A DNA stretch of 64,000 bases from Lachnospiraceae bacterium. Lineage in GTDB: Bacteria; Bacillota; Clostridia; Lachnospirales; Lachnospiraceae. The stretch covers positions 22,992-86,991 of the forward strand of contig JAFUXG010000055.1 in NCBI GenBank assembly GCA_017470935.1, written 5' to 3'. Below the pieces are notes generated by a model. It was not told where the DNA came from. It was given only the letters and a program-made list of their open reading frames with translations, and searched no databases. Within the stretch, counting starts at the first letter, position 1. Every line of letters begins with the position of its first letter. A program made the position numbers and the translations under genes. This document shows, one piece after another, positions 1 through 64,000 of this stretch.

Positions 1-132
1 CAGCGGATATTGATACTGTATTGGATAAATATCTGTAGAAGTCATACAGGGTGCATTTACTTAAATACAGATATTCTTCAAAGCTATAGACATGTGATTA
101 TCATTTATTATAACGGATATTGCGGGGGTTAT

Positions 133-147
133 TGATAATTATTATCA
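133..147. promoter_or_regulatory. Fur box, perfect 7-1-7 inverted repeat TGATAAT-T-ATTATCA
   Basis: Read directly. It lies inside the longer palindrome ATTGATAATTATTATCAAT (131-149), about 110 nt upstream of the FTR1 permease start. It is identical to the Bacillus-type Fur 7-1-7 consensus. Confidence 0.75.
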
Positions 148-168
148 ATAATAGACAGGTGTTCTGTA

Positions 169-197
169 TTGCAATATCAGTTTTGTTATGTTATATT
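169..197 (+). promoter_or_regulatory. Candidate sigma-A promoter of the iron-uptake operon
   Basis: TTGCAA (169-174), 17-nt spacer, then TATATT (192-197) preceded by TGT (extended -10 like). Position relative to the Fur box and the gene start is plausible. Confidence 0.4.
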
Positions 198-260
198 GTT
201 AGACGCAACTAACGAGGGTTAGGTTTGTGATAATATATATAAGGAAAGAAGTAATGTATC

Positions 261-2096
261 ATGCGTACATATAAGAAATTTACGATAGCAGCAAAGAGAT
301 TTGATACAGGATATAGGAGAAGAAGCTGGGCCGCCATTTTTTCAATTATTATGGTGCTCACTTACATGATGTCAATATCAGTGTTTACTGTATCAGTGCC
401 CTATGTATATGCGGCAGGCACTGAGTATGAGACATGGGAGGAATATAAGGCTGGTACAGGTGTTACAGGCAGTACATGGAATGTGGTGTGTGATGCTATT
501 GATGCTGTACTTGACCAGGCAGTCTCTGTATATAAGGATGGAGATGCCGAGGGTGCTCTTTCGTGGATGAGCAGTGCTAAGAACAGCTACTGGGGAGCGT
601 CAGGATTTAAGATCGAGATGCAGAAGAAGCTTCCAAGTGCAAGTAAGAAGACGGTTGAGACTAATTTCTCTACGTGTAATCAGGTAATCAAGAATAATGG
701 TTCCATTGATGACCTTAATACAGGAATTGATGAGCTTAAAAGTGCACTGCGCACAGCAGCCAATAAGCTTGATGGAGTTGAGGAGGAGATAGAGATTGCG
801 GCAGAGACTGATACGGCAGCCACGGAGATATTTGCAAGTCAGTACTGCGCCACATGGGAAGAGTATCAGAATGCATCAGGGCTTACCTCATGGACATGGA
901 ATGATGTGGCAGATGCCATGACAGAGGTGTTCAAGGAGGCGAAGGCTAAGTATGAGGCCGGAGATGCCGAGGGGGCATATAATTGTGTAAATGATGGTTA
1001 TTACGGATATTACGAGACCACAGGCTTTGAGCGTAATGCCATGGGTTATATATCAGGTTCAAGAAAATCTGAGGTGGAGCTTCAGTTTTCGGCCTGCAAG
1101 AGTGTGACAAAGGATGATGGCCCTACAGAGGAGTTCAACAAGCAGGTTGATATATTAAGATCGATGATCCGCACAGATGCCAATAAGTTAGATGGCGTGG
1201 ATGAGAATGGTGAGGCGGCAGAGGGAAGCCGCTCCGCAGGAGTTGCTACATTTATTGCATGCTTCACAATTATTCTTCGAGAGGGCTTTGAGGCTATTCT
1301 GGTGGTAGGTGCGATAATCGCATATCTTGTAAAGACAAATGCTGATAAGCCTGAGGAAGAGAAGAAGAGACAGCTTCGTCCTGTGTATGCAGGTTCCATA
1401 ATAGGTATATTATTATCATTCGTGTCAGCATGGGCACTTAATCAGTTAAAGCTTGCCAACAGTGCTTCGCAGGAGATCATAGAAGGCGTGACAGCTCTTA
1501 TCGCAGTGGTTGTTCTTTTCTGGGTATCCAACTGGATGGTTTCAAAGTCGGAATCAGAGGCGTGGGATGCTTATATTAAGAAACAGCTTAAGAAGGGCTC
1601 GGAAAAGGGAAGTACATTTGCTCTTGCATTTACAGCATTTCTTGCAGTATATCGTGAGGGTGCAGAGGTTATATTATTCTATCAGCCGCTCCTTGCGGGA
1701 GACAATATTAATATGGTGTGGACAGGCTTTATAGTAGGTGCGGTATGCCTGGTGTTTGTATATCTTGCAATTCGTCTCCTGTCAGTGAGAATTCCGTTAA
1801 AACCATTCTTCCTGGCAACAAGTATATTGATGTTTATCATGTCTATATCGTTCTTAGGCTCAGGAATCAAGGAGCTTATTGAGGGTGATGTAATTCAAAT
1901 GACTTCGCCGGCGTGGGTTGCATGGATACCTTCTAACTCTGTTATGGAGGTGCTTGGAATATATCCTTGTGTACAGACTGTTGTACCGCAGCTCATACTT
2001 CTTGCCATTACTATTGTGGTGTTTATATTCTGGCTTAAGAGAAATAAGAAGCTTAAGGAGGAGTTAGAGGCGGAAGCGGCAGCAGAGACTGAATAG
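261..2096 (+). CDS. FTR1/EfeU-family high-affinity iron permease with a long duplicated N-terminal extracytoplasmic extension
   Basis: Two REGxE motifs in the membrane half (REGFEA at nt 1278-1295, REGAEV at nt 1653-1670). C-terminal half is multi-TM. N-terminal signal anchor. Gene sits next to a P19 homologue. Confidence 0.85.
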   Translation: MRTYKKFTIAAKRFDTGYRRRSWAAIFSIIMVLTYMMSISVFTVSVPYVYAAGTEYETWEEYKAGTGVTGSTWNVVCDAIDAVLDQAVSVYKDGDAEGALSWMSSAKNSYWGASGFKIEMQKKLPSASKKTVETNFSTCNQVIKNNGSIDDLNTGIDELKSALRTAANKLDGVEEEIEIAAETDTAATEIFASQYCATWEEYQNASGLTSWTWNDVADAMTEVFKEAKAKYEAGDAEGAYNCVNDGYYGYYETTGFERNAMGYISGSRKSEVELQFSACKSVTKDDGPTEEFNKQVDILRSMIRTDANKLDGVDENGEAAEGSRSAGVATFIACFTIILREGFEAILVVGAIIAYLVKTNADKPEEEKKRQLRPVYAGSIIGILLSFVSAWALNQLKLANSASQEIIEGVTALIAVVVLFWVSNWMVSKSESEAWDAYIKKQLKKGSEKGSTFALAFTAFLAVYREGAEVILFYQPLLAGDNINMVWTGFIVGAVCLVFVYLAIRLLSVRIPLKPFFLATSILMFIMSISFLGSGIKELIEGDVIQMTSPAWVAWIPSNSVMEVLGIYPCVQTVVPQLILLAITIVVFIFWLKRNKKLKEELEAEAAAETE

Positions 2097-2236
2097 TATG
2101 TATGATACGGGAGCTGTTACATTGTATATCACTATTTAGTAACAATCCCTTTTCATAAATAAATGATTGCATGGTCCTTCGCAGGGTTTATGCATGATAC
2201 AACATTATTTTACATTATATTAAGGAGGAATATGTA

Positions 2237-2890
2237 ATGAAAAAGAAATTTCTTGCATTAGCACTTGTATCTGCAATGACAATGGCTTTAGTAGCGTGTG
2301 GTTCAGATACAGCAGCAACAAGCGAGTCTGCTGATTCTAATGATGCAGCTGCATCAGAAGAGGTTGTAGCAGATGCTGACACAGAGGATGCAGCAACAGA
2401 TGGTGAGGCAGGCTTTACCGAGATTCCTATCTGGGAGGATGCGGAGGTTGGTTTCCTTAACCTTTCAGCAGTTTATTTCCAGCCTGTTCCTATGCAGAAT
2501 GAGACACAGAACATCTCGGCTGAGGACTTCGATCTTCACCTTGAGGCTGATATCGCTGCATTGGAGAATAATCTTGGCTATGGTGTTGGCGACTGGGTAC
2601 CTTATCTTACAGTTGATTATGATGTAATCGGTTCTGACGGAAATTCAGCAGCTTCAGGTACATTCATGACAATGGCAGCTTCTGATGGTCCTCATTATGG
2701 TGCTAACATTAAGCTTCCTAACGCTGATACATACAGTGTTAAGATCACAATCCACAGCCCTGGTGAGAATGGTTACTTAATCCACTCTGATTCAGAGACA
2801 GGTCCGGGTGGATTGTTAGAGGATTACTTCGGTGATGGCCCTCTTACATATACATTTGAGGGATGGGATTATACACCACAGGAGTGGTAA
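2237..2890 (+). CDS. P19/Tpd-family extracytoplasmic iron(copper)-binding lipoprotein
   Basis: Lipobox LVACGS. The motifs HLEADIAAL ... PYLTVDY ... DGPHYGANIKLP closely follow the Campylobacter P19 family signature. Strong SD AAGGAGG. Confidence 0.85.
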   Translation: MKKKFLALALVSAMTMALVACGSDTAATSESADSNDAAASEEVVADADTEDAATDGEAGFTEIPIWEDAEVGFLNLSAVYFQPVPMQNETQNISAEDFDLHLEADIAALENNLGYGVGDWVPYLTVDYDVIGSDGNSAASGTFMTMAASDGPHYGANIKLPNADTYSVKITIHSPGENGYLIHSDSETGPGGLLEDYFGDGPLTYTFEGWDYTPQEW

Positions 2891-3050
2891 GAGATACCGG
2901 TATAATACGGTCATATGGTCAACTTTTCTATATGTGATATAGGATAATTGACGTTACAATTATGCATTAAGCTACACTGCGGTGCGCCCTTATAGGCGTA
3001 CCGCATTAGTGCGTTAAAAAAGAAGGTTATAAACAGGAGGTGTCAGTGCG

Positions 3051-4304
3051 ATGCTCTCGTACTTGATCAAAACAACAATAAGCTTGCTTATGGCAGTAAT
3101 ATTGCTTGGAATAACGGCTGCATACACTAAGCTGGCTGCAAAAGCTTATGCTAAGAAAATTGTCATAACGGGAACGGTCTTAGGTTTGATTGCTTCCATA
3201 CTCATGTCTGTTGCAAAAAATGCAACAAGCAAGATAGATACAAGTGCGTGGAATCTGGGTATATTTACGGTTGCATTGATAGCATATGCACTGTTACTCA
3301 TTTTTTCTGTTAAAGCAGTGAGCAGTAGGCTAGGCAAAGCTGCAGATGTTATTTTTTGGTGTATGACATCAGTTATTGCTGCTGCTTCACTATTTTATAC
3401 ACTGCCTGATGTATGGGCATATCCATATCAGATGGTTTCAGCAGGACAGAGTATGATCTCAACAGATTTTCTCTATAAAATGATTGGTTTTTTATTTGGC
3501 TGGATTTTAATGATAGTTGTATTTTTTGCGTCGTATAAATGTGTGCTTCGTCTAAGTGAAAAAGGAGCGCTCATATTATTAAAGCTGTCATATCTTATCA
3601 ATGCATTGAGGCAGGCATCGGTTATTCTTTCCATCATACTGGCGAAGAGAATAATTAAGTCAAACCATACCTTATTTACGATTGCGAAATATACATCTAA
3701 TTACAGTAACGGATTTATATATTTGTCCATATTATTGATATTTGTTGTGACGGTTATTTTATGGGTAAGAAGTATGAATGTGAATGAACCATATTCCAAC
3801 CCTGCGCAGCACAGAAAGATCAAAGCAAAGTGGAGGAGCATAAGGCGATGGGCGGCAACGGCTGTCATAGCATTTATCCTATGCATTGCTAATATGACTG
3901 TTATTAATGCCTATGATAATAAGGTAGTGGAGCTTTCTCCTGTGGAGGATGCAAGAGTTGATAACGGTAATGTATATGTTACCTTTGAACAGGTGGCGGA
4001 CGGACATCTTCACCGCTTTGCATATAATACGGAAGGTGGAGTGGAGATAAGATTCATTGTGATCAAAAAGCCTAACTCTTCATCGTATGGTATCGGTCTT
4101 GACGCATGTGATATATGCGGTGAAACGGGTTATTATGAGAAGGATGGCCAGGTGGTATGTAAGCTTTGTGATGTGGTCATGAATATAAGTACCATCGGAT
4201 TCAAGGGAGGCTGTAATCCTATAGTTATTCCGTATGAAATTGAGAACGGAGAGATTATTGTGCCAATTGAGGGGTTGGTAGAATATGAGAGTGAATTCAG
4301 ATAA
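3051..4304 (+). CDS. Polytopic membrane protein with C-terminal DUF2318-type Cys-rich domain (FTR1/P19-associated)
   Basis: About 8 hydrophobic helices followed by a soluble domain with CDICGETGYYEKDGQVVCKLCD. Same position as the DUF2318 gene in ftr1-p19 loci. Confidence 0.7.
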   Translation: MLSYLIKTTISLLMAVILLGITAAYTKLAAKAYAKKIVITGTVLGLIASILMSVAKNATSKIDTSAWNLGIFTVALIAYALLLIFSVKAVSSRLGKAADVIFWCMTSVIAAASLFYTLPDVWAYPYQMVSAGQSMISTDFLYKMIGFLFGWILMIVVFFASYKCVLRLSEKGALILLKLSYLINALRQASVILSIILAKRIIKSNHTLFTIAKYTSNYSNGFIYLSILLIFVVTVILWVRSMNVNEPYSNPAQHRKIKAKWRSIRRWAATAVIAFILCIANMTVINAYDNKVVELSPVEDARVDNGNVYVTFEQVADGHLHRFAYNTEGGVEIRFIVIKKPNSSSYGIGLDACDICGETGYYEKDGQVVCKLCDVVMNISTIGFKGGCNPIVIPYEIENGEIIVPIEGLVEYESEFR

Positions 4305-4337
4305 AAAGTGGTTTCAGAAAAATAGAGGTGACTTGAT

Positions 4338-5627
4338 ATGTTTTTGAGGATGATATTAAGAGCATTCCTAAGGCAGTGGAAGAAGATGGCTATGATAGCC
4401 TTTACCATAGCGCTCGGCTCGTCGTTAGCAACTGCGATGCTGTGCGTGATGATGGATGTTGGAGATAAGGTCAATCAGGAGCTTAAGACCTATGGAGCCA
4501 ATATCAAGGTGGTGCCGAAGGATGCTTCGATTATAAATGAACTATACGACACTGACGGCGAGAATATGTCGGGAGCTTATCTTAGAGAGGATGAGCTAGG
4601 AAAGATCAAGACTATATTCTGGGCGTTTAACATTGTGGATTACGCCCCATTTATAAGCACAAATGCTTCATTAAATGGCGGTGATGAGGTGACGGTCACA
4701 GGAACATGGTTTAATCACCATATGGAGCTTCCAACAGGTGAGACATTGGATGCGGGAGTTGTATCAATGAGAAGCTGGTGGGAGATTATAGCCGGCGACT
4801 GGATTGATGAACAAAATGGTGATGACAGGGATGTTGCCATGGTGGGCAAAGCTTTAGCCGAAGCTAATGGAATTAAGGTGGGAGATACAATTGACCTTAA
4901 GGGAAGCTCAGGAGAAAAAAGTCTTCTTGTATCAGCCATATTTGATGCGGGGGGTGACGAGGACGACCAGGTGTATGTATATCTTGATACAGCACAGGTG
5001 CTGGCTGCTCTTGACGGAAAGGTGGACAGCATTGAGGTAAGCGCACTGACCACACCTGATAATGAGCTGGCTGAGAAGGCAGCTGCAGATCCTTCCTCAT
5101 TGTCAATAGCCCAAAAGGAAACATGGCTCTGTACTGCATATGTCAGTGCAATCTGCTATCAGATACAGGAGGTCATAACCGATTCTGTTGCCTCTGCAGT
5201 CAGACAGGTGGCAGATTCAGAGGGAGAGATTCTTAATAAGACACAGCTTCTTATGATGCTTATCACAGTGCTAAGTCTTGTGGGAGCCGCCCTTGGTATA
5301 TGTAATCTGGTTACGGCATCTGTTATGGAGAGAGCGCAGGAGATAGGACTTATGAAAGCAATAGGCGCACAGAATCCTTCCATTACCGGACTGGTGCTTA
5401 CAGAGATATTGCTTACAGCCATAATTGGCGGTATAGCCGGATTCTTTGCAGGAATAGGATTTGCGCAGATAATCGGCCATAGTGTATTTGCATCTGCCAT
5501 TTCCGTGAGACCTATGGTGATTCCTATTGTTGCTGTGCTTGTATTCATAGTGACATTGATAGGATGTATTCCTGCCATTAAGATGCTTCTTGGTCTCCGC
5601 CCCACAGAAGTTCTTCACGGGAGGTGA
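4338..5627 (+). CDS. ABC transporter permease, FtsX/MacB type
   Basis: N-terminal TM, large extracytoplasmic domain and a C-terminal FtsX-like 3-TM bundle (ERAQEIGLMKAIGA motif). Confidence 0.8.
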   Translation: MFLRMILRAFLRQWKKMAMIAFTIALGSSLATAMLCVMMDVGDKVNQELKTYGANIKVVPKDASIINELYDTDGENMSGAYLREDELGKIKTIFWAFNIVDYAPFISTNASLNGGDEVTVTGTWFNHHMELPTGETLDAGVVSMRSWWEIIAGDWIDEQNGDDRDVAMVGKALAEANGIKVGDTIDLKGSSGEKSLLVSAIFDAGGDEDDQVYVYLDTAQVLAALDGKVDSIEVSALTTPDNELAEKAAADPSSLSIAQKETWLCTAYVSAICYQIQEVITDSVASAVRQVADSEGEILNKTQLLMMLITVLSLVGAALGICNLVTASVMERAQEIGLMKAIGAQNPSITGLVLTEILLTAIIGGIAGFFAGIGFAQIIGHSVFASAISVRPMVIPIVAVLVFIVTLIGCIPAIKMLLGLRPTEVLHGR

Positions 5628-5633
5628 TCATTT

Positions 5634-6824
5634 ATGAAAAAAAGAAAAATGTATATGCGTATGATTACCGCATCACTGCTTAGAAGAAGGTCGAGAATGA
5701 TAGTTGCCCTGCTTGCCATCGCAATTGGAGCAACAATACTATCAGGGCTTGTAACAATATACTATGATGTGCCGAGGCAGATGGGTGCACAGTTTCGAAG
5801 CTATGGTGCCAACATGCTTTTTACGGCGGTAAATGATACATTCAGTCAGGAGGATGTTGATAATGCAGTAGCAGTGATACCTGAGTCACAGCGGGTCGGA
5901 GTTGCACCATACAGATATGAAACGGTGAGGATGAATGACAGGCCTGTACTGGCGGCAGCAACCGATATGGAAGGTGCTAAATCGGCATCTCCATTCTGGA
6001 GAGTTAATGGAGACTGGCCTTCAGCGGATGGGCAGTTAATGATCGGAAAGTCGGTGGCATCCCTTTATAAGCTTAATCCGGGGGATAAGATTGAGGTGAC
6101 ATATACCCCGGTAATTGAGACGGAGAATTCTTCTTCAGATGAAGAAGCTTTGGAAGAGAATGCAGATGAAGAATTTATATTAGATAATTACATAGACTTT
6201 GAGGTTGTGGGAATTCTTGACACAGGTGGTAACGAAGAGGAATATATATATATGACACTTAATGACATGGAAAAGCTTACAGGAAAAGCCAATTACTACA
6301 ATGTGTGTGAGCTTTCCGTATCTGCAACGGCTGATGAGCTGTCAGTCTATGCAGATAAGATTAGTGAAGGTGTTGAAGGGATTAACGCACGGCTGGTGAA
6401 GCGTGTAACCCAATCCGAGACAACAGTGCTTTCAAAGCTGCAGTCTCTTGTGCTTTTGGTAACAGTCGTAGTTCTGGCACTTACAATGATATGTGTTGCC
6501 ACCACTATGACTGCAGTTGTGGCAGAGAGGAGAAAAGAGATTGGCCTTCGAAAAGCGCTTGGTGCCTCAGATAAGAGTATAATAGGTGAATTTATGGGTG
6601 AAGGACTTTTGCTGGGGTTTGCAGGCGGATTCTTAGGTGCTTTTCTTGGATTTCTGTTCGCACAGGGAGTCAGTGTAAGCGTGTTCAACAGCTCTATATC
6701 ATTTAGGCCGCTGCTGCTTCCGGTTACAATAATTGTTTCTGTTGTGGTGACGGGAGTTGCGTGCCTGATACCGATACGAAGTGCAACGGATGTGGATCCG
6801 GCACTTGTACTGAAAGGAGAATAA
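5634..6824 (+). CDS. ABC transporter permease, FtsX/MacB type (second subunit)
   Basis: Same topology as the preceding gene. ERRKEIGLRKALGA motif. Confidence 0.8.
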   Translation: MKKRKMYMRMITASLLRRRSRMIVALLAIAIGATILSGLVTIYYDVPRQMGAQFRSYGANMLFTAVNDTFSQEDVDNAVAVIPESQRVGVAPYRYETVRMNDRPVLAAATDMEGAKSASPFWRVNGDWPSADGQLMIGKSVASLYKLNPGDKIEVTYTPVIETENSSSDEEALEENADEEFILDNYIDFEVVGILDTGGNEEEYIYMTLNDMEKLTGKANYYNVCELSVSATADELSVYADKISEGVEGINARLVKRVTQSETTVLSKLQSLVLLVTVVVLALTMICVATTMTAVVAERRKEIGLRKALGASDKSIIGEFMGEGLLLGFAGGFLGAFLGFLFAQGVSVSVFNSSISFRPLLLPVTIIVSVVVTGVACLIPIRSATDVDPALVLKGE

Positions 6825-6828
6825 GGAA

Positions 6829-7521
6829 ATGAGCCTTCTGGAATTAAAAAATGTATCAAAAATATATGGAAATCTTCATGCGCTTGACAATGTAAGTCTA
6901 ACAGTGGAAAAGGGTGAGTGGGTTGCGATAATGGGACCTTCCGGCTCCGGCAAAAGTACTATGATGAATATTATCGGGTGCATGGATAAGGCAAGTGAGG
7001 GAGAGGTCTTGTTGGATGGAGTTGATATATCCAAGGAATCTTCCAAGAGCCTTACAAATATAAGACGTGATAAGATAGGCCTTATATTCCAGCAGTTCCA
7101 TCTTGTAAGCTATCTTACGGCACTTGAAAATGTTATGCTGGCACAGTATTATCATAGTATACCTGACGAAAAGGAAGCGTTAGAGGCCCTTGAAAAGGTT
7201 GGCCTTGCAGACCGTGCTAAGCATTTTCCGAGCCAGTTATCCGGCGGTGAGCAGCAGAGGGTATGTGTTGCAAGAGCGCTTATCAATTATCCTGAGATAA
7301 TACTTGCAGATGAACCCACGGGTAATCTTGATGAGGCGAATGAAGAGATCGTAGTTGAACTTTTCAGGAAGCTTCATGAGGATGGAACCACACTTATTGT
7401 TGTTACCCATGATCCTGAGGTGGCAGAGGTTGCCCAAAGAACGCTTGTGCTGCGTAATGGAAAGCTTGATCATGAGACAGTTAATAAGAATTTTACAGGA
7501 CATATTAAGTATAATTTGTAA
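6829..7521 (+). CDS. ABC transporter ATP-binding protein (MacB/LolD-like)
   Basis: Walker [10 protein letters not shown], signature LSGGEQQR, Walker B ILADEPT. Confidence 0.9.
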   Translation: MSLLELKNVSKIYGNLHALDNVSLTVEKGEWVAIMGPSGSGKSTMMNIIGCMDKASEGEVLLDGVDISKESSKSLTNIRRDKIGLIFQQFHLVSYLTALENVMLAQYYHSIPDEKEALEALEKVGLADRAKHFPSQLSGGEQQRVCVARALINYPEIILADEPTGNLDEANEEIVVELFRKLHEDGTTLIVVTHDPEVAEVAQRTLVLRNGKLDHETVNKNFTGHIKYNL

Positions 7522-7543
7522 GAGGAAAGGAGTTTACAGATAC

Positions 7544-7993
7544 ATGAGAAATATGAAAGCGATTTCACTGATATGTATATCAGGATTGATTGCAGCAAGT
7601 CTTACTGCATGTGGCAGTCCCAAAAGCTATGCAGACGGAACCTACGAGGGTAAGAGCTCTGTGTTTGAAAATGATGACGGATCCGAGGACGGCAATGGTT
7701 ATGGAGTTGTGACCATTACCATCAAGGATGGAAAGATATCTGATTGTACCTATCAGACCTTTGAGCCGGATGGAAAATTAAAGGATTCTGAGTATGGCAA
7801 GAAGCAGGGCGAGATCGCTAATAAGGATTTCTACAACAAGGCACAGAAGGCTGTGGCTGCATGTGATGAATATGCAGGTATGTTGGTCTCTAACGGACAG
7901 CTTGAGGGGATTGACGCCATATCAGGAGCTACTATCAACTATAATGAGTTCTGTGAGGCGGTTGATGATGCCCTGTCAAAGGCAGAGCAGTAA
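7544..7993 (+). CDS. FMN-binding-domain lipoprotein
   Basis: Start moved from 7355 to the ATG at 7544, which follows SD AGGAAAGGAG. Lipobox LTACGS. C-terminal DAISGATINY resembles the flavinylated SGAT motif of FMN_bind domains. Confidence 0.7.
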   Translation: MRNMKAISLICISGLIAASLTACGSPKSYADGTYEGKSSVFENDDGSEDGNGYGVVTITIKDGKISDCTYQTFEPDGKLKDSEYGKKQGEIANKDFYNKAQKAVAACDEYAGMLVSNGQLEGIDAISGATINYNEFCEAVDDALSKAEQ

Positions 7994-8049
7994 CATATAA
8001 AGAGTGAGCCTTTAAACAATATAAGAACAGGAACTTATATTTGATACAT

Positions 8050-8099
8050 TAATGTGAGCAAAGTGCGAATTTAGTTGACGAGATATAATACAGGGAGGG
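8050..8099. repeat. Copy of dispersed GAGCAAAG(C/T)G-core intergenic repeat
   Basis: AATGTGAGCAAAGTGCGAATTTAGTTGACGAGATATAATAC is near-identical to 24015-24066. Confidence 0.7.
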
Positions 8100-8105
8100 T
8101 TTTCC

Positions 8106-8603
8106 GTGAAGGTTATAAAACATATAATAATTGTGTGTGTGTGCCTGTTTGCCATATTAGGAATTCCCTTCCTGTTTTTATATTCTAAGACAGCAGGTGG
8201 AACAGATGCGGTAACAGGTGCATCTGTAATAATAGATCAGCCTTCAGGAGATTATATGGTTTTCATCAATAAGGATAGGCGCAGGGATGAGGAAACAATG
8301 GCTACATGGGAAAGCTTCTTCAGTGGCCGGGAGATTTCCTATGTGTTTGAGGATATTGTATGTTGTGTGGCTGAAAATGATACTGCCGGGTATACTATGG
8401 CACAGAGCTTTCAATCACGTCTTCCGGAAAACCAGATGGTAATCCGCAAAGAGGATGGAACCCTTATGATGTCTAAGGCTGATACCGGCAGATATGATAT
8501 TATTATTATGTCAAAGGAAGCGGCAAAGATGTATAATGTGGATACACTTGAAGGAAGAGATGATTCAATAACATGCCTGATAACAAGTGCAGAGGAGAAT
8601 TAG
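8106..8603 (+). CDS. Hypothetical membrane-anchored protein
   Basis: GTG start after SD GGGAGGG. One N-terminal TM. No recognisable catalytic motif. Abuts the SDH/FRD-like genes. Confidence 0.5.
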   Translation: MKVIKHIIIVCVCLFAILGIPFLFLYSKTAGGTDAVTGASVIIDQPSGDYMVFINKDRRRDEETMATWESFFSGREISYVFEDIVCCVAENDTAGYTMAQSFQSRLPENQMVIRKEDGTLMMSKADTGRYDIIIMSKEAAKMYNVDTLEGRDDSITCLITSAEEN

Positions 8604-8605
8604 GA

Positions 8606-9154
8606 ATGAGAAAATGGAACGCAGTCTTAAGTATGTGCATTATTGTTCTTTTTCTGGTACATGCCATTGCAGGAGGCTTTCAGCTTATGGGGCTGATACC
8701 GGGAGGCTCTGCTTTGCTGGGAATCCTGGCGTGGGTAATGCTTGTGCTGATTTTGATACATGCTATTATTGGGATTAAGCTTACTGCAGACAGCCTGGCT
8801 GCAAGCAGGAAGGCGGGAGCGTCATATTTTAAGGATAATAAATTGTTTTGGGCAAGACGTATAAGCGGTTTTGCCATTTTTGTATTTATACTGTTTCACG
8901 TACTGCTGTTTCTGGGAAAGAATGACGGGGTGTACCGTTTGAATTATTTTGGAGCACTACAGCTTGCGACACAGCTTCTATTGGTTTTGTCTGTTGCAGC
9001 TCATGTAATCACCAATATCAATCCGATGCTTATATCATTTGGGTTAAAGCGCCTTAAGGAATATGCGGTGGACATTCTTATTGTAATTTCAGGTATCCTG
9101 CTTTTTATAGGGGTTTCCTTTGTGATATATTATATAAGATGGAATGTTTTGTGA
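8606..9154 (+). CDS. Succinate dehydrogenase/fumarate reductase membrane anchor, dihaem cytochrome b-like (5 TM)
   Basis: Start taken at the ATG at 8606 after SD GAGGAG. Five predicted helices, with His in helices 1, 2, 3 and 4. Directly precedes the flavoprotein and Fe-S subunits. Confidence 0.55.
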   Translation: MRKWNAVLSMCIIVLFLVHAIAGGFQLMGLIPGGSALLGILAWVMLVLILIHAIIGIKLTADSLAASRKAGASYFKDNKLFWARRISGFAIFVFILFHVLLFLGKNDGVYRLNYFGALQLATQLLLVLSVAAHVITNINPMLISFGLKRLKEYAVDILIVISGILLFIGVSFVIYYIRWNVL

Positions 9155-9282
9155 TACATTATAAAATGATGAAAAGGTGTCGGCTTCGTGATTACACGAA
9201 AAAGCAACAATTATCTTAAAAGCACATGGAGCTGCAGGCGACATGACGAAAGAGTGATCTTAAAGCCGGGCAGGTGATGAAT

Positions 9283-10977
9283 ATGAAAAGAGTTAATATA
9301 ATTGGCGCAGGTCTTGCAGGGCTGTCTGCTGCCATAACATTAGCAGAACAGGGCTTTGCCTGTAACTTAATATCACTGCAGAATTCTGAGAGGGCGCAGT
9401 CTGTGCTCGCTGAGGGCGGGATTAATGCGGCATTGGATTTTATAGATGGAGGTAAGGATCTTCCCGCTGAGCATTATAAGGATACCATGAGTGGAGGATG
9501 TGATCTGGCAGACCCTGAAGCCGTAAGGGGACTTACCTGTGATGCGCCTGAAATTGTGAGAGGCTTAGCGGTGCTTGGAGTTCCCTTTCACATGAAGGAT
9601 GGAAAGCTTGTTCTTAGAAGCTTTGGAGGGCAGAAGAACAAGAGGACAGCATACGCAAAGAGCAGTACAGGAAAGGTTATTGTACATGCATTGGTGGATC
9701 TGGTCAGGAAATATGAATCGGAGGGGTTGGTCAGACGATATCCCCACCATGAGTTTGTGAGGCTTCTGTTGTCTCAAAACAAGGGAAAAGCGGCATGTGA
9801 TGGAGTAAGGATTATAGACAGGCATACCGGTAAAATGTATGATTGCAGCGGCGTGGTGGTTTTGGCTACAGGCGGTATGAATGGATTGTTTCCGGGCATG
9901 ACCACCGGAACCACATCTAACAGCGGAGATGTGACAGCCACGGTATTTGCACAGGGGGTATACCTGTCAAATCTTGAAATGATACAGTACCACCCCACAA
10001 CTATCGGTATATCAGGAAAAAGGCTTCTTGTTACGGAGGCTGCAAGGGGTGAGGGCGGACGACTTTGCGTGAAAAGAAATGGCCGGTGGTGGTACTTCAT
10101 GGAGGAAATTTATCCGGAGTTAAAAAATCTTATGCCAAGGGATGTGGTATCCAGGGAGATGTATAATGTTGTGAGAAGGCCGGACTGTGAGGATCAGGTC
10201 TATCTTGATATGACGGATCTGTCTGATGAGATATGGAAGACAAAGCTTCCGGATATGAGGAAGGAATTGATAGATTATCTGGGTATAGATCCCAAGAGAG
10301 AGATGATACCGGTAGAGCCGGGAATTCATTACTTTATGGCAGGAATTGATGTGGATATATACCATAGAACTAATGTGGATAAGCTGTATGCTGCCGGTGA
10401 ATGTACCAGTCAATATCATGGCGCAAACAGACTGGGTGGCAATTCCATGTTAGGTGCCATCAGAGGTGGTAATATGGCAGCAAAGCATATTATGAAAGAT
10501 ACTGATTGGGCGAAATACATATATGCTGAGCGGATGAAGGAGCAGGAAAACGGTAAGGATATAAGTGGCAAAGAATCAGCAGGAGAGAAGCGTATAATTC
10601 CAAAAATCGACTGGGAAGAAAATATAATAGAAGTTACTGAGAACAATAACGACAATGAGACATATTTAAATGCGGCTTCTCCTGCATTTATTAAGGAAGA
10701 AGGTCAAATATTATTAGAAGGACTCGGCATTATACGTAGTGAGGGTGTAATGCAGGAGGCATATGACAAACTGGCTAAGTTAGAGAAGAAGGCTGACTGC
10801 TGCAGAGAAAATAGCCGTGTGATGCTCGGGAAGGCCATGCTTTTGTCTGCATTGTTCAGAAAGGAGAGCAGGGGAGCACATTTTCGTGAGGATTATCCTG
10901 AAAGAAAAAATGAATATAAGAAAATGACCCTTGCCAGACTGTCAGAGGGACAAGTATTAATTCAGTTGAAGGAATAG
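9283..10977 (+). CDS. Succinate dehydrogenase/fumarate reductase-type flavoprotein subunit (FAD-binding)
   Basis: N-terminal IIGAGLAGLSAA dinucleotide fold. QYHPT and ESRGAHFREDYP motifs typical of the SdhA/FrdA/NadB family. Start ambiguous between 9274, 9277 and 9283. Confidence 0.8.
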   Translation: MKRVNIIGAGLAGLSAAITLAEQGFACNLISLQNSERAQSVLAEGGINAALDFIDGGKDLPAEHYKDTMSGGCDLADPEAVRGLTCDAPEIVRGLAVLGVPFHMKDGKLVLRSFGGQKNKRTAYAKSSTGKVIVHALVDLVRKYESEGLVRRYPHHEFVRLLLSQNKGKAACDGVRIIDRHTGKMYDCSGVVVLATGGMNGLFPGMTTGTTSNSGDVTATVFAQGVYLSNLEMIQYHPTTIGISGKRLLVTEAARGEGGRLCVKRNGRWWYFMEEIYPELKNLMPRDVVSREMYNVVRRPDCEDQVYLDMTDLSDEIWKTKLPDMRKELIDYLGIDPKREMIPVEPGIHYFMAGIDVDIYHRTNVDKLYAAGECTSQYHGANRLGGNSMLGAIRGGNMAAKHIMKDTDWAKYIYAERMKEQENGKDISGKESAGEKRIIPKIDWEENIIEVTENNNDNETYLNAASPAFIKEEGQILLEGLGIIRSEGVMQEAYDKLAKLEKKADCCRENSRVMLGKAMLLSALFRKESRGAHFREDYPERKNEYKKMTLARLSEGQVLIQLKE

Positions 10978-11072
10978 AAAAAGATATGGCTTTGCCTTTA
11001 TACCTGGGGGTTCACAATGACCTGTGTCGGCAAAGCCTATTGATGAGAACATAATAGTTAGAAGGAAAAACC

Positions 11073-11795
11073 ATGGAAATAAGGTTCAATATTCTGCGTA
11101 CAAACCGCACCGTTAAGGCACAGTATATGCAGAGTATCATTTATACAATTGAAGATGAAAATGCGACGGTTGCTACTGCGCTTTCGCTGATGAACGAGAC
11201 TGCCGGACTTAAGGATGTTGATGGTAATGCTGTGACACCTATAGTGTGGGAATGCTCATGCCTTCAGAAAAAATGCGGTGCCTGTGCTATGGTTATCAAT
11301 GACCATCCCGCACTTGCATGCAGTGTAAGGCTTAGGGAACTCAAAAAGCCGGAGGTGACACTGAAGCCTTTGATGAAGTTTCCTGTTGTTGAGGATCTCA
11401 TGGTAGACAGGACTATTCTTTTTGAAAATTTACGGGAGATGAAAATATGGCTTAAGAACGAGGCGCGGACAGAGCCTGTTGATTATGATATGGCCTATGA
11501 GGGCTCAAGATGCTTGCAGTGTGGATGCTGCCTGGAGGTATGCCCCAACTTCTGCCCTGAAGGAAAATTTTTCGGCATGGCGTCATTTGTTCCAACTGCA
11601 AGGCTTATATCTGAGATGAAGAAGGAGCAGCGGGAGGAGATATATAAAGAATACAGAAAGCATATATATGAAGGATGCGGCAAATCCCTTGCATGCCGCA
11701 AAGTGTGTCCGGCAGGAATTGATATAGAAGGACTGCTTGTGAATTCTAACGCTATGGCAATATGGAAGAGAGGAAAAAGAAAGCTTACAGAGTAA
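11073..11795 (+). CDS. Succinate dehydrogenase/fumarate reductase iron-sulfur subunit
   Basis: 2Fe-2S pattern CSCLQKKCGACAM...LAC, then CLQCGCCLEVCP and CGKSLACRKVCP cluster motifs. Confidence 0.8.
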   Translation: MEIRFNILRTNRTVKAQYMQSIIYTIEDENATVATALSLMNETAGLKDVDGNAVTPIVWECSCLQKKCGACAMVINDHPALACSVRLRELKKPEVTLKPLMKFPVVEDLMVDRTILFENLREMKIWLKNEARTEPVDYDMAYEGSRCLQCGCCLEVCPNFCPEGKFFGMASFVPTARLISEMKKEQREEIYKEYRKHIYEGCGKSLACRKVCPAGIDIEGLLVNSNAMAIWKRGKRKLTE

Positions 11796-11799
11796 TAGT

Positions 11800-12690
11800 A
11801 TGAGTAAATTGAAAATATCAGTCGGTATATTAATTATTATGCTTCTGACAGTATTAGTGTATATTAACATGATTAACGGATCTAATAAAGATACTGCTTC
11901 GGGTATCATCCTCCGTAATCATAAAAGTATTGTAAGCACTATACGGACAGGGCTAAGAGATCATTCTAAGGAAATTACGGTGCGATTTCATGCTAAGAAT
12001 GACCATATGTCAGGCATAGAGGTAATGGTGTCAGAGCTTATGGAGGAGGCGCTTTGTGAGACAGGGGTGGCCACAGAGGGGGATTATATAAGATATCAGT
12101 ATGGCGGTTATGAGGTAAGATACAGTAACACTCCGGATGATAAGGGATATCTCTATACAGTGAGAATCATCCCTAAATATTATACATATCTGAGTGACGA
12201 AGAATGGGTTGACAGTGAGGTGTCAAGTATACTTTCTGCAATGGATTTCTCCCGCAAAAGCACAGACTACGATAAGGTAAGTGCGATATATGAATATGTA
12301 TGTGATAATGTGTCCTATGATGTGGTGCATAAGAATAAGGATAAGCAGCACACCAAAACAACAGCTTACGCAGCCCTGAAATATAAGACGGCTGTGTGCC
12401 AGGGATATGCTGTGCTTTTATACAGACTGCTTAAGGAAGCCGGAGTGGAGGTAAGGGTGGTAACAGGAACAGCCTTACATGATGGAAATGAAGAATATCA
12501 TGCATGGAACATTGTATGTGTTGATGGTGTATATTATAACATTGATGCAACATGGGATACGGCATTTGGAGCAAGAGATTATTTTCTGAAATCTGATGAG
12601 ACATTTTCCATGGACCATGTGAGGGATGAGGAGTTTATGTCGGATGGCTTTTATGAGGAGTATCCAATGGCGGAAAGTGATTATAAATAA
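11800..12690 (+). CDS. Membrane-anchored transglutaminase-like (Cys-His-Asp) domain protein
   Basis: N-terminal TM. CQGYAVLLYRLLKEAG ... YHAWN ... NIDATWD matches the transglutaminase-core catalytic spacing. Confidence 0.7.
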   Translation: MSKLKISVGILIIMLLTVLVYINMINGSNKDTASGIILRNHKSIVSTIRTGLRDHSKEITVRFHAKNDHMSGIEVMVSELMEEALCETGVATEGDYIRYQYGGYEVRYSNTPDDKGYLYTVRIIPKYYTYLSDEEWVDSEVSSILSAMDFSRKSTDYDKVSAIYEYVCDNVSYDVVHKNKDKQHTKTTAYAALKYKTAVCQGYAVLLYRLLKEAGVEVRVVTGTALHDGNEEYHAWNIVCVDGVYYNIDATWDTAFGARDYFLKSDETFSMDHVRDEEFMSDGFYEEYPMAESDYK

Positions 12691-12708
12691 TATATTACGG
12701 AGGAAATC

Positions 12709-13914
12709 ATGAAAGTAACAAAGAGTATTGCTTATAAGAATATAATAAAACGACCGCTTCGAAGCGGGATGCTTATCATTCTGGCAGCATTTTTGTCCTT
12801 TTCCGTATTTGCGGGAACCATGATAACCGATTCACTTAAGAGGGGGTTTAACTCTCTTAAGCAGAGACTTGGTGCTGATATAATGGTTGTTCCATATGAG
12901 GCCACCATGAAAACAGACCTTTCAAATATTGTACTGCAGGGGAATACAGGATATTTCTATATGAGTGATAATGTACTTGATAAGGTGGCAAAGATGGATG
13001 GAGTGGGGCAGATATCAGCACAGTTTTTTCTTGCAAGTACATCCTCAGGCTGTTGTTCATTACCGGTGCAGATAATAGGCTATGACCCGGAGACAGATTT
13101 CACCATAACGCCATGGATCAAAAAAAGCTATGGCGGTCCGATTGATTATCTGGATGTTGTGGTTGGAAATGATCTGAATGCATTTGTTGGAGATGAACTT
13201 TCATTTTATGGTGTGAAGGTAAGAATTGCCGCAAAGCTTGACAAGACGGGAACTACATATGACACAGCAGTATTTACCAATAAGGAAACAATCGTGGCGC
13301 TGATCAAGTCATCCCTTGACAAGAAAATGAATGAGTTTGCAGATATAGATCCTGACAAGGTGGTGTCATGCATTCTTGTGAATGTGGCGGATGACTATGT
13401 GACAGAGGAGGTCCTCAATGACATTAATATTCATGTGAAAAAGGTCAAGGCAATACAGACAAAGAACATGATATCTGGTATATCCGACAGCCTGTCAGCG
13501 GTCTCGGATGTGACGGGAGGTCTTATGGTGGCGGTGTGGATATTGGCACTTGTAATAATGGTGGTAGCATTTTTCATGATGATAAATGAGCGCAAGAAGG
13601 AATTTGCGGTATTGCGCGTGCTGGGAGCGTCAAGGAAAAAGCTTTCTAGTATAGTGATGAAGGAGGGACTGATGCTGGCGCTTTGCGGCAGTGTTCTGGG
13701 TACTCTTATAGGACTTGTGATCATAATTCCATTTAATGGCTTTATTGAGAATAAGCTTAATCTTCCCTTTCTGCTTCCGGGAGTGGGAATGATCATAACA
13801 ATATCATTGCTTTCCGTATTCGTGTCTGCCCTTTTTGGTGCACTGACCTCAGCTTGGGCTGCATATAGGATAAGCAGGCTTGAGACGGGAACGATCCTTC
13901 GGGAGGTGAATTAG
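12709..13914 (+). CDS. ABC transporter permease, FtsX type
   Basis: N-terminal TM, extracytoplasmic domain, C-terminal FtsX bundle (ERKKEFAVLRVLGA). Confidence 0.8.
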   Translation: MKVTKSIAYKNIIKRPLRSGMLIILAAFLSFSVFAGTMITDSLKRGFNSLKQRLGADIMVVPYEATMKTDLSNIVLQGNTGYFYMSDNVLDKVAKMDGVGQISAQFFLASTSSGCCSLPVQIIGYDPETDFTITPWIKKSYGGPIDYLDVVVGNDLNAFVGDELSFYGVKVRIAAKLDKTGTTYDTAVFTNKETIVALIKSSLDKKMNEFADIDPDKVVSCILVNVADDYVTEEVLNDINIHVKKVKAIQTKNMISGISDSLSAVSDVTGGLMVAVWILALVIMVVAFFMMINERKKEFAVLRVLGASRKKLSSIVMKEGLMLALCGSVLGTLIGLVIIIPFNGFIENKLNLPFLLPGVGMIITISLLSVFVSALFGALTSAWAAYRISRLETGTILREVN

Positions 13915-14595
13915 ATGGTTTTGAAGGCAGAGGGAATAAGCAAGCAGTTTCTGCGTGCGTCAAAGGGAACTAATATATTTACGGCAATTGAGGAAATGGA
14001 TTTTACCCTTGCCGAGGGAAAGCTGACTATGATCAATGGCAGGTCGGGAAGCGGCAAGAGTACCTTTCTTAACATTCTTTCAGGGATTCTTGCACCCACA
14101 ACAGGTAAGGTGATGCTTGATGATAAGGAGCTGTATGAGATGAAGGATGAGGAGCTTTCAAGGCTTAGGAATATATCCTTTGGCTTTGTCCCTCAGGGGC
14201 AGAGCGCAGTAAGAAGTCTTACTGTTCTTGAAAATATAATGCTTCCGTATACTCTTTATGGGGAAGGAGAGGATAAGACAGAATATGCTAAAGAGCTTAT
14301 GGAGAAAATGGATATTATAAGACTTGAAAATGTTATGCCCAATGAGCTTTCAGGTGGCGAGATGCGGCGTATGGCCATTGCGCGGGCGCTTATCAGAAGG
14401 CCTGAAATTGTGTTTGCAGATGAGCCTACAGGAGATCTGGATGATGAGAACACTGAGCTTGTGCTAAAGCTTTTCAAGGAAATGACGGATAACAAAACTA
14501 CAGTGCTCCTTGTTACCCATGAAAATGAGGCTAAGAAGTATGCAGATATTATGTATCATATGAATGCGGGAAGGCTTGAGGAAGTATCTTTATAA
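13915..14595 (+). CDS. ABC transporter ATP-binding protein
   Basis: Walker A GRSGSGKST, signature LSGGEMRR, Walker B VFADEPT. Confidence 0.9.
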   Translation: MVLKAEGISKQFLRASKGTNIFTAIEEMDFTLAEGKLTMINGRSGSGKSTFLNILSGILAPTTGKVMLDDKELYEMKDEELSRLRNISFGFVPQGQSAVRSLTVLENIMLPYTLYGEGEDKTEYAKELMEKMDIIRLENVMPNELSGGEMRRMAIARALIRRPEIVFADEPTGDLDDENTELVLKLFKEMTDNKTTVLLVTHENEAKKYADIMYHMNAGRLEEVSL

Positions 14596-14679
14596 TATGT
14601 TGTGAAAAATTATTATTTAGAAAAATTATCATTTATTATAGCTGTTTTGGTGTTGAAATAACAGATGTTATGTGATATA

Positions 14680-14695
14680 GTTAGTTGATTCTAAC
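14680..14695. promoter_or_regulatory. GTTAG-N6-CTAAC palindrome (candidate operator), site A
   Basis: GTTAGTTGATTCTAAC overlaps or follows a TTGAAA-17nt-TATAGT promoter-like element (14654-14682) upstream of the DUF4418/Cys-rich/HMA genes. Confidence 0.55.
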
Positions 14696-14761
14696 TAATG
14701 AGAAGATATAGGTATGAATGTATCAGGGGTAAAGGATACACATATGAAAAGGAGAAAAAGG

Positions 14762-15178
14762 ATGAAGAATATTAAGGTTTTGGATATTGTTTTGCTGGTG
14801 CTTAGCGCAGTGCTTTGTGTGGGCGTTAAGGCTGTATTTCATGCATGTGAGGTGATGGAGGATAAGATTATGTCATGCCACTGGGCAGAGCAGGCTGTGT
14901 TTGCAATGGGAATTGTACTTGTCGTACAGGCATTGGGGCTTATTATACTTTCAAGATATAATGTAAGAAGAGGATTAAGCTATGCAATGATACCTACAGC
15001 TATGGTTACTGCATTTATTCCCAAGGTAATGATCAACCTGTGTATGATGAATGATATGCGATGTCATACCACCATGCGTCCGGCAGTTATTATATTGTCG
15101 ATTATAATTGCTGTATGCGCGCTGGTCAATGCTGTGACAGCAGAGGGCAATAAAAGTGAATTAAACAGTAATATATAG
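14762..15178 (+). CDS. Small polytopic membrane protein (DUF4418-like)
   Basis: Start at 14762 follows SD AAGGAG; 14744 is also possible. Four hydrophobic helices with conserved-looking Cys (HACE, SCHW). Confidence 0.55.
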   Translation: MKNIKVLDIVLLVLSAVLCVGVKAVFHACEVMEDKIMSCHWAEQAVFAMGIVLVVQALGLIILSRYNVRRGLSYAMIPTAMVTAFIPKVMINLCMMNDMRCHTTMRPAVIILSIIIAVCALVNAVTAEGNKSELNSNI

Positions 15179-15189
15179 AGGTAATGATT

Positions 15190-15372
15190 ATGAGCAGTGT
15201 ATTGGTTAATATTATTGCAACTTTGATATTAGTAGCTGTTGTGGGTTCAGCGTGCTACTATATATATAAGGAGAAAAAAAAGGGAACAGCATGCATAGGC
15301 TGTCCTATGGCAGGTGATTGCGCTAAGGCAAAAGCCGGAGGGTGCGCTGCTGTAGATACCGACAAGCGATAG
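15190..15372 (+). CDS. FeoB-associated Cys-rich small membrane protein-like
   Basis: One TM, then a basic stretch and CIGCPMAGDC ... GGC. Confidence 0.55.
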   Translation: MSSVLVNIIATLILVAVVGSACYYIYKEKKKGTACIGCPMAGDCAKAKAGGCAAVDTDKR

Positions 15373-15384
15373 AGGTGATTATAT

Positions 15385-15753
15385 ATGAATATTCAGGATT
15401 TTATCATAGTTGTAATACTGGTAATAATATTGGTGCCTGCCATAAGAAGCACTATAACCCACATGAAGGGTGAGGGCGAGTGCTGTGGCGGACCCAAGGA
15501 AAAGCCTGTTAAGAAAAAGCTTCCGGGTAAGCCCATACATAAGCTTATAGTTCACATAGAGGGAATGCATTGCGATAACTGCAAGAACAGGGTAGAGAAG
15601 CATCTTGATGAGCTTGACGGGGTTATCGCCAAGGTGAAGCTTTCAAGAAAGCTTGCTGAGGTATCACTTTATGAAGAGGTGGATGAGGCGCTTATTAAGG
15701 ATACCATTGAGAAGCTGGATTTTGAGGTTACGGGTATAGAAACGGTGGGATAG
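15385..15753 (+). CDS. Membrane-anchored heavy-metal-associated (HMA) domain protein
   Basis: N-terminal TM plus GECCGG, then an HMA fold with GMHCDNC (MxCxxC). SD GAGGTGA. Confidence 0.75.
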   Translation: MNIQDFIIVVILVIILVPAIRSTITHMKGEGECCGGPKEKPVKKKLPGKPIHKLIVHIEGMHCDNCKNRVEKHLDELDGVIAKVKLSRKLAEVSLYEEVDEALIKDTIEKLDFEVTGIETVG

Positions 15754-15863
15754 CTGAAAGCAAAGCTTTTAACATGTGAGAATGTACCAAGTGCTTCTAA
15801 TGATGTAGTCATCGTAACGTTAAAAACATATAATAACATAAAGAAGAATATAATGGACATTCA

Positions 15864-15912
15864 GCAGATCGGATTTGTGGATGAAATACCACATATCCGG
15901 TCTGCTTTTATT
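15864..15912 (+). terminator. Rho-independent terminator after the HMA gene
   Basis: GCAGATCGGATTTGTGG / CCACATATCCGGTCTGC stem (one G-U pair, one mismatch), 8-nt loop, followed by TTTTATTATT. Confidence 0.7.
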
Positions 15913-15977
15913 ATTATCGGTACAGACATTTTAATTAAGTTAATTGATTGAAATATATATTTTTTTAATGGGTGTTA

Positions 15978-15986
15978 TGTTATAAT
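15978..15986 (+). promoter_or_regulatory. Extended -10 element TGTTATAAT (possible promoter of the giant ORF)
   Basis: TG-N-TATAAT read directly. No good -35. About 200 nt upstream of the 16186 start. Confidence 0.3.
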
Positions 15987-16185
15987 ACCTAAAGGAAAAT
16001 ATTTTGTTTTTTTATTTTGAAATGACACAGTTTGTCCGTGGTATGTGCTATTATGAAAACAAGCATTTTATTGTAATCCATAATGGTGGCATTAGCAGAA
16101 TTAGGGTGATAAATAAGATGACACATTATAGCCGGATAATCAGGTTGAGTTGATGTTTTATTGTGAAGGAGGTATACATTTCATT

Positions 16186-19100
16186 ATGAAAAAAAAGATT
16201 TACGCAGTAAAAAAAGGGGAGAAAACCGGTATATATAACGATTGGAAAAAGTGTGAGAAACAGATAAAAGGATTTCCCGGGGCTCTGTATAGCAGTTTTG
16301 AGTACATGACAGAGCTTGAAGATGAGGATGAAAATAAGGAGGACAGCCTTAGACATGCTTTTATGCTTGCGGAAGAATACATGAATGATGACAGCATAGG
16401 AGGGTTAAAGCTTGTTTATCAGGGCAAAGATAAGGAATATATCCAGGAAGATAGCTGGAAGAAGAAGGGCTTTCTGCCCTTTGGAGAGACAATTTCTGAT
16501 GATGCAGACAATTCGCAGGGAGAGGGTGAAAATGATGTTCCCTCTGATGAACCCCAGATATACAACTACGATCATACGAAGGAAGAAGAAGTGTATGGCA
16601 TGCTTAACTTACCCGAAGAATACCAGCAAAATGAACCGTGGGTTGAGATTCTTCTGTGTGTTGTAGGCGATAATTATGCAGGAACTTTTGTGGGCAGATA
16701 TAATGTGGCTGCATTATATACTGCTTTGCTTGAGTTTGTATTTAACCCAAGACATATTTTGATAAGCTTTATTAACATATATAATGAGATGAGGGAAATG
16801 AAGCTTTTACAGCCCGAAATTGTATCAGGCTCAGACTGGGTTAAAAATGCATTAGAAGTATGGGAGGATTCAGACGAGTACCGTGAGCTGAAACAACGTT
16901 TTGAAAAGTATGACATGAGGCTTATCGACTTTGATGAGCTCTTAGTAAACTGTAGATTCAATGCAGTAGAAGGAAGTAAAGAAAATCGGAATACGAATAG
17001 CTCCACATACCAAATTATGGAGAAATATATCAAACAGGGAGGTCACTCTCTGCTTGACTTGTATCGGGAAATGACAGAGAATAGTGCATACCGCGTGGAG
17101 CTTATGAAGGTGTCCGGTTCTTTTGTTAATCCCGATCTGAAGAAGAGTGATCATATTACAAAAACAAATGTTGCAACATCTTTACTTAATGTAAAATTGC
17201 CTTCAATTGTTGAAAGAAAACGCGAGCTAGATGAGTTGCGAAGTAAACTTTTTGAAAATATTTATGGGCAGGATATTGCCATTGATGAATTTTTATCCGG
17301 TCTATTCTATGCAGGATTAGAACCTGATAGAAGTGGAAATGGTCCAAAAGCGTCATATCTGTTCATAGGGCCTCCTGGAGTGGGGAAGACATATCTTGCA
17401 AAAAGTATTGCTGATCTGCTGGGCGTAGAGGCAAGGCTTTACCAAATGAATGAATATATGGATGATGAACACAGCGCGTCAGATTTGATAGGGCATGATT
17501 ATACATGGAAGGATTCACATGAGGGGTCATTGACCGGGTTTGTAAAAACACATCCAAATGCAGTTTTGATTTTTGATGAGATCGAAAAGGCATGTAGTTC
17601 CGTAAAGCAATTGTTCCTATCTATTCTTGAAGGCGGATTTTTGACTGACAAGTATAGTGATGAGAAAATCAAATTTTCAGATACGATATGCATATTTACT
17701 ACAAATGCAGGAAGACAGTTTTTTGAGGAGAGATGGGATGAAAACTTGTCTTCCATTCCTGAAAATACGATCATAGATGCCATAAAAAATGACAAGGGCA
17801 GAGATGGAAAACCGATTATGCCCCCGGAGCTTCTTTCAAGGCTGCAAAAAGGAAAAGTCATTTTATTTAACCATATTAATGAAAAGAGTTTGATTCCAGT
17901 TGTGAAGAAAAGCATCGGAGAAGGGAAAAAATTAGTCGAGGAGGGACTTCAAATCACATATGAGTACGATGAAGAAACCTTACCGTATCTGTTTTTGTAC
18001 AGCATGGGAAATCGATTAGATGCCCGAATCGCCTCTGAACGAAGCAAGAAATTTGTGATGGAATCTGTTTATCGGCTTATGCAGTCTGAGAAAGCGAAAG
18101 AAAGAATCAAGAATGTAAAGACAACATTAGCATTAGATGGGGATGTTGCAAAGCGTTACTTCTGGGAAGCAGATAAAAGAGAAAAGAGGAATCTGATTGT
18201 CGTATGTGGGAATAAGGATAGAAAGGGGAATTATAGTCTTTTAGAAAAGATGTCAGATAAATCCGTATGCAGCCTACATTATGTATATCAGTTTGAAAAT
18301 AGCGAAACAAAAGAAAGTGATAAAAACCACAATATTAGGACTTTGCTTAGGACCAAAGAAATCGATGGCATATTGATTGATTTTTATTACAATAAAGAGG
18401 GTGGGGAATACCGTCAGAGACAGCAGGGAAAGGCAGTTTATGAAAGCCTTCTGTTAAATGATTCCGTTCCGGCGCAGATATACCGCTGGCTTCAGGAGCA
18501 ACCAAAAACTCCACCAATATATGCCATATCCTTTGGAAATGAATACCGTGCTTCGGAGAAAAAGGAGTTGTTGGAAAATGGAATCGAGGATATCATTTCT
18601 CTTCCAAAGAGTGAGTATGACCTTAGCACTTTTGTGAAAGAGTGTTTCCTGCAGGAGCAAATGCAAAAGCTTCAAAAGAAAGGCCGAAGGCTTGATTATA
18701 ATATATGTATGCTTGAACAAAAGGAAGAAGGGACCATAGAGCTGGAAGTCGGAAGCTTCAGGGAGGTCAATGACTTCGGCACAGATGCTGATGTTGTTAT
18801 GATTAATGATAAAAACCGTCCGGGAGTGACGTTTAACGATGTGATCGGAAACAGGCAGGCGGTCAATGAATTACGGAAGTTCAAGATATTTTTGGAGAAA
18901 CCGGATTGGTTCAGAAAAAGCGGGGCAAAGGTGTCAAGGGGTATTTTGATGCTTGGCGCGCCGGGTACGGGAAAAACTATGCTGGCAAAGGCTCTTGCAA
19001 ATGAGGCTGACTGTCCCTTTATATCCTGTACCGGTGTTGAGTTGTTGAAAAATGAAGGGAATCGTCAAATGCAAACAGGTGACGGGGTAGTGAAGGACAT

Positions 19101-20796
19101 TCATACTGTATTTTCACTTGCAAGAAAATACGCGCCATCCATTATATTTATCGATGAGATTGATGTGATTGCAAAAGACCGTATCAAGCATGATGGTGAT
19201 CCCAGAATTATTAATCAGCTTTTGACGGAAATGGATGGATTTGAAACAGATCCTTCCAGACCGGTATTCGTAATCGCTGCGACTAATTACGACCCGGAAA
19301 TTTTAGACGAAGCGTTGTTGCGCAGATTTGGAAATACGATCTTAATCAAAAAACCGGGATTAAATAGCCGAACATTATTCATCAAGAAAAAGATTGAAGA
19401 AATGTCAAAAGAAAAATTGGCTTTTGATTTGAGTGGGCTTAGTGATGCTGATGTAGAGAAGTTTGCTAGGGTTATGAGTGGGCAGAGTCTGGCGGAGATT
19501 GAAAATGTCATTAACTACACTATGTCGCAGGCGGTCATGAAACGCCAGGAAGTAGATTATGCCTTCCTATATAATTGTTTTGAGGAATATTATTATGGAC
19601 TGGAAACTAAGTCAGATGATGGTACGAAAGAATTTGAGCAAGTCACATATCATGAGGCAGGTCATGCACTGATGGGATTCTTATCCGGAAAGAAGTTCTA
19701 CCCGGATTATGCTACAGTGGTTTCCCGTGGTGGGTTTGGCGGTTATGTAGATTTTAATATTGTGCATAGGAGGAAAGAAGATTTCCTTTCACACATTCGT
19801 ATTTCATTAGCAGGAAGGGCTGCCGAGGTTGCGGCATATGGCGAGAATAGGGGTGTTACAATAGGACTGGGTACTGATCTGAAGTATGCGACATCTTTTG
19901 CTAAGGAATATCTTACTTGTTATGCGATGGAAGATGATTTTATGGTTTCATATTTAGATATTAAGGACATGGAAAAATTCATGACATCGCCCATGGGTGA
20001 AAAAATATATAAAAGGATCAATGAGATACTGGTGGAACAAATGTCGGAAGCTAAGAAACTATTGGAGGAACATCGGGATGCACTGGATGCATTACAAAAG
20101 GAGCTGTATCAAAAGAGGCGTTTAGAGTATGATGATATGAGAGAGATATTGAAACCATATATATCATTAGAAGAAGACAGCGAGAGAAACGATAATGTAA
20201 AGGATGACAAGAAGGATAGCAATAAGAAAAACAAGAGAGAAGGTAACGATAAAGCAGATAATGAGAAAGGAGATAGGATGAAAAAGGCAGATAGTGGTGA
20301 TGAATTGAGATATCTTGTTTATACCGACGGAGGTGCCACCCCCAATCCCGGTGTCGGTGGTTACGGAGTGGTTATCATTGACAAAATGACAGGAGAGAGA
20401 AGAGAGTACAAACAGGGATATGTGGAAACCACCAACAATCGAATGGAACTGAGAGGTGCAATCAGGGCTCTTGAGGAGCTTTCAAAGAAGGATGGGAAAA
20501 TCCTGCTGAAAAGTGATAGCGACTATTTAAGAAGTGGAATCACCGAATGGATTAATAACTGGATAAAAAATGACTGGAGGAACAGCAGAAAAAAACCTGT
20601 GGAAAATTCGGATCTATGGAAAAAATTATCAGAATTGATAGAGGGGAAGGATATAGAGTTTGAATGGGTAAAGGGTCATGACGATAATAATAAAGTGAAC
20701 GATCCTGAAGATACTGCTGAGAACAATTGCTGTGATATTCTTTCGAAAGAAGCGCGTGATGAGAAATTGATAGAGGATGAAGGGTATGTGAAATAA
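16186..20796 (+). CDS. Giant multidomain fusion: RNase H1-type hybrid-binding domain / ClpA-B-like AAA+ / classic AAA+ with M41 (FtsH-like) Zn-protease / RNase HI
   Basis: Uninterrupted ORF. ATG at 16186 follows SD AAGGAGG. HBD: KIYAVKKGEKTGIYNDWKKCEKQIKGFPGA. AAA+ no. 1: GPPGVGKT (17368-17391) and LIFDEIEKA (17566-17592). AAA+ no. 2: GAPGTGKT (18955-18978) and IIFIDEID (19141-19164). Protease: HEAGH (19651-19665). RNase HI: TDGG, NNRMEL, KSDSDY, KGH, CD. No TM segment. Confidence 0.85.
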   Translation: MKKKIYAVKKGEKTGIYNDWKKCEKQIKGFPGALYSSFEYMTELEDEDENKEDSLRHAFMLAEEYMNDDSIGGLKLVYQGKDKEYIQEDSWKKKGFLPFGETISDDADNSQGEGENDVPSDEPQIYNYDHTKEEEVYGMLNLPEEYQQNEPWVEILLCVVGDNYAGTFVGRYNVAALYTALLEFVFNPRHILISFINIYNEMREMKLLQPEIVSGSDWVKNALEVWEDSDEYRELKQRFEKYDMRLIDFDELLVNCRFNAVEGSKENRNTNSSTYQIMEKYIKQGGHSLLDLYREMTENSAYRVELMKVSGSFVNPDLKKSDHITKTNVATSLLNVKLPSIVERKRELDELRSKLFENIYGQDIAIDEFLSGLFYAGLEPDRSGNGPKASYLFIGPPGVGKTYLAKSIADLLGVEARLYQMNEYMDDEHSASDLIGHDYTWKDSHEGSLTGFVKTHPNAVLIFDEIEKACSSVKQLFLSILEGGFLTDKYSDEKIKFSDTICIFTTNAGRQFFEERWDENLSSIPENTIIDAIKNDKGRDGKPIMPPELLSRLQKGKVILFNHINEKSLIPVVKKSIGEGKKLVEEGLQITYEYDEETLPYLFLYSMGNRLDARIASERSKKFVMESVYRLMQSEKAKERIKNVKTTLALDGDVAKRYFWEADKREKRNLIVVCGNKDRKGNYSLLEKMSDKSVCSLHYVYQFENSETKESDKNHNIRTLLRTKEIDGILIDFYYNKEGGEYRQRQQGKAVYESLLLNDSVPAQIYRWLQEQPKTPPIYAISFGNEYRASEKKELLENGIEDIISLPKSEYDLSTFVKECFLQEQMQKLQKKGRRLDYNICMLEQKEEGTIELEVGSFREVNDFGTDADVVMINDKNRPGVTFNDVIGNRQAVNELRKFKIFLEKPDWFRKSGAKVSRGILMLGAPGTGKTMLAKALANEADCPFISCTGVELLKNEGNRQMQTGDGVVKDIHTVFSLARKYAPSIIFIDEIDVIAKDRIKHDGDPRIINQLLTEMDGFETDPSRPVFVIAATNYDPEILDEALLRRFGNTILIKKPGLNSRTLFIKKKIEEMSKEKLAFDLSGLSDADVEKFARVMSGQSLAEIENVINYTMSQAVMKRQEVDYAFLYNCFEEYYYGLETKSDDGTKEFEQVTYHEAGHALMGFLSGKKFYPDYATVVSRGGFGGYVDFNIVHRRKEDFLSHIRISLAGRAAEVAAYGENRGVTIGLGTDLKYATSFAKEYLTCYAMEDDFMVSYLDIKDMEKFMTSPMGEKIYKRINEILVEQMSEAKKLLEEHRDALDALQKELYQKRRLEYDDMREILKPYISLEEDSERNDNVKDDKKDSNKKNKREGNDKADNEKGDRMKKADSGDELRYLVYTDGGATPNPGVGGYGVVIIDKMTGERREYKQGYVETTNNRMELRGAIRALEELSKKDGKILLKSDSDYLRSGITEWINNWIKNDWRNSRKKPVENSDLWKKLSELIEGKDIEFEWVKGHDDNNKVNDPEDTAENNCCDILSKEARDEKLIEDEGYVK

Positions 20797-20808
20797 TTAA
20801 AGCATGCG

Positions 20809-21198
20809 ATGCAGAAAGGGGAAATAATATTGAGCAGAAGGCAACATGATAGGTGGTATATCTCGGATATAGATGAATCGCATGACACCTGGTTAAATGG
20901 CGACAAAAAAGATAAACCCCAGGAATCATGGGGAATGCAATTATGGGAGATTGCACAGAAGATGGAAGCGGCAATTCTTATAATCCGTAAAAAGGATGAG
21001 GATGATAAATCCAAAAAGTCTGCAGCTAACATTCTCCGCGAACTTCTACAGGAATGTATATGGGATGAGAATTTGAGTGATCTGACCTCTATCTACAAAG
21101 ACAAGGAAGCGGACAATGTTTTGGGATATGATACCGTTGCTATTTCCACCTTTGTTGGACAAATGGTGGCGGAATATCCAAAGCCCTCAAATCGTTGA
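20809..21198 (+). CDS. Hypothetical protein, small partner ORF of the giant fusion gene
   Basis: 129 codons starting 13 nt after the giant ORF stop. An alternative TTG start at 20830 is preceded by SD AAAGGGG. No recognisable motif. Confidence 0.55.
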   Translation: MQKGEIILSRRQHDRWYISDIDESHDTWLNGDKKDKPQESWGMQLWEIAQKMEAAILIIRKKDEDDKSKKSAANILRELLQECIWDENLSDLTSIYKDKEADNVLGYDTVAISTFVGQMVAEYPKPSNR

Positions 21199-21275
21199 TA
21201 ATTTATTGATATTTCACAGTCTTTATTGAAATGGTATAGACATTATTAAAAAGTTGTGATATATTTTATCTGTTG

Positions 21276-21291
21276 GTTAGTAACATATAAC
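21276..21291. promoter_or_regulatory. GTTAG-N6-(A)TAAC palindrome, degenerate site E
   Basis: GTTAGTAACATATAAC has one mismatch in the right arm. Upstream of the P-type ATPase operon. Confidence 0.35.
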
Positions 21292-21306
21292 TATATATAG
21301 TACAAG

Positions 21307-21341
21307 CTAATTATACATAGATGAATCTAATTATACATAGA
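21307..21341. repeat. Two direct 15-bp repeats CTAATTATACATAGA spaced 20 bp centre to centre
   Basis: Identical copies at 21307-21321 and 21327-21341, in the upstream region of 21399. Confidence 0.6.
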
Positions 21342-21398
21342 ATTTATTAACAGTAGGGAATGTATAGTAGTCAAGGTTAATAACAGGAGGATTTAACA

Positions 21399-21707
21399 AT
21401 GTTTAAAGCTAAGACAATATGTCCTCTTATTGGAGGATTTCTTTTAGGTACAGCCGGAGTGAAGATATTAAGCAGTAAGGATGCAAAGAAGGTATATACC
21501 CATGTGACTGCTGCCGTACTCCGCGGCAAGGATGAGGTGATGAAGACAGCAACTGCCATTAAAGAAAACTGTGAAGATATTAAGGCAGATGCTGATGATA
21601 TCAATGAGAAGCGCCGTGAAGAGGAAAGGCAGAGGGAGATCGAGGACGCTAAGGCTCTTCTCCAGGAAACAAAGAATAAGATCGAAGAGCTGGAGAAAGA
21701 GGAGTAA
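21399..21707 (+). CDS. Small protein with N-terminal hydrophobic segment and charged coiled-coil tail
   Basis: SD AGGAGG. CPLIGGFLLGTAGV, then a K/E/D-rich helix. Precedes the P-type ATPase. Confidence 0.6.
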   Translation: MFKAKTICPLIGGFLLGTAGVKILSSKDAKKVYTHVTAAVLRGKDEVMKTATAIKENCEDIKADADDINEKRREEERQREIEDAKALLQETKNKIEELEKEE

Positions 21708-21789
21708 GCTGCATAGAAATAGATCAATTACTGTTGTAAGCAGTGTAGGATGAGACAAGAATTGGTTTTGTGAATTTGGTAGGAGTCCC

Positions 21790-23862
21790 ATGAAGTGTAA
21801 AATATTACATGAATCGAAAAACAGAATAAGAGTTCATTTTTACAGGAACTATATGACATGTGAAGAGGCAGATAAATTGGAATGTTATCTGCTTTCTCTT
21901 TCGTATGTTGAAGAGGTTAAGGTAAATGAGAGGACATCTGACGCAACAATAAGGTATGATGATGGCAGGAGAGACGAACTGATAAGCGACCTGTCACATT
22001 TTGATCTGAAATGCACAGAGGTTACAGTTTTCGAAAGCACAGGAAGGCAGATGACACATGACTATCAGGACAGACTGTTCTATCATGTTGCAAGAAGAGC
22101 AATAAGCAGGTGGCTGTTCCCGCTTCCTATAAGGAAGGTGATTGCTGTATTCAAAGCATTGCCATACATAAAAGAGGGTCTTAACAGTCTTCTTAGAGGA
22201 AAGCTTTCGGTGTCAGTGCTTGATGCGGCCAGCATTCTAGTATCCATAATAAGAAGAGATTTTGACACTGCCGGTAGTGTAATGTTCCTGCTTGGCGTGG
22301 GAGATATAATGGATGAATGGACCAGAAAGAAGTCGGTAAATGATCTTGCAAGAGCAATGGCATTAAATGTTGACAGAGTCTGGACCTTGTCTGATTCTGG
22401 AGAAGAGGTTTTAGAGGATATCAATAAGGTGGATGTGGGAGATACGATAATAGTAAGAACCGGCAGCATGATCCCCCTTGACGGAGAAGTGATTGAAGGA
22501 GATGCTTCTGTTAACCAGGCATCAATAACCGGTGAAGGTCTTCCTGTACATAAGACAGTGTCAGGATATGTATATGCGGGAACAGTTGTTGAGGATGGAG
22601 AACTTAAGATCAGTGTCAGAAGGACTGTGGGAACAGGACAGTATGACCGTATTGCAAAGATGATCGAGGAGTCCGAAAAGCTGAAATCCGAGACGGAGGA
22701 AAAGGCCTTCAGAATGGCAGACAGGCTGGTGCCCTATACCTTTGGTGCGACGCTTCTTACATATCTGCTCACGGGAGATGTGAACAGAGCGACCTCAATT
22801 TTGATGGTAGATTTCTGCTGTGCACTTAAGCTGTCAATGCCTATTGCTGTGCTCTCCGCAATGAGAGAGGCGGGACAGAAGCATATTTCGGTCAAGGGCG
22901 GAAAGTTCCTTGAAGCAGTTGCTAATGCGGATACCATCGTGCTGGATAAGACAGGAACAATTACCTATGCATGTCCAACATTTAAGGATATAGTCACCTT
23001 TGACGGAGCCGATAAGGATGAATCCTTAAGGCTTGCGGCATGTCTTGAGGAGCATTATCCTCACAGCATGGCTAATGCAGTGGTTAAGGCTGCAGCAGAG
23101 AGAAAGCTTATTCATGAGGAAAAGCATACAAAGGTGGAGTACGTGGTGGCTCACGGAATTGCCAGCACTATAGACGGAGAGAAGGTTGTTATAGGAAGCT
23201 ATCATTTTGTCTTTGAGGACGAGGGCTGTGTGATAGACGAAGCGGAGATGGACAAATTCAATAATCTTTCTGATGAGTATTCTCATCTATATATGGCGAT
23301 TGCAGGCCGCGTCAAGGCAGCCATAATGATAGAGGATCCTGTAAAGAAGGAGGCTTCTGAGGTCATACAGGAATTAAAGAGTTTAGGACTTAAGGTGGTA
23401 ATGCTTACAGGAGACAGCAGCCGTGTGGCAAGAAGGGTTGCCGGAGAGCTTGGTGTGGATGATTACAAGGATCAGGTGCTTCCTGAGGATAAGGCATTAT
23501 ATATAGAGAAGGAACAGGCAGCGGGACGCAAATGCATTATGACAGGTGACGGTGTCAATGATTCACCGGCACTTTCCAAAGCTGATGTGGGAATTGCCAT
23601 TAACAGCGGTGCTGCCATTGCCAGAGAGGTGGCGGATATAATGATATCCGAGGATGACCTTAAGGCGCTCGTTACTCTTCGGAGATTGAGTACTGCACTG
23701 GTGGCAAGGACAAAGGGTAACTATGTGAAGATAGTATCCTTTAATAGCTTCTTAATACTTATGGGCGCTCTTGGATTATTCCAGCCTACGCTAACGGCAC
23801 TGTTGCATAACGGTTCCACAATCGCCATAAGTATGAAATCAATGACTAATCTGCTGGATTGA
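21790..23862 (+). CDS. Heavy-metal-type (P1B-like) P-type ATPase with atypical FCC transmembrane motif and a Cys-less HMA-like N-terminus
   Basis: DKTGTIT phosphorylation motif and TGDGVNDSPAL hinge. FCC (22813-21) aligns with the usual CPC position, within VDFCCALKLSMP. Confidence 0.9.
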   Translation: MKCKILHESKNRIRVHFYRNYMTCEEADKLECYLLSLSYVEEVKVNERTSDATIRYDDGRRDELISDLSHFDLKCTEVTVFESTGRQMTHDYQDRLFYHVARRAISRWLFPLPIRKVIAVFKALPYIKEGLNSLLRGKLSVSVLDAASILVSIIRRDFDTAGSVMFLLGVGDIMDEWTRKKSVNDLARAMALNVDRVWTLSDSGEEVLEDINKVDVGDTIIVRTGSMIPLDGEVIEGDASVNQASITGEGLPVHKTVSGYVYAGTVVEDGELKISVRRTVGTGQYDRIAKMIEESEKLKSETEEKAFRMADRLVPYTFGATLLTYLLTGDVNRATSILMVDFCCALKLSMPIAVLSAMREAGQKHISVKGGKFLEAVANADTIVLDKTGTITYACPTFKDIVTFDGADKDESLRLAACLEEHYPHSMANAVVKAAAERKLIHEEKHTKVEYVVAHGIASTIDGEKVVIGSYHFVFEDEGCVIDEAEMDKFNNLSDEYSHLYMAIAGRVKAAIMIEDPVKKEASEVIQELKSLGLKVVMLTGDSSRVARRVAGELGVDDYKDQVLPEDKALYIEKEQAAGRKCIMTGDGVNDSPALSKADVGIAINSGAAIAREVADIMISEDDLKALVTLRRLSTALVARTKGNYVKIVSFNSFLILMGALGLFQPTLTALLHNGSTIAISMKSMTNLLD

Positions 23863-23868
23863 TGATCG

Positions 23869-23937
23869 AAAAAATGAACAAAGTAGATTCGATGCATGCT
23901 TGCATGCAATCGAAGATATTTTGCGAATGTCCACATG
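23869..23937. repeat. Structured 3-prime-flank repeat (AAAAAATGA-CAAAGT-hairpin-ATTTTGCGAA family)
   Basis: Shares the blocks AAAAAATGARCAAAGT, CATGCTTGCATG and ATTTTGCGAA with 62855-62996. The stem arms differ but remain complementary. Confidence 0.65.
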
Positions 23938-23986
23938 ATGCCGTTAGGTGATATGATATAATAGTTTCTACTTGGTGAGCAAAGCG

Positions 23987-24066
23987 AACCTTAGTAGAAC
24001 TTATATCTGGCACCTTAATGAGCACGAAGTGCGAATTTAGTTGACATGATATATTATGAGGTATGG
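23987..24066. repeat. Two tandem diverged GAGCAAAGCGA-core repeats
   Basis: GAGCAAAGCGAACCTTAGTAGAAC...GGCACC followed by GAGCACGAAGTGCGAATTTAGTTGAC. The second is near-identical to 8050-8099. The first resembles the 5-prime part of the 107-bp unit at 52113. Confidence 0.65.
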
Positions 24067-24122
24067 TAATATGCCATGGATAGGCACATTGTCCTTTATT
24101 CATGGCATTTATTTTAAAGCTG

Positions 24123-24138
24123 TGTTAGTTATCTCTAA
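24123..24138. promoter_or_regulatory. GTTAG-N6-CTAAC palindrome, site D
   Basis: GTTAGTTATCTCTAAC, about 100 nt upstream of the first ABC ATPase gene. Confidence 0.5.
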
Positions 24139-24241
24139 CTTAAAAGTATACAAAAAATAGTAATTGTTCAGGACTGGTGATGTGAAAGTCTGGTTCTGGA
24201 TGGTTACAGATAAATCATAAATGAAAGGAATATGTAGGGAA

Positions 24242-24943
24242 ATGTTTGTTGAGGTTTCGGAGGTAAAGAAAAGCTATGGAGAGGGCGGAAGCTATATAGA
24301 GGTGTTGAAGGGTGTTTCCGTCCAGGTGGAAAAAGGAGAAATGTGTGTAATCCAGGGGACTTCAGGATCGGGAAAATCCACACTGCTTAACTGTATCGGA
24401 GGACTTGATGAGGCTGATTCCGGCTCCATATGTATTGCAGGGCAGGAGATAGTTGGACTTAAGGGAGAGAAGCTTTCGGATTACCGCAGGGACAATCTGG
24501 GCTTTATATTTCAGTTCTATAATCTTGTTCCGAATCTGACAGTAAGGGAAAATATCCAGGTGTGTGAGTATCTGACGGGTGATCCCCTGTCTATGGATGA
24601 GCTTCTTGATGTGCTTGGACTTAAGGAGCATGCAGACAAATTCCCATCGCAGCTTTCAGGCGGACAGCAGCAGCGGTGTGCCATAGCAAGAGCTCTTATC
24701 AAAAATCCAAAGCTTCTGCTCTGTGATGAGCCCACCGGAGCATTGGATTCCAAGACATCAAGGGATATTCTTGTTCTTCTTGAAAGAATAAATACTGCTT
24801 ATGGCACTACCATGATGATAGTAACACACAATAATTCTATCAAGAATATGGTGGATCATGTGATATATCTGAAGGATGGGGAGATATATAAGAATTATTA
24901 TAATGAAGTCAAGGTACCGGCCGTAGAGCTTGAAGATTTGTAG
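24242..24943 (+). CDS. ABC transporter ATP-binding protein (pair 1)
   Basis: Walker A GTSGSGKST, signature LSGGQQQR, Walker B LLCDEPT. Start at MFVEV is preferred over 24221. Confidence 0.9.
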   Translation: MFVEVSEVKKSYGEGGSYIEVLKGVSVQVEKGEMCVIQGTSGSGKSTLLNCIGGLDEADSGSICIAGQEIVGLKGEKLSDYRRDNLGFIFQFYNLVPNLTVRENIQVCEYLTGDPLSMDELLDVLGLKEHADKFPSQLSGGQQQRCAIARALIKNPKLLLCDEPTGALDSKTSRDILVLLERINTAYGTTMMIVTHNNSIKNMVDHVIYLKDGEIYKNYYNEVKVPAVELEDL

Positions 24944-24981
24944 TAATTAGAATGGCTGCAATACGCGAAAGGATTAATGAT

Positions 24982-27498
24982 ATGCAAAAGGTTTTGATAA
25001 AACGTTCAATAAGAGACTTAAAGGAAAACCTGGCCAGATATATAGCGCTAGGTGCTCTTATCATTTTTTCAATATATATGGTGCTTAGTCTTGTGGGAGC
25101 GGCAACAGCCACCATCGATCAGACTGCAGAATATGACGCAGAGCTTAACTGTGAGGATGGGGAGTTTTCTGTATTTGTACCTCTTACTGATTCTGAAATC
25201 AACAGGATAACGAAAAAGGGTGTGGATGTGGAGAAGATGTTCTTCTTAGACTATCTCATGGAGGATGAGAGCGTCTTAAGAGTGTTCAAAAACCGTAAGG
25301 ATATTAACAAGATTACCCTTAAGGAAGGACGAATTGCTTCAAATGAATCTGAGATAGTGGTAGAACGCCGTTATGCCGAGGTTCATGATATTAATATTGG
25401 GGATACTGTGACACTTGGAGACTTCAACAATACAGACAGTAATGGAAGCGATATTGATGAAGCTGTGGATGATAACAGCTCCGATAATGATAGTGATGTA
25501 AACAGTGATATTATTGACAGCACTGATGATAACAGGGAAATAAATGATAATAGTGGAAATGGGAAAATTAAATATACGGTGGTGGGAATTGGTACCGTCT
25601 CAGACTACAATTCACCACTTAAAAATCTGTCCGATACAGCAGTTGACAGTTCAAACTTCGGATTATTGTTCGTTACGGATGATGCATATGAGAAGCTTAA
25701 AAGTTCCAAGACTGCCATGAAGTCAGAGGAGTATTATTACTCATATAAGCTTAATGATGCCATGACTCATGATGAACTGAAGGATATATTAAAGGATAAT
25801 TCCTTTAATGCCAATTCGGTGGATGATGCCTATTTCAGAGAATATTATGAAAGACTTTCCGGTGGAAGTGCTCTTGCGGGGGTTATGCTTTCTATGTTTC
25901 AGGAGAGCAGCATATTTGCTGACAGCACTGCTAATCTTATATCTCTTTTGAAGGCAGAGGACAATGTGAGGATCGATGCTGCGGCAGATGATGTTGAGAT
26001 CAATAAAACATCAGGAATCTTTGTGGGAATACTTTTGATAATTCTCTTTTCCTATGTTATTTCCGTGTTTGTGGTCCACACTATAGATCAGGAGAGTGCT
26101 GTCATAGGCGCCCTTTATTCCATGGGTGTGAAGCGAAAGGACCTTATGGCGCATTACATAGTGCTGCCTGTAATAGTAACATTTATTTCAGGTGTTATCG
26201 GACTTATCCTTGCGGCTTCAAAACTTGGTATTGAGGTACAGATGCAGGATAATTACAATTATTTTTCCATGCCCAATATGCATCCGGAGGTGACACCATT
26301 TATGGTGGTTTATGCTATCGTGATGCCGCCGGTCATATCAATTATCGTCAATGCTCTTGTGATCAGAAGCAGGCTTAACAGGACGCCGCTGTCACTTCTT
26401 AAGAATGAACAGAAAGTGTCAAAGTCAAAGGATATCAAGCTTAAGGAGATGGAGTTCATTAAGCTTTTCAAGATAAGACAGCTGCTTCGAGAGAGAAGGA
26501 CAGGACTTACGGTGGTGTTCGGACTTTTTATGAGTCTTCTTGTGGCGATGTTGGCGGTAAATGTATATGTGTACTGCGACAAGGTAAACAAGAGAACTAT
26601 TGCGGATACACATTTTGAATATATGTATACCTATAAATATCCTAGCGAGAAGGTGCCGGAGGGCGGCTATGAGGCGGTTGCCGAAAGTATGAAGAAGAAA
26701 TTTTCCCAGTACAATTTTGATGTTACTATACTTGGAATACATGAAGATAATCCCTTCTTTGATATAGACAAGCTCCCGAAGAGTAAAAATGAAGTTGTGG
26801 TGGGAGACACCTTTGCCAGCAAATATCAGCTGAAGGTGGGGGATGAATTCACACTGACCTCCGAGGATGGGGACAGGGCATATGCATTTACGGTATATGA
26901 TATAACCAATTATTCTGCCTCTCTCACTGTGTTTATGGATATTGATGAGTGCAGGGAGCTGTTCGGAGAAATGAATGATTACTACAATGTTGTGTTCTCC
27001 GACCATAAGTTAGAGATTCCGGGAGGACGTCTGTACAGCACCCTCACCAGAAAGGATGTGGAGAAGTCGGCTAAGGTATTTCTTGACCAGATGATGTCCA
27101 TGATAATTACCATGAGTGTGGCTGCGGCTGTCATATTCGTGGTGGTGATGTACCTAATGATGAAAATGATGTTAGACAAGTCATCATTTAATATAGCACT
27201 TGTGAAGATATTCGGCTTCCGTGACAAGGAGGTCAGGAAGATGTATCTGGACGGGAATTTCTATGTCATAGCCTTGGGTGCTCTCATATCCATTCCCATA
27301 TGCAAGGCGATACTTAACTATGTGTATCCCAATTATCTGGTGTCAAATGTGGCTACGGGATTTGAGCAGTCATTTCCACCATACATTTATGTGATGATAT
27401 ACGCAGTTATACTTTTGTTATATTTTGTTATCAATCATTCGCTGGTATCCCGGATAAGCAAGATGGTGCCGGCAGAGGTTTTGAAAAATAGAGAGTGA
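24982..27498 (+). CDS. Large ABC transporter permease with two FtsX-type modules (pair 1)
   Basis: About 10 TM in two FtsX bundles separated by large extracytoplasmic domains. D/S/N-rich low-complexity insert at about nt 25430-25565. Start at the ATG after SD GAAAGGA. Confidence 0.8.
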   Translation: MQKVLIKRSIRDLKENLARYIALGALIIFSIYMVLSLVGAATATIDQTAEYDAELNCEDGEFSVFVPLTDSEINRITKKGVDVEKMFFLDYLMEDESVLRVFKNRKDINKITLKEGRIASNESEIVVERRYAEVHDINIGDTVTLGDFNNTDSNGSDIDEAVDDNSSDNDSDVNSDIIDSTDDNREINDNSGNGKIKYTVVGIGTVSDYNSPLKNLSDTAVDSSNFGLLFVTDDAYEKLKSSKTAMKSEEYYYSYKLNDAMTHDELKDILKDNSFNANSVDDAYFREYYERLSGGSALAGVMLSMFQESSIFADSTANLISLLKAEDNVRIDAAADDVEINKTSGIFVGILLIILFSYVISVFVVHTIDQESAVIGALYSMGVKRKDLMAHYIVLPVIVTFISGVIGLILAASKLGIEVQMQDNYNYFSMPNMHPEVTPFMVVYAIVMPPVISIIVNALVIRSRLNRTPLSLLKNEQKVSKSKDIKLKEMEFIKLFKIRQLLRERRTGLTVVFGLFMSLLVAMLAVNVYVYCDKVNKRTIADTHFEYMYTYKYPSEKVPEGGYEAVAESMKKKFSQYNFDVTILGIHEDNPFFDIDKLPKSKNEVVVGDTFASKYQLKVGDEFTLTSEDGDRAYAFTVYDITNYSASLTVFMDIDECRELFGEMNDYYNVVFSDHKLEIPGGRLYSTLTRKDVEKSAKVFLDQMMSMIITMSVAAAVIFVVVMYLMMKMMLDKSSFNIALVKIFGFRDKEVRKMYLDGNFYVIALGALISIPICKAILNYVYPNYLVSNVATGFEQSFPPYIYVMIYAVILLLYFVINHSLVSRISKMVPAEVLKNRE

Positions 27499-27508
27499 GG
27501 AGAAAAAC

Positions 27509-28204
27509 ATGTTCATAGACCTTATAAATGCAAAGAAAATATACGGAAAAGGCGAGAGTGAGGTAAGAGCCTTAGACGGTGCCAGCCTTCAGCTGGATGA
27601 AGGTGGTGTGTATGTAATACTTGGACCATCCGGCAGCGGCAAATCCACACTGTTAAACATGCTTGGAGGACTTGACAGTCTTGACGAGGGAGAATTAAGT
27701 ATCGGTGGGGTGAAGCTTTCCGGTGAGAAGAATAAGCTGGTTGAATACAGGCGCAGTGATGTTGGTTTTGTATTTCAGTTCTACAATCTCATTCCCGACC
27801 TTACGGTGAAAGAGAATATTCAGGTGGTGGCTGATATAGCAGAATCGCCCCTTGATATAGATGAAGTGATGGAGGCTGTTGATATTATGAAGTATCAGGA
27901 CCATTTTCCATCAGAGCTTTCGGGAGGACAGCAGCAAAGAGTTAGCATTGCCAGGGCTATTATCAAGAATCCCAAGCTTCTACTGTGTGATGAGCTTACG
28001 GGAGCCCTTGACAGTAAGTCTGCAAAGCAGGTGCTGAAATTCATAGAAAGGGTGAATCAGACCTTTCACACCACCATCATTATCATAACCCACAACGAGG
28101 CAATTGCACACATGGCTGACAGGATCATACGGATCAAGGATGGACAGGTGTCCTCCAATGTGGAAAATACTGAGAAGGTGGCTGCGGCTGAGCTGGAGTT
28201 GTAG
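27509..28204 (+). CDS. ABC transporter ATP-binding protein (pair 2, paralogue of 24242)
   Basis: Walker [10 protein letters not shown], signature LSGGQQQR, Walker B LLCDELT. The sequence aligns with 24242-24943 along its whole length. Confidence 0.9.
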
Positions 28205-28224
28205 GAGGAGAATAGGAAGAAATC

Positions 28225-30690
28225 ATGACTTTGAATAAGCGATATCCGAGGAACATTAAGAAAAATCTATCATTTTATATATGCGTGTGCCTGCTGACGG
28301 TTCTTGTCGTAGTCCTTTATCTGGATTTTGATGCGGGGACACAGAAGTTCGGCAGAGTATTAGACAGATTCTACGATAAGTTTCATGTGGAGGATGCCCA
28401 GTTTACGACTGTGTATGAAATAGATGAGGCTGCTATAGAGGACCTTGAAAAGGAGTATAACATACTTTTGGAGAAGCAGAGGTATGCAGACTTTGAACTT
28501 GAGGATTATACGGTAAGGGTTGTTGATGTTTCTAAAAAGATAAACATGCTAATCCCGAATGACAGTAATGCAGAGACCGGTGAACCTGTTACAGACATAT
28601 CCGGAGGGGAGGTTACTGGCACATCCAGTGGGGAGGTTACAGACATATCCGGTGGGGCGGTTACCGGCGTATCAGATAAGTCTGTTTCTGATATAGCAGA
28701 TAAGCAGGATATCGGTAATGAGGAATCGCCACATATAATAATGTTCAATACCGGTCTTATGGAAGGTAACGATATAAGTGAGAGTGATATCATTGAGCTT
28801 GGTGGCAAAAGCTTCACATTTGCAGGCGGATTTGAAAGGCCGGATTATCTATTTCCAATTAAGGACACTTCAGATACATATGCACTGAAAAATGCATTCG
28901 GTATTGCAGTTGTAAGTGATGAGGATTTTGAGTATCTTTCAAAAGCAAGTGAGGATTCTTTCGAGTATTACAGCATTATATATAACAGTGATAACGAGGC
29001 GGAGGTCAGAAAGGCCATCAATCGTGAGTACACTATGCTTTCATATCTCAATGCAAAGACTAATACCCGTATCAGTACACCTTTGTTGGAGGTGGAGGAG
29101 ACGGCCAATATGATGCATATGGTCATACTGGTGCTTGTGATATTTGTTTCCGTTATTATATCCGTTGTCATCGGACGAAGGATCAGGAATGACAGAAGAC
29201 AGATTGGCGTGCTGATCGCATTAGGATACAGAAAGAGGGAGCTTATAAAGCATTATGCATTTTACGGAATGTATTCAGGTCTTATAGGAACGGTCATCGG
29301 AGTGATCATCTCCTGTCTGTTTTCAAACAGCCTTATTCAATACCTGTTTTTCAAGATTGAACCCATTCCCATAAGCTATCAGGTGAGTCTGCCTAATATA
29401 CTGATTGCGATTATTGTTCCAACGCTTATGTACACATTTGCGGTGTACAGGTCGGCGGCAAAAGTAATGAAAACAGATGTCATAACAATGATATCCGGCA
29501 GGAGCCAGGGGCGGGAAGTGTCTAGACTCCGAATGAAGAGAAGTCATCTGAAAACAAAGACAAAATATAAGCTCAGGCAGATATTTGGAAAGCCGGGAAG
29601 AAGTATCATAGTTATTATCGGAATGGCATTTGGGGGCATGCTCTATGCATTCTGTATCACATGTATAGATTCCATGGATGATTATGTGAAGCATACGGTA
29701 GACCAGATTGGAAGCTTTGAGTATGAATATTTTTTGAAGTCGCCGGAGCTTGGAGAGCCTGAGGGGGGGGATGCCATTTACGGCGCAAGCTTTGAGGTCA
29801 AGGGCAGGGATGACATGATCATGCTGCTTGGAATTGACAGCCCAAGACTTATTAATTTCACTGATAATAACGGTAATGAGCTTCAATATGACGAAGACCA
29901 TTATTACATTACATCCATGGCAAGCTTGGCTTACGGTGCAGGTGTGGGTGATGAGATAAGCTTTGTGGATCCAATTACCCTTGAGGAATACACTGTGAAG
30001 ATTACTGACGTGATCAAAAATGATTCCCAGGCTGCAATCTATTGTTCAAGAGAAAATGCAATAGAGCTGCTTAAGGTCAATGACAATATGTTTTCAGCCG
30101 CCAACGGAATGATTGGGGTTAGGGTTTCCATTTATAATCTGCTTCATCCTGCAGGTGAGGAGGAGCTGCTGCCGTACAACATAATCATGTCTGATAAGGA
30201 GCTTGATATTGACAGTGATGATCTTATAAAGACCATTTCCAAGACCTCCCTTGCGGACCAGATCAACGAGGTCAAGACCAATATGGAAAATCTTATGGGG
30301 ATTATCAATGTGTTTGCCATTCTTATATGCGTTATAGTGGTGTATATGATGGTAAATGTGCTTATGACGGAGGCCTCGTCCTCAGTGTCCATGCTTAAGG
30401 TGTTAGGCTACAGGAATAAGGAAATCAATTCCATGGTGCTTAACGTGTATCATTTCCTGGTGCCGATTGCTATAGTCATAAGCTTTGTGCTTGGATTTTT
30501 CGGAACTAAAGCGGTGTTTACGGCTAATGTATCAGTATATAAGACATATCTGGCAACACTGATCTATCCAATATCTGTGGTGAAGATGACGGCACTTATC
30601 GTTGTAAGCTATGGGGTGTCATTACTGCTTTTGAGAGGCAAAGCAGGTAAGGTGGATCTGGTGGAAAGCCTTAAGGATAACAGAGAGTGA
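28225..30690 (+). CDS. Large ABC transporter permease with two FtsX-type modules (pair 2)
   Basis: Same architecture as 24982-27498. Contains an in-frame tandem repeat. Confidence 0.8.
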   Translation: MTLNKRYPRNIKKNLSFYICVCLLTVLVVVLYLDFDAGTQKFGRVLDRFYDKFHVEDAQFTTVYEIDEAAIEDLEKEYNILLEKQRYADFELEDYTVRVVDVSKKINMLIPNDSNAETGEPVTDISGGEVTGTSSGEVTDISGGAVTGVSDKSVSDIADKQDIGNEESPHIIMFNTGLMEGNDISESDIIELGGKSFTFAGGFERPDYLFPIKDTSDTYALKNAFGIAVVSDEDFEYLSKASEDSFEYYSIIYNSDNEAEVRKAINREYTMLSYLNAKTNTRISTPLLEVEETANMMHMVILVLVIFVSVIISVVIGRRIRNDRRQIGVLIALGYRKRELIKHYAFYGMYSGLIGTVIGVIISCLFSNSLIQYLFFKIEPIPISYQVSLPNILIAIIVPTLMYTFAVYRSAAKVMKTDVITMISGRSQGREVSRLRMKRSHLKTKTKYKLRQIFGKPGRSIIVIIGMAFGGMLYAFCITCIDSMDDYVKHTVDQIGSFEYEYFLKSPELGEPEGGDAIYGASFEVKGRDDMIMLLGIDSPRLINFTDNNGNELQYDEDHYYITSMASLAYGAGVGDEISFVDPITLEEYTVKITDVIKNDSQAAIYCSRENAIELLKVNDNMFSAANGMIGVRVSIYNLLHPAGEEELLPYNIIMSDKELDIDSDDLIKTISKTSLADQINEVKTNMENLMGIINVFAILICVIVVYMMVNVLMTEASSSVSMLKVLGYRNKEINSMVLNVYHFLVPIAIVISFVLGFFGTKAVFTANVSVYKTYLATLIYPISVVKMTALIVVSYGVSLLLLRGKAGKVDLVESLKDNRE
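28588..28683 (+). repeat. In-frame 48-bp tandem repeat (VTDISGGEVTGTSSGE / VTDISGGAVTGVSDKS) inside permease 2
   Basis: GTTACAGACATATCCGG recurs at 28588 and 28636. There is an 8-aa sub-periodicity, GGxVTxxS. Confidence 0.8.
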
Positions 30691-30704
30691 GGAGGAGCAG
30701 GACA

Positions 30705-31559
30705 ATGAGTTCAAGGAAAAACCAAAGGTTTCGGGATTATGAGAATGTACCAAGTACTTCTCATAATATAGATATTACCGGCGTGCCGGAAACAATGATT
30801 CAGACCTTGTATGCCAGAGCAAAGGAGTCTAAGAAGAAAAAGCATTACATATATGACGAGCAGGCAATCAGTATAGTGGAGAAGATGGATTATGATTTCT
30901 CCAAGGCTGACAAGGATATGAAAATGAGTTCCGGCGTAATAGCCAGAACCATTATGTTAGATAAAATGGTGGGTGATTATGTTAGCAGACATCCTGAAGC
31001 TACGGTGATCAATATTGCCTGCGGAATGGATACCAGAGTATACCGGGTTGATAACGGAAGATTAAGGTGGTTCAATATTGACCTGCCGGAAACCATAGGT
31101 GTCAGGAAAAGATTTCTTGATGAGAATGACAGGATTAAAATGATGGCATACTCGGCAATGGATGAAGCCTGGGCATATAATATAGGCGATGTGACAGGTG
31201 ACGTTCTTGTGGTTATAGAGGGACTTTCCATGTACCTTTCAGAAAAAGATGTTAAGAGAATTCTCAATATTATAGCGGAACACTATAAGGAAAATGATGT
31301 GACTGTATATATGGAATACATGTCGCCCTTTGTAGTTAAGAGGATTAAAGAAAAGTCAATTGCCCAGAGTGGTGCTAAGTTCACATGGGGAGCAGCGTCA
31401 GGAAAAGAGATAGCTGCACTGTGTCCGGTTTTTAAGTGCACAGAAGATCACAGCCTTGTTGAGGGCATGGAAGTGATGTATCCCATATACAAGATCATAG
31501 GGAAGATTCCAGCAGTCAGGAATATATCCAATAAAATTGTGGTACTTAAAAAGAAATAA
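30705..31559 (+). CDS. Class I SAM-dependent methyltransferase (LCM/TcmP-like O-methyltransferase family)
   Basis: VINIACGMDTR motif I and NIDLPETIGVRK. Paralogue of 47308-48135. SD GAGGAGGAG. Confidence 0.7.
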   Translation: MSSRKNQRFRDYENVPSTSHNIDITGVPETMIQTLYARAKESKKKKHYIYDEQAISIVEKMDYDFSKADKDMKMSSGVIARTIMLDKMVGDYVSRHPEATVINIACGMDTRVYRVDNGRLRWFNIDLPETIGVRKRFLDENDRIKMMAYSAMDEAWAYNIGDVTGDVLVVIEGLSMYLSEKDVKRILNIIAEHYKENDVTVYMEYMSPFVVKRIKEKSIAQSGAKFTWGAASGKEIAALCPVFKCTEDHSLVEGMEVMYPIYKIIGKIPAVRNISNKIVVLKKK

Positions 31560-31617
31560 ATATACAATGGTCAAATTTAACTACGGTCAAAAATTGGATT
31601 TTAACAGGAGGACGATT

Positions 31618-32307
31618 ATGGACTATGGTGATCTCAGAAGTAAAATGAAGCTTGCAATACCCGCAATGCTCTTATGTATGATCGGTGATTACTGTATAGG
31701 GATCGAACCGGCAGGGAGCAAAGAAATTGGACTTATTGCAAGCAGCGGCTGGCAAAGTATATCAGATGTACGAATTGCTATATCCAATACAGCCGGAATG
31801 ATAGGTACAGTGTTATATGCGATTGCAGCGGTGTCCTTCATCATGCTGCTAAGATCTGAAAATGACCAAAACAAAAATGTATGGGATCAGCGTTTTTTGA
31901 AGCTTTTTTATATAAGTCTGCTCATAGGATGTCTGTCATTTATATATTTTCATATTGCCTGCGGAGGATTTATACAGCATTATAATGTGCTTTTTGAGGC
32001 GACAGGAGGAAATGCTGCCGAGGCGGAGAGATTATTGCTTAGAACCTTTAAGGTGGAGGCTGTTCCCTTCATAGTTCTGTTCATAGCATTTGATGCATTT
32101 GCCACCATTGCATGGATAGGACTTATTATACGAAGGGTAATCTCTGCTCCTAAGATATGGGTAATTGCGGCCCCTTTGGTCACAGCACTTATTGGGCAGA
32201 TAATTGAATTTATTCCATTACCCTTTAAGGGTATTGGGTCAGGCTTTGAAAGTCTAGGGTGGATGTTGATGTTTATTGTAGGAATGAAATACGCAGCTAA
32301 GGAGTGA
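31618..32307 (+). CDS. Hypothetical integral membrane protein
   Basis: ATG at 31618 after SD CAGGAGGA. About 6 hydrophobic helices. Confidence 0.6.
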   Translation: MDYGDLRSKMKLAIPAMLLCMIGDYCIGIEPAGSKEIGLIASSGWQSISDVRIAISNTAGMIGTVLYAIAAVSFIMLLRSENDQNKNVWDQRFLKLFYISLLIGCLSFIYFHIACGGFIQHYNVLFEATGGNAAEAERLLLRTFKVEAVPFIVLFIAFDAFATIAWIGLIIRRVISAPKIWVIAAPLVTALIGQIIEFIPLPFKGIGSGFESLGWMLMFIVGMKYAAKE

Positions 32308-32315
32308 CAAAATAT

Positions 32316-33242
32316 ATGAGTAAAGAAAAGGAACAGATGTCAATGTATGGCATAGGACCGGTGTATGGCGGTACCATTATTATACTTACTGTGGCAGCAG
32401 TATGTCTGAGGAATATGGATCTGTTTGCATCAGGCAGATTGGAATTGCTGCGTTTTCCCTTCTTTGTAATTGGAGTTATTATGATATGTATGTTTTTTTT
32501 CATGTGGATTCATGCAGTGCTGATTGCTAAGGTGGATGATGGGATTAAGGAGAACCGGCTGGTGACCACCGGTATTTATGCATGTGTGAGAAATCCAATA
32601 TACTCTGCATTTCTGTTCTTATGTACAGGGGTGCTGTTCATAATAGGAAATGCATATTTTATGATACTACCCCTCTTTTACTGGGCTTTAATGACGGTTC
32701 TTTTGAAACGTACAGAGGAGAACTGGCTTCTTGAACGCTTTGGTAAAGAGTATGAGGACTATTGCAGCAGAGTTAACCGCTGTATTCCGTGGATTCCTGA
32801 TAAGGACTTGGTCTATGAATCGGATATATCCAACGCCAGATGGATGGTCTATGATGTGCTTGGAAATGCAGGCTGGATAGCGTACTTCTGGGTGATTGCA
32901 TTATGTTTTGTCAAAAAACCTGAATTCATGGAATATTGGGGAATGTTTGGGATTACAGAGCTTGCATTTATTCCTGCGCTGCTGATGCTCATAGGTATTG
33001 TTGAACTTATCAGTGAGAGGATATTAAAGCTTGATCTTGTGCTTCCAAGGTATCGCCTGGTGCGTGGCTTTGGAGCCCTCACAATTGGAGGATTTCTCGG
33101 GGCACTGACAGCACTTTGTGGTATGGTGTATGGGTTTACTTTTACGGAAAGTGATCTTACATATATGATGATCTTGTTCGTGGGAGGAGTGCTTTGTGGT
33201 GTGTTTGCGGGATTACTGTATAGGCGGTATAAGAGAAAATAA
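32316..33242 (+). CDS. ICMT/PEMT-family membrane methyltransferase with an extra C-terminal membrane domain
   Basis: VRNPIYSAFLFLCTG and RTEENWLLERFGKEYEDYCSRVNRCIP are typical of isoprenylcysteine carboxyl / phospholipid methyltransferases. Confidence 0.7.
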   Translation: MSKEKEQMSMYGIGPVYGGTIIILTVAAVCLRNMDLFASGRLELLRFPFFVIGVIMICMFFFMWIHAVLIAKVDDGIKENRLVTTGIYACVRNPIYSAFLFLCTGVLFIIGNAYFMILPLFYWALMTVLLKRTEENWLLERFGKEYEDYCSRVNRCIPWIPDKDLVYESDISNARWMVYDVLGNAGWIAYFWVIALCFVKKPEFMEYWGMFGITELAFIPALLMLIGIVELISERILKLDLVLPRYRLVRGFGALTIGGFLGALTALCGMVYGFTFTESDLTYMMILFVGGVLCGVFAGLLYRRYKRK

Positions 33243-33287
33243 AGGCTTTATTGATAAAAAATATATAATAGAATGAAGGTATCGTTA

Positions 33288-33315
33288 TTGACAATACCAA
33301 ATATATGTATATAAT
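33288..33315 (+). promoter_or_regulatory. Sigma-A promoter (TTGACA, 16 nt, TATAAT)
   Basis: Consensus hexamers read directly. Immediately followed by operator-like site B1. Confidence 0.6.
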
Positions 33316-33331
33316 GTTAGTTAAGACTAAC
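33316..33331. promoter_or_regulatory. GTTAG-N6-CTAAC palindrome, site B1
   Basis: GTTAGTTAAGACTAAC abuts the -10 hexamer. Confidence 0.6.
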
Positions 33332-33392
33332 CAATATAATATTCCATCCATTAGAATTCATATAATTAATGGGTGGTTTATTTTGAACATAT

Positions 33393-33408
33393 GGTTAGTT
33401 AAGACTAA
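33393..33408. promoter_or_regulatory. GTTAG-N6-CTAAC palindrome, site B2
   Basis: The identical 16-mer GTTAGTTAAGACTAAC lies 77 bp downstream of B1. Confidence 0.6.
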
Positions 33409-33549
33409 CTAAATACTCAAAAAGCCTATGTTTAACTAACCTATATTTTTGAGTGACTTACATTTCTGAATAACTTGTAATTATGCATGGGATAATAAAT
33501 GTAAAATGAAAACATGTAGACGTAAGCTGATATGTATAAAGAGGTGTAT

Positions 33550-34101
33550 ATGAAGGATCAATATGTAGTAAAACACTGTTCGCCAACATTAGCAGGACTA
33601 AAGACCGGAAGTCTGTTTTCTGTATCGGGAGAATCTAAGGAAAAGCTAAATTGTGACCTGCGCTGCCTTAATGAAATATTGCGCAAAAAAGGTCTTAGGG
33701 CAATCCCTCTAAGATATGCTGATAATTACGTTCTCATTTATTTGTATAGATTAGATAAGCTGAAAAAGGATCTTATGCGTCCCGTGACAAGAAGTATCTT
33801 ATGTAAAAAGGGATACAACTGTTCCAATCCGGATGAGTGTGTGGTACAGCTTGTGAAGCATATAAAAGATGATAAGGATTTTCCCCATGAGATAGGTCTT
33901 TTTCTCGGTTATCCTGAAAAGGATGTGAAGGGCTTTATGAATAGCCCTGAAGAGGGAGTGCTGTGTGTAGGATATTGGAAGGTATATGGAGATGTTGAAA
34001 AAGCTGAGAGGACATTCCGCATATTCAACAAATGTACGGAGGTCTATTGCAGGGCTCTTAAGCATGGTAAATCGTTAGAACAGCTGATTGTGGCGGCGTA
34101 G
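33550..34101 (+). CDS. DUF3793-family protein
   Basis: KHCSPTLAGLKTGSLF N-terminal signature. SD AAAGAGGTG. Adjacent to flavodoxin. Confidence 0.7.
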   Translation: MKDQYVVKHCSPTLAGLKTGSLFSVSGESKEKLNCDLRCLNEILRKKGLRAIPLRYADNYVLIYLYRLDKLKKDLMRPVTRSILCKKGYNCSNPDECVVQLVKHIKDDKDFPHEIGLFLGYPEKDVKGFMNSPEEGVLCVGYWKVYGDVEKAERTFRIFNKCTEVYCRALKHGKSLEQLIVAA

Positions 34102-34277
34102 GAAAAATGACCCCGCAAAGCCTTATGTCTGCATCAAAGACTTCATAAGTCCAAAAATCATGGAGATGCAGTTAATGAGAAAATGAATCCCGAAATGGGG
34201 TTTATATAAATAATGTGTTATATATGAGCTGATCTAAAATCATATATGCCATAAAAATAAAGAGGAGGATAATAATC

Positions 34278-34700
34278 ATGAGTAAGGTAGCAGTAGTTTA
34301 CTGGAGTGGCACAGGCAATACCGCAGCAATGGCTGTGGCGGTTGAGGAAGGCGCAAAGGCTGCAGGAGCAGAGGTTTCCGTATTTGGACCGTCAGAGTTT
34401 AACAGCGGTATGCTTGCAGATTATGACGGTATTGCATTCGGATGTCCGGCAATGGGAGCAGAGGTGCTTGAGGAGAATGAGTATGAACCCATGTTCATAG
34501 ATGTTGAAGGCTCATTATCAGGAAAGAAGATAGCACTTTTCGGTTCCTACGGATGGGGAGATGGTCAGTGGATGAGAGACTGGGAGGAGCGTGCAAATGC
34601 TGCCGGTGCCCAGCTTGCGTATGACTGTGTAATGGCAAACAATGCACCTAATGATGATGACCTTGAGGAGTGCAAATCGTTAGGAAGAGCTCTGGCATAA
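34278..34700 (+). CDS. Short-chain flavodoxin
   Basis: VVYWSGTGNTAAMA FMN-phosphate loop, about 140 aa, SD AGAGGAGG. Confidence 0.9.
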   Translation: MSKVAVVYWSGTGNTAAMAVAVEEGAKAAGAEVSVFGPSEFNSGMLADYDGIAFGCPAMGAEVLEENEYEPMFIDVEGSLSGKKIALFGSYGWGDGQWMRDWEERANAAGAQLAYDCVMANNAPNDDDLEECKSLGRALA

Positions 34701-34728
34701 AAATTTGTATTGAATATACATATGAAAG

Positions 34729-34766
34729 AGCCGGATAGTGGTAAATAACCATTGTCCGGCTTTTTA
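34729..34766 (+). terminator. Rho-independent terminator after flavodoxin
   Basis: AGCCGGATAGTGG / CCATTGTCCGGCT stem followed by TTTTT. Confidence 0.75.
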
Positions 34767-34837
34767 AATTCGCAATTATTAGATTTTCATTGTTTACATT
34801 TTGGGGTTGCAATAACGTAAGAAAAAGATGTATACTG

Positions 34838-35090
34838 TTTAGGCAAAATATAACAAAAAGGTGGTGAACAAAGTGGCTAATGGTGACAGTTATGGGTCGG
34901 ATGGGCGATCGTGTATGTTAAGCATATTAGGAAATGATCCGGCTTTTTTTTATGCCGCTTTGTTTTTCTGCCTTTTAACATAACACTTTTCTTGTGTAAT
35001 AAAGTCATATATTCTTCCATCACGTCCCTTACGTCATTGTTGAAAATGACACAGGATAAGAGGTGACTGCCTCTTACTGTGTGCTTTTTG
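34838..35090 (+). promoter_or_regulatory. Structured mgtE leader with two terminator-like hairpins (possible divergent Mg2+ riboswitch/attenuator)
   Basis: The GUCGGAU...AUCCGGC stem is followed by U8 (about 34897-34962). The CACAGGATAAGAGG/CCTCTTACTGTG stem plus T-tract (35050-35090) lies just before the MgtE start. GCUAAUGG is reminiscent of the M-box, but other conserved blocks were not found. Confidence 0.35.
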
Positions 35091-35123
35091 TGATTCAACG
35101 AATGAAACGGAGGGTGTTCGAAA

Positions 35124-36551
35124 ATGAATGAAACTGAAAAGAATTTAACTGCGGATAATATTGTGGCAGAAAAGCCTGATTATGAGCAGGAGATTACAGC
35201 TATTATCAGAGGAAATGATTCCCCTAAGAAAATGCTTGGTAAACTTTTCGATTACCATGAAAATGATATAGCACAGGTTATCCCCGCGCTTACAGTCTCT
35301 GAGAGAAAGAAATTCTATCGTATCTGTAATGTGGAAATGCTTTCTGAGATCTTTGAGTATTTTGACGAGGATGATGCGGGTATATATCTTGATGAGATGG
35401 ATGTCAGGAAGGCGGCTGATGTGATTTCTGAGTTGGAAACAGACACTGCTGCCAAGGTATTGCATGCGCTTCCCAAGGATAAAAGGGAGCTTATTATGGA
35501 TGCTATAGATCCGGAAATACGAAAGCAGATAAGGCTTATTGCATCCTTTGACGAGGATGAGATCGGCAGCAGAATGACTACCAATTATATTGTCATACGG
35601 GAAAATCTTACGGTCAAGCAGGCAATGAGTGAGCTTGTAAGGCAGGCGGAGGAAAATGATAATATTACTACAATCTTTGTTGTGGATGAAAATGGTGAAT
35701 TCTATGGTGCGATAGATTTAAAAGAACTGATAACAGCAAGGAGCACAACCCCGCTTGAAAGTCTGATAGCCACATCATTTCCCTATGTGTATGCTAATGA
35801 GCTTATTGATGATTGTATCGAGAAACTAAAGGATTATTCCGAGAGCATTATACCTGTGCTTGATAATTCCAACAGAATACTTGGTGTCATAACCTCTCAG
35901 AGTATTATTGAGGTTGTGGATGATGAGATGGGTGAGGATTACGCGAGACTTGCCGGTCTGACTGCCGAAGAGGATCTGAATGAGCCCCTTGTTGAGAGCA
36001 TGAAAAAGCGTTTGCCATGGCTGCTTATTCTGCTATGTCTTGGCATGCTTGTTTCAACGGTGGTTGGTGCATTTGAGAAGGTCATAGCACAGCTCACACT
36101 TATTATGGCATTTCAGTCGCTGATACTTGATATGGCGGGTAATGTTGGAACCCAGTCTCTGGCTGTAACCATAAGAGTACTAATGGATGAGAACCTGACA
36201 TTTAAACAGAAAGGTCATCTTGTTGCAAAAGAAATGCGTGTTGGTCTTTCCAACGGACTGCTGCTTGGAATAATATCATTTATCTTTGTAGGGATATACA
36301 TTCATCTGGTAAAGCATAAAGCGATATCATTTGCGTTTGCGGTATCGGGTTGTATTGGCACTTCACTTCTTTTGGCAATGCTAATATCAAGTGCTGTGGG
36401 AACCCTTGTGCCACTGTTCTTTAAGAAGATCAAAGTGGATCCTGCTGTGGCATCCGGACCGCTTATCACAACTGTGAACGATTTGGTGGCAGTGGTAACA
36501 TATTATGGTATGAGTTGGGTACTGCTGATTAATGTCATGCATCTGGCGTGA
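35124..36551 (+). CDS. mgtE: Magnesium transporter MgtE
   Basis: N-domain, tandem CBS pair, and a C-terminal 5-TM domain with the PLITTVNDLVAV motif. Confidence 0.9.
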   Translation: MNETEKNLTADNIVAEKPDYEQEITAIIRGNDSPKKMLGKLFDYHENDIAQVIPALTVSERKKFYRICNVEMLSEIFEYFDEDDAGIYLDEMDVRKAADVISELETDTAAKVLHALPKDKRELIMDAIDPEIRKQIRLIASFDEDEIGSRMTTNYIVIRENLTVKQAMSELVRQAEENDNITTIFVVDENGEFYGAIDLKELITARSTTPLESLIATSFPYVYANELIDDCIEKLKDYSESIIPVLDNSNRILGVITSQSIIEVVDDEMGEDYARLAGLTAEEDLNEPLVESMKKRLPWLLILLCLGMLVSTVVGAFEKVIAQLTLIMAFQSLILDMAGNVGTQSLAVTIRVLMDENLTFKQKGHLVAKEMRVGLSNGLLLGIISFIFVGIYIHLVKHKAISFAFAVSGCIGTSLLLAMLISSAVGTLVPLFFKKIKVDPAVASGPLITTVNDLVAVVTYYGMSWVLLINVMHLA

Positions 36552-36609
36552 TTGATTGTTGTTTATGTTACAAACTTAAATCATTATAATAGATGGAGGC
36601 ATATGTGGG

Positions 36610-37158
36610 ATGAGACGAAAAACAAGTAAAGAGATATTGGCAGAATCCTTTAGGGAGCTTGCTGATATCAGGCCAATTGACAAAATAACAATCAAAGATA
36701 TTGTAGATAACTGTGGGTATTCATCGGCTACTTTTTACAGACAGTTCAAGGATAAGTATGATCTTATTGCGTGGGATTATGCAAAAGAGGTAGGAAGGAT
36801 CATGGCAGATATCGGTGTAGAGGAGCAGTGGCATAAGTCGCTTGAAGATGGCGCATATTATTATCAGAAGCATATGGTATATCTGTCAAAACTGCTTACT
36901 TATACTAATGGATATGAGTCGTTCCGCAGGAATATGGCAGAGATAAATTACAGTCATCTTAAGGATTACATACTGAGGAAAACTAAAATAAATGAGACAG
37001 ATCATCTGACGGATATGTGTATCAGACTTTATTGTCATGGTACGGTTGAATTAACCTGCGAGTGGATACTTGGAAGGGTGAAAATGACAACAGAGGAATT
37101 GGTGGCTGTGTATGAAAAGTCTTTGCCGGAAATATTAAAAGGGTATCTAGTAGGATAA
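36610..37158 (+). CDS. TetR/AcrR-family transcriptional regulator
   Basis: N-terminal HTH: TIKDIVDNCGYSSATFYRQFKDKYDL. Confidence 0.85.
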   Translation: MRRKTSKEILAESFRELADIRPIDKITIKDIVDNCGYSSATFYRQFKDKYDLIAWDYAKEVGRIMADIGVEEQWHKSLEDGAYYYQKHMVYLSKLLTYTNGYESFRRNMAEINYSHLKDYILRKTKINETDHLTDMCIRLYCHGTVELTCEWILGRVKMTTEELVAVYEKSLPEILKGYLVG

Positions 37159-37378
37159 ATGATGAAATAAAAGACTATGTCATAAGACATATGTAACAGC
37201 ACATAGTCATGATAAAAGCAACAATAAATGAAATGAAAGAATATTGCCATAATATCTCATAATGATATATTCAGCCTGGATTATGAATTGAAAAGCCTCA
37301 TACAAAGGATAAAATATATTATAGTGGTTGTGCACAATAATAACGCACACAACAAATAAAAGGATGGAGGTATTTTCA

Positions 37379-37825
37379 ATGACAAAGGCAGAATTACTTA
37401 AGGAATTTGCAAAGGGCTGGTTTGGTAACTCACAGCAGCATTCGATTCACGCACAGCTTTTGAAACAGAGAGGATTTGGAAAGCTCGGTGACAAGATTAT
37501 GGTTGAATCTGACGAAGAGTGGGAGGAGGCAAAGAAGGTAAACGAAAGATTGATTGAGCTGGGAGAGACACCGGTTGTTGCAATTGCCGAGTACCCGGTA
37601 ATTAAAGATATCAAGGAAATGCTCGAATATGACTGCAAGGACAGTGAACAGGCTCTGCCTGAGATGAGCAAATCACTTGCCCTGTTTGACGATGATTATG
37701 TATCTAAGGCTATGATTCAGCAGTTCATCATTGACGAGCAGGAGCATTATAACTGGGTTAGACAGCATTTGAATCTGATTGAAGAGATTGGATATGAAAA
37801 CTATCTGATTGAACAGCTTGGATAA
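37379..37825 (+). CDS. Ferritin-like (bacterioferritin-like) four-helix-bundle protein
   Basis: Start at the ATG after SD GGATGGAGG. Acidic ExxH-type motifs (DEEWEEAKK, IDEQEHYNW). Confidence 0.6.
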   Translation: MTKAELLKEFAKGWFGNSQQHSIHAQLLKQRGFGKLGDKIMVESDEEWEEAKKVNERLIELGETPVVAIAEYPVIKDIKEMLEYDCKDSEQALPEMSKSLALFDDDYVSKAMIQQFIIDEQEHYNWVRQHLNLIEEIGYENYLIEQLG

Positions 37826-37844
37826 TTACATAAGACATAATATA

Positions 37845-37873
37845 TAGCCGTCTCATTTTTGATGGGACGGCTA
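37845..37873 (+). terminator. Terminator-like hairpin after the ferritin-like gene
   Basis: TAGCCGTC / GACGGCTA stem. Weak T-tract. Confidence 0.45.
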
Positions 37874-37962
37874 TTATAGAAGTTGAGAAGATATAGTATA
37901 ACCGGATGAACAGATTAGTGTTTGGATTTATAATGATGATGTCAATTATAGAAAGGGATTGT

Positions 37963-38415
37963 ATGGTAGAGGATAAGGCTTCAACAGATAAATATGAGAG
38001 TATCCGTCTGGGGAATCAGTTATGCTTTCCTCTGTATGCATGCTCAAAGGAGGTTATAAGGCAGTACAGAAAGCCGTTAGAAGAATTTGATCTTACCTAT
38101 ACCCAGTATCTGGTAATGATGGTGCTGTGGGAATTCGGAGGCATGACTGAGGGAGAGCTTGGAAAAAGGATATACCTTGATTCAGGAACACTGGCACCAT
38201 TATTAAAAAGGCTTGAAAAACAGGGGTACATCAATAGGGAGAGACCTGATAATAACGAAAGAAAGCTTTATATTTCCTTGACAGAGACAGGCAAGTCACT
38301 GGAAGAGGTTGCATTAAAGATTCCGCAGGCAATGGACGGATGCATCAAATTGGACGATGATGAGCTTGTGATACTTAAGGGACTGCTTTATAAGGCACTT
38401 GGCCGTATGAGCTAA
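37963..38415 (+). CDS. MarR-family regulator, OhrR-like
   Basis: LGNQLCFPLYACSKEV (reactive-Cys region) and the winged HTH LTYTQYLVMMVLWE. Confidence 0.8.
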   Translation: MVEDKASTDKYESIRLGNQLCFPLYACSKEVIRQYRKPLEEFDLTYTQYLVMMVLWEFGGMTEGELGKRIYLDSGTLAPLLKRLEKQGYINRERPDNNERKLYISLTETGKSLEEVALKIPQAMDGCIKLDDDELVILKGLLYKALGRMS

Positions 38416-38557
38416 ATAAAAGTGGTTGGAGATTATATATATGGCTATCTGACCACAGGTTTTATGAAAACGCCGTGGATTATAATACTTATAGAAACAG
38501 TAATATTAATAGGATCAATAATGATATTAAGCACAGAAAATGTTAAGGAGGAAGCAA

Positions 38558-39499
38558 ATGGAAATTAAAGCAGTTAAGTTCAGAAAAGATGGTTTTTATT
38601 CACAGACCTTTGTATTTGGCGGAGAAGAAGGAGCTGAAAAGTTCGATCCTAAGGTTAGATACCGTGGCAGTCTCCAGAATTATCTGATAGATACAGGTGA
38701 TGAGGTGATCCTGGTGGATACGGGACTTCCTGCCGGAACTCCTGAAGAAGTGCCGAATGAGACAAGTATCTTGTACACCGGGAAGGATATCTGCAGCTAT
38801 ATGGAAGCATTTAATGCACTGGGATACAAGCCGGAGCAGGTTACAAAGATACTTCTTACACACAAGCATAATGATCATTCGGGTGAGTTAAAGTCCTTTC
38901 CGAATGCGCAGATATATGTGAATGAGGAAGAAATACAGGCAGAGGAGCTTTCCGGCATTCCAAATCTTTTCCCTGTGAAATTTACAGACGGAGCATATTA
39001 TAATTTCCCTGAGAGCCAGAAGATCTCTGATGGCATATATATGATCAAGGCAAAGGGACATACCAACGGAAACAGCATTGTCGTTGTTGAGCTGGACGGA
39101 CTATTCTATATGATCCATGGCGATATTACATATGTGGATGAAGCGCTGTATGAGAATAAGCTCTCTGTTGTGTTTGATGATCTTTCCGCAGCCCGCGAGA
39201 CACTTGACCGGGTGAGGGAGTTTATCAGAAATCATCCAACAGTATATATTGGTACTCATACTCCACAGGGATACGAGAATCTTGAGGCAAAGAGAGTGAT
39301 GGATCTTAATAACCCTGTTGAGACAATTTTTGCTGAAGTAGATTTCTCCAAGCAGGAAGCGTCCGGTAGGTATGTATGTTCAATCTGCGGATATGTGTAT
39401 GATCCGGAAGAGCATGACGGAGTGGCATTTGAGGATCTGCCGAATGACTGGAAATGTCCAAGATGTAAGCAGGGAAAAGAGAAATTCAATGAAGCATAA
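38558..39499 (+). CDS. Metallo-beta-lactamase-fold protein fused to a C-terminal rubredoxin
   Basis: [10 protein letters not shown] (HxHxDH). C-terminal [11 protein letters not shown]...[13 protein letters not shown] (CxxC...CPxC). Confidence 0.85.
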
Positions 39500-39574
39500 T
39501 AAACATGAGCCGATGCCTAAGGCTTACAAATGGCACTGCCCGGTGAAAAAAGAAAACAGAAGAGAGTAATAAAG

Positions 39575-39611
39575 TTCCGGTTATCGAATATTTGATGACC
39601 GGAATTTTTTT
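39575..39611 (+). terminator. Rho-independent terminator
   Basis: TTCCGGT / ACCGGAA stem followed by TTTTTTT. Confidence 0.7.
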
Positions 39612-39718
39612 GCATTTGCTAAACGATTAAGTCCTAAATTAAGAAGAAATTAGGTGTAGTAAAATTGGCTGCTCTGTCTTATAATGATTTCAGAAAATGG
39701 ATTTGGAGGAGACGAATA

Positions 39719-40180
39719 ATGAGCAGATTAAAGGAACTTAGAAAATATGTGGATGCAGAACTTAATAAGATGGAGGATGAAGAAAAACGTAACAGTGCTA
39801 TTGTTCATTTATATGGAGTATCATTGGCGGCGACAATGATAGCAAATAAGCGTGGAATGAATTGGGAGATTGCGTCAATGGCTGCAATGCTTCATGACTT
39901 ATATGCATACAAGACAGGTTCTTATGACGACCATGCTCATAAAGGAGCAGAACTGGCCGATGAAATTCTTAAGGAGTTAAAACTGACGGATGAGGCGGAA
40001 ACGGAAATGATATGCTCGGCAATTTATCATCATGATGATAAGCTGGTAACAGACAGCCCGATGGATGAGGTCCTTAAGGATGCGGATGTGATTCATCACT
40101 GTATGAATGATATGTCAAAGGATATTAAGGAGAAAGAACAGGCGAGATTTGATAAGCTGTGTAAAGAGTTTGGGATGTAA
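39719..40180 (+). CDS. HD-domain phosphohydrolase
   Basis: H...HD metal motif (HLYGVS, AAMLHDL, HHDD). SD GGAGGAG. Confidence 0.75.
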   Translation: MSRLKELRKYVDAELNKMEDEEKRNSAIVHLYGVSLAATMIANKRGMNWEIASMAAMLHDLYAYKTGSYDDHAHKGAELADEILKELKLTDEAETEMICSAIYHHDDKLVTDSPMDEVLKDADVIHHCMNDMSKDIKEKEQARFDKLCKEFGM

Positions 40181-40236
40181 CCCCGCATTTATTGTAAACG
40201 ATAATTGTGGTATTATATGGATTGGGGGTGATAATT

Positions 40237-40665
40237 ATGGAAGATAAGTTTGATTTAGAACGTTTTGTAAAAGAACAGGAGCATTCATTTGATATAGCAT
40301 ACAAAGAAGTTTCAAACGGGATGAAAAGGTCACATTGGATGTGGTATATCTTTCCGCAGATCATCGGACTTGGAATGACATCCATATCGCAGAAGTTTTC
40401 CATTAAGAGCATTGATGAGGCAAAGGCTTATTATGAGCATCCTTATCTTGGCAAGAATCTTAAAGATATATCAAATGTACTGCTTACACTTGATACAGAT
40501 GATGCGGAAGAGGTGTTTGGCTATCCTGATTACTTAAAGCTTAGGTCGTGCATGACATTGTTTGCTGAGGCTGTGCCAGATGATGATGTTTTCCAGAAGG
40601 TGCTTGATAAGTATTACAATGGAGATAGAGATGGCAGAACACTGGAAATATTGAGGAAGATGTAA
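40237..40665 (+). CDS. DUF1810-family protein
   Basis: RFVKEQEHSFDIAYKEVSNGMKRSHWMWYIFPQ signature. Confidence 0.75.
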   Translation: MEDKFDLERFVKEQEHSFDIAYKEVSNGMKRSHWMWYIFPQIIGLGMTSISQKFSIKSIDEAKAYYEHPYLGKNLKDISNVLLTLDTDDAEEVFGYPDYLKLRSCMTLFAEAVPDDDVFQKVLDKYYNGDRDGRTLEILRKM

Positions 40666-40865
40666 TGTATTCAAACAAAGAATTATGGAACTATGCAAAG
40701 GACGAGCTGGTATCAATGGTAACTACGCTTGGCTTTCCTAAGGAACTGGGATATGAGATGGCAAAGAGGCTTGGCAGCCCAAAGGCTATACACCGTATGA
40801 CATCCTATCTTGCAAATGAGAAACCAAAAGCCTTATATCGTTCGTTGAGAAAACAGAAGGAATAA
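40665..40865 (+). CDS. Small hypothetical protein (possibly frameshifted; similar-looking coding sequence continues in another frame to about 40975)
   Basis: ATG overlaps the upstream stop (ATGTAATG). Downstream, a different frame reads RLIIVTNEEERTITKDGHIIEVVPVYKFIL. Confidence 0.4.
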   Translation: MYSNKELWNYAKDELVSMVTTLGFPKELGYEMAKRLGSPKAIHRMTSYLANEKPKALYRSLRKQKE

Positions 40866-41103
40866 AGCGTCTTATTATAGTGACCAACGAGGAAGAGCGT
40901 ACAATTACAAAAGATGGTCATATAATCGAAGTTGTACCTGTTTATAAATTTATTTTGGGAATAGAAGTTTGATGTAATAAGAGCTTTGCAAGTACACCTG
41001 GACTGTCTGTTCATCGGTTTTCAATTACAATTTAAATTACTAACGGTCATGGCGTTTGCAAGAGGTCATATCTTTACTTTTATGACATTATTTTGCTGAA
41101 ATC

Positions 41104-41132
41104 TTTACATTTTGTCCTAAATATGCTATATT
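41104..41132 (+). promoter_or_regulatory. Sigma-A promoter (TTTACA, 17 nt, TATATT) of the Fic gene
   Basis: Hexamers and spacing read directly. Confidence 0.5.
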
Positions 41133-41159
41133 AAGTAAAGATTTGACGGAGGTGAGCAT

Positions 41160-42071
41160 GTGATTTCATATGAGATTCTTGAAAAAATTCTTAAAGATAG
41201 AGGAATTGGAAAGACAGAGCTTTCTATGCAGCTTGGACTCTCTACCCGAACCATAGCAAAGATAAGAAAAGGCGAAAAGCTTTCAAATCGGAGTTTACAG
41301 AAGATAACAGATTATCTTGGCGTGGATCCGAGGATTCTGATGAAGGAAATCTCTGATAATAAGATATTGCAAGTGCTCAAAGAAGAAAAGGATATGAGGC
41401 TTCCCGGGGGGCTGTATCACGAGCTGCAGGTCAGGATGACGTACAATTCCAATCATATTGAAGGAAGCAAACTGTCCGAGGATCAGACAAGACAGATTTT
41501 TGAGACAAATACCCTTGATGTGGCTGATGGCATCCCTGTAGATGATGTGTTAGAAACGGTACATCATTTCAGGGCAATTGATTATGTGATAGACATTGCG
41601 GAGGATGAACTGACGGAGGATATCATCAAACATCTGCATTATATCCTGAAGCATGACACGAAGGATGCTACACTCGGATGGTTTGCGGTTGGTGATTATA
41701 AAAAACGTGCGAATGTGGTAGGTGGCCGGGAGACATCAAAACCATCGGAGGTTCATAAGCACATGATGGCTTTGCTGGAAGAGTATAACACCAAAGAAAA
41801 TGCTGCATTGGAGGATATTATAGCATTGCATGCAGAGTTTGAGTATATACATCCGTTTCAGGATGGAAACGGCAGAGTCGGACGCCTTGTAGCATTAAAG
41901 GAGTGCTTGCGGCATAATGTGATACCTTTTATTATCGAGGATGTGAAGAAAAATTACTATTACAGAGGTCTCTCCGAATGGAGAAATGAAAAAGGCTGGC
42001 TTACAGATACCTGTCTGGACGGACAAGATACATTTAAAAGACTTATGGATATGCTGGAAATACAGTATTGA
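41160..42071 (+). CDS. Fic-family AMPylase-like protein with N-terminal XRE-type HTH
   Basis: GTG start after SD GGAGGTG. HTH: KTELSMQLGLSTRTIAKIRKGE. Inhibitory-helix motif SNHIEG ((S/T)xxxE(G/N)). Fic core HPFQDGNGRVGR. Confidence 0.85.
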   Translation: MISYEILEKILKDRGIGKTELSMQLGLSTRTIAKIRKGEKLSNRSLQKITDYLGVDPRILMKEISDNKILQVLKEEKDMRLPGGLYHELQVRMTYNSNHIEGSKLSEDQTRQIFETNTLDVADGIPVDDVLETVHHFRAIDYVIDIAEDELTEDIIKHLHYILKHDTKDATLGWFAVGDYKKRANVVGGRETSKPSEVHKHMMALLEEYNTKENAALEDIIALHAEFEYIHPFQDGNGRVGRLVALKECLRHNVIPFIIEDVKKNYYYRGLSEWRNEKGWLTDTCLDGQDTFKRLMDMLEIQY

Positions 42072-42448
42072 TAGTGATTTTACAAAAATCGTGAAAAAAT
42101 TGAAGAAGTCACTGCAATAGCCATAAGTGTGTACCCACATTGTTGTTATCATATCAACCAACAAATAATGAGGTACACAAGGACATTACGGGAAAATTGC
42201 TGAAGTCAGCCTGCCTGCAAGGGTATATAAGAAAATAGGCGGCACAATGCCCGAAGAACTTCCATCACCGGAGAAGAGTATTCAGCAAATTGAACAGGAA
42301 CAAATGGACAGACTTAAAGCAAAGGAAAAAAAGGAAGCATTATGCTGGATTAGTAATAGCACTATAATCTCGAAATATAATACATTAGTATAAAGACATT
42401 TTGAACGATAAGGGACACATTTTGTGTCCTTTTATCTTTTATAATAAA

Positions 42449-43236
42449 GTCTCTGTGATTGGCAAACAGATACTAATGATTCGGTTCTGGCAGATGCTTT
42501 TGCGTTCCTAGAACTTAAACCATCCGATACGGTAGGGTGTCATACAGCTAATATGATTGTTTCAATAATGAATGCCAAAGTTGGCAATTCAGGTGTTTCC
42601 CTCAGTTATCAATATCATTTTTTTGATTATAATCTTCTTCCTAGTGCAAAACCTTTGAATACAGCTGATAATGTGATTACTGATAGTAACTCATTCACTG
42701 TATCTGGAATTGGCGGAGATGGGTACAAAGTTTTACTCTATAAAGAAAAGTCTGACGATGAATGGAAATCCGAGGCAGTTGATGGAAGTCTTACAAAGAA
42801 AATAACTGGTTTGAGACCGGATACAGAGTATCAGGTGAAGATCCAGGCAACTTTGACGGTGAAGGATAGACTGAGAAACGAGATTAATCTTATATCTCCT
42901 GACAGCAATATAATAATATTTAAAACAGAGAATAGCACAAAGCCCGTTATAAAATCAGTAAAGATTACAAAGGTGAAATATAAAAAGAAAAAAACATCAT
43001 TTAAAATTGAAGCTGTACTGAAAAAAAACATTAAAGGAATAAAAGGCATTGTGATTAATGTTGCCGGAAAGAATTATGTATTAAAGGGTGATAAGAAAAA
43101 ATATTCTGTTAATGTATCAATGAATGGAAATAAAGTCGGAAAGAATATTAAGGTGAAGGTTCGTACCTATAATAATGCAGAGATGACCGGGTATGGACCA
43201 TATTCAAAGAATAAGACCGTAAAGATAAAAAAATGA
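42449..43236 (+). pseudogene. 5-prime-truncated gene for a fibronectin-type-III-like repeat surface protein
   Basis: The frame is open from 42449 with no signal peptide or SD. ITGLRPDTEYQVKIQA is an FN3 signature. K-rich tail. Other gene fragments lie just upstream (42170-42395). Confidence 0.5.
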
Positions 43237-43385
43237 AAAGTATACAAATAAGTACACTAATAAATGAAAGGGTGATTGCATAATTTCAATCACTCTTTTT
43301 GCTTTATCGGAGGATTTGCACCCTTGTTTTTTACTAAAGACCATTATCATATATGATAATGAATAGTTTCAAAAAAAGAATGGAA

Positions 43386-43414
43386 TTGACTTTATTCTTG
43401 TTAAGTAGTACACT
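43386..43414 (+). promoter_or_regulatory. Candidate promoter (TTGACT, 17 nt, TACACT)
   Basis: Read directly. Followed by operator-like site C. Confidence 0.4.
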
Positions 43415-43425
43415 TTTATCATGTG

Positions 43426-43441
43426 GTTAGTCATTACTAAC
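43426..43441. promoter_or_regulatory. GTTAG-N6-CTAAC palindrome, site C
   Basis: GTTAGTCATTACTAAC lies between the candidate promoter and the EamA gene start. Confidence 0.55.
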
Positions 43442-43463
43442 AGAAAAGGAAAGTGTGTTATTA

Positions 43464-44495
43464 ATGCAAAGAAGAAAAATATATGCAATTGTATATGCTG
43501 TGATGGCGGCGGTATTTTACGCAGTTAATGTTCCGGTATCAAAGCTGCTTCTTGATCATGTGGGTACCACAACCATGGCTTCTTTGTTATATCTTGGTGC
43601 GGGAATCGGAATTGGGTTTATGTCGCTATTAAGCAGAGGGAATAATAGCAGGGAAAATCATCTTACCAAGAGTGATCTTCCCTTTGTGATGGGAATGATC
43701 CTGCTCGATATTGCTGCTCCGATTTTTCTCATGTTCGGAATCCGATATGGTTCTTCAGCAAATGCTTCATTACTTGGGAATTTTGAAATAGTGGCAACGA
43801 CACTGATCGCTCTTTTTATTTTTAAAGAAGTTGTATCAAAACGCTTGTGGGCTGCTATATCATTTATTACATTATCAAGCATTATACTGTCCTACGAAGG
43901 GGCAGGCAGTTTTAAATTCTCCTACGGTTCTATACTTGTGCTTCTTGCAACCATATGCTGGGGCTTTGAGAATAACTGTACGAGAAATATATCCTCAAAA
44001 AACACATACGAAATTGTTGTGTTAAAGGGTATATTTTCAGGGGCGGGTTCCCTTGTTATTGCAATATTATTACATGAAAAAATGCCGGATCTGATCTATA
44101 TTGCCGAAGCCTTGATCCTTGGCTTTGTGGCATACGGACTCAGTATCTTTCTCTATGTAAGGGCACAGAATATACTGGGGGCGGCCAAGACAAGTGCATA
44201 TTACGCAGTGGCACCATTTATCGGCGCGTTCCTTTCATTTATTCTGCTTAAGGAGCAGCTATCCGTCACTTATGTGATTGCTTTTTTGGTAATGACGGTG
44301 GGAACGATTTTGGTGGTGATGGACACGCTGGTTAGGAACCATACCCATGAGCATCAGCATACATTTACGCATACCCATGATGGATATACCCATACACATA
44401 CTATAACCCATAGCCACCCGCATGATCATTACCTTAACGGTGAAAAGCATGGTCATCACCATACGAAGGAAGAACTGGAAAAGGGTCATGCATGA
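43464..44495 (+). CDS. EamA/DMT-family transporter with His-rich C-terminal tail
   Basis: Ten hydrophobic helices in two EamA halves. Tail: HTHEHQHTFTHTHDGYTHTHTITHSHPHDHYLNGEKHGHHH. Confidence 0.8.
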   Translation: MQRRKIYAIVYAVMAAVFYAVNVPVSKLLLDHVGTTTMASLLYLGAGIGIGFMSLLSRGNNSRENHLTKSDLPFVMGMILLDIAAPIFLMFGIRYGSSANASLLGNFEIVATTLIALFIFKEVVSKRLWAAISFITLSSIILSYEGAGSFKFSYGSILVLLATICWGFENNCTRNISSKNTYEIVVLKGIFSGAGSLVIAILLHEKMPDLIYIAEALILGFVAYGLSIFLYVRAQNILGAAKTSAYYAVAPFIGAFLSFILLKEQLSVTYVIAFLVMTVGTILVVMDTLVRNHTHEHQHTFTHTHDGYTHTHTITHSHPHDHYLNGEKHGHHHTKEELEKGHA

Positions 44496-44530
44496 GATGA
44501 CATTCGATGTTTGAGATGAAGGAGGGGCTT

Positions 44531-45148
44531 ATGGACAAGAAAGCCGCAGATAAGTATATCAGGAAATACAGCCGTGTGTTTGAAAAGGTTCTTAAAAACA
44601 CTTCCACGGAAAATGTGGATGTCGGATTATCCGAATATACAAGCAGGCTGTCAAAGATGTATGCTTCTGATGAATTTAAGAAGCATAATGTATATCCTTC
44701 CATGAATACTGTACATATATATGCAGTTATAGCTATGTGTCTGGAGCTTAAAGAAACAGGAATGTCTGATAAGGATATTATTGATGCGATTAATAAGGGC
44801 TTTAGCCGTCGCAGGAATTTCTTCAAGAATATAATCGCTTTCATTAATATCCTTCCAAACAGTTATGAAATCGCAAAGAAGTGGAATATCTCTGATCATG
44901 AAAATAGGGTAAAGGACGGCAGTATCACATACGATTATTTTGATGTCGGCATGGATAAGATCGAGTACCGTATTTCCAAATGTATGTATGTAGAGATGTT
45001 TGAAAGCTATGGGATCAGAGGACTTTGCAAAATATTCTGTATGATCGATGAGTACTCATATGCCGGTCTTACAAGGCGTGTGAAATTCATAAGGCACTCG
45101 GATCTTTCGGATGGAGATAGCTGCTTTGACGAGATTATCAGGAAATAA
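44531..45148 (+). CDS. L-2-amino-thiazoline-4-carboxylic acid (ATC) hydrolase-family protein
   Basis: C-terminal ISKCMYVEMFESYGIRGLCKIFCMIDEYSY...DGDSCFDE pattern. Start at the ATG after SD GAAGGAGGGG. Confidence 0.55.
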   Translation: MDKKAADKYIRKYSRVFEKVLKNTSTENVDVGLSEYTSRLSKMYASDEFKKHNVYPSMNTVHIYAVIAMCLELKETGMSDKDIIDAINKGFSRRRNFFKNIIAFINILPNSYEIAKKWNISDHENRVKDGSITYDYFDVGMDKIEYRISKCMYVEMFESYGIRGLCKIFCMIDEYSYAGLTRRVKFIRHSDLSDGDSCFDEIIRK

Positions 45149-45176
45149 TAAGTAAATTAAGGAGGATATAGTTAAT

Positions 45177-45953
45177 ATGCACGTACATGAATTTGGAAAT
45201 AAGGATAACCCTGTTATACTGCTTCTACCCGGCACCATGTGTTATTGGAAGGGTAATTTCGGTAATGTCATAGATGAGCTTGCCAAGGATTTTCTGGTGG
45301 CAGCAGTTGCGTACACAGGATTTGATGAAGAAGATAAGGAAGACTATCGGAGCGTAACTGATGAAACCGGTCGTATAGAAGAGTATGTTGTGAAGAATTA
45401 TGGCGGGCATATTCGGGCGGCATACGGCTGCTCTCTTGGTGGAACCTTTGTGGCACATCTTGCAGCACGGAACAGGATAAAGATGGACTATGGAATTATC
45501 GGTAGTTCTGATTTGGATCAGGCAGGGAATATTAAAGCTTCGATTATGTCATCTCTGATGGTCAAGGTTACATGGAATTTCATACATACCGGGAGATATA
45601 ATTCCAAGCTGATGCAGAAAAGGTATGAAAGTCAGATGGCAGCTCCCGATCCGTATAACAAAGCATTTGTTGCAATCACGGGACGTGATAAATATGATAT
45701 GAGCTTTATATCAAAGGAAAGCCTGAAAGGTCAGTTCAAGTCAGATCTTACCACACCGCTCCCTAAGGGTATTGATAATAAGGAAACGGAGATACATGTC
45801 TTTTACGCAAAAAAGATGGGAGAGAAATATCTTGACCGGTACAATCTGTATTTCAAGAATCCGGTAATTCATGAACAGGATATGCGCCATGAGGAATTTC
45901 TGGGGGTTTATCCGCATGAATGGTGCGAACTTGTTAAAGAAATATGCCTGTGA
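45177..45953 (+). CDS. Alpha/beta-fold hydrolase
   Basis: Nucleophile elbow GCSLGG. N-terminal PVILLLPG oxyanion region. Confidence 0.75.
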   Translation: MHVHEFGNKDNPVILLLPGTMCYWKGNFGNVIDELAKDFLVAAVAYTGFDEEDKEDYRSVTDETGRIEEYVVKNYGGHIRAAYGCSLGGTFVAHLAARNRIKMDYGIIGSSDLDQAGNIKASIMSSLMVKVTWNFIHTGRYNSKLMQKRYESQMAAPDPYNKAFVAITGRDKYDMSFISKESLKGQFKSDLTTPLPKGIDNKETEIHVFYAKKMGEKYLDRYNLYFKNPVIHEQDMRHEEFLGVYPHEWCELVKEICL

Positions 45954-46003
45954 ATGGAAAAGCCGGGCATATATACTTACATACAGGATTGAGGTGCGGA
46001 TTA

Positions 46004-46609
46004 ATGAAATATGGTCTTATGGCTGTTATGATGCCGTTAATATTAGATAAAACATCTTATAAATATCTTGACAGTATCGGTGTCAGGACAGATTCCGAAA
46101 TGAAAAAGAAAATAAAAAAAGAATATAAGGAAATGGTAAAGAGGACTCCGGGACTGGCAAAGGGCAATGGTCTGGTGGTTAATCTGTACATAGGCTGTTA
46201 TCTGCTGGCGTTTTATAAGGCTGAACCTTCTGTTGTAACAGAACAGGTCTTTGAAGGAATGATCAAGGCTCTTTGTGATGAAATGATGCAACGGGAAAAG
46301 GAAAATGACAGCGCATTCAGTGAGAAGACAATAAGCATGAGAGAGAAAGCAGCAGTCAAATCTCAAAGCTCTGATTATGAGATGGATTGGAGGTCAACAT
46401 TTTCCCGCAAGGGTGATAACTGTTATGAATTTACATACACGAAGTGTGGATTGTGTGAGCTTGGAAGAAGAGAAGGATGTTTTCATCTCATTAAATATCT
46501 GTGCATGACGGATTATATAAGCTTTGACAAGGCGGGTGCAAAGCTCATACGGAATCATACGATAGCTAATGGGGATGATTTCTGTGATTTTCATGTTGAG
46601 AGAAAATGA
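46004..46609 (+). CDS. ATC hydrolase-family protein (second copy)
   Basis: YTKCGLCELGRREGCFHLIKYLCMTDYISFD...ANGDDFCDFHVE. Confidence 0.6.
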   Translation: MKYGLMAVMMPLILDKTSYKYLDSIGVRTDSEMKKKIKKEYKEMVKRTPGLAKGNGLVVNLYIGCYLLAFYKAEPSVVTEQVFEGMIKALCDEMMQREKENDSAFSEKTISMREKAAVKSQSSDYEMDWRSTFSRKGDNCYEFTYTKCGLCELGRREGCFHLIKYLCMTDYISFDKAGAKLIRNHTIANGDDFCDFHVERK

Positions 46610-46625
46610 ATAAGAGGTGACAGAA

Positions 46626-47138
46626 ATGATAATGACAGCACTAATAGAAGGAATGATATGGTCTGTTCTATGGATCATATATGTATATGTTATTGTAAAG
46701 TGTTTTCCATGGCAGATGCTTCATGATTATCCTGAGGATATTCAAAAAGCTGCAACGATTGGTGAGCCTACGGATAAGCAGAACAGGAATAGTAAGATTT
46801 TCGGTGTTATAGGATCACTGATCATTTTTGCGGCACTTATAATATTTGGGCTTATGAAGTTTGGTGGAGAGCCGTCTTCATTTTTATCAGTGTTTGCTTT
46901 TATATTCATTATTGCTATGACTTGGAATGTGGTGGATCTGATCATTATGGACTGGCTCATTATCTGCACTATAACGCCTAAATGGGTAGTTATCGAAGGT
47001 ACGGATGGATGCAGGGGCTATAAGGATTATATGTATCATTTCAAAGGTTTTCTTATAGGATGCATATACACAACGATCATGTCATTGATCTTTGCTGGGA
47101 TAGACTATCTTATACTAAAATTATTGGTATGGAGATAA
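46626..47138 (+). CDS. Hypothetical integral membrane protein
   Basis: Four hydrophobic helices. SD AAGAGGTGA. Confidence 0.6.
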   Translation: MIMTALIEGMIWSVLWIIYVYVIVKCFPWQMLHDYPEDIQKAATIGEPTDKQNRNSKIFGVIGSLIIFAALIIFGLMKFGGEPSSFLSVFAFIFIIAMTWNVVDLIIMDWLIICTITPKWVVIEGTDGCRGYKDYMYHFKGFLIGCIYTTIMSLIFAGIDYLILKLLVWR

Positions 47139-47307
47139 AGATTTGACTCTGAAGGAAAAAGAGCAGTAAAGATGATCTTAACGATTCGTCAGTGTCAGGG
47201 CTTTTCCGGCTGATGGCAAAGCTTGGCGACGATGCTATGAAAATGAAGATTGTAAAGATCGAGTTTTAACGGGATACAAAGATACAGAAATATAACAGGA
47301 GGCTAAG

Positions 47308-48135
47308 ATGGAAAAGTTTAAGGTGGAAAACGGAACGGTACAGGAGACTTTGATGATGCCGCTTTATGGAAGAGTATATTGTGAGGAGCATTTTTCTGAA
47401 ACATTTCCGAACAAAGCAGCAAAGGAAACAGCAGCAAGAGTTGACTATGATTTTGATAAGGTAAAGAGTAGTGAACTTAATATGATCACATGGGGACTTC
47501 GTGCAAGAATGCTGCAGGATGGAGCCAGGAATTATTTGAAAGCCCATCCACAGGCAACGATTATTAATCTTGGCTGCGGTCTTGATCAGTCATTTGCAGA
47601 GATTGATAACGGTACCTGTAAATTCATTAATATGGATCTGCCGAATGTGATTGAAGCGAGAGAAAAGATTGTTACATGTGCCGAAAGAGAGTTTAATTAT
47701 GCCGGCAGTCTTATGGATTTTGAATGGATGCAGGAGATAACAAAGCCTCCGTATAATGTAAATGTCTCAGACGGAGTTTATATCATTTGCGGCGGAGTGC
47801 TGATGTATTTTCACACAGCGGATATGAAACGCTTCTTCCTGGCATTGCTTAATGCATTTCCGGGTGGTGGAATATGCTTTGACGGCGAGAATCAAAAGGG
47901 ACTTGAAAAATCCAATAAGATTGTCCAAAAGACCGGCAATGGGACGAAAATATATTTTCCCATTGAGAATGCAAGGGAACTTTTTGCATCATGGAGTGCC
48001 GATTTCAAGAATGTATCTGAGATGGCTTTTCCTGAGTATGTTAAGGAGAGCAGGGAAATTCCTTGGAAATGGAAATTAGTGTTATCTCTTGGAATGAAGC
48101 TTGGAATGGTCAAGCTCATAGAGGTCGGATTCTGA
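47308..48135 (+). CDS. Class I SAM-dependent methyltransferase (LCM/TcmP-like), paralogue of 30705-31559
   Basis: IINLGCGLDQSF and NMDLPNVIEAREK. SD CAGGAGG. Confidence 0.7.
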   Translation: MEKFKVENGTVQETLMMPLYGRVYCEEHFSETFPNKAAKETAARVDYDFDKVKSSELNMITWGLRARMLQDGARNYLKAHPQATIINLGCGLDQSFAEIDNGTCKFINMDLPNVIEAREKIVTCAEREFNYAGSLMDFEWMQEITKPPYNVNVSDGVYIICGGVLMYFHTADMKRFFLALLNAFPGGGICFDGENQKGLEKSNKIVQKTGNGTKIYFPIENARELFASWSADFKNVSEMAFPEYVKESREIPWKWKLVLSLGMKLGMVKLIEVGF

Positions 48136-48316
48136 AGAAGATATTCTTAATATTATTGCATTAGTTCAGGCTTGTACCATCTGACATCGTTTTCAGATTT
48201 CTTTGTTGAATTTATGGCAAAATTAGAATATCATATTGATGCTTTTAATTCATATGTCGGATGTCAATGGACATTATGGGTATTAGACAAGGATAATTAA
48301 GGGGAGAGGTAACAGG

Positions 48317-49513
48317 ATGGCAAAGAAAGAAAACAAATATAAAGATTACGATATCACAACACAGGCGATCCATACGGGGACTGACTATGATGAGGGAACA
48401 GGCGCTGTAAGACGTCCTCTTCATATGGCAAACAGCTACAAGCTGCCTGATGATCTGTCTCAGGTGAATTATTCATCTACGGATCTGTTAATGTATTCAA
48501 GAAATGGTAATCCCAATCAGCATTGGCTTGAAGAGAAAATAGCGGCACTTCATGATGCTGATGATGCTATTGTGCTGGCAAGCGGTGTGGCAGCGCTCCA
48601 TGCCCTGTTCTGGACACTGTTAAAAACGGGGGATAAGGTTATCTATCCCAATGTCAGCTATATGGCTGTGTACAGGATGTTCCATGAACTGTTCAATCAG
48701 AAATTCGGGGTGGAAACAGTTATGGTGGACATGACAGATTTGGAGGCTGTAAAGAAAGCAATTACTCCGGGAACACGTCTGGTTCATATTGAGACTCCTG
48801 ATAATCCTACCAATGGAGTGACGGATATTGAAGCTATCGCAAAAATTGCACATGAGAATGGTGCAGTTTTGTCGGTTGATAATACATTTGCTTCACCCTA
48901 TAATCAGAAACCGCTCTCTCTTGGCGCTGATTTTGTGGTGGAGGCACTTACGAAATTTATTAATGGACATGGTGATGCACAGGGTGGAGCAATCATCTCA
49001 AATGATCTTGCAACGATGGACAGGATTCGTTATGAGGCACAGGTAAATGTGGGTTCAGTAATCAGTCCTTTCAATGCATGGCAGATATTCAGAGGTTCTG
49101 TTACATTTCCGCTCCGCATGCAGCGGATTAATGAGTCTTCGCTGAAGATTGCCGAGTGGCTGGAGCAGCGGGAAAATGTAACATTTGTATCATATCCCGG
49201 ACTCCCGAGTAATCCCGGACATAGGCTGGCAAAGAAACAGATGAAAAACGGATATGGTGGAGTGATTTCTTTTGGTGTGGATACAGATGATAAAACAGTT
49301 GAGAAGTTCTGTGCAGCACTTAAGGTCGTGACCTTTGCAGTATCCCTGGGACATGATGAAAGCCTGATTTTTCCACAGCCAAGCTATGATGAACGCATCA
49401 ATCTCTATCCGGAAAAATTCAGAAAAGGATTTATCCGTTTTTCGGTTGGACTGGAAGAGCCGGATGACATTATAGCTGATCTGGATCAGGCACTTAGAAG
49501 TATTGGTTTATGA
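48317..49513 (+). CDS. PLP-dependent Cys/Met-metabolism enzyme (methionine gamma-lyase / cystathionine gamma-synthase family)
   Basis: The TKFINGHGD region carries the PLP lysine. SVDNTFASPYNQKP. About 400 aa. Confidence 0.85.
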   Translation: MAKKENKYKDYDITTQAIHTGTDYDEGTGAVRRPLHMANSYKLPDDLSQVNYSSTDLLMYSRNGNPNQHWLEEKIAALHDADDAIVLASGVAALHALFWTLLKTGDKVIYPNVSYMAVYRMFHELFNQKFGVETVMVDMTDLEAVKKAITPGTRLVHIETPDNPTNGVTDIEAIAKIAHENGAVLSVDNTFASPYNQKPLSLGADFVVEALTKFINGHGDAQGGAIISNDLATMDRIRYEAQVNVGSVISPFNAWQIFRGSVTFPLRMQRINESSLKIAEWLEQRENVTFVSYPGLPSNPGHRLAKKQMKNGYGGVISFGVDTDDKTVEKFCAALKVVTFAVSLGHDESLIFPQPSYDERINLYPEKFRKGFIRFSVGLEEPDDIIADLDQALRSIGL

Positions 49514-49534
49514 AGACATTTTTTGCTATCAAAG

Positions 49535-49632
49535 AAGAACTTAATTGAATTCAGAACAAATTTTAAGATAACTGCAACGGGTGAATATTATTATAGAAAA
49601 TGCAGGTTATAAGTAATGCTTATCAATTTATT
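49535..49632 (+). pseudogene. Deletion remnant of a LysR-family gene paralogous to 53826-54722
   Basis: TTTAAGATAACTGCAACGGGTGAATATTATTATAGAAAATGCAGG matches 53989-54033. ATAAGTAATGCTTATCAAT matches the 3-prime end at 54719-54737. Confidence 0.5.
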
Positions 49633-49719
49633 TCATGCGGGCACTGTGACAAACGCTGTCCGTTTGGAGTAAAGCAAAGCACAAGAATGAAGATAATATC
49701 ACAATTTTTTGGAGAATGA
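49632..49719 (+). pseudogene. C-terminal remnant of an Fe-S-containing aldo/keto-reductase-like gene
   Basis: Reads ISCGHCDKRCPFGVKQSTRMKIISQFFGE-stop, a ferredoxin-type CxxCxxxCP tail with no upstream body. Confidence 0.4.
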
Positions 49720-49958
49720 ACATGAATGGGAAAAAGTTTCTGATGCAATCGGATGGTGCGATGTATGTAAAGGATGGGAGGATGAAGATTATCTAAAAAA
49801 GGAACTTGAGAATGCATTTTCAAGAGTGTGCTGCCTCGAATTAATTCCTGAGCATATAACGGGAAAATTGGTTAACGAATCATAAAAACCTCTGTTATTA
49901 CAGACCCTAATGATTTTGTTCTTATAGATAATTTATAATATGAAAATAGTGATGAATG

Positions 49959-50927
49959 TTAGCTTACATTCACCACTATTTTTCCGTTTATTTTTCCTTC
50001 ATCTAATGATATACATGCTTCTTTAATGTTTTTGAAATCATAAATCTCACCGATCAAAGGCTTTAAGGCTTTTTCATCCATAAAAGTGAAAATGTCCTGT
50101 ATCATTTCCCGATAGGGATAATTGCTATAAAATCCGGTAAGATATACCCCGTTCGGGATATCCTTGATGGGATCAAAATGGTTCCATTCATATACTTTAC
50201 CAAGTACTCCTGTATTACATACTATCACGCCTTCGTTAACAGATTGCATTGTATCCTTAAGGGTCTTAATTCCAATAAGCTCTAATACCTTTGTGACAGT
50301 ATCGGTTTTACCTTTAAGGCTTCCGTCATCTAATATACATTCATCCGCTCCGGCAGATTTAATGAGATCAAGTTTGGATTCTTTATGTGTTGTTGCTATT
50401 ACTGTACATCCCAAAGCTTTTGCAAGCTGAATTGCCGCATAACCAAGGGCGCATGTGGCTCCACGAATCAGGAGAGTGTCATCAGGTATAAGTTTAAGAC
50501 ACTGGAATAGCGATCCCCATGCAGTAAAATAGGTTTCCGGAACAGCCGCCATTTCATGCCATGGAAGACTGCTTTTTACAGCAAAAACATGATGTGTGGG
50601 GAGAAGCGCATATTCTGCATAACTTCCGTTAAAGCTTCTTCCCATGCCGCCCATTAAAGCGACAATTTTATCTCCGGTTAAAAAGCTGCTGTCAGATGGA
50701 TCTGCAATTTCTCCAACACATTCAATTCCCGGAATAATAGGCTTGCTGATATAATCACTTGCTATCTCGAATTCCCGAAGAAGCTGTTCAGAGTGGTTCA
50801 TTCCAAATGCTTTTACTTTAACAAGCACCCATCCGGGTTTGACTTGCGGGATAGGTACATCGGATAGAACTACATCACTTCCTTTTGTAGGTTTATCAAT
50901 AATAACTGCTTTCATTGTATTATTCAT
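49959..50927 (-). CDS. Medium-chain (zinc-type/quinone oxidoreductase-like) dehydrogenase
   Basis: Start at the ATG (MNNTMKAVII) after SD AGAAAGGAA. GWVLVKVKAFGMNHSE and IRGATCALGYAAIQLAKALG Rossmann region. Confidence 0.8.
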   Translation of the reverse strand: MNNTMKAVIIDKPTKGSDVVLSDVPIPQVKPGWVLVKVKAFGMNHSEQLLREFEIASDYISKPIIPGIECVGEIADPSDSSFLTGDKIVALMGGMGRSFNGSYAEYALLPTHHVFAVKSSLPWHEMAAVPETYFTAWGSLFQCLKLIPDDTLLIRGATCALGYAAIQLAKALGCTVIATTHKESKLDLIKSAGADECILDDGSLKGKTDTVTKVLELIGIKTLKDTMQSVNEGVIVCNTGVLGKVYEWNHFDPIKDIPNGVYLTGFYSNYPYREMIQDIFTFMDEKALKPLIGEIYDFKNIKEACISLDEGKINGKIVVNVS

Positions 50928-51007
50928 AAAAGTTGATTCCTTTCTGCTACACATATAATCGAAAGTACTTAGTAACACTATTCGAACAGGTGTCTGCCTT
51001 TTGAGTT

Positions 51008-52096
51008 TCATAGTGAAATCAGTTCATCATGGCATGGACTCGTGTCGATCCAGCACTGTGGGTCTTCAGCGTAGAAATCCCCATTTGTTCCCTTGGCAAC
51101 TGCCGGACAACCTCTGCACCAGGGGAGGAGACGACATTTGGAACATTTACTGAATTTATCAAACTCACGGTAAGTCTCCATACTTCCTACCCAGATATCA
51201 GCCAGTTTATCTTCATACACATTACCTACTCTGCTGTCAGATACCCGTCTGCAGGCATAGACATCGCCGGAAGGCAGAATTGTGAGATGACTGTTTCCGC
51301 AATGGCAGCCGTCATAGATCATTCCTTCCTCGGCAGCTTCAGGTATATGAAATTTACCGGTTTCATAGTCATGCAAAGTCCATAAATGATCCTTCTTGTT
51401 AAAATAGGTATCGCATCCTTGTTTTTCATATTCTGCGAACTTCTTATCACACTTATCTAACAGTGCACGATACTCTTCAGCGGTCATACTTGTATCAAGT
51501 TCTCCGCCGCTTGGAACATATCTTGAAAAAGCAAAGACGTTAGCACCTGCGGCAACTGCTTCGTCGATGATTCCCGGTATCTCATTCATGTTGGTTTTTG
51601 ACACGGTTGTCATTATGGCTGTTCTTATTCCGGCATTTCTCAAGCAGGCAAGTTTTTTCAATGTGCAGTCAAATGATCCCGGTTTTCTGAACCAGTCATG
51701 AGTTTCCCTCAGACCATCTATGGACATCTGATATCTTTCACATCCGTATGATTTAAGTCGTTTGCATACTTCTTCATTCAGATGAAATGGATTCCCCAAT
51801 ATCGTAAATAATATGCCATGCTCGTGAATCAATTTCAAAAGCCTCCAGAAATCAGGATGAAGAATGGGATCGCCGCCTGTAAGATAGAAGTAGGGTCTGC
51901 AGTTATATGTATCACAAAAGTCAAGACAGTTGTAAAATGTCTTTTTCATCTCTTCCCAGTTCATGGTCTCTAACGGCTTACAGTTATCAGCGGAAAAAAT
52001 GTAGCAGTGTTTACAGCGCTGGTCGCAGTCATCGGTTATGTGCCATTGAAATGAAAATGTAAATTTTTTATTTGGTTTTTGAGTATTTGTATTCAT
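51008..52096 (-). CDS. Radical SAM/SPASM-domain peptide maturase (ranthipeptide/thioether-type)
   Basis: CDQRCKHCY (CxxxCxxC) about 25 residues from the start. TGGDP. C-terminal SPASM cysteines CHCGNS...YACRR...CSKCRLLPWCRGCP. Start at the ATG after SD AAAGGAAG. Confidence 0.85.
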   Translation of the reverse strand: MNTNTQKPNKKFTFSFQWHITDDCDQRCKHCYIFSADNCKPLETMNWEEMKKTFYNCLDFCDTYNCRPYFYLTGGDPILHPDFWRLLKLIHEHGILFTILGNPFHLNEEVCKRLKSYGCERYQMSIDGLRETHDWFRKPGSFDCTLKKLACLRNAGIRTAIMTTVSKTNMNEIPGIIDEAVAAGANVFAFSRYVPSGGELDTSMTAEEYRALLDKCDKKFAEYEKQGCDTYFNKKDHLWTLHDYETGKFHIPEAAEEGMIYDGCHCGNSHLTILPSGDVYACRRVSDSRVGNVYEDKLADIWVGSMETYREFDKFSKCSKCRLLPWCRGCPAVAKGTNGDFYAEDPQCWIDTSPCHDELISL

Positions 52097-52112
52097 ATAT
52101 ATACTTCCTTTT

Positions 52113-52344
52113 GGAGCAGTTCTTGTCGAGCAAGGCGAGACATTAGAACTGCCCATATGCAGGCACCAGATGGTTCAAGTTCGAAGAACGCAGAAGCATC
52201 TGGTAGTGCCGAGCCATTAGGAGCAGTTCTTGTCGAGCAAAGCGAGATATTAGAACTGCCCATATGCAGGCACCAGATGGTTCAAGTTCGAAGAACGCAG
52301 AAGCATCTGGTAGTGCCGAGCCATTAGGAGCAGTTCTTGTCGAG
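52113..52344. repeat. 107-bp tandem repeat, 2.2 copies, between the RiPP precursor and the maturase
   Basis: Copies start at 52113, 52220 and 52327 (partial). I saw 2 mismatches between the full copies. Each unit contains two hairpins. Confidence 0.9.
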
Positions 52345-52386
52345 GTAAAAACTTGGACTGACCAATGTTTAGTTCGGTCAGTCCAA
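52344..52386 (-). terminator. Intrinsic terminator/attenuator 28 nt downstream of the precursor stop
   Basis: On the minus strand: TTGGACTGACC, 12-nt loop, GGTCAGTCCAA, then GTTTTTA. Confidence 0.7.
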
Positions 52387-52414
52387 AGTACGATCAGATT
52401 CTGTCTTTTAGGAA

Positions 52415-52603
52415 CTACTTGTCTGAAGCTCCGCAAGCGCTGTAATTGTCAGCAGAGCCACAAGCACTGTAGCTGTCGGCAGAACCGCATGCACTGTGAT
52501 TGTCAGCAGAGCCGCAAGCACTGTGATTATCGGAAGAACCGCAGGCAGAGCCTGATGTCACTGCAGTACCCTTTGACCATGAAGCAAAATTCTTTAATGC
52601 CAT
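52415..52603 (-). CDS. RiPP precursor peptide with five Cys-X3-Asp repeats (ranthipeptide-like)
   Basis: MALKNFASWSKGTAVTSGS leader, then 9-aa repeats SACGS(S/A)D(N/S)(H/Y). Strong SD GGAAAGGAG 5 nt before the ATG at 52603. Confidence 0.8.
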   Translation of the reverse strand: MALKNFASWSKGTAVTSGSACGSSDNHSACGSADNHSACGSADSYSACGSADNYSACGASDK

Positions 52604-52811
52604 AATATACTCCTTTCCGCAGATTAACTGCATTTAATTTATGCTTGAATATTACTGTTCAAAAATATCAGGAAAACCATGATTATTCTTTGAACTGTAA
52701 CATCTTATGATCAGTTTATCAGATGGAATGTTGAATGTGAAATAAATATATGCTATAGTTTATAACTGATTGGAATAAATAATGCATAGATAATAAAACG
52801 GAGGGATATTG

Positions 52812-53717
52812 ATGAACACTACTCAACTGGAATGTTTTGTCAGTCTTGCAAATACATTGAATTATGTTAAAACAGCAGATCAGCTTGGTTTGAGTCAGCC
52901 TGCGGTATCGAAGCAGATTAAATCTCTGGAAAATGAACTTGGCACCCGGCTTTTTGACCGGACTACAAGATTTGTTTCCCTTACTCAAGTGGGACAGCAG
53001 TTTCTTCCGGAAGCGTCAAATATACTGAATACCTACTATCATTCAAAAGAATGGATTTCTAATTTTAATGTAAGCTCAAAGCATTCCTTACGAATCGGCT
53101 ACAGTGATCCTCACAGCATGAATATGTTGAGCAAAATACTTAAAAACCTGCTGCCCGACTTCCCCAATCTGATCATTGAAATGACAAGTGATCAGACAGA
53201 TGCGAATCTGCGGAGGTTGATAAATGGACAGGTGGATCTTGTAATGGGAATGAGGGATGCAAGGTTTACTGATGACAATGTAATCTTTAAAAAGCTTCAT
53301 GAAGATTATTTCGTCTGCATAGTGTCAAAGGAACATCCACTTATTAAAGAATTAAATGATGTAGAAATAATTAGTACAGAGCAGCTTTGGAATTACAGGC
53401 AGGTTATCTCGATTCCTCCCTATCTTATGAAAAATTACTTTTCAAGAGCTCATAGGATATTGCCGGTAAATGATGACCTTGATAACAGCATCTGTACAAA
53501 TATCAATGAGGCTTATGCTTTGGTATTATCGGGCTTTGGTTATTCATTTGTACCGGAGCATCTGGTGATGGAACATCCTGAGCTTGTTTTTCTGAAATGG
53601 AAGGAATCACCACATTCAGCATTTGGACTGTATTACAGAAAGGATGCAGCAGGTGAAAAGACATCGGCACTTAGAAAATTTATTAATATTTCACAGTCCT
53701 TGCTAAATAAATCCTGA
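52812..53717 (+). CDS. LysR-family transcriptional regulator (divergent from the RiPP operon)
   Basis: N-terminal HTH: LECFVSLANTLNYVKTADQLGLSQPAVSKQIKSLE. Confidence 0.85.
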   Translation: MNTTQLECFVSLANTLNYVKTADQLGLSQPAVSKQIKSLENELGTRLFDRTTRFVSLTQVGQQFLPEASNILNTYYHSKEWISNFNVSSKHSLRIGYSDPHSMNMLSKILKNLLPDFPNLIIEMTSDQTDANLRRLINGQVDLVMGMRDARFTDDNVIFKKLHEDYFVCIVSKEHPLIKELNDVEIISTEQLWNYRQVISIPPYLMKNYFSRAHRILPVNDDLDNSICTNINEAYALVLSGFGYSFVPEHLVMEHPELVFLKWKESPHSAFGLYYRKDAAGEKTSALRKFINISQSLLNKS

Positions 53718-53825
53718 ACCCCCTGCACCCCGCAAACAGACTTCAACTACCGTGCTGGATTGACAAAAAATTATGCACATTATAAAATATTGAATTATAA
53801 AAAGATAAGAGAGGTAACCATACCT

Positions 53826-54722
53826 ATGCTTCTTAGACAAATGCAGTTTTTTGTTTCAATCATAGATGAGAACAGCTTTACAGAAGCAGCTGAGAAAAAT
53901 TATGTGTCTCAGTCTGCTGTATCGCAGGCAATCAGTGCATTAGAGGCTGATCTTGGCGTTAAGCTTATTGAGCGTAAGAACAGAAGCTTTAAGATAACCG
54001 CAGCGGGTGAATATTTTTATAGAAAATGTAAGTCATTGCTATCGGATATTGACCACATTAGAAATGAGACAATACGACTGGGAAGTGATGAAGATAATTC
54101 ACTTAATATCGGATATATCAACCTATATTCGGGACCTGAACTATCGGAGGCAATTGCAGAATTTTCAGGTGTTTATCCTGATGTGGATATTTCTGTTAAA
54201 AGCGGAACTCATGAAGAATTGTATCACGGACTTGTGTCGGGAAACATTGACCTTGCACTTAATGATCAACGCAGAGCATTTTCGGATGATTATGTGAATC
54301 TGGAATTAAAGAATGCAGAATGCATAATTGAAATGTCGGAACGTTCGGAATTGTCTTCATGTAAAAGACTGGAGATTAGTGATCTTTCCAAAATGTCATG
54401 TATCATTGTATCATCAAAGGATCAGAGAAAAACCGAAGCGGAGTATTATAGAAATATCTTAGGTTTTACTAGTGATTTTCTCTATGCAGAATCGCAGGAA
54501 GAAGCAAGGCTTATGGTTACAGGCAATAGAGGATTCCTGCCCATTGAAGCTGTGGGCAGACTGCCGGAACTATCCGGATCAATAAAAAGAATACCGCTCT
54601 ATCGTAAAAAACGCAGAGTTACCAGAAAGTACTGTCTGTTTTGGCAGAAAGAAAAGACGGGATACTATATCGAGGAGTTTGCGCGCATATTGAAAAGCAG
54701 ACTTGAACAAGTGGATGCATAA
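53826..54722 (+). CDS. LysR-family transcriptional regulator
   Basis: HTH: MQFFVSIIDENSFTEAAEKNYVSQSAVSQAISALE. Start at the ATG at 53826. Confidence 0.85.
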   Translation: MLLRQMQFFVSIIDENSFTEAAEKNYVSQSAVSQAISALEADLGVKLIERKNRSFKITAAGEYFYRKCKSLLSDIDHIRNETIRLGSDEDNSLNIGYINLYSGPELSEAIAEFSGVYPDVDISVKSGTHEELYHGLVSGNIDLALNDQRRAFSDDYVNLELKNAECIIEMSERSELSSCKRLEISDLSKMSCIIVSSKDQRKTEAEYYRNILGFTSDFLYAESQEEARLMVTGNRGFLPIEAVGRLPELSGSIKRIPLYRKKRRVTRKYCLFWQKEKTGYYIEEFARILKSRLEQVDA

Positions 54723-54737
54723 GTAATACTTATCAAT

Positions 54738-54784
54738 AAGTGAAGAAAATCGAATTGAAGATTTTCTTCACTTATTTTATTTTA
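54738..54784 (+). terminator. Rho-independent terminator
   Basis: AAGTGAAGAAAATC / GATTTTCTTCACTT perfect 14-bp stem followed by ATTTTATTTTAT. Confidence 0.8.
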
Positions 54785-54789
54785 TATTT

Positions 54790-55158
54790 ATGAGGTTTTA
54801 TTCATAGAGAAAAGTAATAACCGGAATAATGATGGTAAGCCTTATGATGCTTGCGGGATGCGGTCAGTCAGGTAATGCTGATGTTATTAATGATACAGCC
54901 GGTACAGAGGCGGAAATAACCGTTGGTACAATAGGATTAGATGATAATGAGCAAATTGTTGATTCTGCAGAAAAGACATTGATTCCTTTTTCCACCCATG
55001 CTGGAAGCGGACTCTCGGGTTTTGATAGTAAGCTTTCGGCTGCCTGCACTGAGGCTTCCATAGGGACAGGGCTTGCAATAGCTGGAACAGATGCACAGAA
55101 TGATAAGGACAGTGTAAAGCAGAGTGTAGATGAGTGGCTGAATGGTCTGGGATATTAA
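54790..55158 (+). pseudogene. Degraded flavodoxin-like lipoprotein gene (in-frame stop in the signal peptide, central deletion)
   Basis: The ATG at 54790 is in frame with 54829 but interrupted by TAG at 54805-54807. Lipobox LAGCG. Only the C-terminal flavodoxin_4-like part (KTLIPFSTHAGSG...WLNGLGY) remains. Confidence 0.5.
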
Positions 55159-55178
55159 ATGTAAAACTTGGAGGTTAG

Positions 55179-56171
<993 letters not shown>

Positions 56172-56300
56172 TTTCGCATAAGTTACGCTTATCAAAAAGA
56201 CGAATAATTCGAATTGATGTTATCCTTGCAAATATATATAATTAGCTTAAAAGTAAGGATTGGTTATTAAATAATATAGGTAAAACAGGAGGCGCGGATA

Positions 56301-56726
56301 ATGAACAAAGAACAGTTTGACAAAGAAAACATTTTCGGTATTGGACAGCCCAATGATGCATTTGCGCAGTATTTTGTTGGTAATTCCTATCTGAATCCGT
56401 TGGTTGACCCGAAGACGACACCGATGTTTCTGGCAAATGTAACATTTGAGCCGGGATGCCGTAATAACTGGCATATCCATCGTGCCAAATCAGCAGGCGG
56501 CCAGATATTGATATGCATTGCAGGAAGCGGATGGTATCAGGAGGAAGGCAAAGAAGCGGTAGACCTTAAGCCGGGGACAGTTATTGTTATACCCGCAAAT
56601 GTGAAGCACTGGCATGGGGCTAAGAAGGACGAGTGGTTCTCACATATCGCATTGGAGGTGCCGGGAGAGGAATGTTCTACTGAGTGGTGTGAACCGGTAA
56701 GTGATGAAGATTACAATAAGCTGTAA
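56301..56726 (+). CDS. Cupin-domain protein
   Basis: NWHIH ... GWYQEEG ... PANVKHWHGA cupin metal motifs. Confidence 0.8.
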   Translation: MNKEQFDKENIFGIGQPNDAFAQYFVGNSYLNPLVDPKTTPMFLANVTFEPGCRNNWHIHRAKSAGGQILICIAGSGWYQEEGKEAVDLKPGTVIVIPANVKHWHGAKKDEWFSHIALEVPGEECSTEWCEPVSDEDYNKL

Positions 56727-56863
56727 CAGATAAACCACTTGGTATTTATGCAAAAAATTGATTTAAATAGAAAGATAAAGTCTGAGGATATTTCGGATAT
56801 CCTCGAAAACAGCGGAGAAAAAATAGGTATAGAGGTCAGATAACAGAAAGGAAGGTAATAAAA

Positions 56864-57691
56864 ATGGCGAGAACATGGTTGATTACAGGTGTATCAAGCG
56901 GCTTTGGCAATGAGATGACAAAGCAGCTTTTAGAGAAGGGTGACACGGTCATTGGAACCGTGAGAAATACAAATAAGGTAGAGGAACTGATTGAAAGGTA
57001 TCCTGATACTTTCGACTGCCAGATCCTTGATGTGACGGATCTGGAGCGTATTCATAGTTTTATTCCGGAGATGTTCAATAAACACGGAAAGATTGATGTT
57101 GTGGTAAATAATGCAGGCTATGGCCTGTTCGGTGCCGCTGAGGAATTAGATTATGATAACATCCAGAAGATACTTGACACTAACCTGACAGGACCAATCA
57201 TGATCATTCACGACAGTCTCCCGTTCCTTAGAAAGCAGGGCGGATGGCGTATCATTCAGCTCTCAAGCTATGGCGGACAGGTGGCTTTCCCGGCAAATTC
57301 CATGTATCATGCAACAAAGTTCGGAATTGAAGGGTTCTGTGAGTCTGTAGCACAGGAAGTTGCAAAGTATAACATCGGTATCACTATTGTTGAACCGGGC
57401 GGGGCAAGAACAGAGTTCAGATATGGCAGTGCACATGTAGCCAATCTGATGCCGGAGTATGATCATGTGCATGCCTTCTTAAATATGCTTGATCCTAAAA
57501 AAGGTTTGGCACCCGGAGATCCGGCAAAGATGGCAGCAAGGATGATAGAGAGTGTTGATAAGGAACCGGCACCTCTTCGTATGGTACTTGGTTCTCAGGC
57601 ACTTTCCGCAACTATCGAGAGACTGGAAGAGCGTGTTGCTGACTATAAGACACAGACGGAACTGGCAGCTTCAACAGATGTAGTAGAGTAA
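56864..57691 (+). CDS. SDR-family oxidoreductase
   Basis: TGVSSGFG cofactor motif, NNAG, catalytic YHATK. Confidence 0.9.
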   Translation: MARTWLITGVSSGFGNEMTKQLLEKGDTVIGTVRNTNKVEELIERYPDTFDCQILDVTDLERIHSFIPEMFNKHGKIDVVVNNAGYGLFGAAEELDYDNIQKILDTNLTGPIMIIHDSLPFLRKQGGWRIIQLSSYGGQVAFPANSMYHATKFGIEGFCESVAQEVAKYNIGITIVEPGGARTEFRYGSAHVANLMPEYDHVHAFLNMLDPKKGLAPGDPAKMAARMIESVDKEPAPLRMVLGSQALSATIERLEERVADYKTQTELAASTDVVE

Positions 57692-57761
57692 GGATACTAG
57701 TCGAACTTAGCGATTTAGTGCTTAGAGAGACTGCATCCGTAACAAAGTGAAGGAGGCAGGC

Positions 57762-58568
57762 ATGGCTATTACGGATTTTGCAAAAGAATATCATGAAAAA
57801 ATGTTTCCGGGATATGTGTCTAAGTTCTTAGAGACTGATCCTGAGTTTATTGAAAGGTTTGACAACTTTGCATTTGATGAAGTGATTCATATGCCGCTTC
57901 AAGAGGGATGGGAACCTATCAGTGATGTGACAAGGCATATGGCAATCCTTGCTGTTCTTATCGGCTGCCAGGGAATCGATGAGTTTAAGGCTATTGTTCC
58001 CGCAGCCATGGAATTTGGCGTGACACCAGTGCAGATCAAAGAGATCGTATATCAGGCAGTTGCATATCTTGGCATCGGCAGAGTATTCCCATACCTTAAA
58101 GCGGTCAACGAAGTGTTTGAGTCGAAAGGGATTTCACTTCCGCTTGAGCCACAGTCCACAACAGATGCAGCGGCAGATGATGACGGAGTGAATTCCAAAA
58201 ACCGGCGCGTTGCAGGTACGAAGGCGCAGGTGGATATTTTTGGGGATGGCATGAAGGAGTTTTATAAGAGTGGTTCTGAAGACAGCAGGCATATCAATTA
58301 CTGGTTGGCCGATAACTGTTTCGGAGATTATTACACAAGAGGCGGACTTACTCTTGCAGAAAGAGAACTTGTAACCTTCTGTTATATATATGCCCAGGGC
58401 GGATGCGAACCGCAGTTGGAAGGCCATACGGCAGCTAACTTCCGCATGGGGAACGACAGGGGAGTGCTTATTCAGGTGATATCACATTGCATTCCATTCA
58501 TCGGGTATCCGAGGACACTGAATGCACTTGCTGTGATCAATAAGGTTACAGATAAGCAGTCAAAATAA
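57762..58568 (+). CDS. Carboxymuconolactone decarboxylase (AhpD-like) family protein, two CMD repeats
   Basis: Start at the ATG after SD GAAGGAGG. Tandem CMD-like helical repeats. Confidence 0.7.
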   Translation: MAITDFAKEYHEKMFPGYVSKFLETDPEFIERFDNFAFDEVIHMPLQEGWEPISDVTRHMAILAVLIGCQGIDEFKAIVPAAMEFGVTPVQIKEIVYQAVAYLGIGRVFPYLKAVNEVFESKGISLPLEPQSTTDAAADDDGVNSKNRRVAGTKAQVDIFGDGMKEFYKSGSEDSRHINYWLADNCFGDYYTRGGLTLAERELVTFCYIYAQGGCEPQLEGHTAANFRMGNDRGVLIQVISHCIPFIGYPRTLNALAVINKVTDKQSK

Positions 58569-58579
58569 GGCGGTGTTGC

Positions 58580-58948
58580 ATGGACGAAAAGGAACTAATC
58601 AGAAGTGCTTATAAGAGAATGTATGACGGTATGATTGCAAAGAATGAAGAGATCCTTCGGGAAGTGTTGGATGACAGTTTCGTTCTCGTGCATATGACCG
58701 GTATGCGTCAGCCAAAGGAAGAGTTCATCAAAGCGGTATTGAATGGAACACTCAATTATTATTCTGCAGAACACGAGCATCTTCCTGTAGAAATAAGTGG
58801 GGATACAGCAGTTCTGACCGGGCAGTCATATGTGGCAGCTGCCGTCTTTGGCGGAGGCAGATCAAACTGGCACCTGCAACAAAAATGCAGCATGAAGAAA
58901 ATAGACGGTGAATGGAAGATTACACGAAGTGTGGCGTCAACATACTAA
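58580..58948 (+). CDS. NTF2-like (SnoaL/DUF4440-type) protein
   Basis: About 120 aa with the alpha+beta cone pattern. Ends in KIDGEWKITRS. Confidence 0.65.
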   Translation: MDEKELIRSAYKRMYDGMIAKNEEILREVLDDSFVLVHMTGMRQPKEEFIKAVLNGTLNYYSAEHEHLPVEISGDTAVLTGQSYVAAAVFGGGRSNWHLQQKCSMKKIDGEWKITRSVASTY

Positions 58949-59933
58949 GATAGGTGGTGCTTGCATTGAAAAAAGATTGATAGGAAATATAGAGGTATCA
59001 GAAGTTGGGATGGGATGTATGGCATTTTCACACGGATACGGTAAGATGCTGGATGAGAAGTACAGCATTGAAGCAATAAGAAATGCTTACGAACACGGAT
59101 GTACATTTTTTGATACGGCAGAGGTGTACAGTCTGAATCTTGCAGGGATAGGACATAACGAGCTGATTGTTGGAAAGGCTTTAAAGGAAGTACGTGAGAA
59201 TGTGGTAATTGCTACAAAACTGATGCCACGGGGAATGTCAATTCTTGGCGGCTCTATGTATAAGAAGGTTAAAGAGCACCTTATGGCTTCGCTTGACCGC
59301 CTGCAGACAGACTATGTGGATATCTATTATCTGCATAGAACGAATGGTGTATCTGTTGAAAAAGTGGCTGAGGCTATGGGAAGACTTATTGATGAAGGAC
59401 TTATACGTGGGTGGGGAATGTCGCAAGTTGATGTTGATGTGATTGACAGAGCACAGAAGATCACGCCACTTACTGCAATACAGAATATATATTCAATGGT
59501 GGAGAGGGATTCCGAATCAGAGATAATTCCATACTGTATGGAGAATGATATCGGTTTTGTACCATTTTCTCCAATAGCAAGTGGTCTGCTGTCAGGAAAG
59601 ATTACCACCGAGACTAAATTTGAGAAAAATGATGATGTGAGAAACTGGGTGCCTCAGCTTTCAAGATCAAATATCGCAGGAAATCAGCCGATTGTAGAGA
59701 TGCTGAAAGAGTTTGCAGAAAAGAAGAACGCAACCCCTGCCCAGATATCCCTTGCGTGGATGATCCATAAGTATCCAAATGTAGTCCCGATTCCGGGTTC
59801 TAAGAATAAGGAAAGAATCATAGAGAATCTTGATGCTTCCAAGGTGGAGTTGACGGAGGAAGAGTTTGGCACTCTTGAGGATTCTTTGAATGGACTTACA
59901 GTTTATGGACACAGAGGCCTGGGAGGATTTTAA
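58908..59933 (+). CDS. Aldo/keto reductase (start uncertain)
   Basis: VGMGCMAFS, DTAEVY, YVDIYYLHR, IPGSKNKERIIEN. The first ATG overlaps the upstream gene by 41 nt. An in-frame ATT at 58965 or TTG at 58977 downstream of AGGTGGTG may be the true start. Confidence 0.8.
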   Translation: MNGRLHEVWRQHTKIGGACIEKRLIGNIEVSEVGMGCMAFSHGYGKMLDEKYSIEAIRNAYEHGCTFFDTAEVYSLNLAGIGHNELIVGKALKEVRENVVIATKLMPRGMSILGGSMYKKVKEHLMASLDRLQTDYVDIYYLHRTNGVSVEKVAEAMGRLIDEGLIRGWGMSQVDVDVIDRAQKITPLTAIQNIYSMVERDSESEIIPYCMENDIGFVPFSPIASGLLSGKITTETKFEKNDDVRNWVPQLSRSNIAGNQPIVEMLKEFAEKKNATPAQISLAWMIHKYPNVVPIPGSKNKERIIENLDASKVELTEEEFGTLEDSLNGLTVYGHRGLGGF

Positions 59934-59960
59934 ACAAACCTCTGCACTTGACAAACAGAC

Positions 59961-60119
59961 CATAACGGTTCGCTGCAAGTCGAAGCTTCTACGTCCTGCG
60001 AACTTGAACCTTCGAGCAGCAGCTATGCATAAGTTCGATTACGAAAATCATAGATTTTCTATCTCACTTATATCGTATGGGCAGTTCTAATGTATCGCAA
60101 GCTCGACAAGAACTGCTCC
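59961..60119. repeat. Inverted, diverged copy of the 107-bp repeat unit (with about a 50-nt insertion)
   Basis: TATGGGCAGTTCTAATGTATCGCAAGCTCGACAAGAACTGCTCC is the reverse complement of 52113-52157 with a few changes. CTTCTACGTCCTGCGAACTTGAACC matches the second hairpin loop. Confidence 0.75.
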
Positions 60120-60161
60120 AAATGGTTCAATGAATACACAGACCCTATATTTTTAAATATA

Positions 60162-60201
60162 TTGACATTTTCTATATGTGTGTTAATATCTAAATATAGA
60201 A
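60162..60201 (+). promoter_or_regulatory. Promoter-like TTGACA plus inverted repeat TTCTATAT-N16-ATATAGAA (candidate ArsR operator)
   Basis: Read directly, 27 nt upstream of the arsR-like start. Confidence 0.45.
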
Positions 60202-60227
60202 ATTTTTCTATGAAAGGATGTTGAGAC

Positions 60228-60539
60228 ATGGAGCCGATATACAGAGATACTGCAAAACAGATGAAAGCACTTTCTGATGCAAAACGACTTAGAATAATAG
60301 ATATGCTGTCATGTGGTGAGCTTTGTGCCTGCAAAATATTAGAAAATTTCGATATTACGCAACCAACTCTTTCACATGATATGAAAGTGCTTGTAGAAGC
60401 AGGATTGGTAAAGGATAGACGTGATGGGAAAAACACGTATTATTCTCTTGATATGGCGGTGCTTAAGAGTCTGTCAGAAACCATGAATCATATCTTTCAT
60501 GAAAAGGCTGATTGTATATGTAAAGATAAAAAATCTTAA
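60228..60539 (+). CDS. arsR: ArsR/SmtB-family metalloregulator
   Basis: ELCACKILENFDITQPTLSHDMKVLVEAGLV (metal-site CxC plus wHTH). Precedes ACR3. Confidence 0.85.
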   Translation: MEPIYRDTAKQMKALSDAKRLRIIDMLSCGELCACKILENFDITQPTLSHDMKVLVEAGLVKDRRDGKNTYYSLDMAVLKSLSETMNHIFHEKADCICKDKKS

Positions 60540-60637
60540 GAAAAATGGATTTTATAGATGCTGATTGTAATATCAGCATTTTATAAAACATATCATATTG
60601 ATGTATTTCTATTATTCAATTTATGGAGGCTGTAAAA

Positions 60638-61672
60638 GTGAAAGACGTAAATAAAGGAATTAATTTTTTTCAAAGATACTTATCTATATGGGTATTTATG
60701 TGTATGGTTATAGGTGTGGGTATAGGGCATATTTTTCCGGTATTGATTCAATTTTTAAATAAATTGACGATTGCAGGCATATCTATACCGATTGCAATTT
60801 TGATATGGATAATGATTTATCCTATGATGATGAAGGTTGACTTTCAGAGTATTAGGCAGGTGAAAGATAATCCCAAGGGTTTATTTATAACATGGACCAC
60901 GAATTGGCTTATTAAACCTTTTACCATGTATGTTTTTGCTTATTTCTTCTTGTTTGTTGTCTTTAAAACATGGATACCGCAGGAATTTGCAACAGAGTAT
61001 CTTGCAGGTGCTGTTCTGCTTGGAGCTGCCCCATGTACAGCGATGGTATTTGTATGGAGTACATTAACAAACGGAAATCCTGCATATACTGTAGTACAGG
61101 TGGCAACAAATGACCTGATTATATTAGTGGCATTTGTGCCGATAGTAAAGTTTTTACTTGGTGTATCAAATGTAAGTGTTCCTTATAGTACACTGTTTGT
61201 CAGTATAACTATATTTGTTGTAATTCCTCTCATTGCAGGAGTATTAACAAGAGTTTATGTTGTTCATTCAAAAGGGTTGGATTATTTTGAAAACATATTC
61301 ATTCATAAGTTTGATAATGCTACTGTCTTAGGCTTGTTGTTAACACTTATTCTGATATTTGCTTCACAAGCGGAAGTGATACTGACAAATCCGATACACA
61401 TAATATTGATTGCAGTACCGCTGATTATCCAGACTTTTTTTATCTTTTTTGTAACATATGCTATGTGTAAGCTTTTTGGATTGTCATTTGATATTGCAGC
61501 TCCTGCATGCATGATCGGTGCATCAAATTTCTTTGAACTTGCAGTAGCGGTTGCGATTGCGTTGTTTGGAACAACAAGTCCGGCAGCTTTGGCAACTACC
61601 GTCGGAGTATTGACAGAGGTTCCTGTGATGTTAACTTTAGTTAAAATTGCGAATGGTTCGTCACTGACTTAA
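60638..61672 (+). CDS. acr3: ACR3-family arsenite efflux permease
   Basis: FFQRYLSIWVF N-terminus, AAPCTAMVFVW motif, 10 TM. GTG at 60638 is 8 nt after GGAGG; the ATG at 60623 is also possible. Confidence 0.85.
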   Translation: MKDVNKGINFFQRYLSIWVFMCMVIGVGIGHIFPVLIQFLNKLTIAGISIPIAILIWIMIYPMMMKVDFQSIRQVKDNPKGLFITWTTNWLIKPFTMYVFAYFFLFVVFKTWIPQEFATEYLAGAVLLGAAPCTAMVFVWSTLTNGNPAYTVVQVATNDLIILVAFVPIVKFLLGVSNVSVPYSTLFVSITIFVVIPLIAGVLTRVYVVHSKGLDYFENIFIHKFDNATVLGLLLTLILIFASQAEVILTNPIHIILIAVPLIIQTFFIFFVTYAMCKLFGLSFDIAAPACMIGASNFFELAVAVAIALFGTTSPAALATTVGVLTEVPVMLTLVKIANGSSLT

Positions 61673-62130
61673 GTGGTCATTCTCTGGACATCCTTCATTC
61701 TTGATCTGATTTTTCGCATATTGTCGGGTATATTTTCGGGAGCTGCTTTTTCGTGAATCGATAATGTACCGGCTTCTTTGGCAGTCTGATAGTACCAGAC
61801 CTTATAATCTACCGCATCAATACATTCTTTCAACTTTGTCATTTCTTCGGAAAGAACACGCTGTTTTTCCTGAAACATGGAGAGGCATTTATCAATGTTC
61901 TTATCGCCTTCTGCAAGCCAGCCCATATATTGGCGGATTTCGCTTATGCGCATGCCGCATTTCTTCATGCATTCGATCATGTAAAAGGTCTCTATATCCA
62001 CATCTCTAAACAGTCTGGTTCCATTAGAATCCCTTTCGATTGACGGAAACAGTCCCTCTTTGAGATAATAGCGGATGGTATAAGGCGTAAGACCAGTTTT
62101 TTCAGCAACTTCTTTGACAGTATAGAGCAT
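61669..62130 (-). CDS. MerR-family transcriptional regulator
   Basis: MLYTVKEVAEKTGLTPYTIRYY HTH. Start at the ATG after SD GGGAGG. Confidence 0.85.
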   Translation of the reverse strand: MLYTVKEVAEKTGLTPYTIRYYLKEGLFPSIERDSNGTRLFRDVDIETFYMIECMKKCGMRISEIRQYMGWLAEGDKNIDKCLSMFQEKQRVLSEEMTKLKECIDAVDYKVWYYQTAKEAGTLSIHEKAAPENIPDNMRKIRSRMKDVQRMTT

Positions 62131-62160
62131 TAGATAACCTCCCAAATTTCAAATTAAGTA

Positions 62161-62189
62161 TTGACTGATAGTTAACTATCAGGTATAAG
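62161..62189 (+). promoter_or_regulatory. MerR-type promoter/operator: TTGACT, palindrome CTGATAGTTAACTATCAG, TATAAG
   Basis: The perfect 18-bp palindrome (62165-62182) fills the spacer between the -35 and -10 like hexamers, between the divergent merR-like and flavoprotein genes. Confidence 0.6.
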
Positions 62190-62234
62190 ATAATTCTATT
62201 AAAAATAAATGTCAACTAATAAGGAGGATAAATT

Positions 62235-62858
62235 ATGGCAAAGGTGTTGTTTATAAATGGAAGTCCAAATGAAAACGGATGTGTATCAACAGCTATGGAT
62301 GAGGTGATCGGTGTTCTTGAAAAGAATGGAATTGACACTGAAAAGCTATGGCTGGGGAAAAAGGCTGTGCCTGACTGCATGGCGTGTATGAAATGTCAGG
62401 AAACAGGTAAATGTGTATTTCAGGATGAAGTAAATGAGATTGGAGCAAGAATCGACGAATTTGACGGAATAGTTATTGGTTCACCTGTATATTACGGCGG
62501 ACCGAATGGCAGACTCACATCTTTTCTTGACCGTCTGTTCTTCAGTGTACCTGGCAGTAAGTTTGCCGGAAAGCTTGGGGCATCCATTGTTTCCTGCAGA
62601 AGAGGCGGTGCAAGTGCAGCCTTTGAGCGTCTTAATCAGTATTTCCTCATGGAGAACATGCATGTGGTGAGTTCGCAGTACTGGAATCAGGTACATGGAT
62701 TTACCGCAGAGGATGTTAAAAAGGATGAAGAAGGACTTCAGACGATGCGGACACTGGGGCAGAATATTGCATGGCTTCTTAAGTCCATAGAGATCGGTGC
62801 AAAGAATGGAGTTGACAGACCGGTACATGAGGATAACATTTACACGAATTTTATATGA
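62235..62858 (+). CDS. Iron-sulfur flavoprotein (Isf)-like flavodoxin-fold / NAD(P)H-dependent FMN reductase
   Basis: VLFINGSPNENG FMN loop. Compact Cys motif CMACMKCQETGKC (CX2CX2CX5C). Confidence 0.8.
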   Translation: MAKVLFINGSPNENGCVSTAMDEVIGVLEKNGIDTEKLWLGKKAVPDCMACMKCQETGKCVFQDEVNEIGARIDEFDGIVIGSPVYYGGPNGRLTSFLDRLFFSVPGSKFAGKLGASIVSCRRGGASAAFERLNQYFLMENMHVVSSQYWNQVHGFTAEDVKKDEEGLQTMRTLGQNIAWLLKSIEIGAKNGVDRPVHEDNIYTNFI

Positions 62859-62996
62859 AAAAATGAGCAAAGTTGCGACCATGCTTGCATGAGTCGCAAT
62901 TTTGCGAAAAAAGCATGGAGACGCCAGTCGACATGAAAAAATGAGCAAAGTTGCGACCATGCTTGCATGAGTCGCAATTTTGCGAAAAAAGCATGG
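62855..62996. repeat. Two identical 64-nt hairpin-containing repeats, 78-bp period, starting at the stop codon of 62235-62858
   Basis: ATGAAAAAATGAGCAAAGTTGCGACCATGCTTGCATGAGTCGCAATTTTGCGAAAAAAGCATGG occurs at 62855-62918 and 62933-62996. Confidence 0.9.
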
Positions 62997-63270
62997 CATA
63001 TTATATCCGTTCATAGTCTTTCCCGAACTCTCGCAAGGGAAAAACAAGGGCACAAATCGTCCGGTGGATGATTGTTCTGTGCCGACTGTCGCAGTCATCC
63101 AGTGGATGACGGAATTGCGATGGAGAGGAGACAAGAAAATACGATAACATCAAATAACACAATATAATCTAACGATCAGAATTAAAGATATGCTCTTAAA
63201 CATAATGTAATAATAGCAAATAACAGCACAATAACAACCGCTATACAACGAAACGAAAGGACGGATAAAA

Positions 63271-63519
63271 ATGAGAATGATATATGCAACCTACAACGCA
63301 CAATACAACTGTATAGACGTGAACTTTTATGAGGGGGATATCCTGCGGATTGACTGTTATAAAGCAGAGGACGGACTTAACACAACACCAAACTCACAAT
63401 GCGCACTCAATGCACTTGCCCTTGATGATCCATTAGAATATGCACGATTGGTACTGAATAATGAAATGGCTGACTGGGTATGGGCGCAGGATAATCTGTT
63501 TACACTACCCTATGCCTAA
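63271..63519 (+). CDS. Small hypothetical protein
   Basis: 82 codons. SD GAAAGGA. No recognisable motif. Confidence 0.5.
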   Translation: MRMIYATYNAQYNCIDVNFYEGDILRIDCYKAEDGLNTTPNSQCALNALALDDPLEYARLVLNNEMADWVWAQDNLFTLPYA

Positions 63520-63538
63520 AATATCAAAAAGAGTATAT

Positions 63539-63580
63539 AATAACCGTCAATTCAAGCCATTTATTGAATTGACGGTTATT
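63539..63580. terminator. Perfect 17-bp-stem hairpin (likely terminator)
   Basis: AATAACCGTCAATTCAA / TTGAATTGACGGTTATT with an 8-nt loop. Flanking tracts are only moderately T-rich. Confidence 0.5.
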
Positions 63581-63646
63581 ATTGTCTATGTTAAAATCAG
63601 CTCAAAGATATAATCATACAAAGAGAAAACGAGGTGATGTATATAC

Positions 63647-64000
63647 ATGACAGAAAAATCAAATAATATAACCAACAATAATGCAGATGACAGAACACAA
63701 ACTGATAATAAGCCACAACTTACAGATGAACTGTATTTAGAAAAGATAAAGGAGCTTAGACCACTTGACGATGAATTTATGAGGGCGTTGTTCCAGAACA
63801 ATCTTCCGCTTGCGCAAATGGTACTCCGTATCATACTCGGAAAAAATGATTTGGTGCTTACCGAGGAAGAAACACAATATGATTTGAAACGTCTTGCAGG
63901 GGGCAGGTCATTATGCCTGGATGTTAAGGGCGTTGATGATGCAAATAAGCAATATGACATTGAAGTACAGAAGGCTTCGGCAGGAGCAAGACCGCATAGA
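63647..64000 (+). CDS. PD-(D/E)XK nuclease-family transposase-like (Rpn-like) protein, 5-prime partial, runs off the window
   Basis: Not in the ORF track because there is no stop. ATG at 63647 after SD GAGGTGA, open for 118 codons to the window end. DDEFMRALFQNN...LCLDVKGVDDANKQYDIEVQ matches the family N-terminal nuclease core. Confidence 0.65.
   Translation, partial: MTEKSNNITNNNADDRTQTDNKPQLTDELYLEKIKELRPLDDEFMRALFQNNLPLAQMVLRIILGKNDLVLTEEETQYDLKRLAGGRSLCLDVKGVDDANKQYDIEVQKASAGARPHR

Follow-up and report, generated by a model that had tools for sequence, protein, structure and literature searches.

A GTTAG-N6-CTAAC palindrome of Lachnospiraceae as the probable operator of a small DtxR/MntR-family metalloregulator

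A 16-bp palindrome, GTTAG-N6-CTAAC, recurs in front of operons throughout the Lachnospiraceae genome examined here, and sequence comparison makes it likely that the element serves as DNA operator for a metalloregulator of the DtxR/MntR family, a small protein with two domains that in this genome has 121 aa and is encoded at C67:127157-127519. A metal-bound dimer of this protein, most likely carrying Fe(II), would take each palindrome with one winged-helix domain per TTAG/CTAA half, and by sitting at the −10 element (operators at 198, 14680 and 33316) or at about +5 to +20 (operator at 43426) it would block RNA polymerase. When iron is low, the repressor would leave and the FTR1-P19 operon, DUF3793-flavodoxin, feoB and several lineage-specific transporter operons would be expressed. 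The window, by which we mean the whole 64,000-nt stretch of DNA that was analysed, is C63:22992-86991 of an assembly of 3.06 Mb in 75 contigs that has 40% G+C and is 78% complete.

Motif copies in the window and the genome

Six perfect copies of GTTAG-N6-CTAAC lie in the window (Table 1). The original prediction had listed five of these, all of which exist, although two were placed one base off (24123 and 33393 for 24124 and 33394) and the copy at 198-213, ahead of the FTR1 operon, was missed. It had also held that such a palindrome is expected well under once by chance, and dinucleotide-preserving shuffles agree, giving an expectation of 0.04 perfect copies in the window with none of 100 shuffles reaching six. 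The whole genome holds 18 perfect copies and only two copies of the reversed control pattern. All 18 are intergenic, as had been claimed for the copies in the window, where intergenic means the 13.5% of the genome that falls outside a crude ORF map. Perfect intergenic copies expected by chance in the genome come to about 0.3 (2 control copies × 13.5%), and because this number is so small the peripheral sites in the window are probably functional and recently acquired.

Allowing up to one mismatch adds a single copy to the window, at 21276-21291. There are 25 one-mismatch copies genome-wide, of which 3 are intergenic, matching the background proportion; since this class sits at background, selection acts strongly on the ten specified bases as one unit, and the copy at 21276 is statistically unsupported. 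This copy starts 10 nt downstream of a TAGACA-17-TATATT promoter and exists as first described, but the membership of the P-type ATPase behind it was not supported, given the background frequency of such copies and the lack of conservation in relatives. The outer G/C of the GTTAG arms is invariant, and the variant GTTCG-N6-CGAAC has no copies in the genome. Position 6 of the half-site, directly after GTTAG, is A or T in 33 of the 36 half-sites of the 18 genomic copies and is never G.

Outside the window, copies precede feoB (C44), a 95%-identical paralogue of the DUF3793 locus (C50), an ATC_hydrolase-like gene (C6), genes for an aldo-keto reductase, an ABC exporter and a Trep_Strep membrane protein (C73), an MCP-domain gene (C10) and a glycosyltransferase gene (C54). 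The early suggestion of a metal-type regulon agrees with the targets FTR1-P19, feoB and DUF3793-flavodoxin, and the analysis supports the repeated palindrome as a real shared cis-element of such a regulon.

Operator placement and target genes

Table 1. Putative operators, promoters, hairpins and target genes in the window (window coordinates; a dot marks features given without strand)
Feature	Position	Strand	Remarks
Promoter TTGCAA-17-TATATT	169-197		Ahead of operator 198
Putative operator GTTAGACGCAACTAAC	198..213	.	0 nt after −10 of FTR1-P19 operon promoter
FTR1 iron permease, P19-type Fe2+ transport protein, FtrD-like protein, two FtsX/MacB-type permeases, ABC ATPase	261..7521	+	Pfam
Promoter TTGAAA-17-TATAGT	14653-14681		Ahead of DUF4418 operon
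Putative operator	14680..14695	.	Overlaps by 2 nt the −10 of the DUF4418/FeoB-associated Cys-rich/HMA promoter
DUF4418, FeoB-associated Cys-rich membrane protein, membrane-tethered HMA protein	14714..15753	+	Target genes
One-mismatch copy GTTAGTAACATATAAC	21276..21291	.	Before DUF6110 + P-type ATPase; status doubtful
Terminator-like hairpin TGCCATGG...CCATGGCA, then TTTATTTTA	24072..24116	+	Leader, −18.2 kcal/mol
Putative operator	24124..24139	.	Before operon of two ABC/FtsX pairs
Two ABC ATPase/~820-850-aa FtsX permease pairs, LCM-family methyltransferase, DUF6796, PEMT-like protein	24221..33242	+	Pfam
Consensus promoter TTGACA-16-TATAAT	33288..33315	+	12/12 matches
Putative operator O1 GTTAGTTAAGACTAAC	33316..33331	.	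Begins at base right after −10
Intrinsic-terminator-like hairpin CCATCCATTAG...TAATGGGTGG, then TTTATTTT	33344..33384	+	11-bp stem, −14.1 kcal/mol, between O1 and O2
Putative operator O2, identical 16-mer to O1	33394..33409	.	Begins 17 nt past hairpin stem
DUF3793 + flavodoxin	33532..34700	+	Target genes
Promoter TTGACT-17-TACACT	43386-43414		Ahead of EamA
Putative operator	43426..43441	.	11 nt past −10, 13 nt before EamA start codon
EamA-family transporter + ATC_hydrolase-like protein	43455..45148	+	Pfam

Measured from the end of the −10 element, the operators at 198, 14680 and 33316 begin at 0, −2 and 0 nt and the operator at 43426 at +11 nt. An operator so placed lies over the start of transcription or within the first 20 bases transcribed, which is the geometry of a repressor site. 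The proposal that the copies abut or follow a −10 hexamer in repressor fashion was right for these four promoters, but the copies at 24124 and 33394 follow terminator-like hairpins instead. No sigma-70-like promoter was found ahead of the operator at 24124, and no promoter is recognisable directly in front of O2 at 33394.

Conservation in related genomes

Orthologues of DUF3793 in other genera, whose proteins are 33-60% identical, carry a perfect copy within 700 nt upstream in 23 of 29 cases. There are often two copies, 46-153 nt apart, and most of the orthologues without a perfect copy have one-mismatch copies. The closest FTR1 orthologue (72% identity, in G050) has two perfect copies at the start of the gene, and in another genome a copy stands ahead of a DUF4418-FTR1 operon. 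For FeoB, 9 of 28 have a copy, and these are concentrated in a subfamily of ~730 aa that is often encoded beside the regulator described below. The idea that sites would be kept before orthologous operons was therefore correct for DUF3793, for the closest FTR1 and for this FeoB subfamily, but not for EamA (no nearby copy in any of five orthologues), DUF4418 (a copy before one of five homologues in relatives), the ABC/FtsX permease operon (no copy wherever the upstream DNA of orthologues was covered) or the P-type ATPase. At the DUF6110/P-type ATPase loci, a perfect copy lies within 1.2 kb at 6 of 29 orthologous loci, in most of them at a distance, and the loci share a Fur-box-like TGATAA...TTATCA element and often have a Fur-like gene adjacent.

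Four further genomes carry 65 copies, of which 52 are intergenic, beside genes for FeoA/FeoB, DUF3793, HMA, Shr-like haem-binding and ABC proteins. The putative regulon thus has a conserved core, made up of DUF3793-flavodoxin, a type of feo and FTR1, with a lineage-specific periphery to which the ABC, EamA and DUF4418 sites belong.

A single DtxR-family protein as the candidate regulator

A search of the assembly with PF01325 returned one credible DtxR-family gene, C67:127157-127519. It lies outside the window, where the original prediction had seen no cognate regulator. Its 121-aa product consists of PF01325 and PF02742 (the DNA-binding and the dimerisation/metal domains) and has no SH3-like domain. 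Relatives at 72-93% identity are found in Lachnospiraceae including Roseburia, Acetatifactor, Lachnospira, Faecalimonas, Oliverpabstia and Lachnotalea; ruminant gut MAGs supply the closest of them. Cultured bacteria with an orthologue include Roseburia amylophila, Faecalimonas umbilicata DSM 103426, Lachnotalea glycerini DSM 28816 and Oliverpabstia intestinalis.

The presence of this protein and the number of motif copies go together. Among 150 Lachnospiraceae genera, the 139 with a DtxR homologue have a mean of 5.63 motif copies vs 1.83 for the reversed control, and the 11 without one have a mean of 1.00 vs 3.00; in a wider sample of 199 Clostridia genomes, the means are 4.00 vs 1.95 for the 106 with a strong homologue and 0.59 vs 1.84 for the 63 without any homologue, though p-values for this co-occurrence are overstated and indicative only, as the sampled genomes are related and not independent. 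The co-occurrence nevertheless holds over many families. Seven genera have the homologue and no perfect copies, and G045, whose genome is 86% complete, has six copies and no detected homologue.

Sites are also linked to the regulator gene itself, with a perfect copy no more than ~250 nt from it in 19 of 30 genera; 34 of the 72 named species examined have one less than 400 nt away, at 117-337 nt upstream. In the genome studied here, the copy at C67:126977 lies between a Fur-family gene and the DtxR-family gene; the promoter that it overlaps belongs to the Fur-like gene, which is divergent, and not to the regulator. The regulon had been called unassigned, with a correlation with DtxR/MntR/Fur-family paralogues proposed as one way forward; the motif excess does track the homologue in both samples, and together with the linkage this makes the single DtxR-family gene a strong candidate. 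The 78% completeness of the assembly means that another regulator could be absent from the data, but on these comparisons the genome's single DtxR-family protein is the most likely one to read the motif.

Which metal is sensed

The closest solved structures to the regulator are the MntR proteins of E. coli and B. subtilis (2h09, 1on1), and its best NCBIfam matches are MntR models, with scores of 78.6 and 61.6 bits that fall below the equivalog cut-offs of 153 and 138. MntR binds its metal through Asp8, Glu11, His77, Glu99, Glu102 and His103. Five of the six ligand positions of B. subtilis MntR are retained; the sixth, that of Glu99, is Cys in 16 of 16 aligned orthologues, like Cys102 of DtxR. 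The position of DtxR Met10 is MntR-like, with Asp in the regulator and Asn in most orthologues, and so is the recognition helix, KSSVSIA. As a whole, the ligand set is a hybrid of those of IdeR and MntR. Swapping the two sulfur-ligand residues (Met10 and Cys102) between IdeR and MntR is reported to have switched or broadened the metal response (PMC10317159).

The same protein could read the same operator and sense Mn(II) as classical MntR does, which would turn the set of targets into a manganese regulon. The kinship to MntR in structure, model matches and ligand positions, including Asp/Asn at the Met10 position, speaks for this, and reviews describe low-GC Gram-positives as sensing iron by Fur and using DtxR-family proteins for manganese only (PMC10317159). 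We regard it as unlikely, however, as the scores are far under the MntR equivalog cut-offs, the Cys in place of Glu99 is present in every aligned orthologue and the targets are FTR1-P19, FeoB and flavodoxin. The manganese importers NRAMP (PF01566) and ZnuA-type (PF01297) had no match in the 78%-complete assembly, and both are absent from the 25 listed of the 59 families that flank sites in four other genomes. Iron is favoured over manganese because of the iron-type targets and the DtxR-like Cys ligand. On this reasoning the sensed metal is moderately likely to be Fe(II), with Mn(II) or mixed sensing taking up most of the remaining probability.

Other explanations for the motif

It is improbable, in our view, that the motif is read by a different protein, either the divergent Cys-rich Fur-family protein or a factor of the Crp/Fnr type. 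A 5-N6-5 site layout is typical of Crp, the Fur-like gene has the copy at C67:126977 overlapping its promoter, and this gene is the sole PF01475 match in the assembly. However, a Fur-like protein occurs in just 57 of 151 genera, by which the Fur-like neighbour was ruled out as the reader, and many genera without it show a strong motif excess (for example 19 vs 1 in G120, 16 vs 3 in G084 and 12 vs 0 in G110). The half-site matches DtxR-family sites and not the 7-1-7 box of Fur (TGATAAT-N-ATTATCA), and the motif excess drops under the control exactly where a DtxR homologue was not found. The element had been described at the outset as distinct from the Fur box, and this is true both of its sequence and of its distribution, the motif excess reaching far wider than the Fur-like protein. 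The genome has a single perfect Fur box, at 133-147 of the window, and scanning the genome for more of them yielded, below this one match, nothing but AT-rich noise.

A role as RNA, in which GUUAG-loop-CUAAC would form a 5-bp hairpin in 5′ leaders and act on stability, attenuation or translation, seems very improbable. The copies at 24124 and 33394 do lie inside leaders, past a terminator-like hairpin, and the copies of relatives often stand 4-12 nt ahead of the SD. On the other hand, copies that start right after the −10 (198 and 33316) or overlap it (14680) would lose the 5′ arm from the transcript, and copy number tracks a DNA-binding protein. The arms are invariant across hundreds of copies with no compensatory variation, which fits readout of DNA by a protein and not an RNA helix, and Rfam covariance models gave no match at the gathering threshold anywhere in the window. 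That the copies are a dispersed repeat or mobile element with no regulatory role, as the identical 16-mers at 33316 and 33394 and the duplication of the DUF3793 locus on C50 might suggest, can be given next to no credence, since the flanks of the 18 genomic copies are unrelated (median identity 34%, with a maximum of 55% between two recent paralogues), all copies are intergenic at promoters or leaders, and copies are kept before orthologous genes across genera at protein identities of just 33-60%. Enrichment outside coding DNA and the check for a mobile repeat, both raised with the first description of the motif, thus came out in its favour.

Comparison with known metalloregulators

Returning to the reading as an operator of a DtxR/MntR-family protein, a close parallel in site geometry is IdeR/DtxR. 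In the 19-bp iron box of these proteins, two offset dimers share four CCTAA repeats, and a single dimer sees TTAGG-N4-CCTAA (PMC10317159). This sequence can equally be written TTAG-N6-CTAA, so the motif here has the one-dimer spacing of the DtxR family, and its core geometry is identical to that of the one-dimer half site of Saccharopolyspora erythraea IdeR. The earlier view that the spacing differs from that of DtxR (6 rather than 1) had taken the middle of the two-dimer box for comparison and has to be given up. Where IdeR represses, its boxes lie over the −10 or the start of transcription (PMC10317159), and the operators at the recognisable promoters here are placed in the same way as those at the repressed iron-uptake genes of IdeR/DtxR. 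The regulator has PF01325 and PF02742 in common with IdeR/DtxR, as well as the Cys at the position of Cys102 and the Glu and His that follow.

The two also differ in several respects. IdeR/DtxR has TTAGG, whereas the base after TTAG is here A or T with the few exceptions given above, and never G; the outer G/C of GTTAG is invariant here; the regulator lacks the SH3-like third domain of DtxR, has Asp/Asn for Met10 and carries KSSVSIA instead of SGPTVSQ in its recognition helix; and the hosts of IdeR/DtxR are Actinobacteria, while the host here belongs to the low-GC Clostridia. The 19-bp iron box TTAGGTTAGSCTAACCTAA has no match in the genome with up to two mismatches, and matches with three to four mismatches are mostly the 16-bp sites themselves. 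As there is no 19-bp four-repeat box, each site would take one dimer.

MntR of E. coli and B. subtilis resembles the regulator in being a two-domain protein of ~120-155 aa, and its operator core, xTAG-N6-CTAx for one dimer, is matched by the motif. The enterobacterial MntR box AACATAGCnnnnGCTATGTT, for example, corresponds to ATAG-N6-CTAT (PMC1698941). The half-sites differ, however, with CATAG for MntR and GTTAG here, and so do the proteins and what they would control: the regulator misses the equivalog cut-offs and has Cys for Glu99, and the regulon here is one of iron uptake and iron sparing. Overall, among the testable features of a DtxR-family operator the element lacks just one, the 19-bp two-dimer box. 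Its putative regulator is not an MntR equivalog.

The proposed output is that of the Fur regulons of low-GC Gram-positives, in which ferrous-iron uptake and flavodoxin are repressed when iron is plentiful; in Clostridioides difficile, for instance, Fur controls feo and flavodoxin (PMC6311696). The protein family and the operator of those regulons are, in contrast, unlike the ones proposed here. The sole Fur-family gene of the present genome is atypical and Cys-rich and is itself preceded by a GTTAG operator.

Significance

Lachnospiraceae and many other Clostridia are major bacteria of the gut and rumen. Our results suggest that a small MntR-like protein with a DtxR-like cysteine controls a large part of their response to iron starvation (feo, FTR1-P19 and flavodoxin), a use that the reviews cited above reserve in low-GC Gram-positives for Fur. 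We found no characterisation of DtxR-family iron control in Lachnospiraceae or Clostridia in the literature; the type of switch is familiar, and the bacterial group is where we found no description. If the assignment is true, a simple 16-bp rule would predict iron regulons in thousands of uncultured gut genomes, and DUF3793, DUF2325 and DUF4418, all of unknown function, would be placed in iron physiology.

Terminator-like hairpins ahead of operators

A hairpin followed by an operator is found twice in the window (24072-24139 and 33344-33409), again at the C50 paralogue, and in at least 12 other genera, where the stems are unrelated. The distance from O1 to the stem varies from 1 to at least 48 nt, with a 12-nt spacer in the DUF3793 leader of the window, while the distance from the stem to O2 is steady at 15-19 nt; the stem of the hairpin at 24072-24116 likewise ends 16-17 nt before the operator at 24124. 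Of the 159 unique perfect copies in all the DNA retrieved for the analysis, 16 have a strict terminator-like hairpin whose end lies 15-20 nt upstream, and each of the other 3-nt bins from 0 to 80 nt upstream holds 0-4 hairpin ends.

A second promoter between hairpin and O2 is unlikely as a general explanation for this layout, though it may apply in the window. An in-register −35-like hexamer is present in just 5 of 21 cases, position 6 of the would-be −10 (TAAC + 2 nt) is T equally seldom (5 of 21), and in several relatives the SD begins 4-12 nt past the operator, which leaves no room for such a promoter. Because a promoter between terminator and operator is not generally supported, transcripts must cross the hairpin. 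The idea that the stretch from O1 to the terminator encodes a conserved small RNA was also rejected, since no sequence there is kept between genera.

The preferred explanation, though tentative and rather doubtful, is a terminator conditioned by the repressor: in the presence of metal, RNA polymerase would stall in the U-tract against a dimer bound a little further on, and a leaky terminator would become tight. Without metal, polymerase would read through into the genes, and for DUF3793-flavodoxin this would add to the promoter operator O1 to give a double lock. Alternatives for the hairpin-operator spacing are a separate short RNA and a DNA-shape role for the T-tract. Roadblocks by transcription factors are known for LacI, PurR, GalR, CcpA and CodY (PMC10310618), and the operators at 24124 and 33394 are comparable in that they lie past the likely start of transcription, so that a repressor bound to them could act only on elongating polymerase. 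They differ from these roadblocks in the fixed position of the operator, 15-19 nt after an intrinsic-terminator hairpin, and the review of natural roadblocks makes no mention of a coupling to an intrinsic terminator (PMC10310618). If the conditioned terminator is real, the fixed terminator-to-operator spacing may mark an undescribed coupling of repressor and termination. Elsewhere, at C67:123837, a copy forms part of a GC-rich stem of 8 bp that has a T-run on the minus strand, and this copy may be no more than a terminator.

Operator Placement behind Hairpins and within Promoters

One recurring arrangement around the GTTAG-N6-CTAAC operator is an intrinsic-terminator-like hairpin followed by the operator at a fixed 15–19 nt, found in the window, on contig C50 of the source assembly and in loci from relatives. 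Sixteen of the 159 unique operator copies have this layout, and the other 3-nt distance bins hold 0–4 copies each. The hairpin stem sequences of the window and the relatives differ without relation between genera, and in copies with the layout the Shine–Dalgarno sequence often lies only 4–12 nt downstream of the operator. A second genomic copy of the DUF3793 gene was observed together with its entire promoter-O1-terminator-O2 leader (O1 and O2 being its two operators). The two proteins are 95% identical, and the leader flanks have fallen to ~55% identity with the layout retained.

Four operator-bearing promoters in the assembly also have TTGACTTT-N9/10-(G)AGTAGTA in common. The operator lies 11 nt after the −10 in all four, and two of them, the C6 promoter and the window promoter, drive ATC_hydrolase-like genes (the latter at 44507–45148).

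Coordinates of the features discussed (C, contigs of the source assembly; L, individual sequence loci)
Feature	Window	Elsewhere
Hairpin and operator	24072-24139; 33344-33409	C50:8810-8883; L088-L116
DUF3793 gene and leader	33288-34101	C50:8750-9527
TTGACTTT-N9/10-(G)AGTAGTA promoters	43386-43414	C6:5666-5710; C73:20173-20215; C73:34159-34200
Perfect Fur box in 23-bp palindrome	128-151
Fur-family gene and promoter region		L004:1217-1336 (C67:126464-126992)
TTGATAA-N5-TTnTCAA-like element	~21190-21215	L118-L146
LCM-family methyltransferase, ABC operon	30687-31559

Possible Overlap with Fur-Type Control

The only perfect Fur box genome-wide, TGATAATTATTATCA, precedes the −35 element of the FTR1 promoter by ~20 nt, and since this promoter also bears a GTTAG operator it may be under dual control. 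The assembly encodes a single Fur-family protein, an atypical one: its Pfam match is confined to the DNA-binding half, and it contains six Cys residues but lacks a His-rich site. The promoter of its gene (TTGACT-17-TAAACT) is overlapped by a GTTAG operator. In relatives, DUF6110 and the P-type ATPase, as well as the DtxR gene, are often found clustered with this gene, an arrangement suggestive of a DtxR-to-Fur-like regulatory cascade. Upstream regions of DUF6110/P-type ATPase operons from many genera share a TTGATAA-N5-TTnTCAA-like element, adjoined in some by GTTAGnCTTGAATAAC, and this conserved control region is distinct from the 16-bp palindrome.

Chance Copies and Flanking Genes

In the class-level sample, genomes lacking the DtxR-family regulator carry the motif at 0.59 per genome compared with 1.84 for the reversed control, and therefore the real chance baseline is below what the control indicates, perhaps through avoidance of TAG-containing words. 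The palindrome copy within C67:123790–123860 is probably a plain terminator, as GAGGTTAG...CTAACCTC encloses it and the minus strand carries a T-run there; it is adjoined by ATATGAACAAATATTCATAT, an ArsR/CzrA-type palindrome. Among 58 operator-flanking genes in four other genomes, the LCM methyltransferase family, which is also represented in the ABC operon of the window, occurs three times, and enolase and DUF2325 twice each.

Follow-up and report, generated by a model that had tools for sequence, protein, structure and literature searches.

In eukaryotes, proteins bound to DNA are cleared by Cdc48/p97 acting with SPRTN/Wss1. To our knowledge and within the literature searched, the only FtsH-type proteases described in bacteria have a single ring and are anchored in the membrane. 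FtsH-containing MoxR-vWA ternary conflict systems, with two FtsH-type modules of which the first is inactive, have been predicted in other phyla (PMC7159879), and the viroplasmin and RNase H module found on RnlA/RNase LS toxins was proposed to target viral RNA-DNA duplexes (PMC3710099). Here, we describe a 64,000-nucleotide stretch of DNA (the window) on contig JAFUXG010000055.1 of a gut Lachnospiraceae bacterium, in which one giant gene (16186-20796, 1536 codons) encodes a soluble two-ring AAA+ metalloprotease with a hybrid-binding domain (HBD) and an RNase HI. The giant gene, its domains, the partner gene and the upstream region all lie on the plus strand. The order of domains is HBD, helical N-domain, ClpA/B-D2-like AAA+ module, receiver-like domain, FtsH-like AAA+ module, M41 peptidase and RNase HI, and the catalytic motifs are all intact. 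A preliminary description of this DNA had read the open reading frame as just such a string of modules; five Pfam domain matches bear out that reading, and the motif coordinates it gave all map to the residues of the giant protein that it assigned to them. Its statement that no described protein or system has this architecture agrees with our searches, which found no PADLOC system, NCBIfam equivalog, solved structure or paper matching the whole. The protease is a member of a family, so far undescribed, that is found in gut and rumen Clostridia.

The giant gene is preceded by an AT-rich intergenic region (15754-16185) that contains a promoter-like site at 15806-15834, which is a consensus match only, and in which no Rfam element was found. 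Candidate starts are TTG at 16150 and ATG at 16186. The ATG is preceded by a GGAGG ribosome-binding site (16169-16173), and the N-termini of homologues (MKKKIYAVK) agree with it, giving a protein of 1536 aa. There is no hydrophobic segment or membrane anchor (the best 19-residue Kyte-Doolittle mean is 1.22), as had been noted before. The identical 1536-aa protein occurs on eight contigs from separate assemblies, each time in the same context, and the possibility of an assembly chimera, raised in the preliminary description, is therefore excluded. The same C-terminal RNase H also occurs in homologues at 80% and 76% identity.

The first ATPase module (17206-18105, aa 341-640; Pfam AAA_2 at aa 387-554, E=1e-35) resembles the D2 ring of ClpA and ClpB. 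It features a Walker A motif, GPPGVGKT (17368-17391, aa 395-402), a Walker B motif around 17572-17586 within LIFDEIEKA (aa 461-469), a pore loop whose aromatic residue is conserved, and a sensor-2 motif that reads DAR. The ClpA D2 structure 6uqe matches the module over both its large and small subdomains (E=1e-27). In 22 of 22 diverse family members the pore-loop aromatic is W, Y or F, and the Walker motifs are invariant. The stretch that follows (18106-18765, aa 641-860) had been left as an unassigned region of about 200 residues, an assignment we correct to a receiver (REC)-like domain. The Mid family profile matches response-regulator receivers almost exclusively, with the NtrC1 receiver 1zy2 as the best solved match (E=1.4e-4), and of 20 family members taken one by one, 7 match Pfam Response_reg. 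For the window copy there is no Pfam match. Asp732 (18379-18381), which is invariant in the family, aligns with the phospho-acceptor Asp of NtrC1 at the end of strand 3. This Asp and one Gly are the only invariant residues of the domain; the family does not conserve the acidic pair, Thr/Ser and Lys that typify true receivers.

The second ring (18766-19605, aa 861-1140; Pfam AAA at aa 920-1054, E=1e-43) is a classic, FtsH-like AAA+ module with Walker A GAPGTGKT (18955-18978, aa 924-931), Walker B IIFIDEID (19141-19164, aa 986-993) and Arg fingers at R1046/R1047. It runs directly into an M41 zinc peptidase (19606-20175, aa 1141-1330; Pfam Peptidase_M41 at aa 1149-1321, E=5e-23), which has HEAGH at 19651-19665 (aa 1156-1160) and a third zinc ligand, D1231, at 19876-19878. 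Aquifex FtsH (4ww0) is the best solved match over the AAA+ and M41 regions together (E=2e-59). Residues H1156, E1157, H1160 and D1231 are invariant across 22 diverse family members, and G924-T931, D990/E991 and R1046/R1047 of the ATPase are likewise invariant. Alignment with Aquifex FtsH places M-Q-T-G in the window protein, after a 6-aa insertion, against M-F-V-G, and the pore-1 aromatic is thus lost; the loop is canonical in some other family members. Because the FtsH-like ring has no pore-1 aromatic, threading into the M41 chamber may be inefficient or may differ.

The N-terminal HBD (HBD/Cauli_VI; 16186-16335, aa 1-50; Pfam PF01693 at aa 4-42, E=3e-15) is of the RNase H1 type. We compared its hybrid-contact positions (Tyr/Trp/Phe and a Lys-Lys pair) with what we take to be the human HBD sequence. 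The Tyr and Trp are conserved, and the Lys-Lys position is occupied by Ser-Ser, with one Arg in relatives. As the two DNA-contacting lysines of the human domain are missing, hybrid binding by the window HBD is not assured. The N-region that follows (16336-17205, aa 51-340) comprises a brief, conserved continuation of the HBD, a disordered acidic linker and an all-helical N-domain, ordered from about aa 150 to 310. The region is conserved among type-A relatives, its AlphaFold model has a pLDDT of 71.7, and it has no matches in Pfam, PDB sequences or Foldseek.

At the other end of the protein, a Lys/Asp-rich linker of 42 residues (20176-20301, aa 1331-1372), in frame and probably derived from a former gene junction, leads into the RNase HI domain (20302-20796 including the stop codon, aa 1373-1536; Pfam RNase_H at aa 1376-1523, E=4e-35). 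Described earlier as complete, with the D-E-D-H-D set, the domain does align with D10, E48, D70, H124 and D134 of E. coli RnhA. The basic protrusion is present, and the score falls just short of the NCBIfam RNase HI cut-off (153.8 bits; cut-off 160). The HBD and the RNase H are separated by about 1,320 residues of ATPase and protease, and the preliminary description, which put the distance at some 1,300 residues, contrasted this layout with ordinary HBD-RNase H enzymes, where the two domains are adjacent. We reject insertion of a protease into such an enzyme, since relatives carry RNase H as a separate, overlapping downstream gene: the stop codon of the protease gene is overlapped by an RNase HI gene at locus L236 and by an HBD-RNase H gene at L232/L233. 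These loci show the separation to be the outcome of a gene fusion, in which a normally separate, translationally coupled downstream RNase H gene was joined to an HBD-bearing protease. The window RNase HI is 40% identical to a stand-alone RNase H that adjoins a relative, and C-terminal fusion of RNase HI is rare (3 of the 120 best homologues).

A word-based search recovered 260 homologues of the giant protein, and among 1.84 billion representatives the Mid profile found 268 clusters at E≤1e-10, a number that rises to 488 at E≤1e-3. The family core consists of the D2-like AAA+ module, the receiver-like domain, the second AAA+ module and M41. Hosts are almost all gut or rumen Clostridia, and a few distant relatives carry Clp_N. 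Of 120 homologues, about 50 carry the HBD at the N-terminus and 7 carry it at the C-terminus, a distribution which indicates that it is recruited at either protein terminus. Most HBD-bearing relatives have no fused RNase H. However the genes are arranged, an RNase HI or a divergent RNase HII-like gene is fused to, overlaps or adjoins the protease gene at 8 of 13 HBD-branch loci. The corresponding count at non-HBD family loci is 0 of 11, a figure that could miss divergent versions because the RNase H and partner HMMs were built from the HBD-branch loci themselves, and several of the non-HBD contigs are short. RNase HI is fused in the window protein and in L004, two RNase H-like genes occur at L003, and the divergent RNase HII-like genes that adjoin at L140, L145 and L235 score far below the rnhB/rnhC cut-offs. 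Tandem paralogues occur at L003 and L236. The link to RNA:DNA hybrids, first suggested from the window protein by itself, thus gains support from comparative genomics, both from the RNase H-type genes and from the HBD at either terminus. In some relatives, a DarT-like domain takes the place of RNase H (the tail matches 7omu, E=1.9e-4). The catalytic Glu is missing in five of six such tails, and at L140 and L234, the two loci with such tails that were examined, the annotated neighbours include no macrodomain (DarG) gene. The window protein has no DarT-like domain.

A partner gene (20809-21198, 129 aa) lies 13 nt past the stop codon of the giant gene. An alternative start, TTG at 20830, has a better ribosome-binding site and may be the true one; the NCBI product is 122 aa. 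The preliminary description placed this open reading frame correctly but took it for an orphan with no recognisable motif, whereas it encodes a conserved domain with homologues. Behind a disordered N-terminal tail is a conserved four-helix bundle (aa 45-122, nt 20941-21174); in the predicted structure residues 1-32 are disordered and the bundle has a pLDDT of ~90. The bundle has no fold match. Genes directly downstream of relatives are homologous to the partner (E=2e-37 and 1e-19), and its domain is present, separate or fused, at 8 of the 13 HBD-branch loci. The domain also lies inside type-B giant proteins, follows an HBD in proteins of ~224 aa, is fused ahead of an RNase H-like domain in some relatives, and is found in the C-terminal region of conjugative coupling proteins. 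Taken together, the loci indicate that the window-branch protease is one part of a modular system that comprises an HBD, an RNase H (type 1 or divergent type 2), the ~80-aa four-helix partner and, often, a small receiver-like protein. Each locus distributes these components over its polypeptides in a different way, and the window has the most compact arrangement, in which the partner alone stands outside the single chain.

The neighbours of the window locus are transporter genes only. No defence or mobile-element genes occur around it, no MoxR or vWA gene lies within 10 kb of the giant gene, and no full-length family member was found in IMG/VR, phage or plasmid collections. Within species, the locus looks stable, with the same context kept on 8, 16 and 24 contigs. 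Relatives at 73-80% identity occupy unrelated neighbourhoods, and the neighbours of relatives include DNA methylases with NOV_C, resolvase, integrase, transposase and a PLD-like gene. At ~60 loci, relatives of the downstream DUF6110/ATPase pair occur without the cassette. Homologues do sit in variable regions, often with mobile-element genes, but the window locus has no such neighbours. PADLOC 2.0, which covers IetAS, PDC-M37, TRIP13/CBASS and other systems, yields no full-system match for the giant protein and its accessories, the only matches being to ATPase domains (IetA, PDC-M37B). The partner has no PADLOC match, and accessory proteins of relatives give generic kinase and receiver matches only. 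The defence-like character proposed in the preliminary description stays plausible, although the neighbourhood of the window, the absence from phage and plasmid collections and the DarT-like tails, mostly without the Glu, do not speak for it.

So, what might such a machine do? We propose that the giant protein forms a hexamer, which flexibly tethered HBDs would bring to RNA:DNA hybrids such as primers or R-loops. The D2-like ring, which keeps its aromatic pore loop, would grip and unfold a protein bound at the hybrid. The unfolded chain would then thread via the FtsH-like ring, ATPase-competent and without a pore aromatic, to the M41 chamber, and the RNA strand would be cut by the tethered RNase HI. 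By analogy with NtrC-type REC-AAA+ proteins, the receiver-like domain may gate assembly or activity of the second ring, and the partner domain may be an adaptor or regulator that recognises the protein target. The biological role is the least certain element. It is most likely the control or restriction of RNA-priming-dependent replication or transfer of mobile-element DNA, because the partner domain occurs in the C-terminal region of coupling proteins and because relatives lie in variable regions, often with mobile-element genes. The probable substrates are proteins bound to RNA-primed DNA, which may be that of mobile elements, and a defence or anti-mobile-element role is plausible. For the proposal as a whole, covering the system, its mechanism and its mobile-element role, we consider the chances of being right and wrong about equal. 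More tentatively, the cassette might be the compact form of a new kind of immune system that senses RNA:DNA hybrids on mobile DNA as it enters or replicates, such as during RNA-primed complementary-strand synthesis after conjugation or phage entry. Its RNase H would destroy the primer, the two-ring AAA+ metalloprotease would destroy the attached mobile-element proteins, and the partner would be the specificity module; the partner domain on coupling proteins would then be either the recognised target interface or a counter-defence decoy.

Another reading, possible if doubtful, is that of an accessory genome-maintenance machine, which would strip host proteins stalled on RNA:DNA hybrids and then degrade the RNA, in a manner comparable to Cdc48 and SPRTN. 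Targets might include RNA polymerase at R-loops or head-on conflicts and primase on primers. The window locus, without defence or mobile-element neighbours and stable across many contigs of one species, would suit such a machine, as would the nearly canonical score of the fused RNase HI, the lack of a PADLOC system match and the absence of the family from the phage and plasmid collections searched. Two relatives (L004 and L236) even lie just downstream of mfd, the product of which removes stalled RNA polymerase. However, everything between mfd and the gene differs between these loci, and one carries a resolvase, so their position is better explained by an integration hot spot than by a functional link. 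The family is also small and patchy for a maintenance function (268-488 clusters), its neighbourhoods are unrelated even among close relatives, and several loci have methylase, integrase, transposase or resolvase neighbours. Tandem paralogues, locus-specific divergent RNase HII copies and a partner domain common to conjugative coupling proteins argue in the same direction.

The small gene in the same operon calls to mind a toxin-antitoxin or abortive-infection module, in which the nuclease would be the toxic effector and the partner an inhibitor that the protease degrades on a trigger. Antitoxins are commonly degraded by AAA+ proteases, the disordered residues 1-32 of the partner could serve as a degron, and the layout of sensor, ATPase and effector, like the DarT-like domain that replaces RNase H in some relatives, would be in keeping with this. 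We nevertheless regard such a module as improbable: unlike antitoxins, the partner is an internal N-domain of the type-B protease and in other relatives is fused behind an HBD or ahead of an RNase H-like domain, RNase HI is an enzyme of the housekeeping type and not a known toxin, most DarT-like tails have no catalytic Glu, and there is no match to toxin-antitoxin or abortive-infection models. It is more improbable still, to the point of being hard to credit, that the fusion has no integrated function and reflects either a recent accidental read-through into the RNase H gene or an assembly or annotation artefact. The rarity of the fusion and the commoner state of separate genes with overlapping stop and start might suggest an accident, but the identical sequence is found on eight independent contigs, and lineages at 100%, 80% and 76% identity all keep the fusion, in which the RNase H has lost none of its catalytic residues. 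Moreover, the linker keeps the reading frame, and the two genes stay associated whether or not they are fused.

A soluble FtsH-type protease that contains both a second ring of Clp type and an embedded receiver-like domain is new, and the giant protein would offer a new model of cooperation between two dissimilar AAA+ rings and a protease in the same chain. The consistent coupling of protease, HBD and RNase H suggests a bacterial activity not yet described, namely RNA:DNA-hybrid-directed proteolysis. Should the cassette prove to be an immune system, it would bring to abundant Firmicutes of the human gut and rumen a new principle of sensing, through hybrids, and a new pairing of effectors, a protease with an RNase H. 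Should it serve genome maintenance, it would be a bacterial counterpart of the process by which eukaryotes clear proteins from nucleic acids. The partner domain, which conjugative coupling proteins have too, offers a concrete interaction for experiment.

The closest parallels are with the FtsH/M41 proteases (FtsH, YME1, AFG3L2), which have the same classic AAA+ module followed by M41 with HExxH and a third Asp ligand. FtsH, however, has one or more N-terminal anchors and a periplasmic/lumenal domain, whereas the giant protein has no transmembrane anchor and adds an upstream Clp-type AAA+ ring and a receiver-like domain. The window protein also differs in having no pore-1 aromatic and in its SRH (LLRRF rather than LLRPGRFD), and scores far from the FtsH equivalogs (TIGR01241, 273 bits against a cut-off of 600; PRK10733, 173 against 1008). 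With the Hsp100/Clp proteins (ClpA, ClpB, ClpC), it shares a D2 ring with large and small subdomains, Walker A and B motifs, sensor-2 and an aromatic pore loop, although this loop reads x-W-K rather than G-Y-V-G. It lacks D1, the Clp N-domain and the M-domain, its protease is a covalent M41 rather than ClpP, and it scores 140 and 98 bits against the ClpA and ClpB cut-offs of 993 and 1232. NtrC-type proteins likewise have a receiver directly N-terminal to an AAA+ module, but theirs is of the sigma-54 activator clade rather than the classic/FtsH clade; the receiver-like domain here has no conserved acidic pair or Lys, and there is no cognate histidine kinase in the locus.

The two terminal domains have their counterpart in the HBD-RNase H1 enzymes (eukaryotic and Bacillus halodurans-type), with the same Cauli_VI/HBD and type-1 RNase H with D-E-D-H-D. 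Those enzymes join the two domains by a short linker, whereas in the giant protein gene fusion has left them ~1,300 residues apart; the window HBD has no Lys-Lys pair, and in most relatives the HBD belongs to the protease. The anti-phage toxins RnlA/LsoA (RNase LS) likewise use an HBD/RNase H module in a conflict context (PMC3710099), but there is no HEPN domain or RnlB/Dmd-type antitoxin here, and the machinery is an AAA+ protease. DarTG, too, differs in combining a DarT that has its catalytic Glu with a DarG macrodomain, the window having no DarT-like domain. The FtsH-containing MoxR-vWA systems resemble the giant protein in having an FtsH-type AAA+ protein with two ATPase modules, but no MoxR or vWA is present here and the first module is Clp-D2-type with intact Walker A/B motifs. 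IetAS, which acts against plasmids and phages, also pairs an ATPase with a protease, and IetA is matched by our classic AAA+ module (PADLOC E=3e-38; NCBIfam IteA, 101.8 bits). The match covers the ATPase domain only, far below the cut-off of 510, and in place of an IetS subtilase there is a fused M41. If our proposal is true, the likeness in function would be to Cdc48/p97 with SPRTN/Wss1, as a two-ring AAA+ unfoldase and a metalloprotease that act on nucleic-acid-bound proteins, with a protease and adaptors that share no homology and with a different nucleic-acid cue.

The giant gene runs from 16186 to 20796 on the plus strand when read from the ATG at 16186; a TTG at 16150 is the other candidate start of the ORF. 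Because a GGAGG site (16169-16173) precedes the ATG and the N-terminus that results is the same as in homologues, we take the product to be 1536 aa, and the uninterrupted 1536-codon frame of the preliminary description is borne out. Five domains lie above Pfam thresholds: an RNA:DNA hybrid-binding domain (HBD; Cauli_VI, aa 4-42, E=3e-15), AAA_2 (aa 387-554, E=1e-35), AAA (aa 920-1054, E=1e-43), Peptidase_M41 (aa 1149-1321, E=5e-23) and RNase_H (aa 1376-1523, E=4e-35). Every motif coordinate listed earlier corresponds to the residues named. Alignment of the RNase HI part to E. coli RnhA matches D10, E48, D70, H124 and D134, in agreement with the complete D-E-D-H-D set described before, and the basic protrusion is retained. 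A search for a hydrophobic segment in the giant protein found none, so the claim that there is no membrane anchor also stands.

So, is this protein an artefact of assembly, as the preliminary description allowed? Separate assemblies yielded 8 contigs that encode the identical protein in matching surroundings, and relatives at 80% and 76% identity also carry the C-terminal RNase H. An assembly chimera is therefore excluded.

The first ATPase module aligns with ClpA D2 across both subdomains (E=1e-27), and the second, together with the peptidase, aligns end to end with Aquifex FtsH (E=2e-59). Across 22 diverse relatives there is no variation in the Walker A and Walker B motifs of the two modules, in sensor-1 and the Arg fingers, or in HExGH and the Asp that is the third zinc ligand, from which we predict that family members are active enzymes. 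The pore-1 loop of the FtsH-like ring in the window reads M-Q-T-G after a 6-residue insertion, in contrast to M-F-V-G in FtsH. Most aligned HBD-bearing relatives also have no pore-1 aromatic (homologues P0051, P0056, P0058, P0063 and P0101), Lys-Tyr is retained in P0006-P0019, and other family members keep canonical K-Y-V-G-type pore-1 loops. The D2-like ring has an aromatic pore residue in all members. Because this residue is always kept while the FtsH-like ring of the window has lost its own, we infer that the D2-like first ring is the main translocating ring.

The preliminary description placed an unassigned region of about 200 aa between the two ATPase modules. The region is indeed there (aa 641-860, hereafter Mid) and is conserved throughout the family, but it need no longer go unassigned: a profile of 20 members matches, among solved structures, response-regulator receiver domains almost exclusively (NtrC1 receiver, E=1.4e-4). 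Seven of the 20 members individually match Pfam Response_reg, and no other family recurs. D732, the sole invariant acidic residue of the region, aligns with the phospho-acceptor Asp. We call this putative domain receiver-like only, because conservation does not extend to the rest of the receiver signature and Pfam does not match the window copy by itself. Further towards the N-terminus, in aa 51-340, the HBD is briefly prolonged by conserved sequence; acidic, disordered residues come next, and an all-helical domain completes the region (pLDDT 71.7 in the model). This region has no counterpart in Pfam, PDB sequences or PDB folds; the AlphaFold model of the helical domain is reasonable, a Foldseek search of it against PDB returned nothing significant (best E=0.77), and a PDB profile search was also empty.

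A word-based search recovered 260 homologues of the giant protein (1,050-1,900 aa, mostly from Lachnospiraceae MAGs), which are annotated no further than 'viroplasmin family protein', 'AAA family ATPase' or 'FtsH'. The Mid profile, run exhaustively with HMMER against 1.84 billion representatives, matched 488 clusters (50% identity level) with the cut-off at E<=1e-3; tightening it to E<=1e-10 left 268. Hosts among representative genomes include Roseburia, Mediterraneibacter, Acetatifactor, Faecalimonas, Ruminococcus and other Clostridia. The family core of D2-like AAA+, receiver-like domain, AAA+ and M41 is invariant, and the termini vary. Among the 120 best homologues, an HBD is N-terminal in ~50, C-terminal to M41 in 7 and absent from ~55; a third AAA+ module is found in 6 and Clp_N in 2, and, besides the window protein, just two close relatives have the RNase H fusion. 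For the window protein, its domain composition, its intact catalytic motifs, its soluble nature and its place in this family are taken as shown. Two Comamonadaceae matches, one from Tepidicella, were ruled out as members, having no Mid domain. In these loci (L057:8051-12381 and L086:4436-8765, coordinates being those of each locus) Clp-D2-like and FtsH/M41-like matches lie 2.4 kb apart on one strand, which may be an independent, different architecture in Betaproteobacteria.

Relatives of the giant gene carry RNase H in several other arrangements. Beside P0017 (L236), a 155-aa RNase HI gene, 40% identical to the RNase H domain of the window, overlaps the protease stop by 8 nt. The P0127 locus (L232/L233) has, in this order, an HBD+partner gene (224 aa), the giant gene and an overlapping HBD+RNase H gene (254 aa). 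Downstream of the 73%-identical P0003 (L003), genes for a partner+RNase H-like fusion and a small receiver-like protein come before those for another RNase H protein and a second giant. An RNase HII-like gene lies directly upstream of P0072, P0101 and P0058 (L140, L145 and L235); those of L140 and L145 score 52-60 bits against rnhB/rnhC cut-offs of 123-161 and, being so far below them, are regarded as locus-specific paralogues, not housekeeping genes. HMMs built from these modules found an intact RNase H-type module in 8 of 13 distinct HBD-branch loci, and a remnant in one more. Outside the HBD branch the same HMMs, derived from the positive loci, found none in 11 loci, some on short contigs; with both limits, the hypergeometric chance of the 8/13 versus 0/11 split is ~0.002. 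In L142, the giant gene has no RNase H partner apart from a short RNase HII-like fragment immediately downstream of it (11978-12076, minus strand, E=2e-5), which is probably a remnant. Because RNase H is normally a separate gene that overlaps or adjoins the giant gene in relatives, the window architecture is best read as the fusion of a translationally coupled RNase H gene to the protease. The converse, a protease inserted into an HBD-RNase H enzyme, is at odds with these separate genes. A small receiver-like protein (127-136 aa) also recurs beside the giant gene (L139:7584-7979, L145:6647-7057, L003:14998-15381 and L232:7733-7984); the copies share 34-78% mutual identity and weakly match the PADLOC candidate PDC-M60B (E=9e-7). 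The window has none.

The 129-aa partner ORF (20809-21198, plus strand) begins 13 nt after the giant-gene stop, as first reported, although translation may in fact begin at the TTG at 20830, whose ribosome-binding site is better. It is not the orphan it was taken for. In the 73%-identical relative, the next gene downstream starts with a version of the partner (51% identity, E=2e-37) fused to an RNase H-like domain; in a 38%-identical relative, the next gene downstream carries a version in its middle (41% identity, E=1e-19), behind an HBD. A whole clade, accounting for 10 of the 120 homologues, has the partner domain built into the giant protein itself, where it separates the HBD from the first ATPase module (L014, L015, L145 and the second paralogue of L236). 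HBD-bearing giants thus fall into two kinds: type A, including the window protein, with the helical N-domain, and type B, with the partner domain at the same position. A partner profile search found 33 proteins, mostly HBD+partner of ~224 aa. As for co-occurrence with the giant, the partner domain is present somewhere in 5 of 7 loci with a type-A giant; in L235, one of the other two, the contig stops right behind the giant gene, and in L142 no partner domain lies within 8 kb. Also taken as shown is that the giant's link to HBD, RNase H, partner and receiver-like modules is conserved.

The AlphaFold model of the partner, also reasonable, leaves a tail of aa 1-32 disordered and places aa 45-122 confidently in a four-helix bundle (pLDDT ~90); Foldseek gave no significant match in PDB (best E=0.56) or BFVD, and a PDB profile search was empty. 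Unexpectedly, three IMG/VR contigs of 135-222 kb (L237:5760-8618, L238:4695-8654 and L239:4749-8654) encode type IV coupling proteins (T4SS-DNA_transf, TraG-D_C; 953-1320 aa) whose C-terminal region contains the domain, at 43-44% identity over ~80 residues. Within 8 kb of these coupling genes there is neither a giant gene nor any HBD or RNase H module; a topoisomerase, an RNA ligase/kinase pair, a Mom-like protein and an AAA protein are among the products of neighbouring genes. The partner is absent from INPHARED phages and PLSDB plasmids. We infer that the domain is a protein-interaction module.

Further variation surrounds the core. P0113 has a Ser/Thr kinase with TPR and WD40-like repeats at its N-terminus, P0115 has the same repeat region and no kinase match, and in L140 a kinase-Sel1 gene (2210-3658) and an FHA gene (9706-10098) flank the giant gene. 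FliG_C-domain genes come after the giant gene in L140 and L234. Two giant paralogues share one locus in L236 (7001-10978 and 13109-16690, type A and type B) and in L003 (9566-13597 and 17361-22054, both type A, the second called as two genes of 557 and 1011 aa); such pairs may form hetero-oligomers or make up a two-protease system. In L004, a 400-aa ORF (8809-10011) overlaps by 11 nt the start of a 76%-identical relative that has no HBD, with a resolvase, two zinc-ribbon proteins and DUF1848 upstream. A DarT-like ADP-ribosyltransferase-fold domain directly follows the C-terminal HBD in P0072 (L140:7844-8512), P0077, P0079, P0080, P0086 and P0112. It is homologous to DarT (above the Pfam threshold; 7omu, E=1.9e-4). 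As a sign of a toxin effector it is weakened, since only one of the six tails has the catalytic Glu and five do not, so a non-catalytic module, perhaps ssDNA-binding, is more likely than a toxin.

Do these loci belong to a defence system? PADLOC gave only ATPase-domain matches and no matching system, on which ground a known one is rejected, and a phage or plasmid gene is disfavoured by the lack of full-length members among the IMG/VR matches listed, in INPHARED phages and in PLSDB plasmids. The window cassette (giant gene plus partner gene) has only transporter and metal-handling genes around it; relatives at 73-80% identity have unrelated neighbourhoods, with two DNA methylases and NOV_C (L003), a resolvase (L004), an integrase with PDDEXK (L145), a transposase (L232) or a PLD-like gene (L236). 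Two giant-gene loci lie downstream of mfd, which could hint at a role in transcription conflicts or simply mark an integration hot spot. The only repeat seen in the AT-rich spacers flanking the cassette, a weak, imperfect 36-nt direct repeat (72% identity; 15819-15854 and 21276-21311), could be an insertion trace or merely similar promoter sequence. An Rfam search of the cassette flanks found no RNA element. The DUF6110 gene and P-type ATPase downstream (21399-23862) form a conserved pair in ~60 metagenomic loci (46-76% identity), and the HMA-domain gene at 15385-15753 is outside this conserved neighbourhood. The ~60 ATPase relatives are not a clean empty site, as upstream synteny is not conserved. 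A look-up of the flanking HMA gene returned only contigs with the cassette or contigs broken at the giant-gene start; three short ones from other samples (L149, L150 and L151), with an identical upstream HMA gene, end ~90-115 nt into the giant gene, where strain heterogeneity or repeated HBD sequence may have interrupted assembly. Elsewhere in the 64 kb, the only sizeable minus-strand genes (49959-52156) coincide with a local GC-skew dip, and all else is co-oriented.

We propose that a hexamer would dock onto RNA:DNA hybrids through its HBDs, that the D2-like ring would unfold a hybrid-associated protein and feed the chain via the FtsH-like ring into the M41 chamber, and that the tethered RNase HI would remove the RNA. 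The receiver-like domain may gate the second ring, and the partner may select or regulate the substrate. Our confidence in the molecular identity of the giant protein is high, and a hybrid-linked function is probable. Counted in favour of a conflict role are the unrelated neighbourhoods of the 73-80%-identical relatives with the genes named above, the common tandem giant paralogues, the kinase and FHA protein that accompany one member and the kinase fused to another, the lack of the cassette at the ~60 loci with relatives of the DUF6110/P-type ATPase pair, and the presence of an HBD and RNase H module on RnlA-type anti-phage toxins (PMC3710099). Counted against it are the stability of the locus within species, the transporter and metal-handling surroundings of the window cassette, the lack of full-length members among the listed viral matches and in the phage and plasmid collections, the lack of a PADLOC system match and the missing Glu of most DarT-like tails. 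An anti-mobile-element role is a tentative suggestion, and the statement that combines identity, hybrid-linked function and this role is evenly poised. The main rival, an accessory genome-maintenance function, seems rather unlikely.

A literature search found no description of this system, as the preliminary description had anticipated, and the combination of a soluble two-ring M41 protease, receiver-like insert, HBD, RNase H and a partner domain that coupling proteins also carry is not described in the literature searched. Unlike FtsH, the giant protein has neither the anchor nor the pore aromatic, and it scores 273 bits against a cut-off of 600; family scores and the absent anchor rule out a canonical FtsH or ClpB paralogue. 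It differs from Hsp100/Clp proteins in having no D1 module and no N-domain, and from HBD-RNase H1 enzymes in domain layout. Nor does the system match IetAS, the MoxR-vWA-FtsH ternary systems (PMC7159879) or DarTG. Even so, every one of its domains is of a known type, and it works like an AAA+ protease.

Follow-up and report, generated by a model that had tools for sequence, protein, structure and literature searches.

What does a five-repeat cysteine peptide encoded beside a compact radical SAM/SPASM enzyme become, and is the gene pair a new one? The question is raised by a 64,000-nucleotide stretch of Lachnospiraceae DNA (the window, meaning the whole stretch analysed), in which the initial annotation had read the pair as a ranthipeptide-type operon whose product and mode of leader recognition would be new members of their class. 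Taking all of the evidence together, we put at roughly 0.6 the probability that the locus is best explained as a two-gene module of the ACGX system, in which cysteines of the peptide are modified and the product serves inside the cell in a stress-linked role. The two genes and their main parts are the following.

52415-52603, minus strand: precursor gene, a 62-aa ACGX-repeat peptide (sequence, TIGR04341 match and 27-bp period)
52610-52618, minus strand: Shine-Dalgarno-like GGAAAGGAG, 6 nt 5' of the precursor ATG, read from the sequence
51008-52096, minus strand: ACGX-system radical SAM/SPASM enzyme gene, 362 aa (TIGR04340, Pfam Radical_SAM and SPASM)
52004-52027, minus strand: radical SAM cluster codons C24-x3-C28-x2-C31 (CDQRCKHC, residues 24-31), invariant in a 12-sequence alignment
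51053-51307, minus strand: SPASM region, residues 264-348 (Pfam SPASM and invariant columns)

The precursor reads MALKNFASWSKGTAVTSGS, then SACGSSDNH, SACGSADNH, SACGSADSY, SACGSADNY and SACGASDK, that is, a leader opening with MALKNFASW followed by five A-C-G-S-x-D units, with Asp four residues after the Cys (CX3D) in all five. This translation is identical to the one first proposed, and the 27-bp periodicity noted with it was recovered by Tandem Repeats Finder (52431-52547, period 27, 4.3 copies, score 136). The peptide matches TIGR04341 over its full length at 39.3 bits, above the curated cutoff of 28, and is therefore not a chance reading frame. It is well positioned for translation through its own strong ribosome-binding site, and its gene holds no in-frame TGA (selenocysteine) codon.

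The enzyme most likely starts at MNTNTQ (52096), with AAGGAAG just 5' of it; a 382-aa reading frame was rejected as an over-extension, since homologues start at the shorter position and the added codons fall within the 107-bp repeat element described below. The enzyme scores 577 bits against TIGR04340 (curated cutoff 400), residues 13-350 aligning with profile positions 2-339 of 341, and Pfam places Radical_SAM at residues 20-179 (75.3 bits) and SPASM at residues 264-330 (43.4 bits). In the 12-sequence alignment C264, C266, C282, C318, C321, C327, C330 and C348 are invariant, a set that could supply two auxiliary clusters. With only about 19 residues ahead of the radical SAM domain, and no RRE domain found in the enzyme, the compact, RRE-less maturase described at the outset stands. 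The suggestion that its mode of leader recognition is new does not, as the short N-terminus is a trait of the TIGR04340 family, whose profile has 341 positions, and RRE-independent maturases such as DarE are known (PMC10705402).

Because both curated models are passed, and GenBank and Pfam give the same label, the locus is almost certainly an ordinary two-gene member of the ACGX system. The enzyme is identical in sequence to the Lachnospiraceae protein MBR1599521.1, labelled "ACGX system" in GenBank, and close relatives of the window precursor carry PF27855 (Target_ACGX), the Pfam counterpart of the peptide family. The leader M-A-L-x-N-[LIF]-x-x-W and A-C-G-x repeats of the family appear in the window as MALKNFASW and five ACG units. 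Both genes lie on one strand, the precursor gene immediately 5' of the enzyme gene, and this arrangement recurs in 71 of 80 genome loci (L006-L085), drawn from six or more phyla, where an open reading frame of the form MALSNLxGW...ACG-repeat sits just 5' of the enzyme gene. The family was matched in no fewer than 588 species genomes, and its enzymes are about 70% identical across phyla, from Lachnospiraceae to Synergistota, Spirochaetota and Desulfovibrionaceae. As a class, then, the locus is already known, the ACGX system catalogued from anaerobes of the gut and rumen, and the claim of new class members has to be given up: both genes pass their TIGR models, the Pfam family exists and the exact enzyme bears the label. 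Literature searches on the system's name, its TIGR accessions, the motifs of the peptide, and HxlR together with SPASM found no paper on it.

The family precursors yielded 478 cysteines in 287 units for motif counting. Ala stands at -1 of 96% of these cysteines and Gly at +1 of 99%. At the last Cys of each unit, Asp or Glu occupies +4 in 268 of 287 cases (93%; 247 Asp, 21 Glu), and Asn does so once. A different arrangement is found at 191 of the 478 cysteines (40%), each the first Cys of an A-C-G-S/T-A-C-G doublet, with Cys rather than an acid at +4. The window precursor is an atypical variant: its +2 residue is Ser instead of the family's Ala, and its Asp is followed by Asn/Ser-His/Tyr instead of Lys-Pro-Glu-Glu-Lys-Pro. 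Few variants like it were found (P0121, P0122).

We consider it highly probable that the window enzyme modifies the window peptide at Cys, with the Ala(-1) and Gly(+1) that nearly always frame the family's cysteines marking that residue as the target. The enzyme would directly recognise the family-conserved leader M-A-L-S/K-N-L/F-x-x-W and act on the Cys of each A-C-G-x-x-D unit. A Cys-Asp thioether, which would mean five small rings at -2 Da each, is a possible but tentative choice for the specific modification. PapB makes Cys-Asp and Cys-Glu thioethers in CX3D/E motifs (PMC9413430), and the near-fixed acid at +4, Asp in every window unit, speaks for such a product. Against it, the near-invariant Ala(-1) and Gly(+1) are not a PapB requirement, and the enzyme fails the PapB model NF047865 (71.2 bits, cutoff 340) and scores higher on models of other characterised families, namely SbtM (183.5 bits, cutoff 350), AhbD (139) and NirJ (120). 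No other thioether-forming radical SAM model was present among its 25 best matches (the 25th at 51.8 bits), and a sequence search against solved structures gave distant matches only (SkfB, 2e-10; CteB, 5e-9). Moreover, a scheme of one Cys to one acid leaves 40% of the family's cysteines unexplained, because Cys, not an acid, is at their +4. Of the ranthipeptide-type reading in the initial annotation, the CX3D motif holds in all five units; that motif is its one footing, the enzyme is not PapB-like, and we keep the reading as a hypothesis only.

An alternative built on SbtM treats every Cys alike. By removing four hydrogens, SbtM turns Cys or Sec into a thio(seleno)oxazole (PMC11002830). By analogy, each A-C-G Cys would form a 5-thiooxazole or related heterocycle with the preceding Ala carbonyl, at -4 Da per Cys, giving a multi-site soft-metal or redox-active peptide without O2. 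To our knowledge, the oxygen-dependent MNIO route to thiooxazoles is closed to strict anaerobes. Uniform treatment of Cys would account for the retention of Ala(-1) and Gly(+1) around all 478 cysteines, the 40% without a +4 acid among them, and, ACGX itself apart, no characterised family scores better than SbtM, whose match covers the whole radical SAM/SPASM region. Its score is nevertheless far under the SbtM cutoff, the first 197 model positions have no counterpart in the enzyme, and the heme-modifying AhbD and NirJ score nearly as high, so that a common compact architecture may be all that the similarity reflects. The fixed +4 acid would also go unexplained, and we regard this chemistry as doubtful. 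Oxidation of each Cys to the formylglycine aldehyde is far less probable. Like anSME, the enzyme is a compact SPASM protein without an RRE, and anSME is among its structural matches, but Foldseek with the AlphaFold2 model (shallow 12-sequence alignment, mean pLDDT 62, SPASM part below 50) matched BlsE, SuiB, SkfB, PqqE and anSME equally well and does not discriminate between chemistries. Nor does the enzyme group with anaerobic sulfatase maturases, a grouping that, together with an untranslated small reading frame, the initial annotation had named as refuting its reading: it fails TIGR03942 (62.6 bits, cutoff 349), the peptide lacks the substrate motif C-x-P/A-x-R, also in its wider form C/S-x-P/A-x-R, and no sulfatase gene was found among the called neighbouring genes. 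Slightest of all is the chance that the enzyme has another substrate and the peptide, left without modification, serves as a thiol or metal buffer. The composition of the peptide resembles that of metal-binding Cys-repeat peptides and stress genes are abundant nearby, yet adjacency and order of the two genes are strictly kept in those 71 of 80 genome loci, and the peptide has a conserved leader-type N-terminal motif. In every tested case that we know of, SPASM enzymes beside small Cys-rich reading frames are peptide maturases.

Three non-coding elements flank or separate the two genes.

52347-52387, minus strand: intrinsic-terminator-like hairpin, 14 pairs with a TTTTT tail, 27 nt past the precursor stop codon
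52107-52344, minus strand: 107-bp structured repeat element, two full copies and a 23-nt partial one, between the hairpin and the enzyme ribosome-binding site
52645-52703, no strand assigned: inverted repeats in the LysR/precursor divergent region, TTGAA-N8-TTCAA at 52645-52662 nested in longer arms

A perfect hairpin of at least 7 bp occupies the precursor-enzyme spacer in 66 of 71 related loci; partial read-through of it may keep the enzyme transcript below the peptide transcript. The 107-bp element (Tandem Repeats Finder: 2.2 copies, 98%; fold z = -6.6) is polymorphic, with no copies in the closest relative (L086), one in L001 and two in the window, and diverged copies occur elsewhere in the window. 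It is lineage-restricted, since a metagenome scan gave one further copy (L087). Rfam gave no relevant match for 49000-54000 (E up to 1) or for six related loci; the element and the conserved hairpin therefore fall outside the described RNA families. In the divergent region, the TTGAA-N8-TTCAA repeat highlighted at the outset is present, as part of an imperfect, longer inverted repeat whose 15-nt arms (52649-52663 with 52689-52703) are 87% complementary, but it is weak evidence: 18 of 100 shuffles of the window hold at least one such site, which makes its occurrence not significant. A promoter scan gave sites no more numerous than in shuffles.

The genes on either side bear on what the product does.

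49959-50927, minus strand: MDR-type zinc-dehydrogenase/quinone-reductase-like gene, 322 aa, about 80 nt 3' of the enzyme gene
52809-53717, plus strand: LysR-family regulator gene, divergent from the precursor
about 53826-54722: second LysR gene, after the first

This arrangement, with an MDR dehydrogenase following on the same strand and a divergent LysR gene, is as first described. A 350-aa dehydrogenase reading frame was rejected as an over-extension, homologues starting at a shorter position. Of 72 related loci, 22-25 have an MDR dehydrogenase homologue 3' of the enzyme gene, and 61 carry at least one of nitroreductase, PNPOx-ferredoxin and MDR reductase 3' on the same strand. A divergent HxlR-type regulator is present in 50 of the 72; the closest relative carries the same LysR as the window. 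About one third of loci have a sirtuin and macrodomain pair alongside the peptide and enzyme genes. The absence of a nearby RRE, protease or exporter gene was also borne out: in the called genes of the flanking 6 kb or so on each side, no PqqD/RRE, peptidase or transporter family was found; likewise, no conserved peptidase or transporter was found near the pair across the 72 related loci.

Because no protease or exporter is linked to the pair anywhere in the family, the product would stay inside the cell. The HxlR, reductase and sirtuin/macrodomain context suggests a role in redox or electrophile stress rather than antibiosis, in which the product might cooperate with the neighbouring reductases, under LysR control here and HxlR control in most relatives. 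On this gene neighbourhood we give an intracellular, stress-linked role even odds; that radical SAM enzymes are oxygen-labile counts against it. The competing view, a conventional secreted antimicrobial or signalling RiPP whose leader protease and exporter are encoded elsewhere in the genome, could appeal to the export common among radical SAM-modified peptides and to systems with unlinked processing genes. We think it improbable, given the lack of a conserved peptidase or transporter near the pair, the constant HxlR and reductase linkage, and a cross-phylum enzyme identity of about 70% with a near-fixed core motif, unlike fast-evolving bacteriocins.

Returning to the stress-linked ACGX module, a bolder and rather unlikely proposal can be framed: ACGX peptides would be stress-induced, intracellular, radical-SAM-modified Cys-repeat peptides, a ribosomally made counterpart of thiol or metal buffers in gut anaerobes and not antibiotics, with HxlR-type co-regulation alongside quinone and nitro reductases. 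Their chemistry would be one undescribed for this enzyme branch, for example an O2-free thiooxazole route, and the His/Tyr variant of the window would form a sub-type whose ligand properties differ. The neighbourhood pattern of HxlR, reductases and sirtuin/macrodomain offers a concrete lead, and the chemistry, if solved, would hold for a large part of the anaerobes of rumen and gut.

How does the locus compare with characterised systems? Freyrasin biosynthesis (PapA/PapB) is alike in its tandem Cys-X3-Asp motifs of small residues and adjacent radical SAM/SPASM maturase gene (PMC9413430). It differs in that the window enzyme lacks an RRE and fails the PapB model, the window locus has no protease or exporter, and most ACGX family members have extra cysteines without an acid partner. 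SbtM (TIGR04082) also acts on Cys in a peptide, and its match to the window enzyme spans the catalytic and SPASM regions. However, the match is confined to positions 198-515 of the 516 in the profile, leaving the first 197 without an equivalent in the window enzyme, the score is below cutoff, and the window peptide has Cys with no selenocysteine codon. DarE and DynA, the maturases of darobactin and dynobactin, are radical SAM/SPASM peptide maturases without an RRE (PMC10705402), and the DynA model aligns end to end with the window enzyme at 66 bits. DarE, by contrast, relies on an N-terminal extension of about 60 residues where the window enzyme has about 19 before the radical SAM domain, it makes ether and C-C links on Trp with no Cys chemistry, and its products are exported antibiotics. 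Compared with its own system, the window locus departs in its LysR rather than HxlR regulator, in the repeat element inserted between the precursor and enzyme genes, and in its core: every unit has one Cys and carries Ser at +2, Asn/Ser-His/Tyr-Ser spacers stand in place of Lys-Pro-Glu-Glu-Lys-Pro-Ala, and both His and Tyr occur, whereas the cores of 71 other precursors lack His and seldom contain Tyr. It shares with the ACGX system the gene order, leader motif, A-C-G-x repeats, C-terminal ACGxSDK ending and compact enzyme.

The precursor and enzyme genes lie between an MDR dehydrogenase gene and a divergent LysR gene:

52415-52603, minus strand: precursor ORF, 62 aa, with five A-C-G-S-x-D units
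6 nt 5' of the precursor ATG, minus strand: ribosome-binding site GGAAAGGAG, from sequence reading
51008-52096, minus strand: radical SAM/SPASM enzyme gene, 362 aa, from Pfam domains
49959-50927: MDR zinc-dehydrogenase gene, downstream of the enzyme gene
52809-53717: LysR gene, divergent

ORF translation, Pfam domains (Radical_SAM at residues 20-179, SPASM at 264-330; CxxxCxxC at 24-31), a 27-bp period in the precursor gene (4.3 copies, score 136, Tandem Repeats Finder) and the LysR and MDR flanks were all found, and thus bear out the peptide and radical SAM/SPASM pair described in the initial annotation. The enzyme most likely starts at 52096 (MNTNTQ...), preceded by AAGGAAG. Six Cys that belong to neither the radical SAM nor the SPASM motif (residues 57, 61, 111, 119, 151 and 216) are invariant in a 12-sequence alignment, where, at only ~70% identity, invariance is weak evidence. 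For the dehydrogenase, a 350-aa reading has an ATG that overlaps the TGA stop of the enzyme gene (ATGA, 51008-51011); this start is probably unused, because homologues start at MKAV..., ~28 codons further in.

Both genes match models of the ACGX system. The peptide scores 39.3 bits against NCBIfam TIGR04341 ('ACGX-repeat peptide'; cutoff 28) and the enzyme 577 bits against TIGR04340 ('radical SAM/SPASM domain protein, ACGX system'; cutoff 400). Pfam PF27855 (Target_ACGX) is found on relatives of the window peptide, and the exact enzyme sequence, from a Lachnospiraceae metagenome-assembled genome, is already ACGX-named in GenBank (MBR1599521.1). Judged by these matches, the locus is an already annotated member of a catalogued family, and represents neither a new class nor a new leader-recognition mode. 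Enzyme relatives number at least 3000 proteins at E <= 1e-30, encoded in at least 588 species-representative genomes. The best 80 of these at least 588 loci (67-77% identity to the window enzyme) belong to Lachnospiraceae, Oscillospiraceae, Erysipelotrichales (Solobacterium), Negativicutes (Schwartzia), Succinivibrio, Sphaerochaetaceae, Flexilinea, Fretibacterium and Mailhella; any sample source named is gut or rumen.

The initial annotation was right that the compact enzyme leaves no room for an N-terminal RRE, a PqqD-like leader-binding domain, as Radical_SAM begins at residue 20 (Pfam). RRE absence is a trait of the whole family, whose TIGR04340 profile has 341 positions. DarE, the darobactin maturase, is a documented RRE-independent radical SAM peptide maturase (PMC10705402). 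We infer that the ACGX enzyme may recognise the strongly conserved nine-residue peptide N-terminus, the obvious element.

In 71 of the 80 loci, a small ORF lies directly 5' of the enzyme gene, starting M-A-L-S-N-L-x-G-W and encoding 3 to 15 Cys. These peptides hold 478 Cys, of which 96% follow an Ala (-1) and 99% precede a Gly (+1). Of the 287 units that the Cys form, 100 have a single Cys, 183 a pair at a distance of four residues (A-C-G-S/T-A-C-G) and 4 three Cys. Counting from the last Cys of each unit, position +4 is acidic in 268 (247 Asp, 21 Glu) and +5 is Lys in 251; the common spacer is Pro-Glu-Glu-Lys-Pro-Ala.

PapB, the freyrasin maturase, forms Cys-Asp and Cys-Glu links within CX3D/E motifs (PMC9413430). 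At the level of the motif the analogy holds, in that a fixed +4 acid with Asp/Glu interchange is what Cys-acid linking would select, and we put the probability of a Cys-Asp thioether at roughly one in three. Such a scheme would account for the +4 acid, but not for the extra Cys. The enzyme is no close relative of PapB (71 bits; cutoff 340). Thus, of the claim that the operon is ranthipeptide-type, the likeness to PapB substrates stands, whereas enzyme homology does not favour what is a hypothetical assignment.

After ACGX, the top-scoring families are SbtM (183.5 bits), the heme b synthase AhbD (138.7) and NirJ (119.9), all far under their cutoffs. SbtM turns Cys or Sec into a thio(seleno)oxazole, removing four hydrogens (PMC11002830). 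Similar Cys oxidation here is a more doubtful option than the thioether: a Cys-centred reaction would account for Ala and Gly being conserved around all Cys, the 40% without a +4 acid among them, but would leave that acid unexplained. Formylglycine formation, at 62.6 bits against the sulfatase-maturase model (cutoff 349), is very improbable; grouping with sulfatase maturases, which the initial annotation had named as counting against its reading, is thus not seen. The remaining probability goes to some other chemistry.

To describe the gene neighbourhood, ORFs were called in 72 loci and clustered by BLASTP, and cluster representatives were named by Pfam and NCBIfam.

Downstream genes on the same strand in 72 loci
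Nitroreductase: 35-43
PNPOx-like protein fused to 2x[4Fe-4S] ferredoxin: 37-39
MDR dehydrogenase of the window type: 22-25
SIR2-like protein: 31
Macrodomain protein-ADP-ribose hydrolase (NF003163, 369 bits vs 272): 23-25

At least one of the nitroreductase, PNPOx-ferredoxin and MDR reductase genes occurs in 61 of the 72 loci; the SIR2-like and macrodomain genes occur together in 20, and one or both in 34. Only three loci, all contigs of 1.7-3 kb, have none of the tabulated genes. An HxlR-family regulator is upstream and divergent in 50/72, on the opposite strand every time; in NCBIfam it scores best, though under both cutoffs, against the redox regulators RrpB and RrpA. In the window and in L086, its closest relative, LysR takes this place. 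No conserved peptidase or transporter was found near the pair in the 72 loci. This neighbourhood is conserved across phyla. HxlR-type regulators, nitroreductases and quinone reductases form thiol-reactive electrophile/oxidant regulons in Firmicutes. From this context, we therefore infer co-induction of peptide and enzyme with the neighbouring genes and an intracellular site of action for the product. In the wider window neighbourhood, at 53760-57691 and ~45000-49600, most genes encode small redox/detoxification enzymes, namely an aldo-keto reductase, a cupin protein, a short-chain dehydrogenase and a carboxymuconolactone-decarboxylase (CMD)-family protein; a PLP enzyme gene of Cys/Met metabolism and another LysR gene also lie there.

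The noncoding regions hold the following features:

52649-52663 with 52689-52703: 15-nt imperfect inverted repeat, 87% complementary, 25 nt apart
52347-52387: hairpin of 14 pairs with a TTTTT tail, 27 nt 3' of the precursor stop codon
52107-52344, minus strand: 107-bp element, 2.2 copies, between precursor and enzyme genes
~42440-42550 and ~59950-60130, plus strand: diverged 107-bp copies, intergenic
L087 (one other metagenome contig), 1530-1634: diverged 107-bp copy

The reported TTGAA-N8-TTCAA does occur at 52645-52662; of 100 shuffles, however, 18 also produce a site of this kind. It sits in the longer imperfect repeat of the LysR/precursor divergent region, which may serve as a regulator site or form a hairpin in the 5' UTR; a promoter scan gave nothing above chance. 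In 66 of 71 loci, the precursor stop is followed by a GC-rich hairpin with 7-18 perfect pairs (threshold 7 bp), with a T-rich tail directly behind in only 12. Many spacers share the stem GTTCCCGGCGGG...CCGCCGGGAAC, then a small TCGG-N-CCGA hairpin with a T-run. The hairpin has no match in Rfam. It may be a conserved RNA element instead of a simple terminator. Its position would fit a common arrangement, where a stem-loop behind the precursor gene keeps the enzyme transcript under the peptide transcript or stabilises the peptide message.

With 318 nt, the window spacer exceeds the family median of 104, and the excess is the 107-bp unit (2.2 tandem copies, 98% identity). This unit, which has no Rfam match, is a small dispersed repeat element; each copy folds as a long hairpin (whole spacer z = -6.6). 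Near-identical strains carry 0 (L086, L088), 1 (L001) or 2 copies (window), and several assemblies end inside the repeat. Recombination between the 18-nt direct repeats at the ends of the unit probably changes the copy number.

What interest is left lies in a very widespread system whose conserved neighbouring genes suggest a role in redox stress and for which our literature search, with most subscription journals outside its coverage, found no published chemistry; earlier characterisation is possible.

Only a few precursors resembling the window variant were found. One has three repeats and its enzyme shares a 90% cluster with the window enzyme, whose precursor has five; repeat number therefore changes quickly. 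In the relatives L088-L090, whose three-repeat precursor is 44 aa long, the enzyme gene is intact, but LysR is broken into two pieces of 85 aa and 88 aa and only 213 aa of the dehydrogenase remain. Compared with the ACGX family, the window peptide has the same kind of leader (MALKNFASW), A-C-G core, Asp at +4 and C-terminal ACGASDK, but differs in its single-Cys units only, Ser at +2 and Asn/Ser-His/Tyr-Ser spacers; the 71 other precursor cores have no His, and Tyr is rare.
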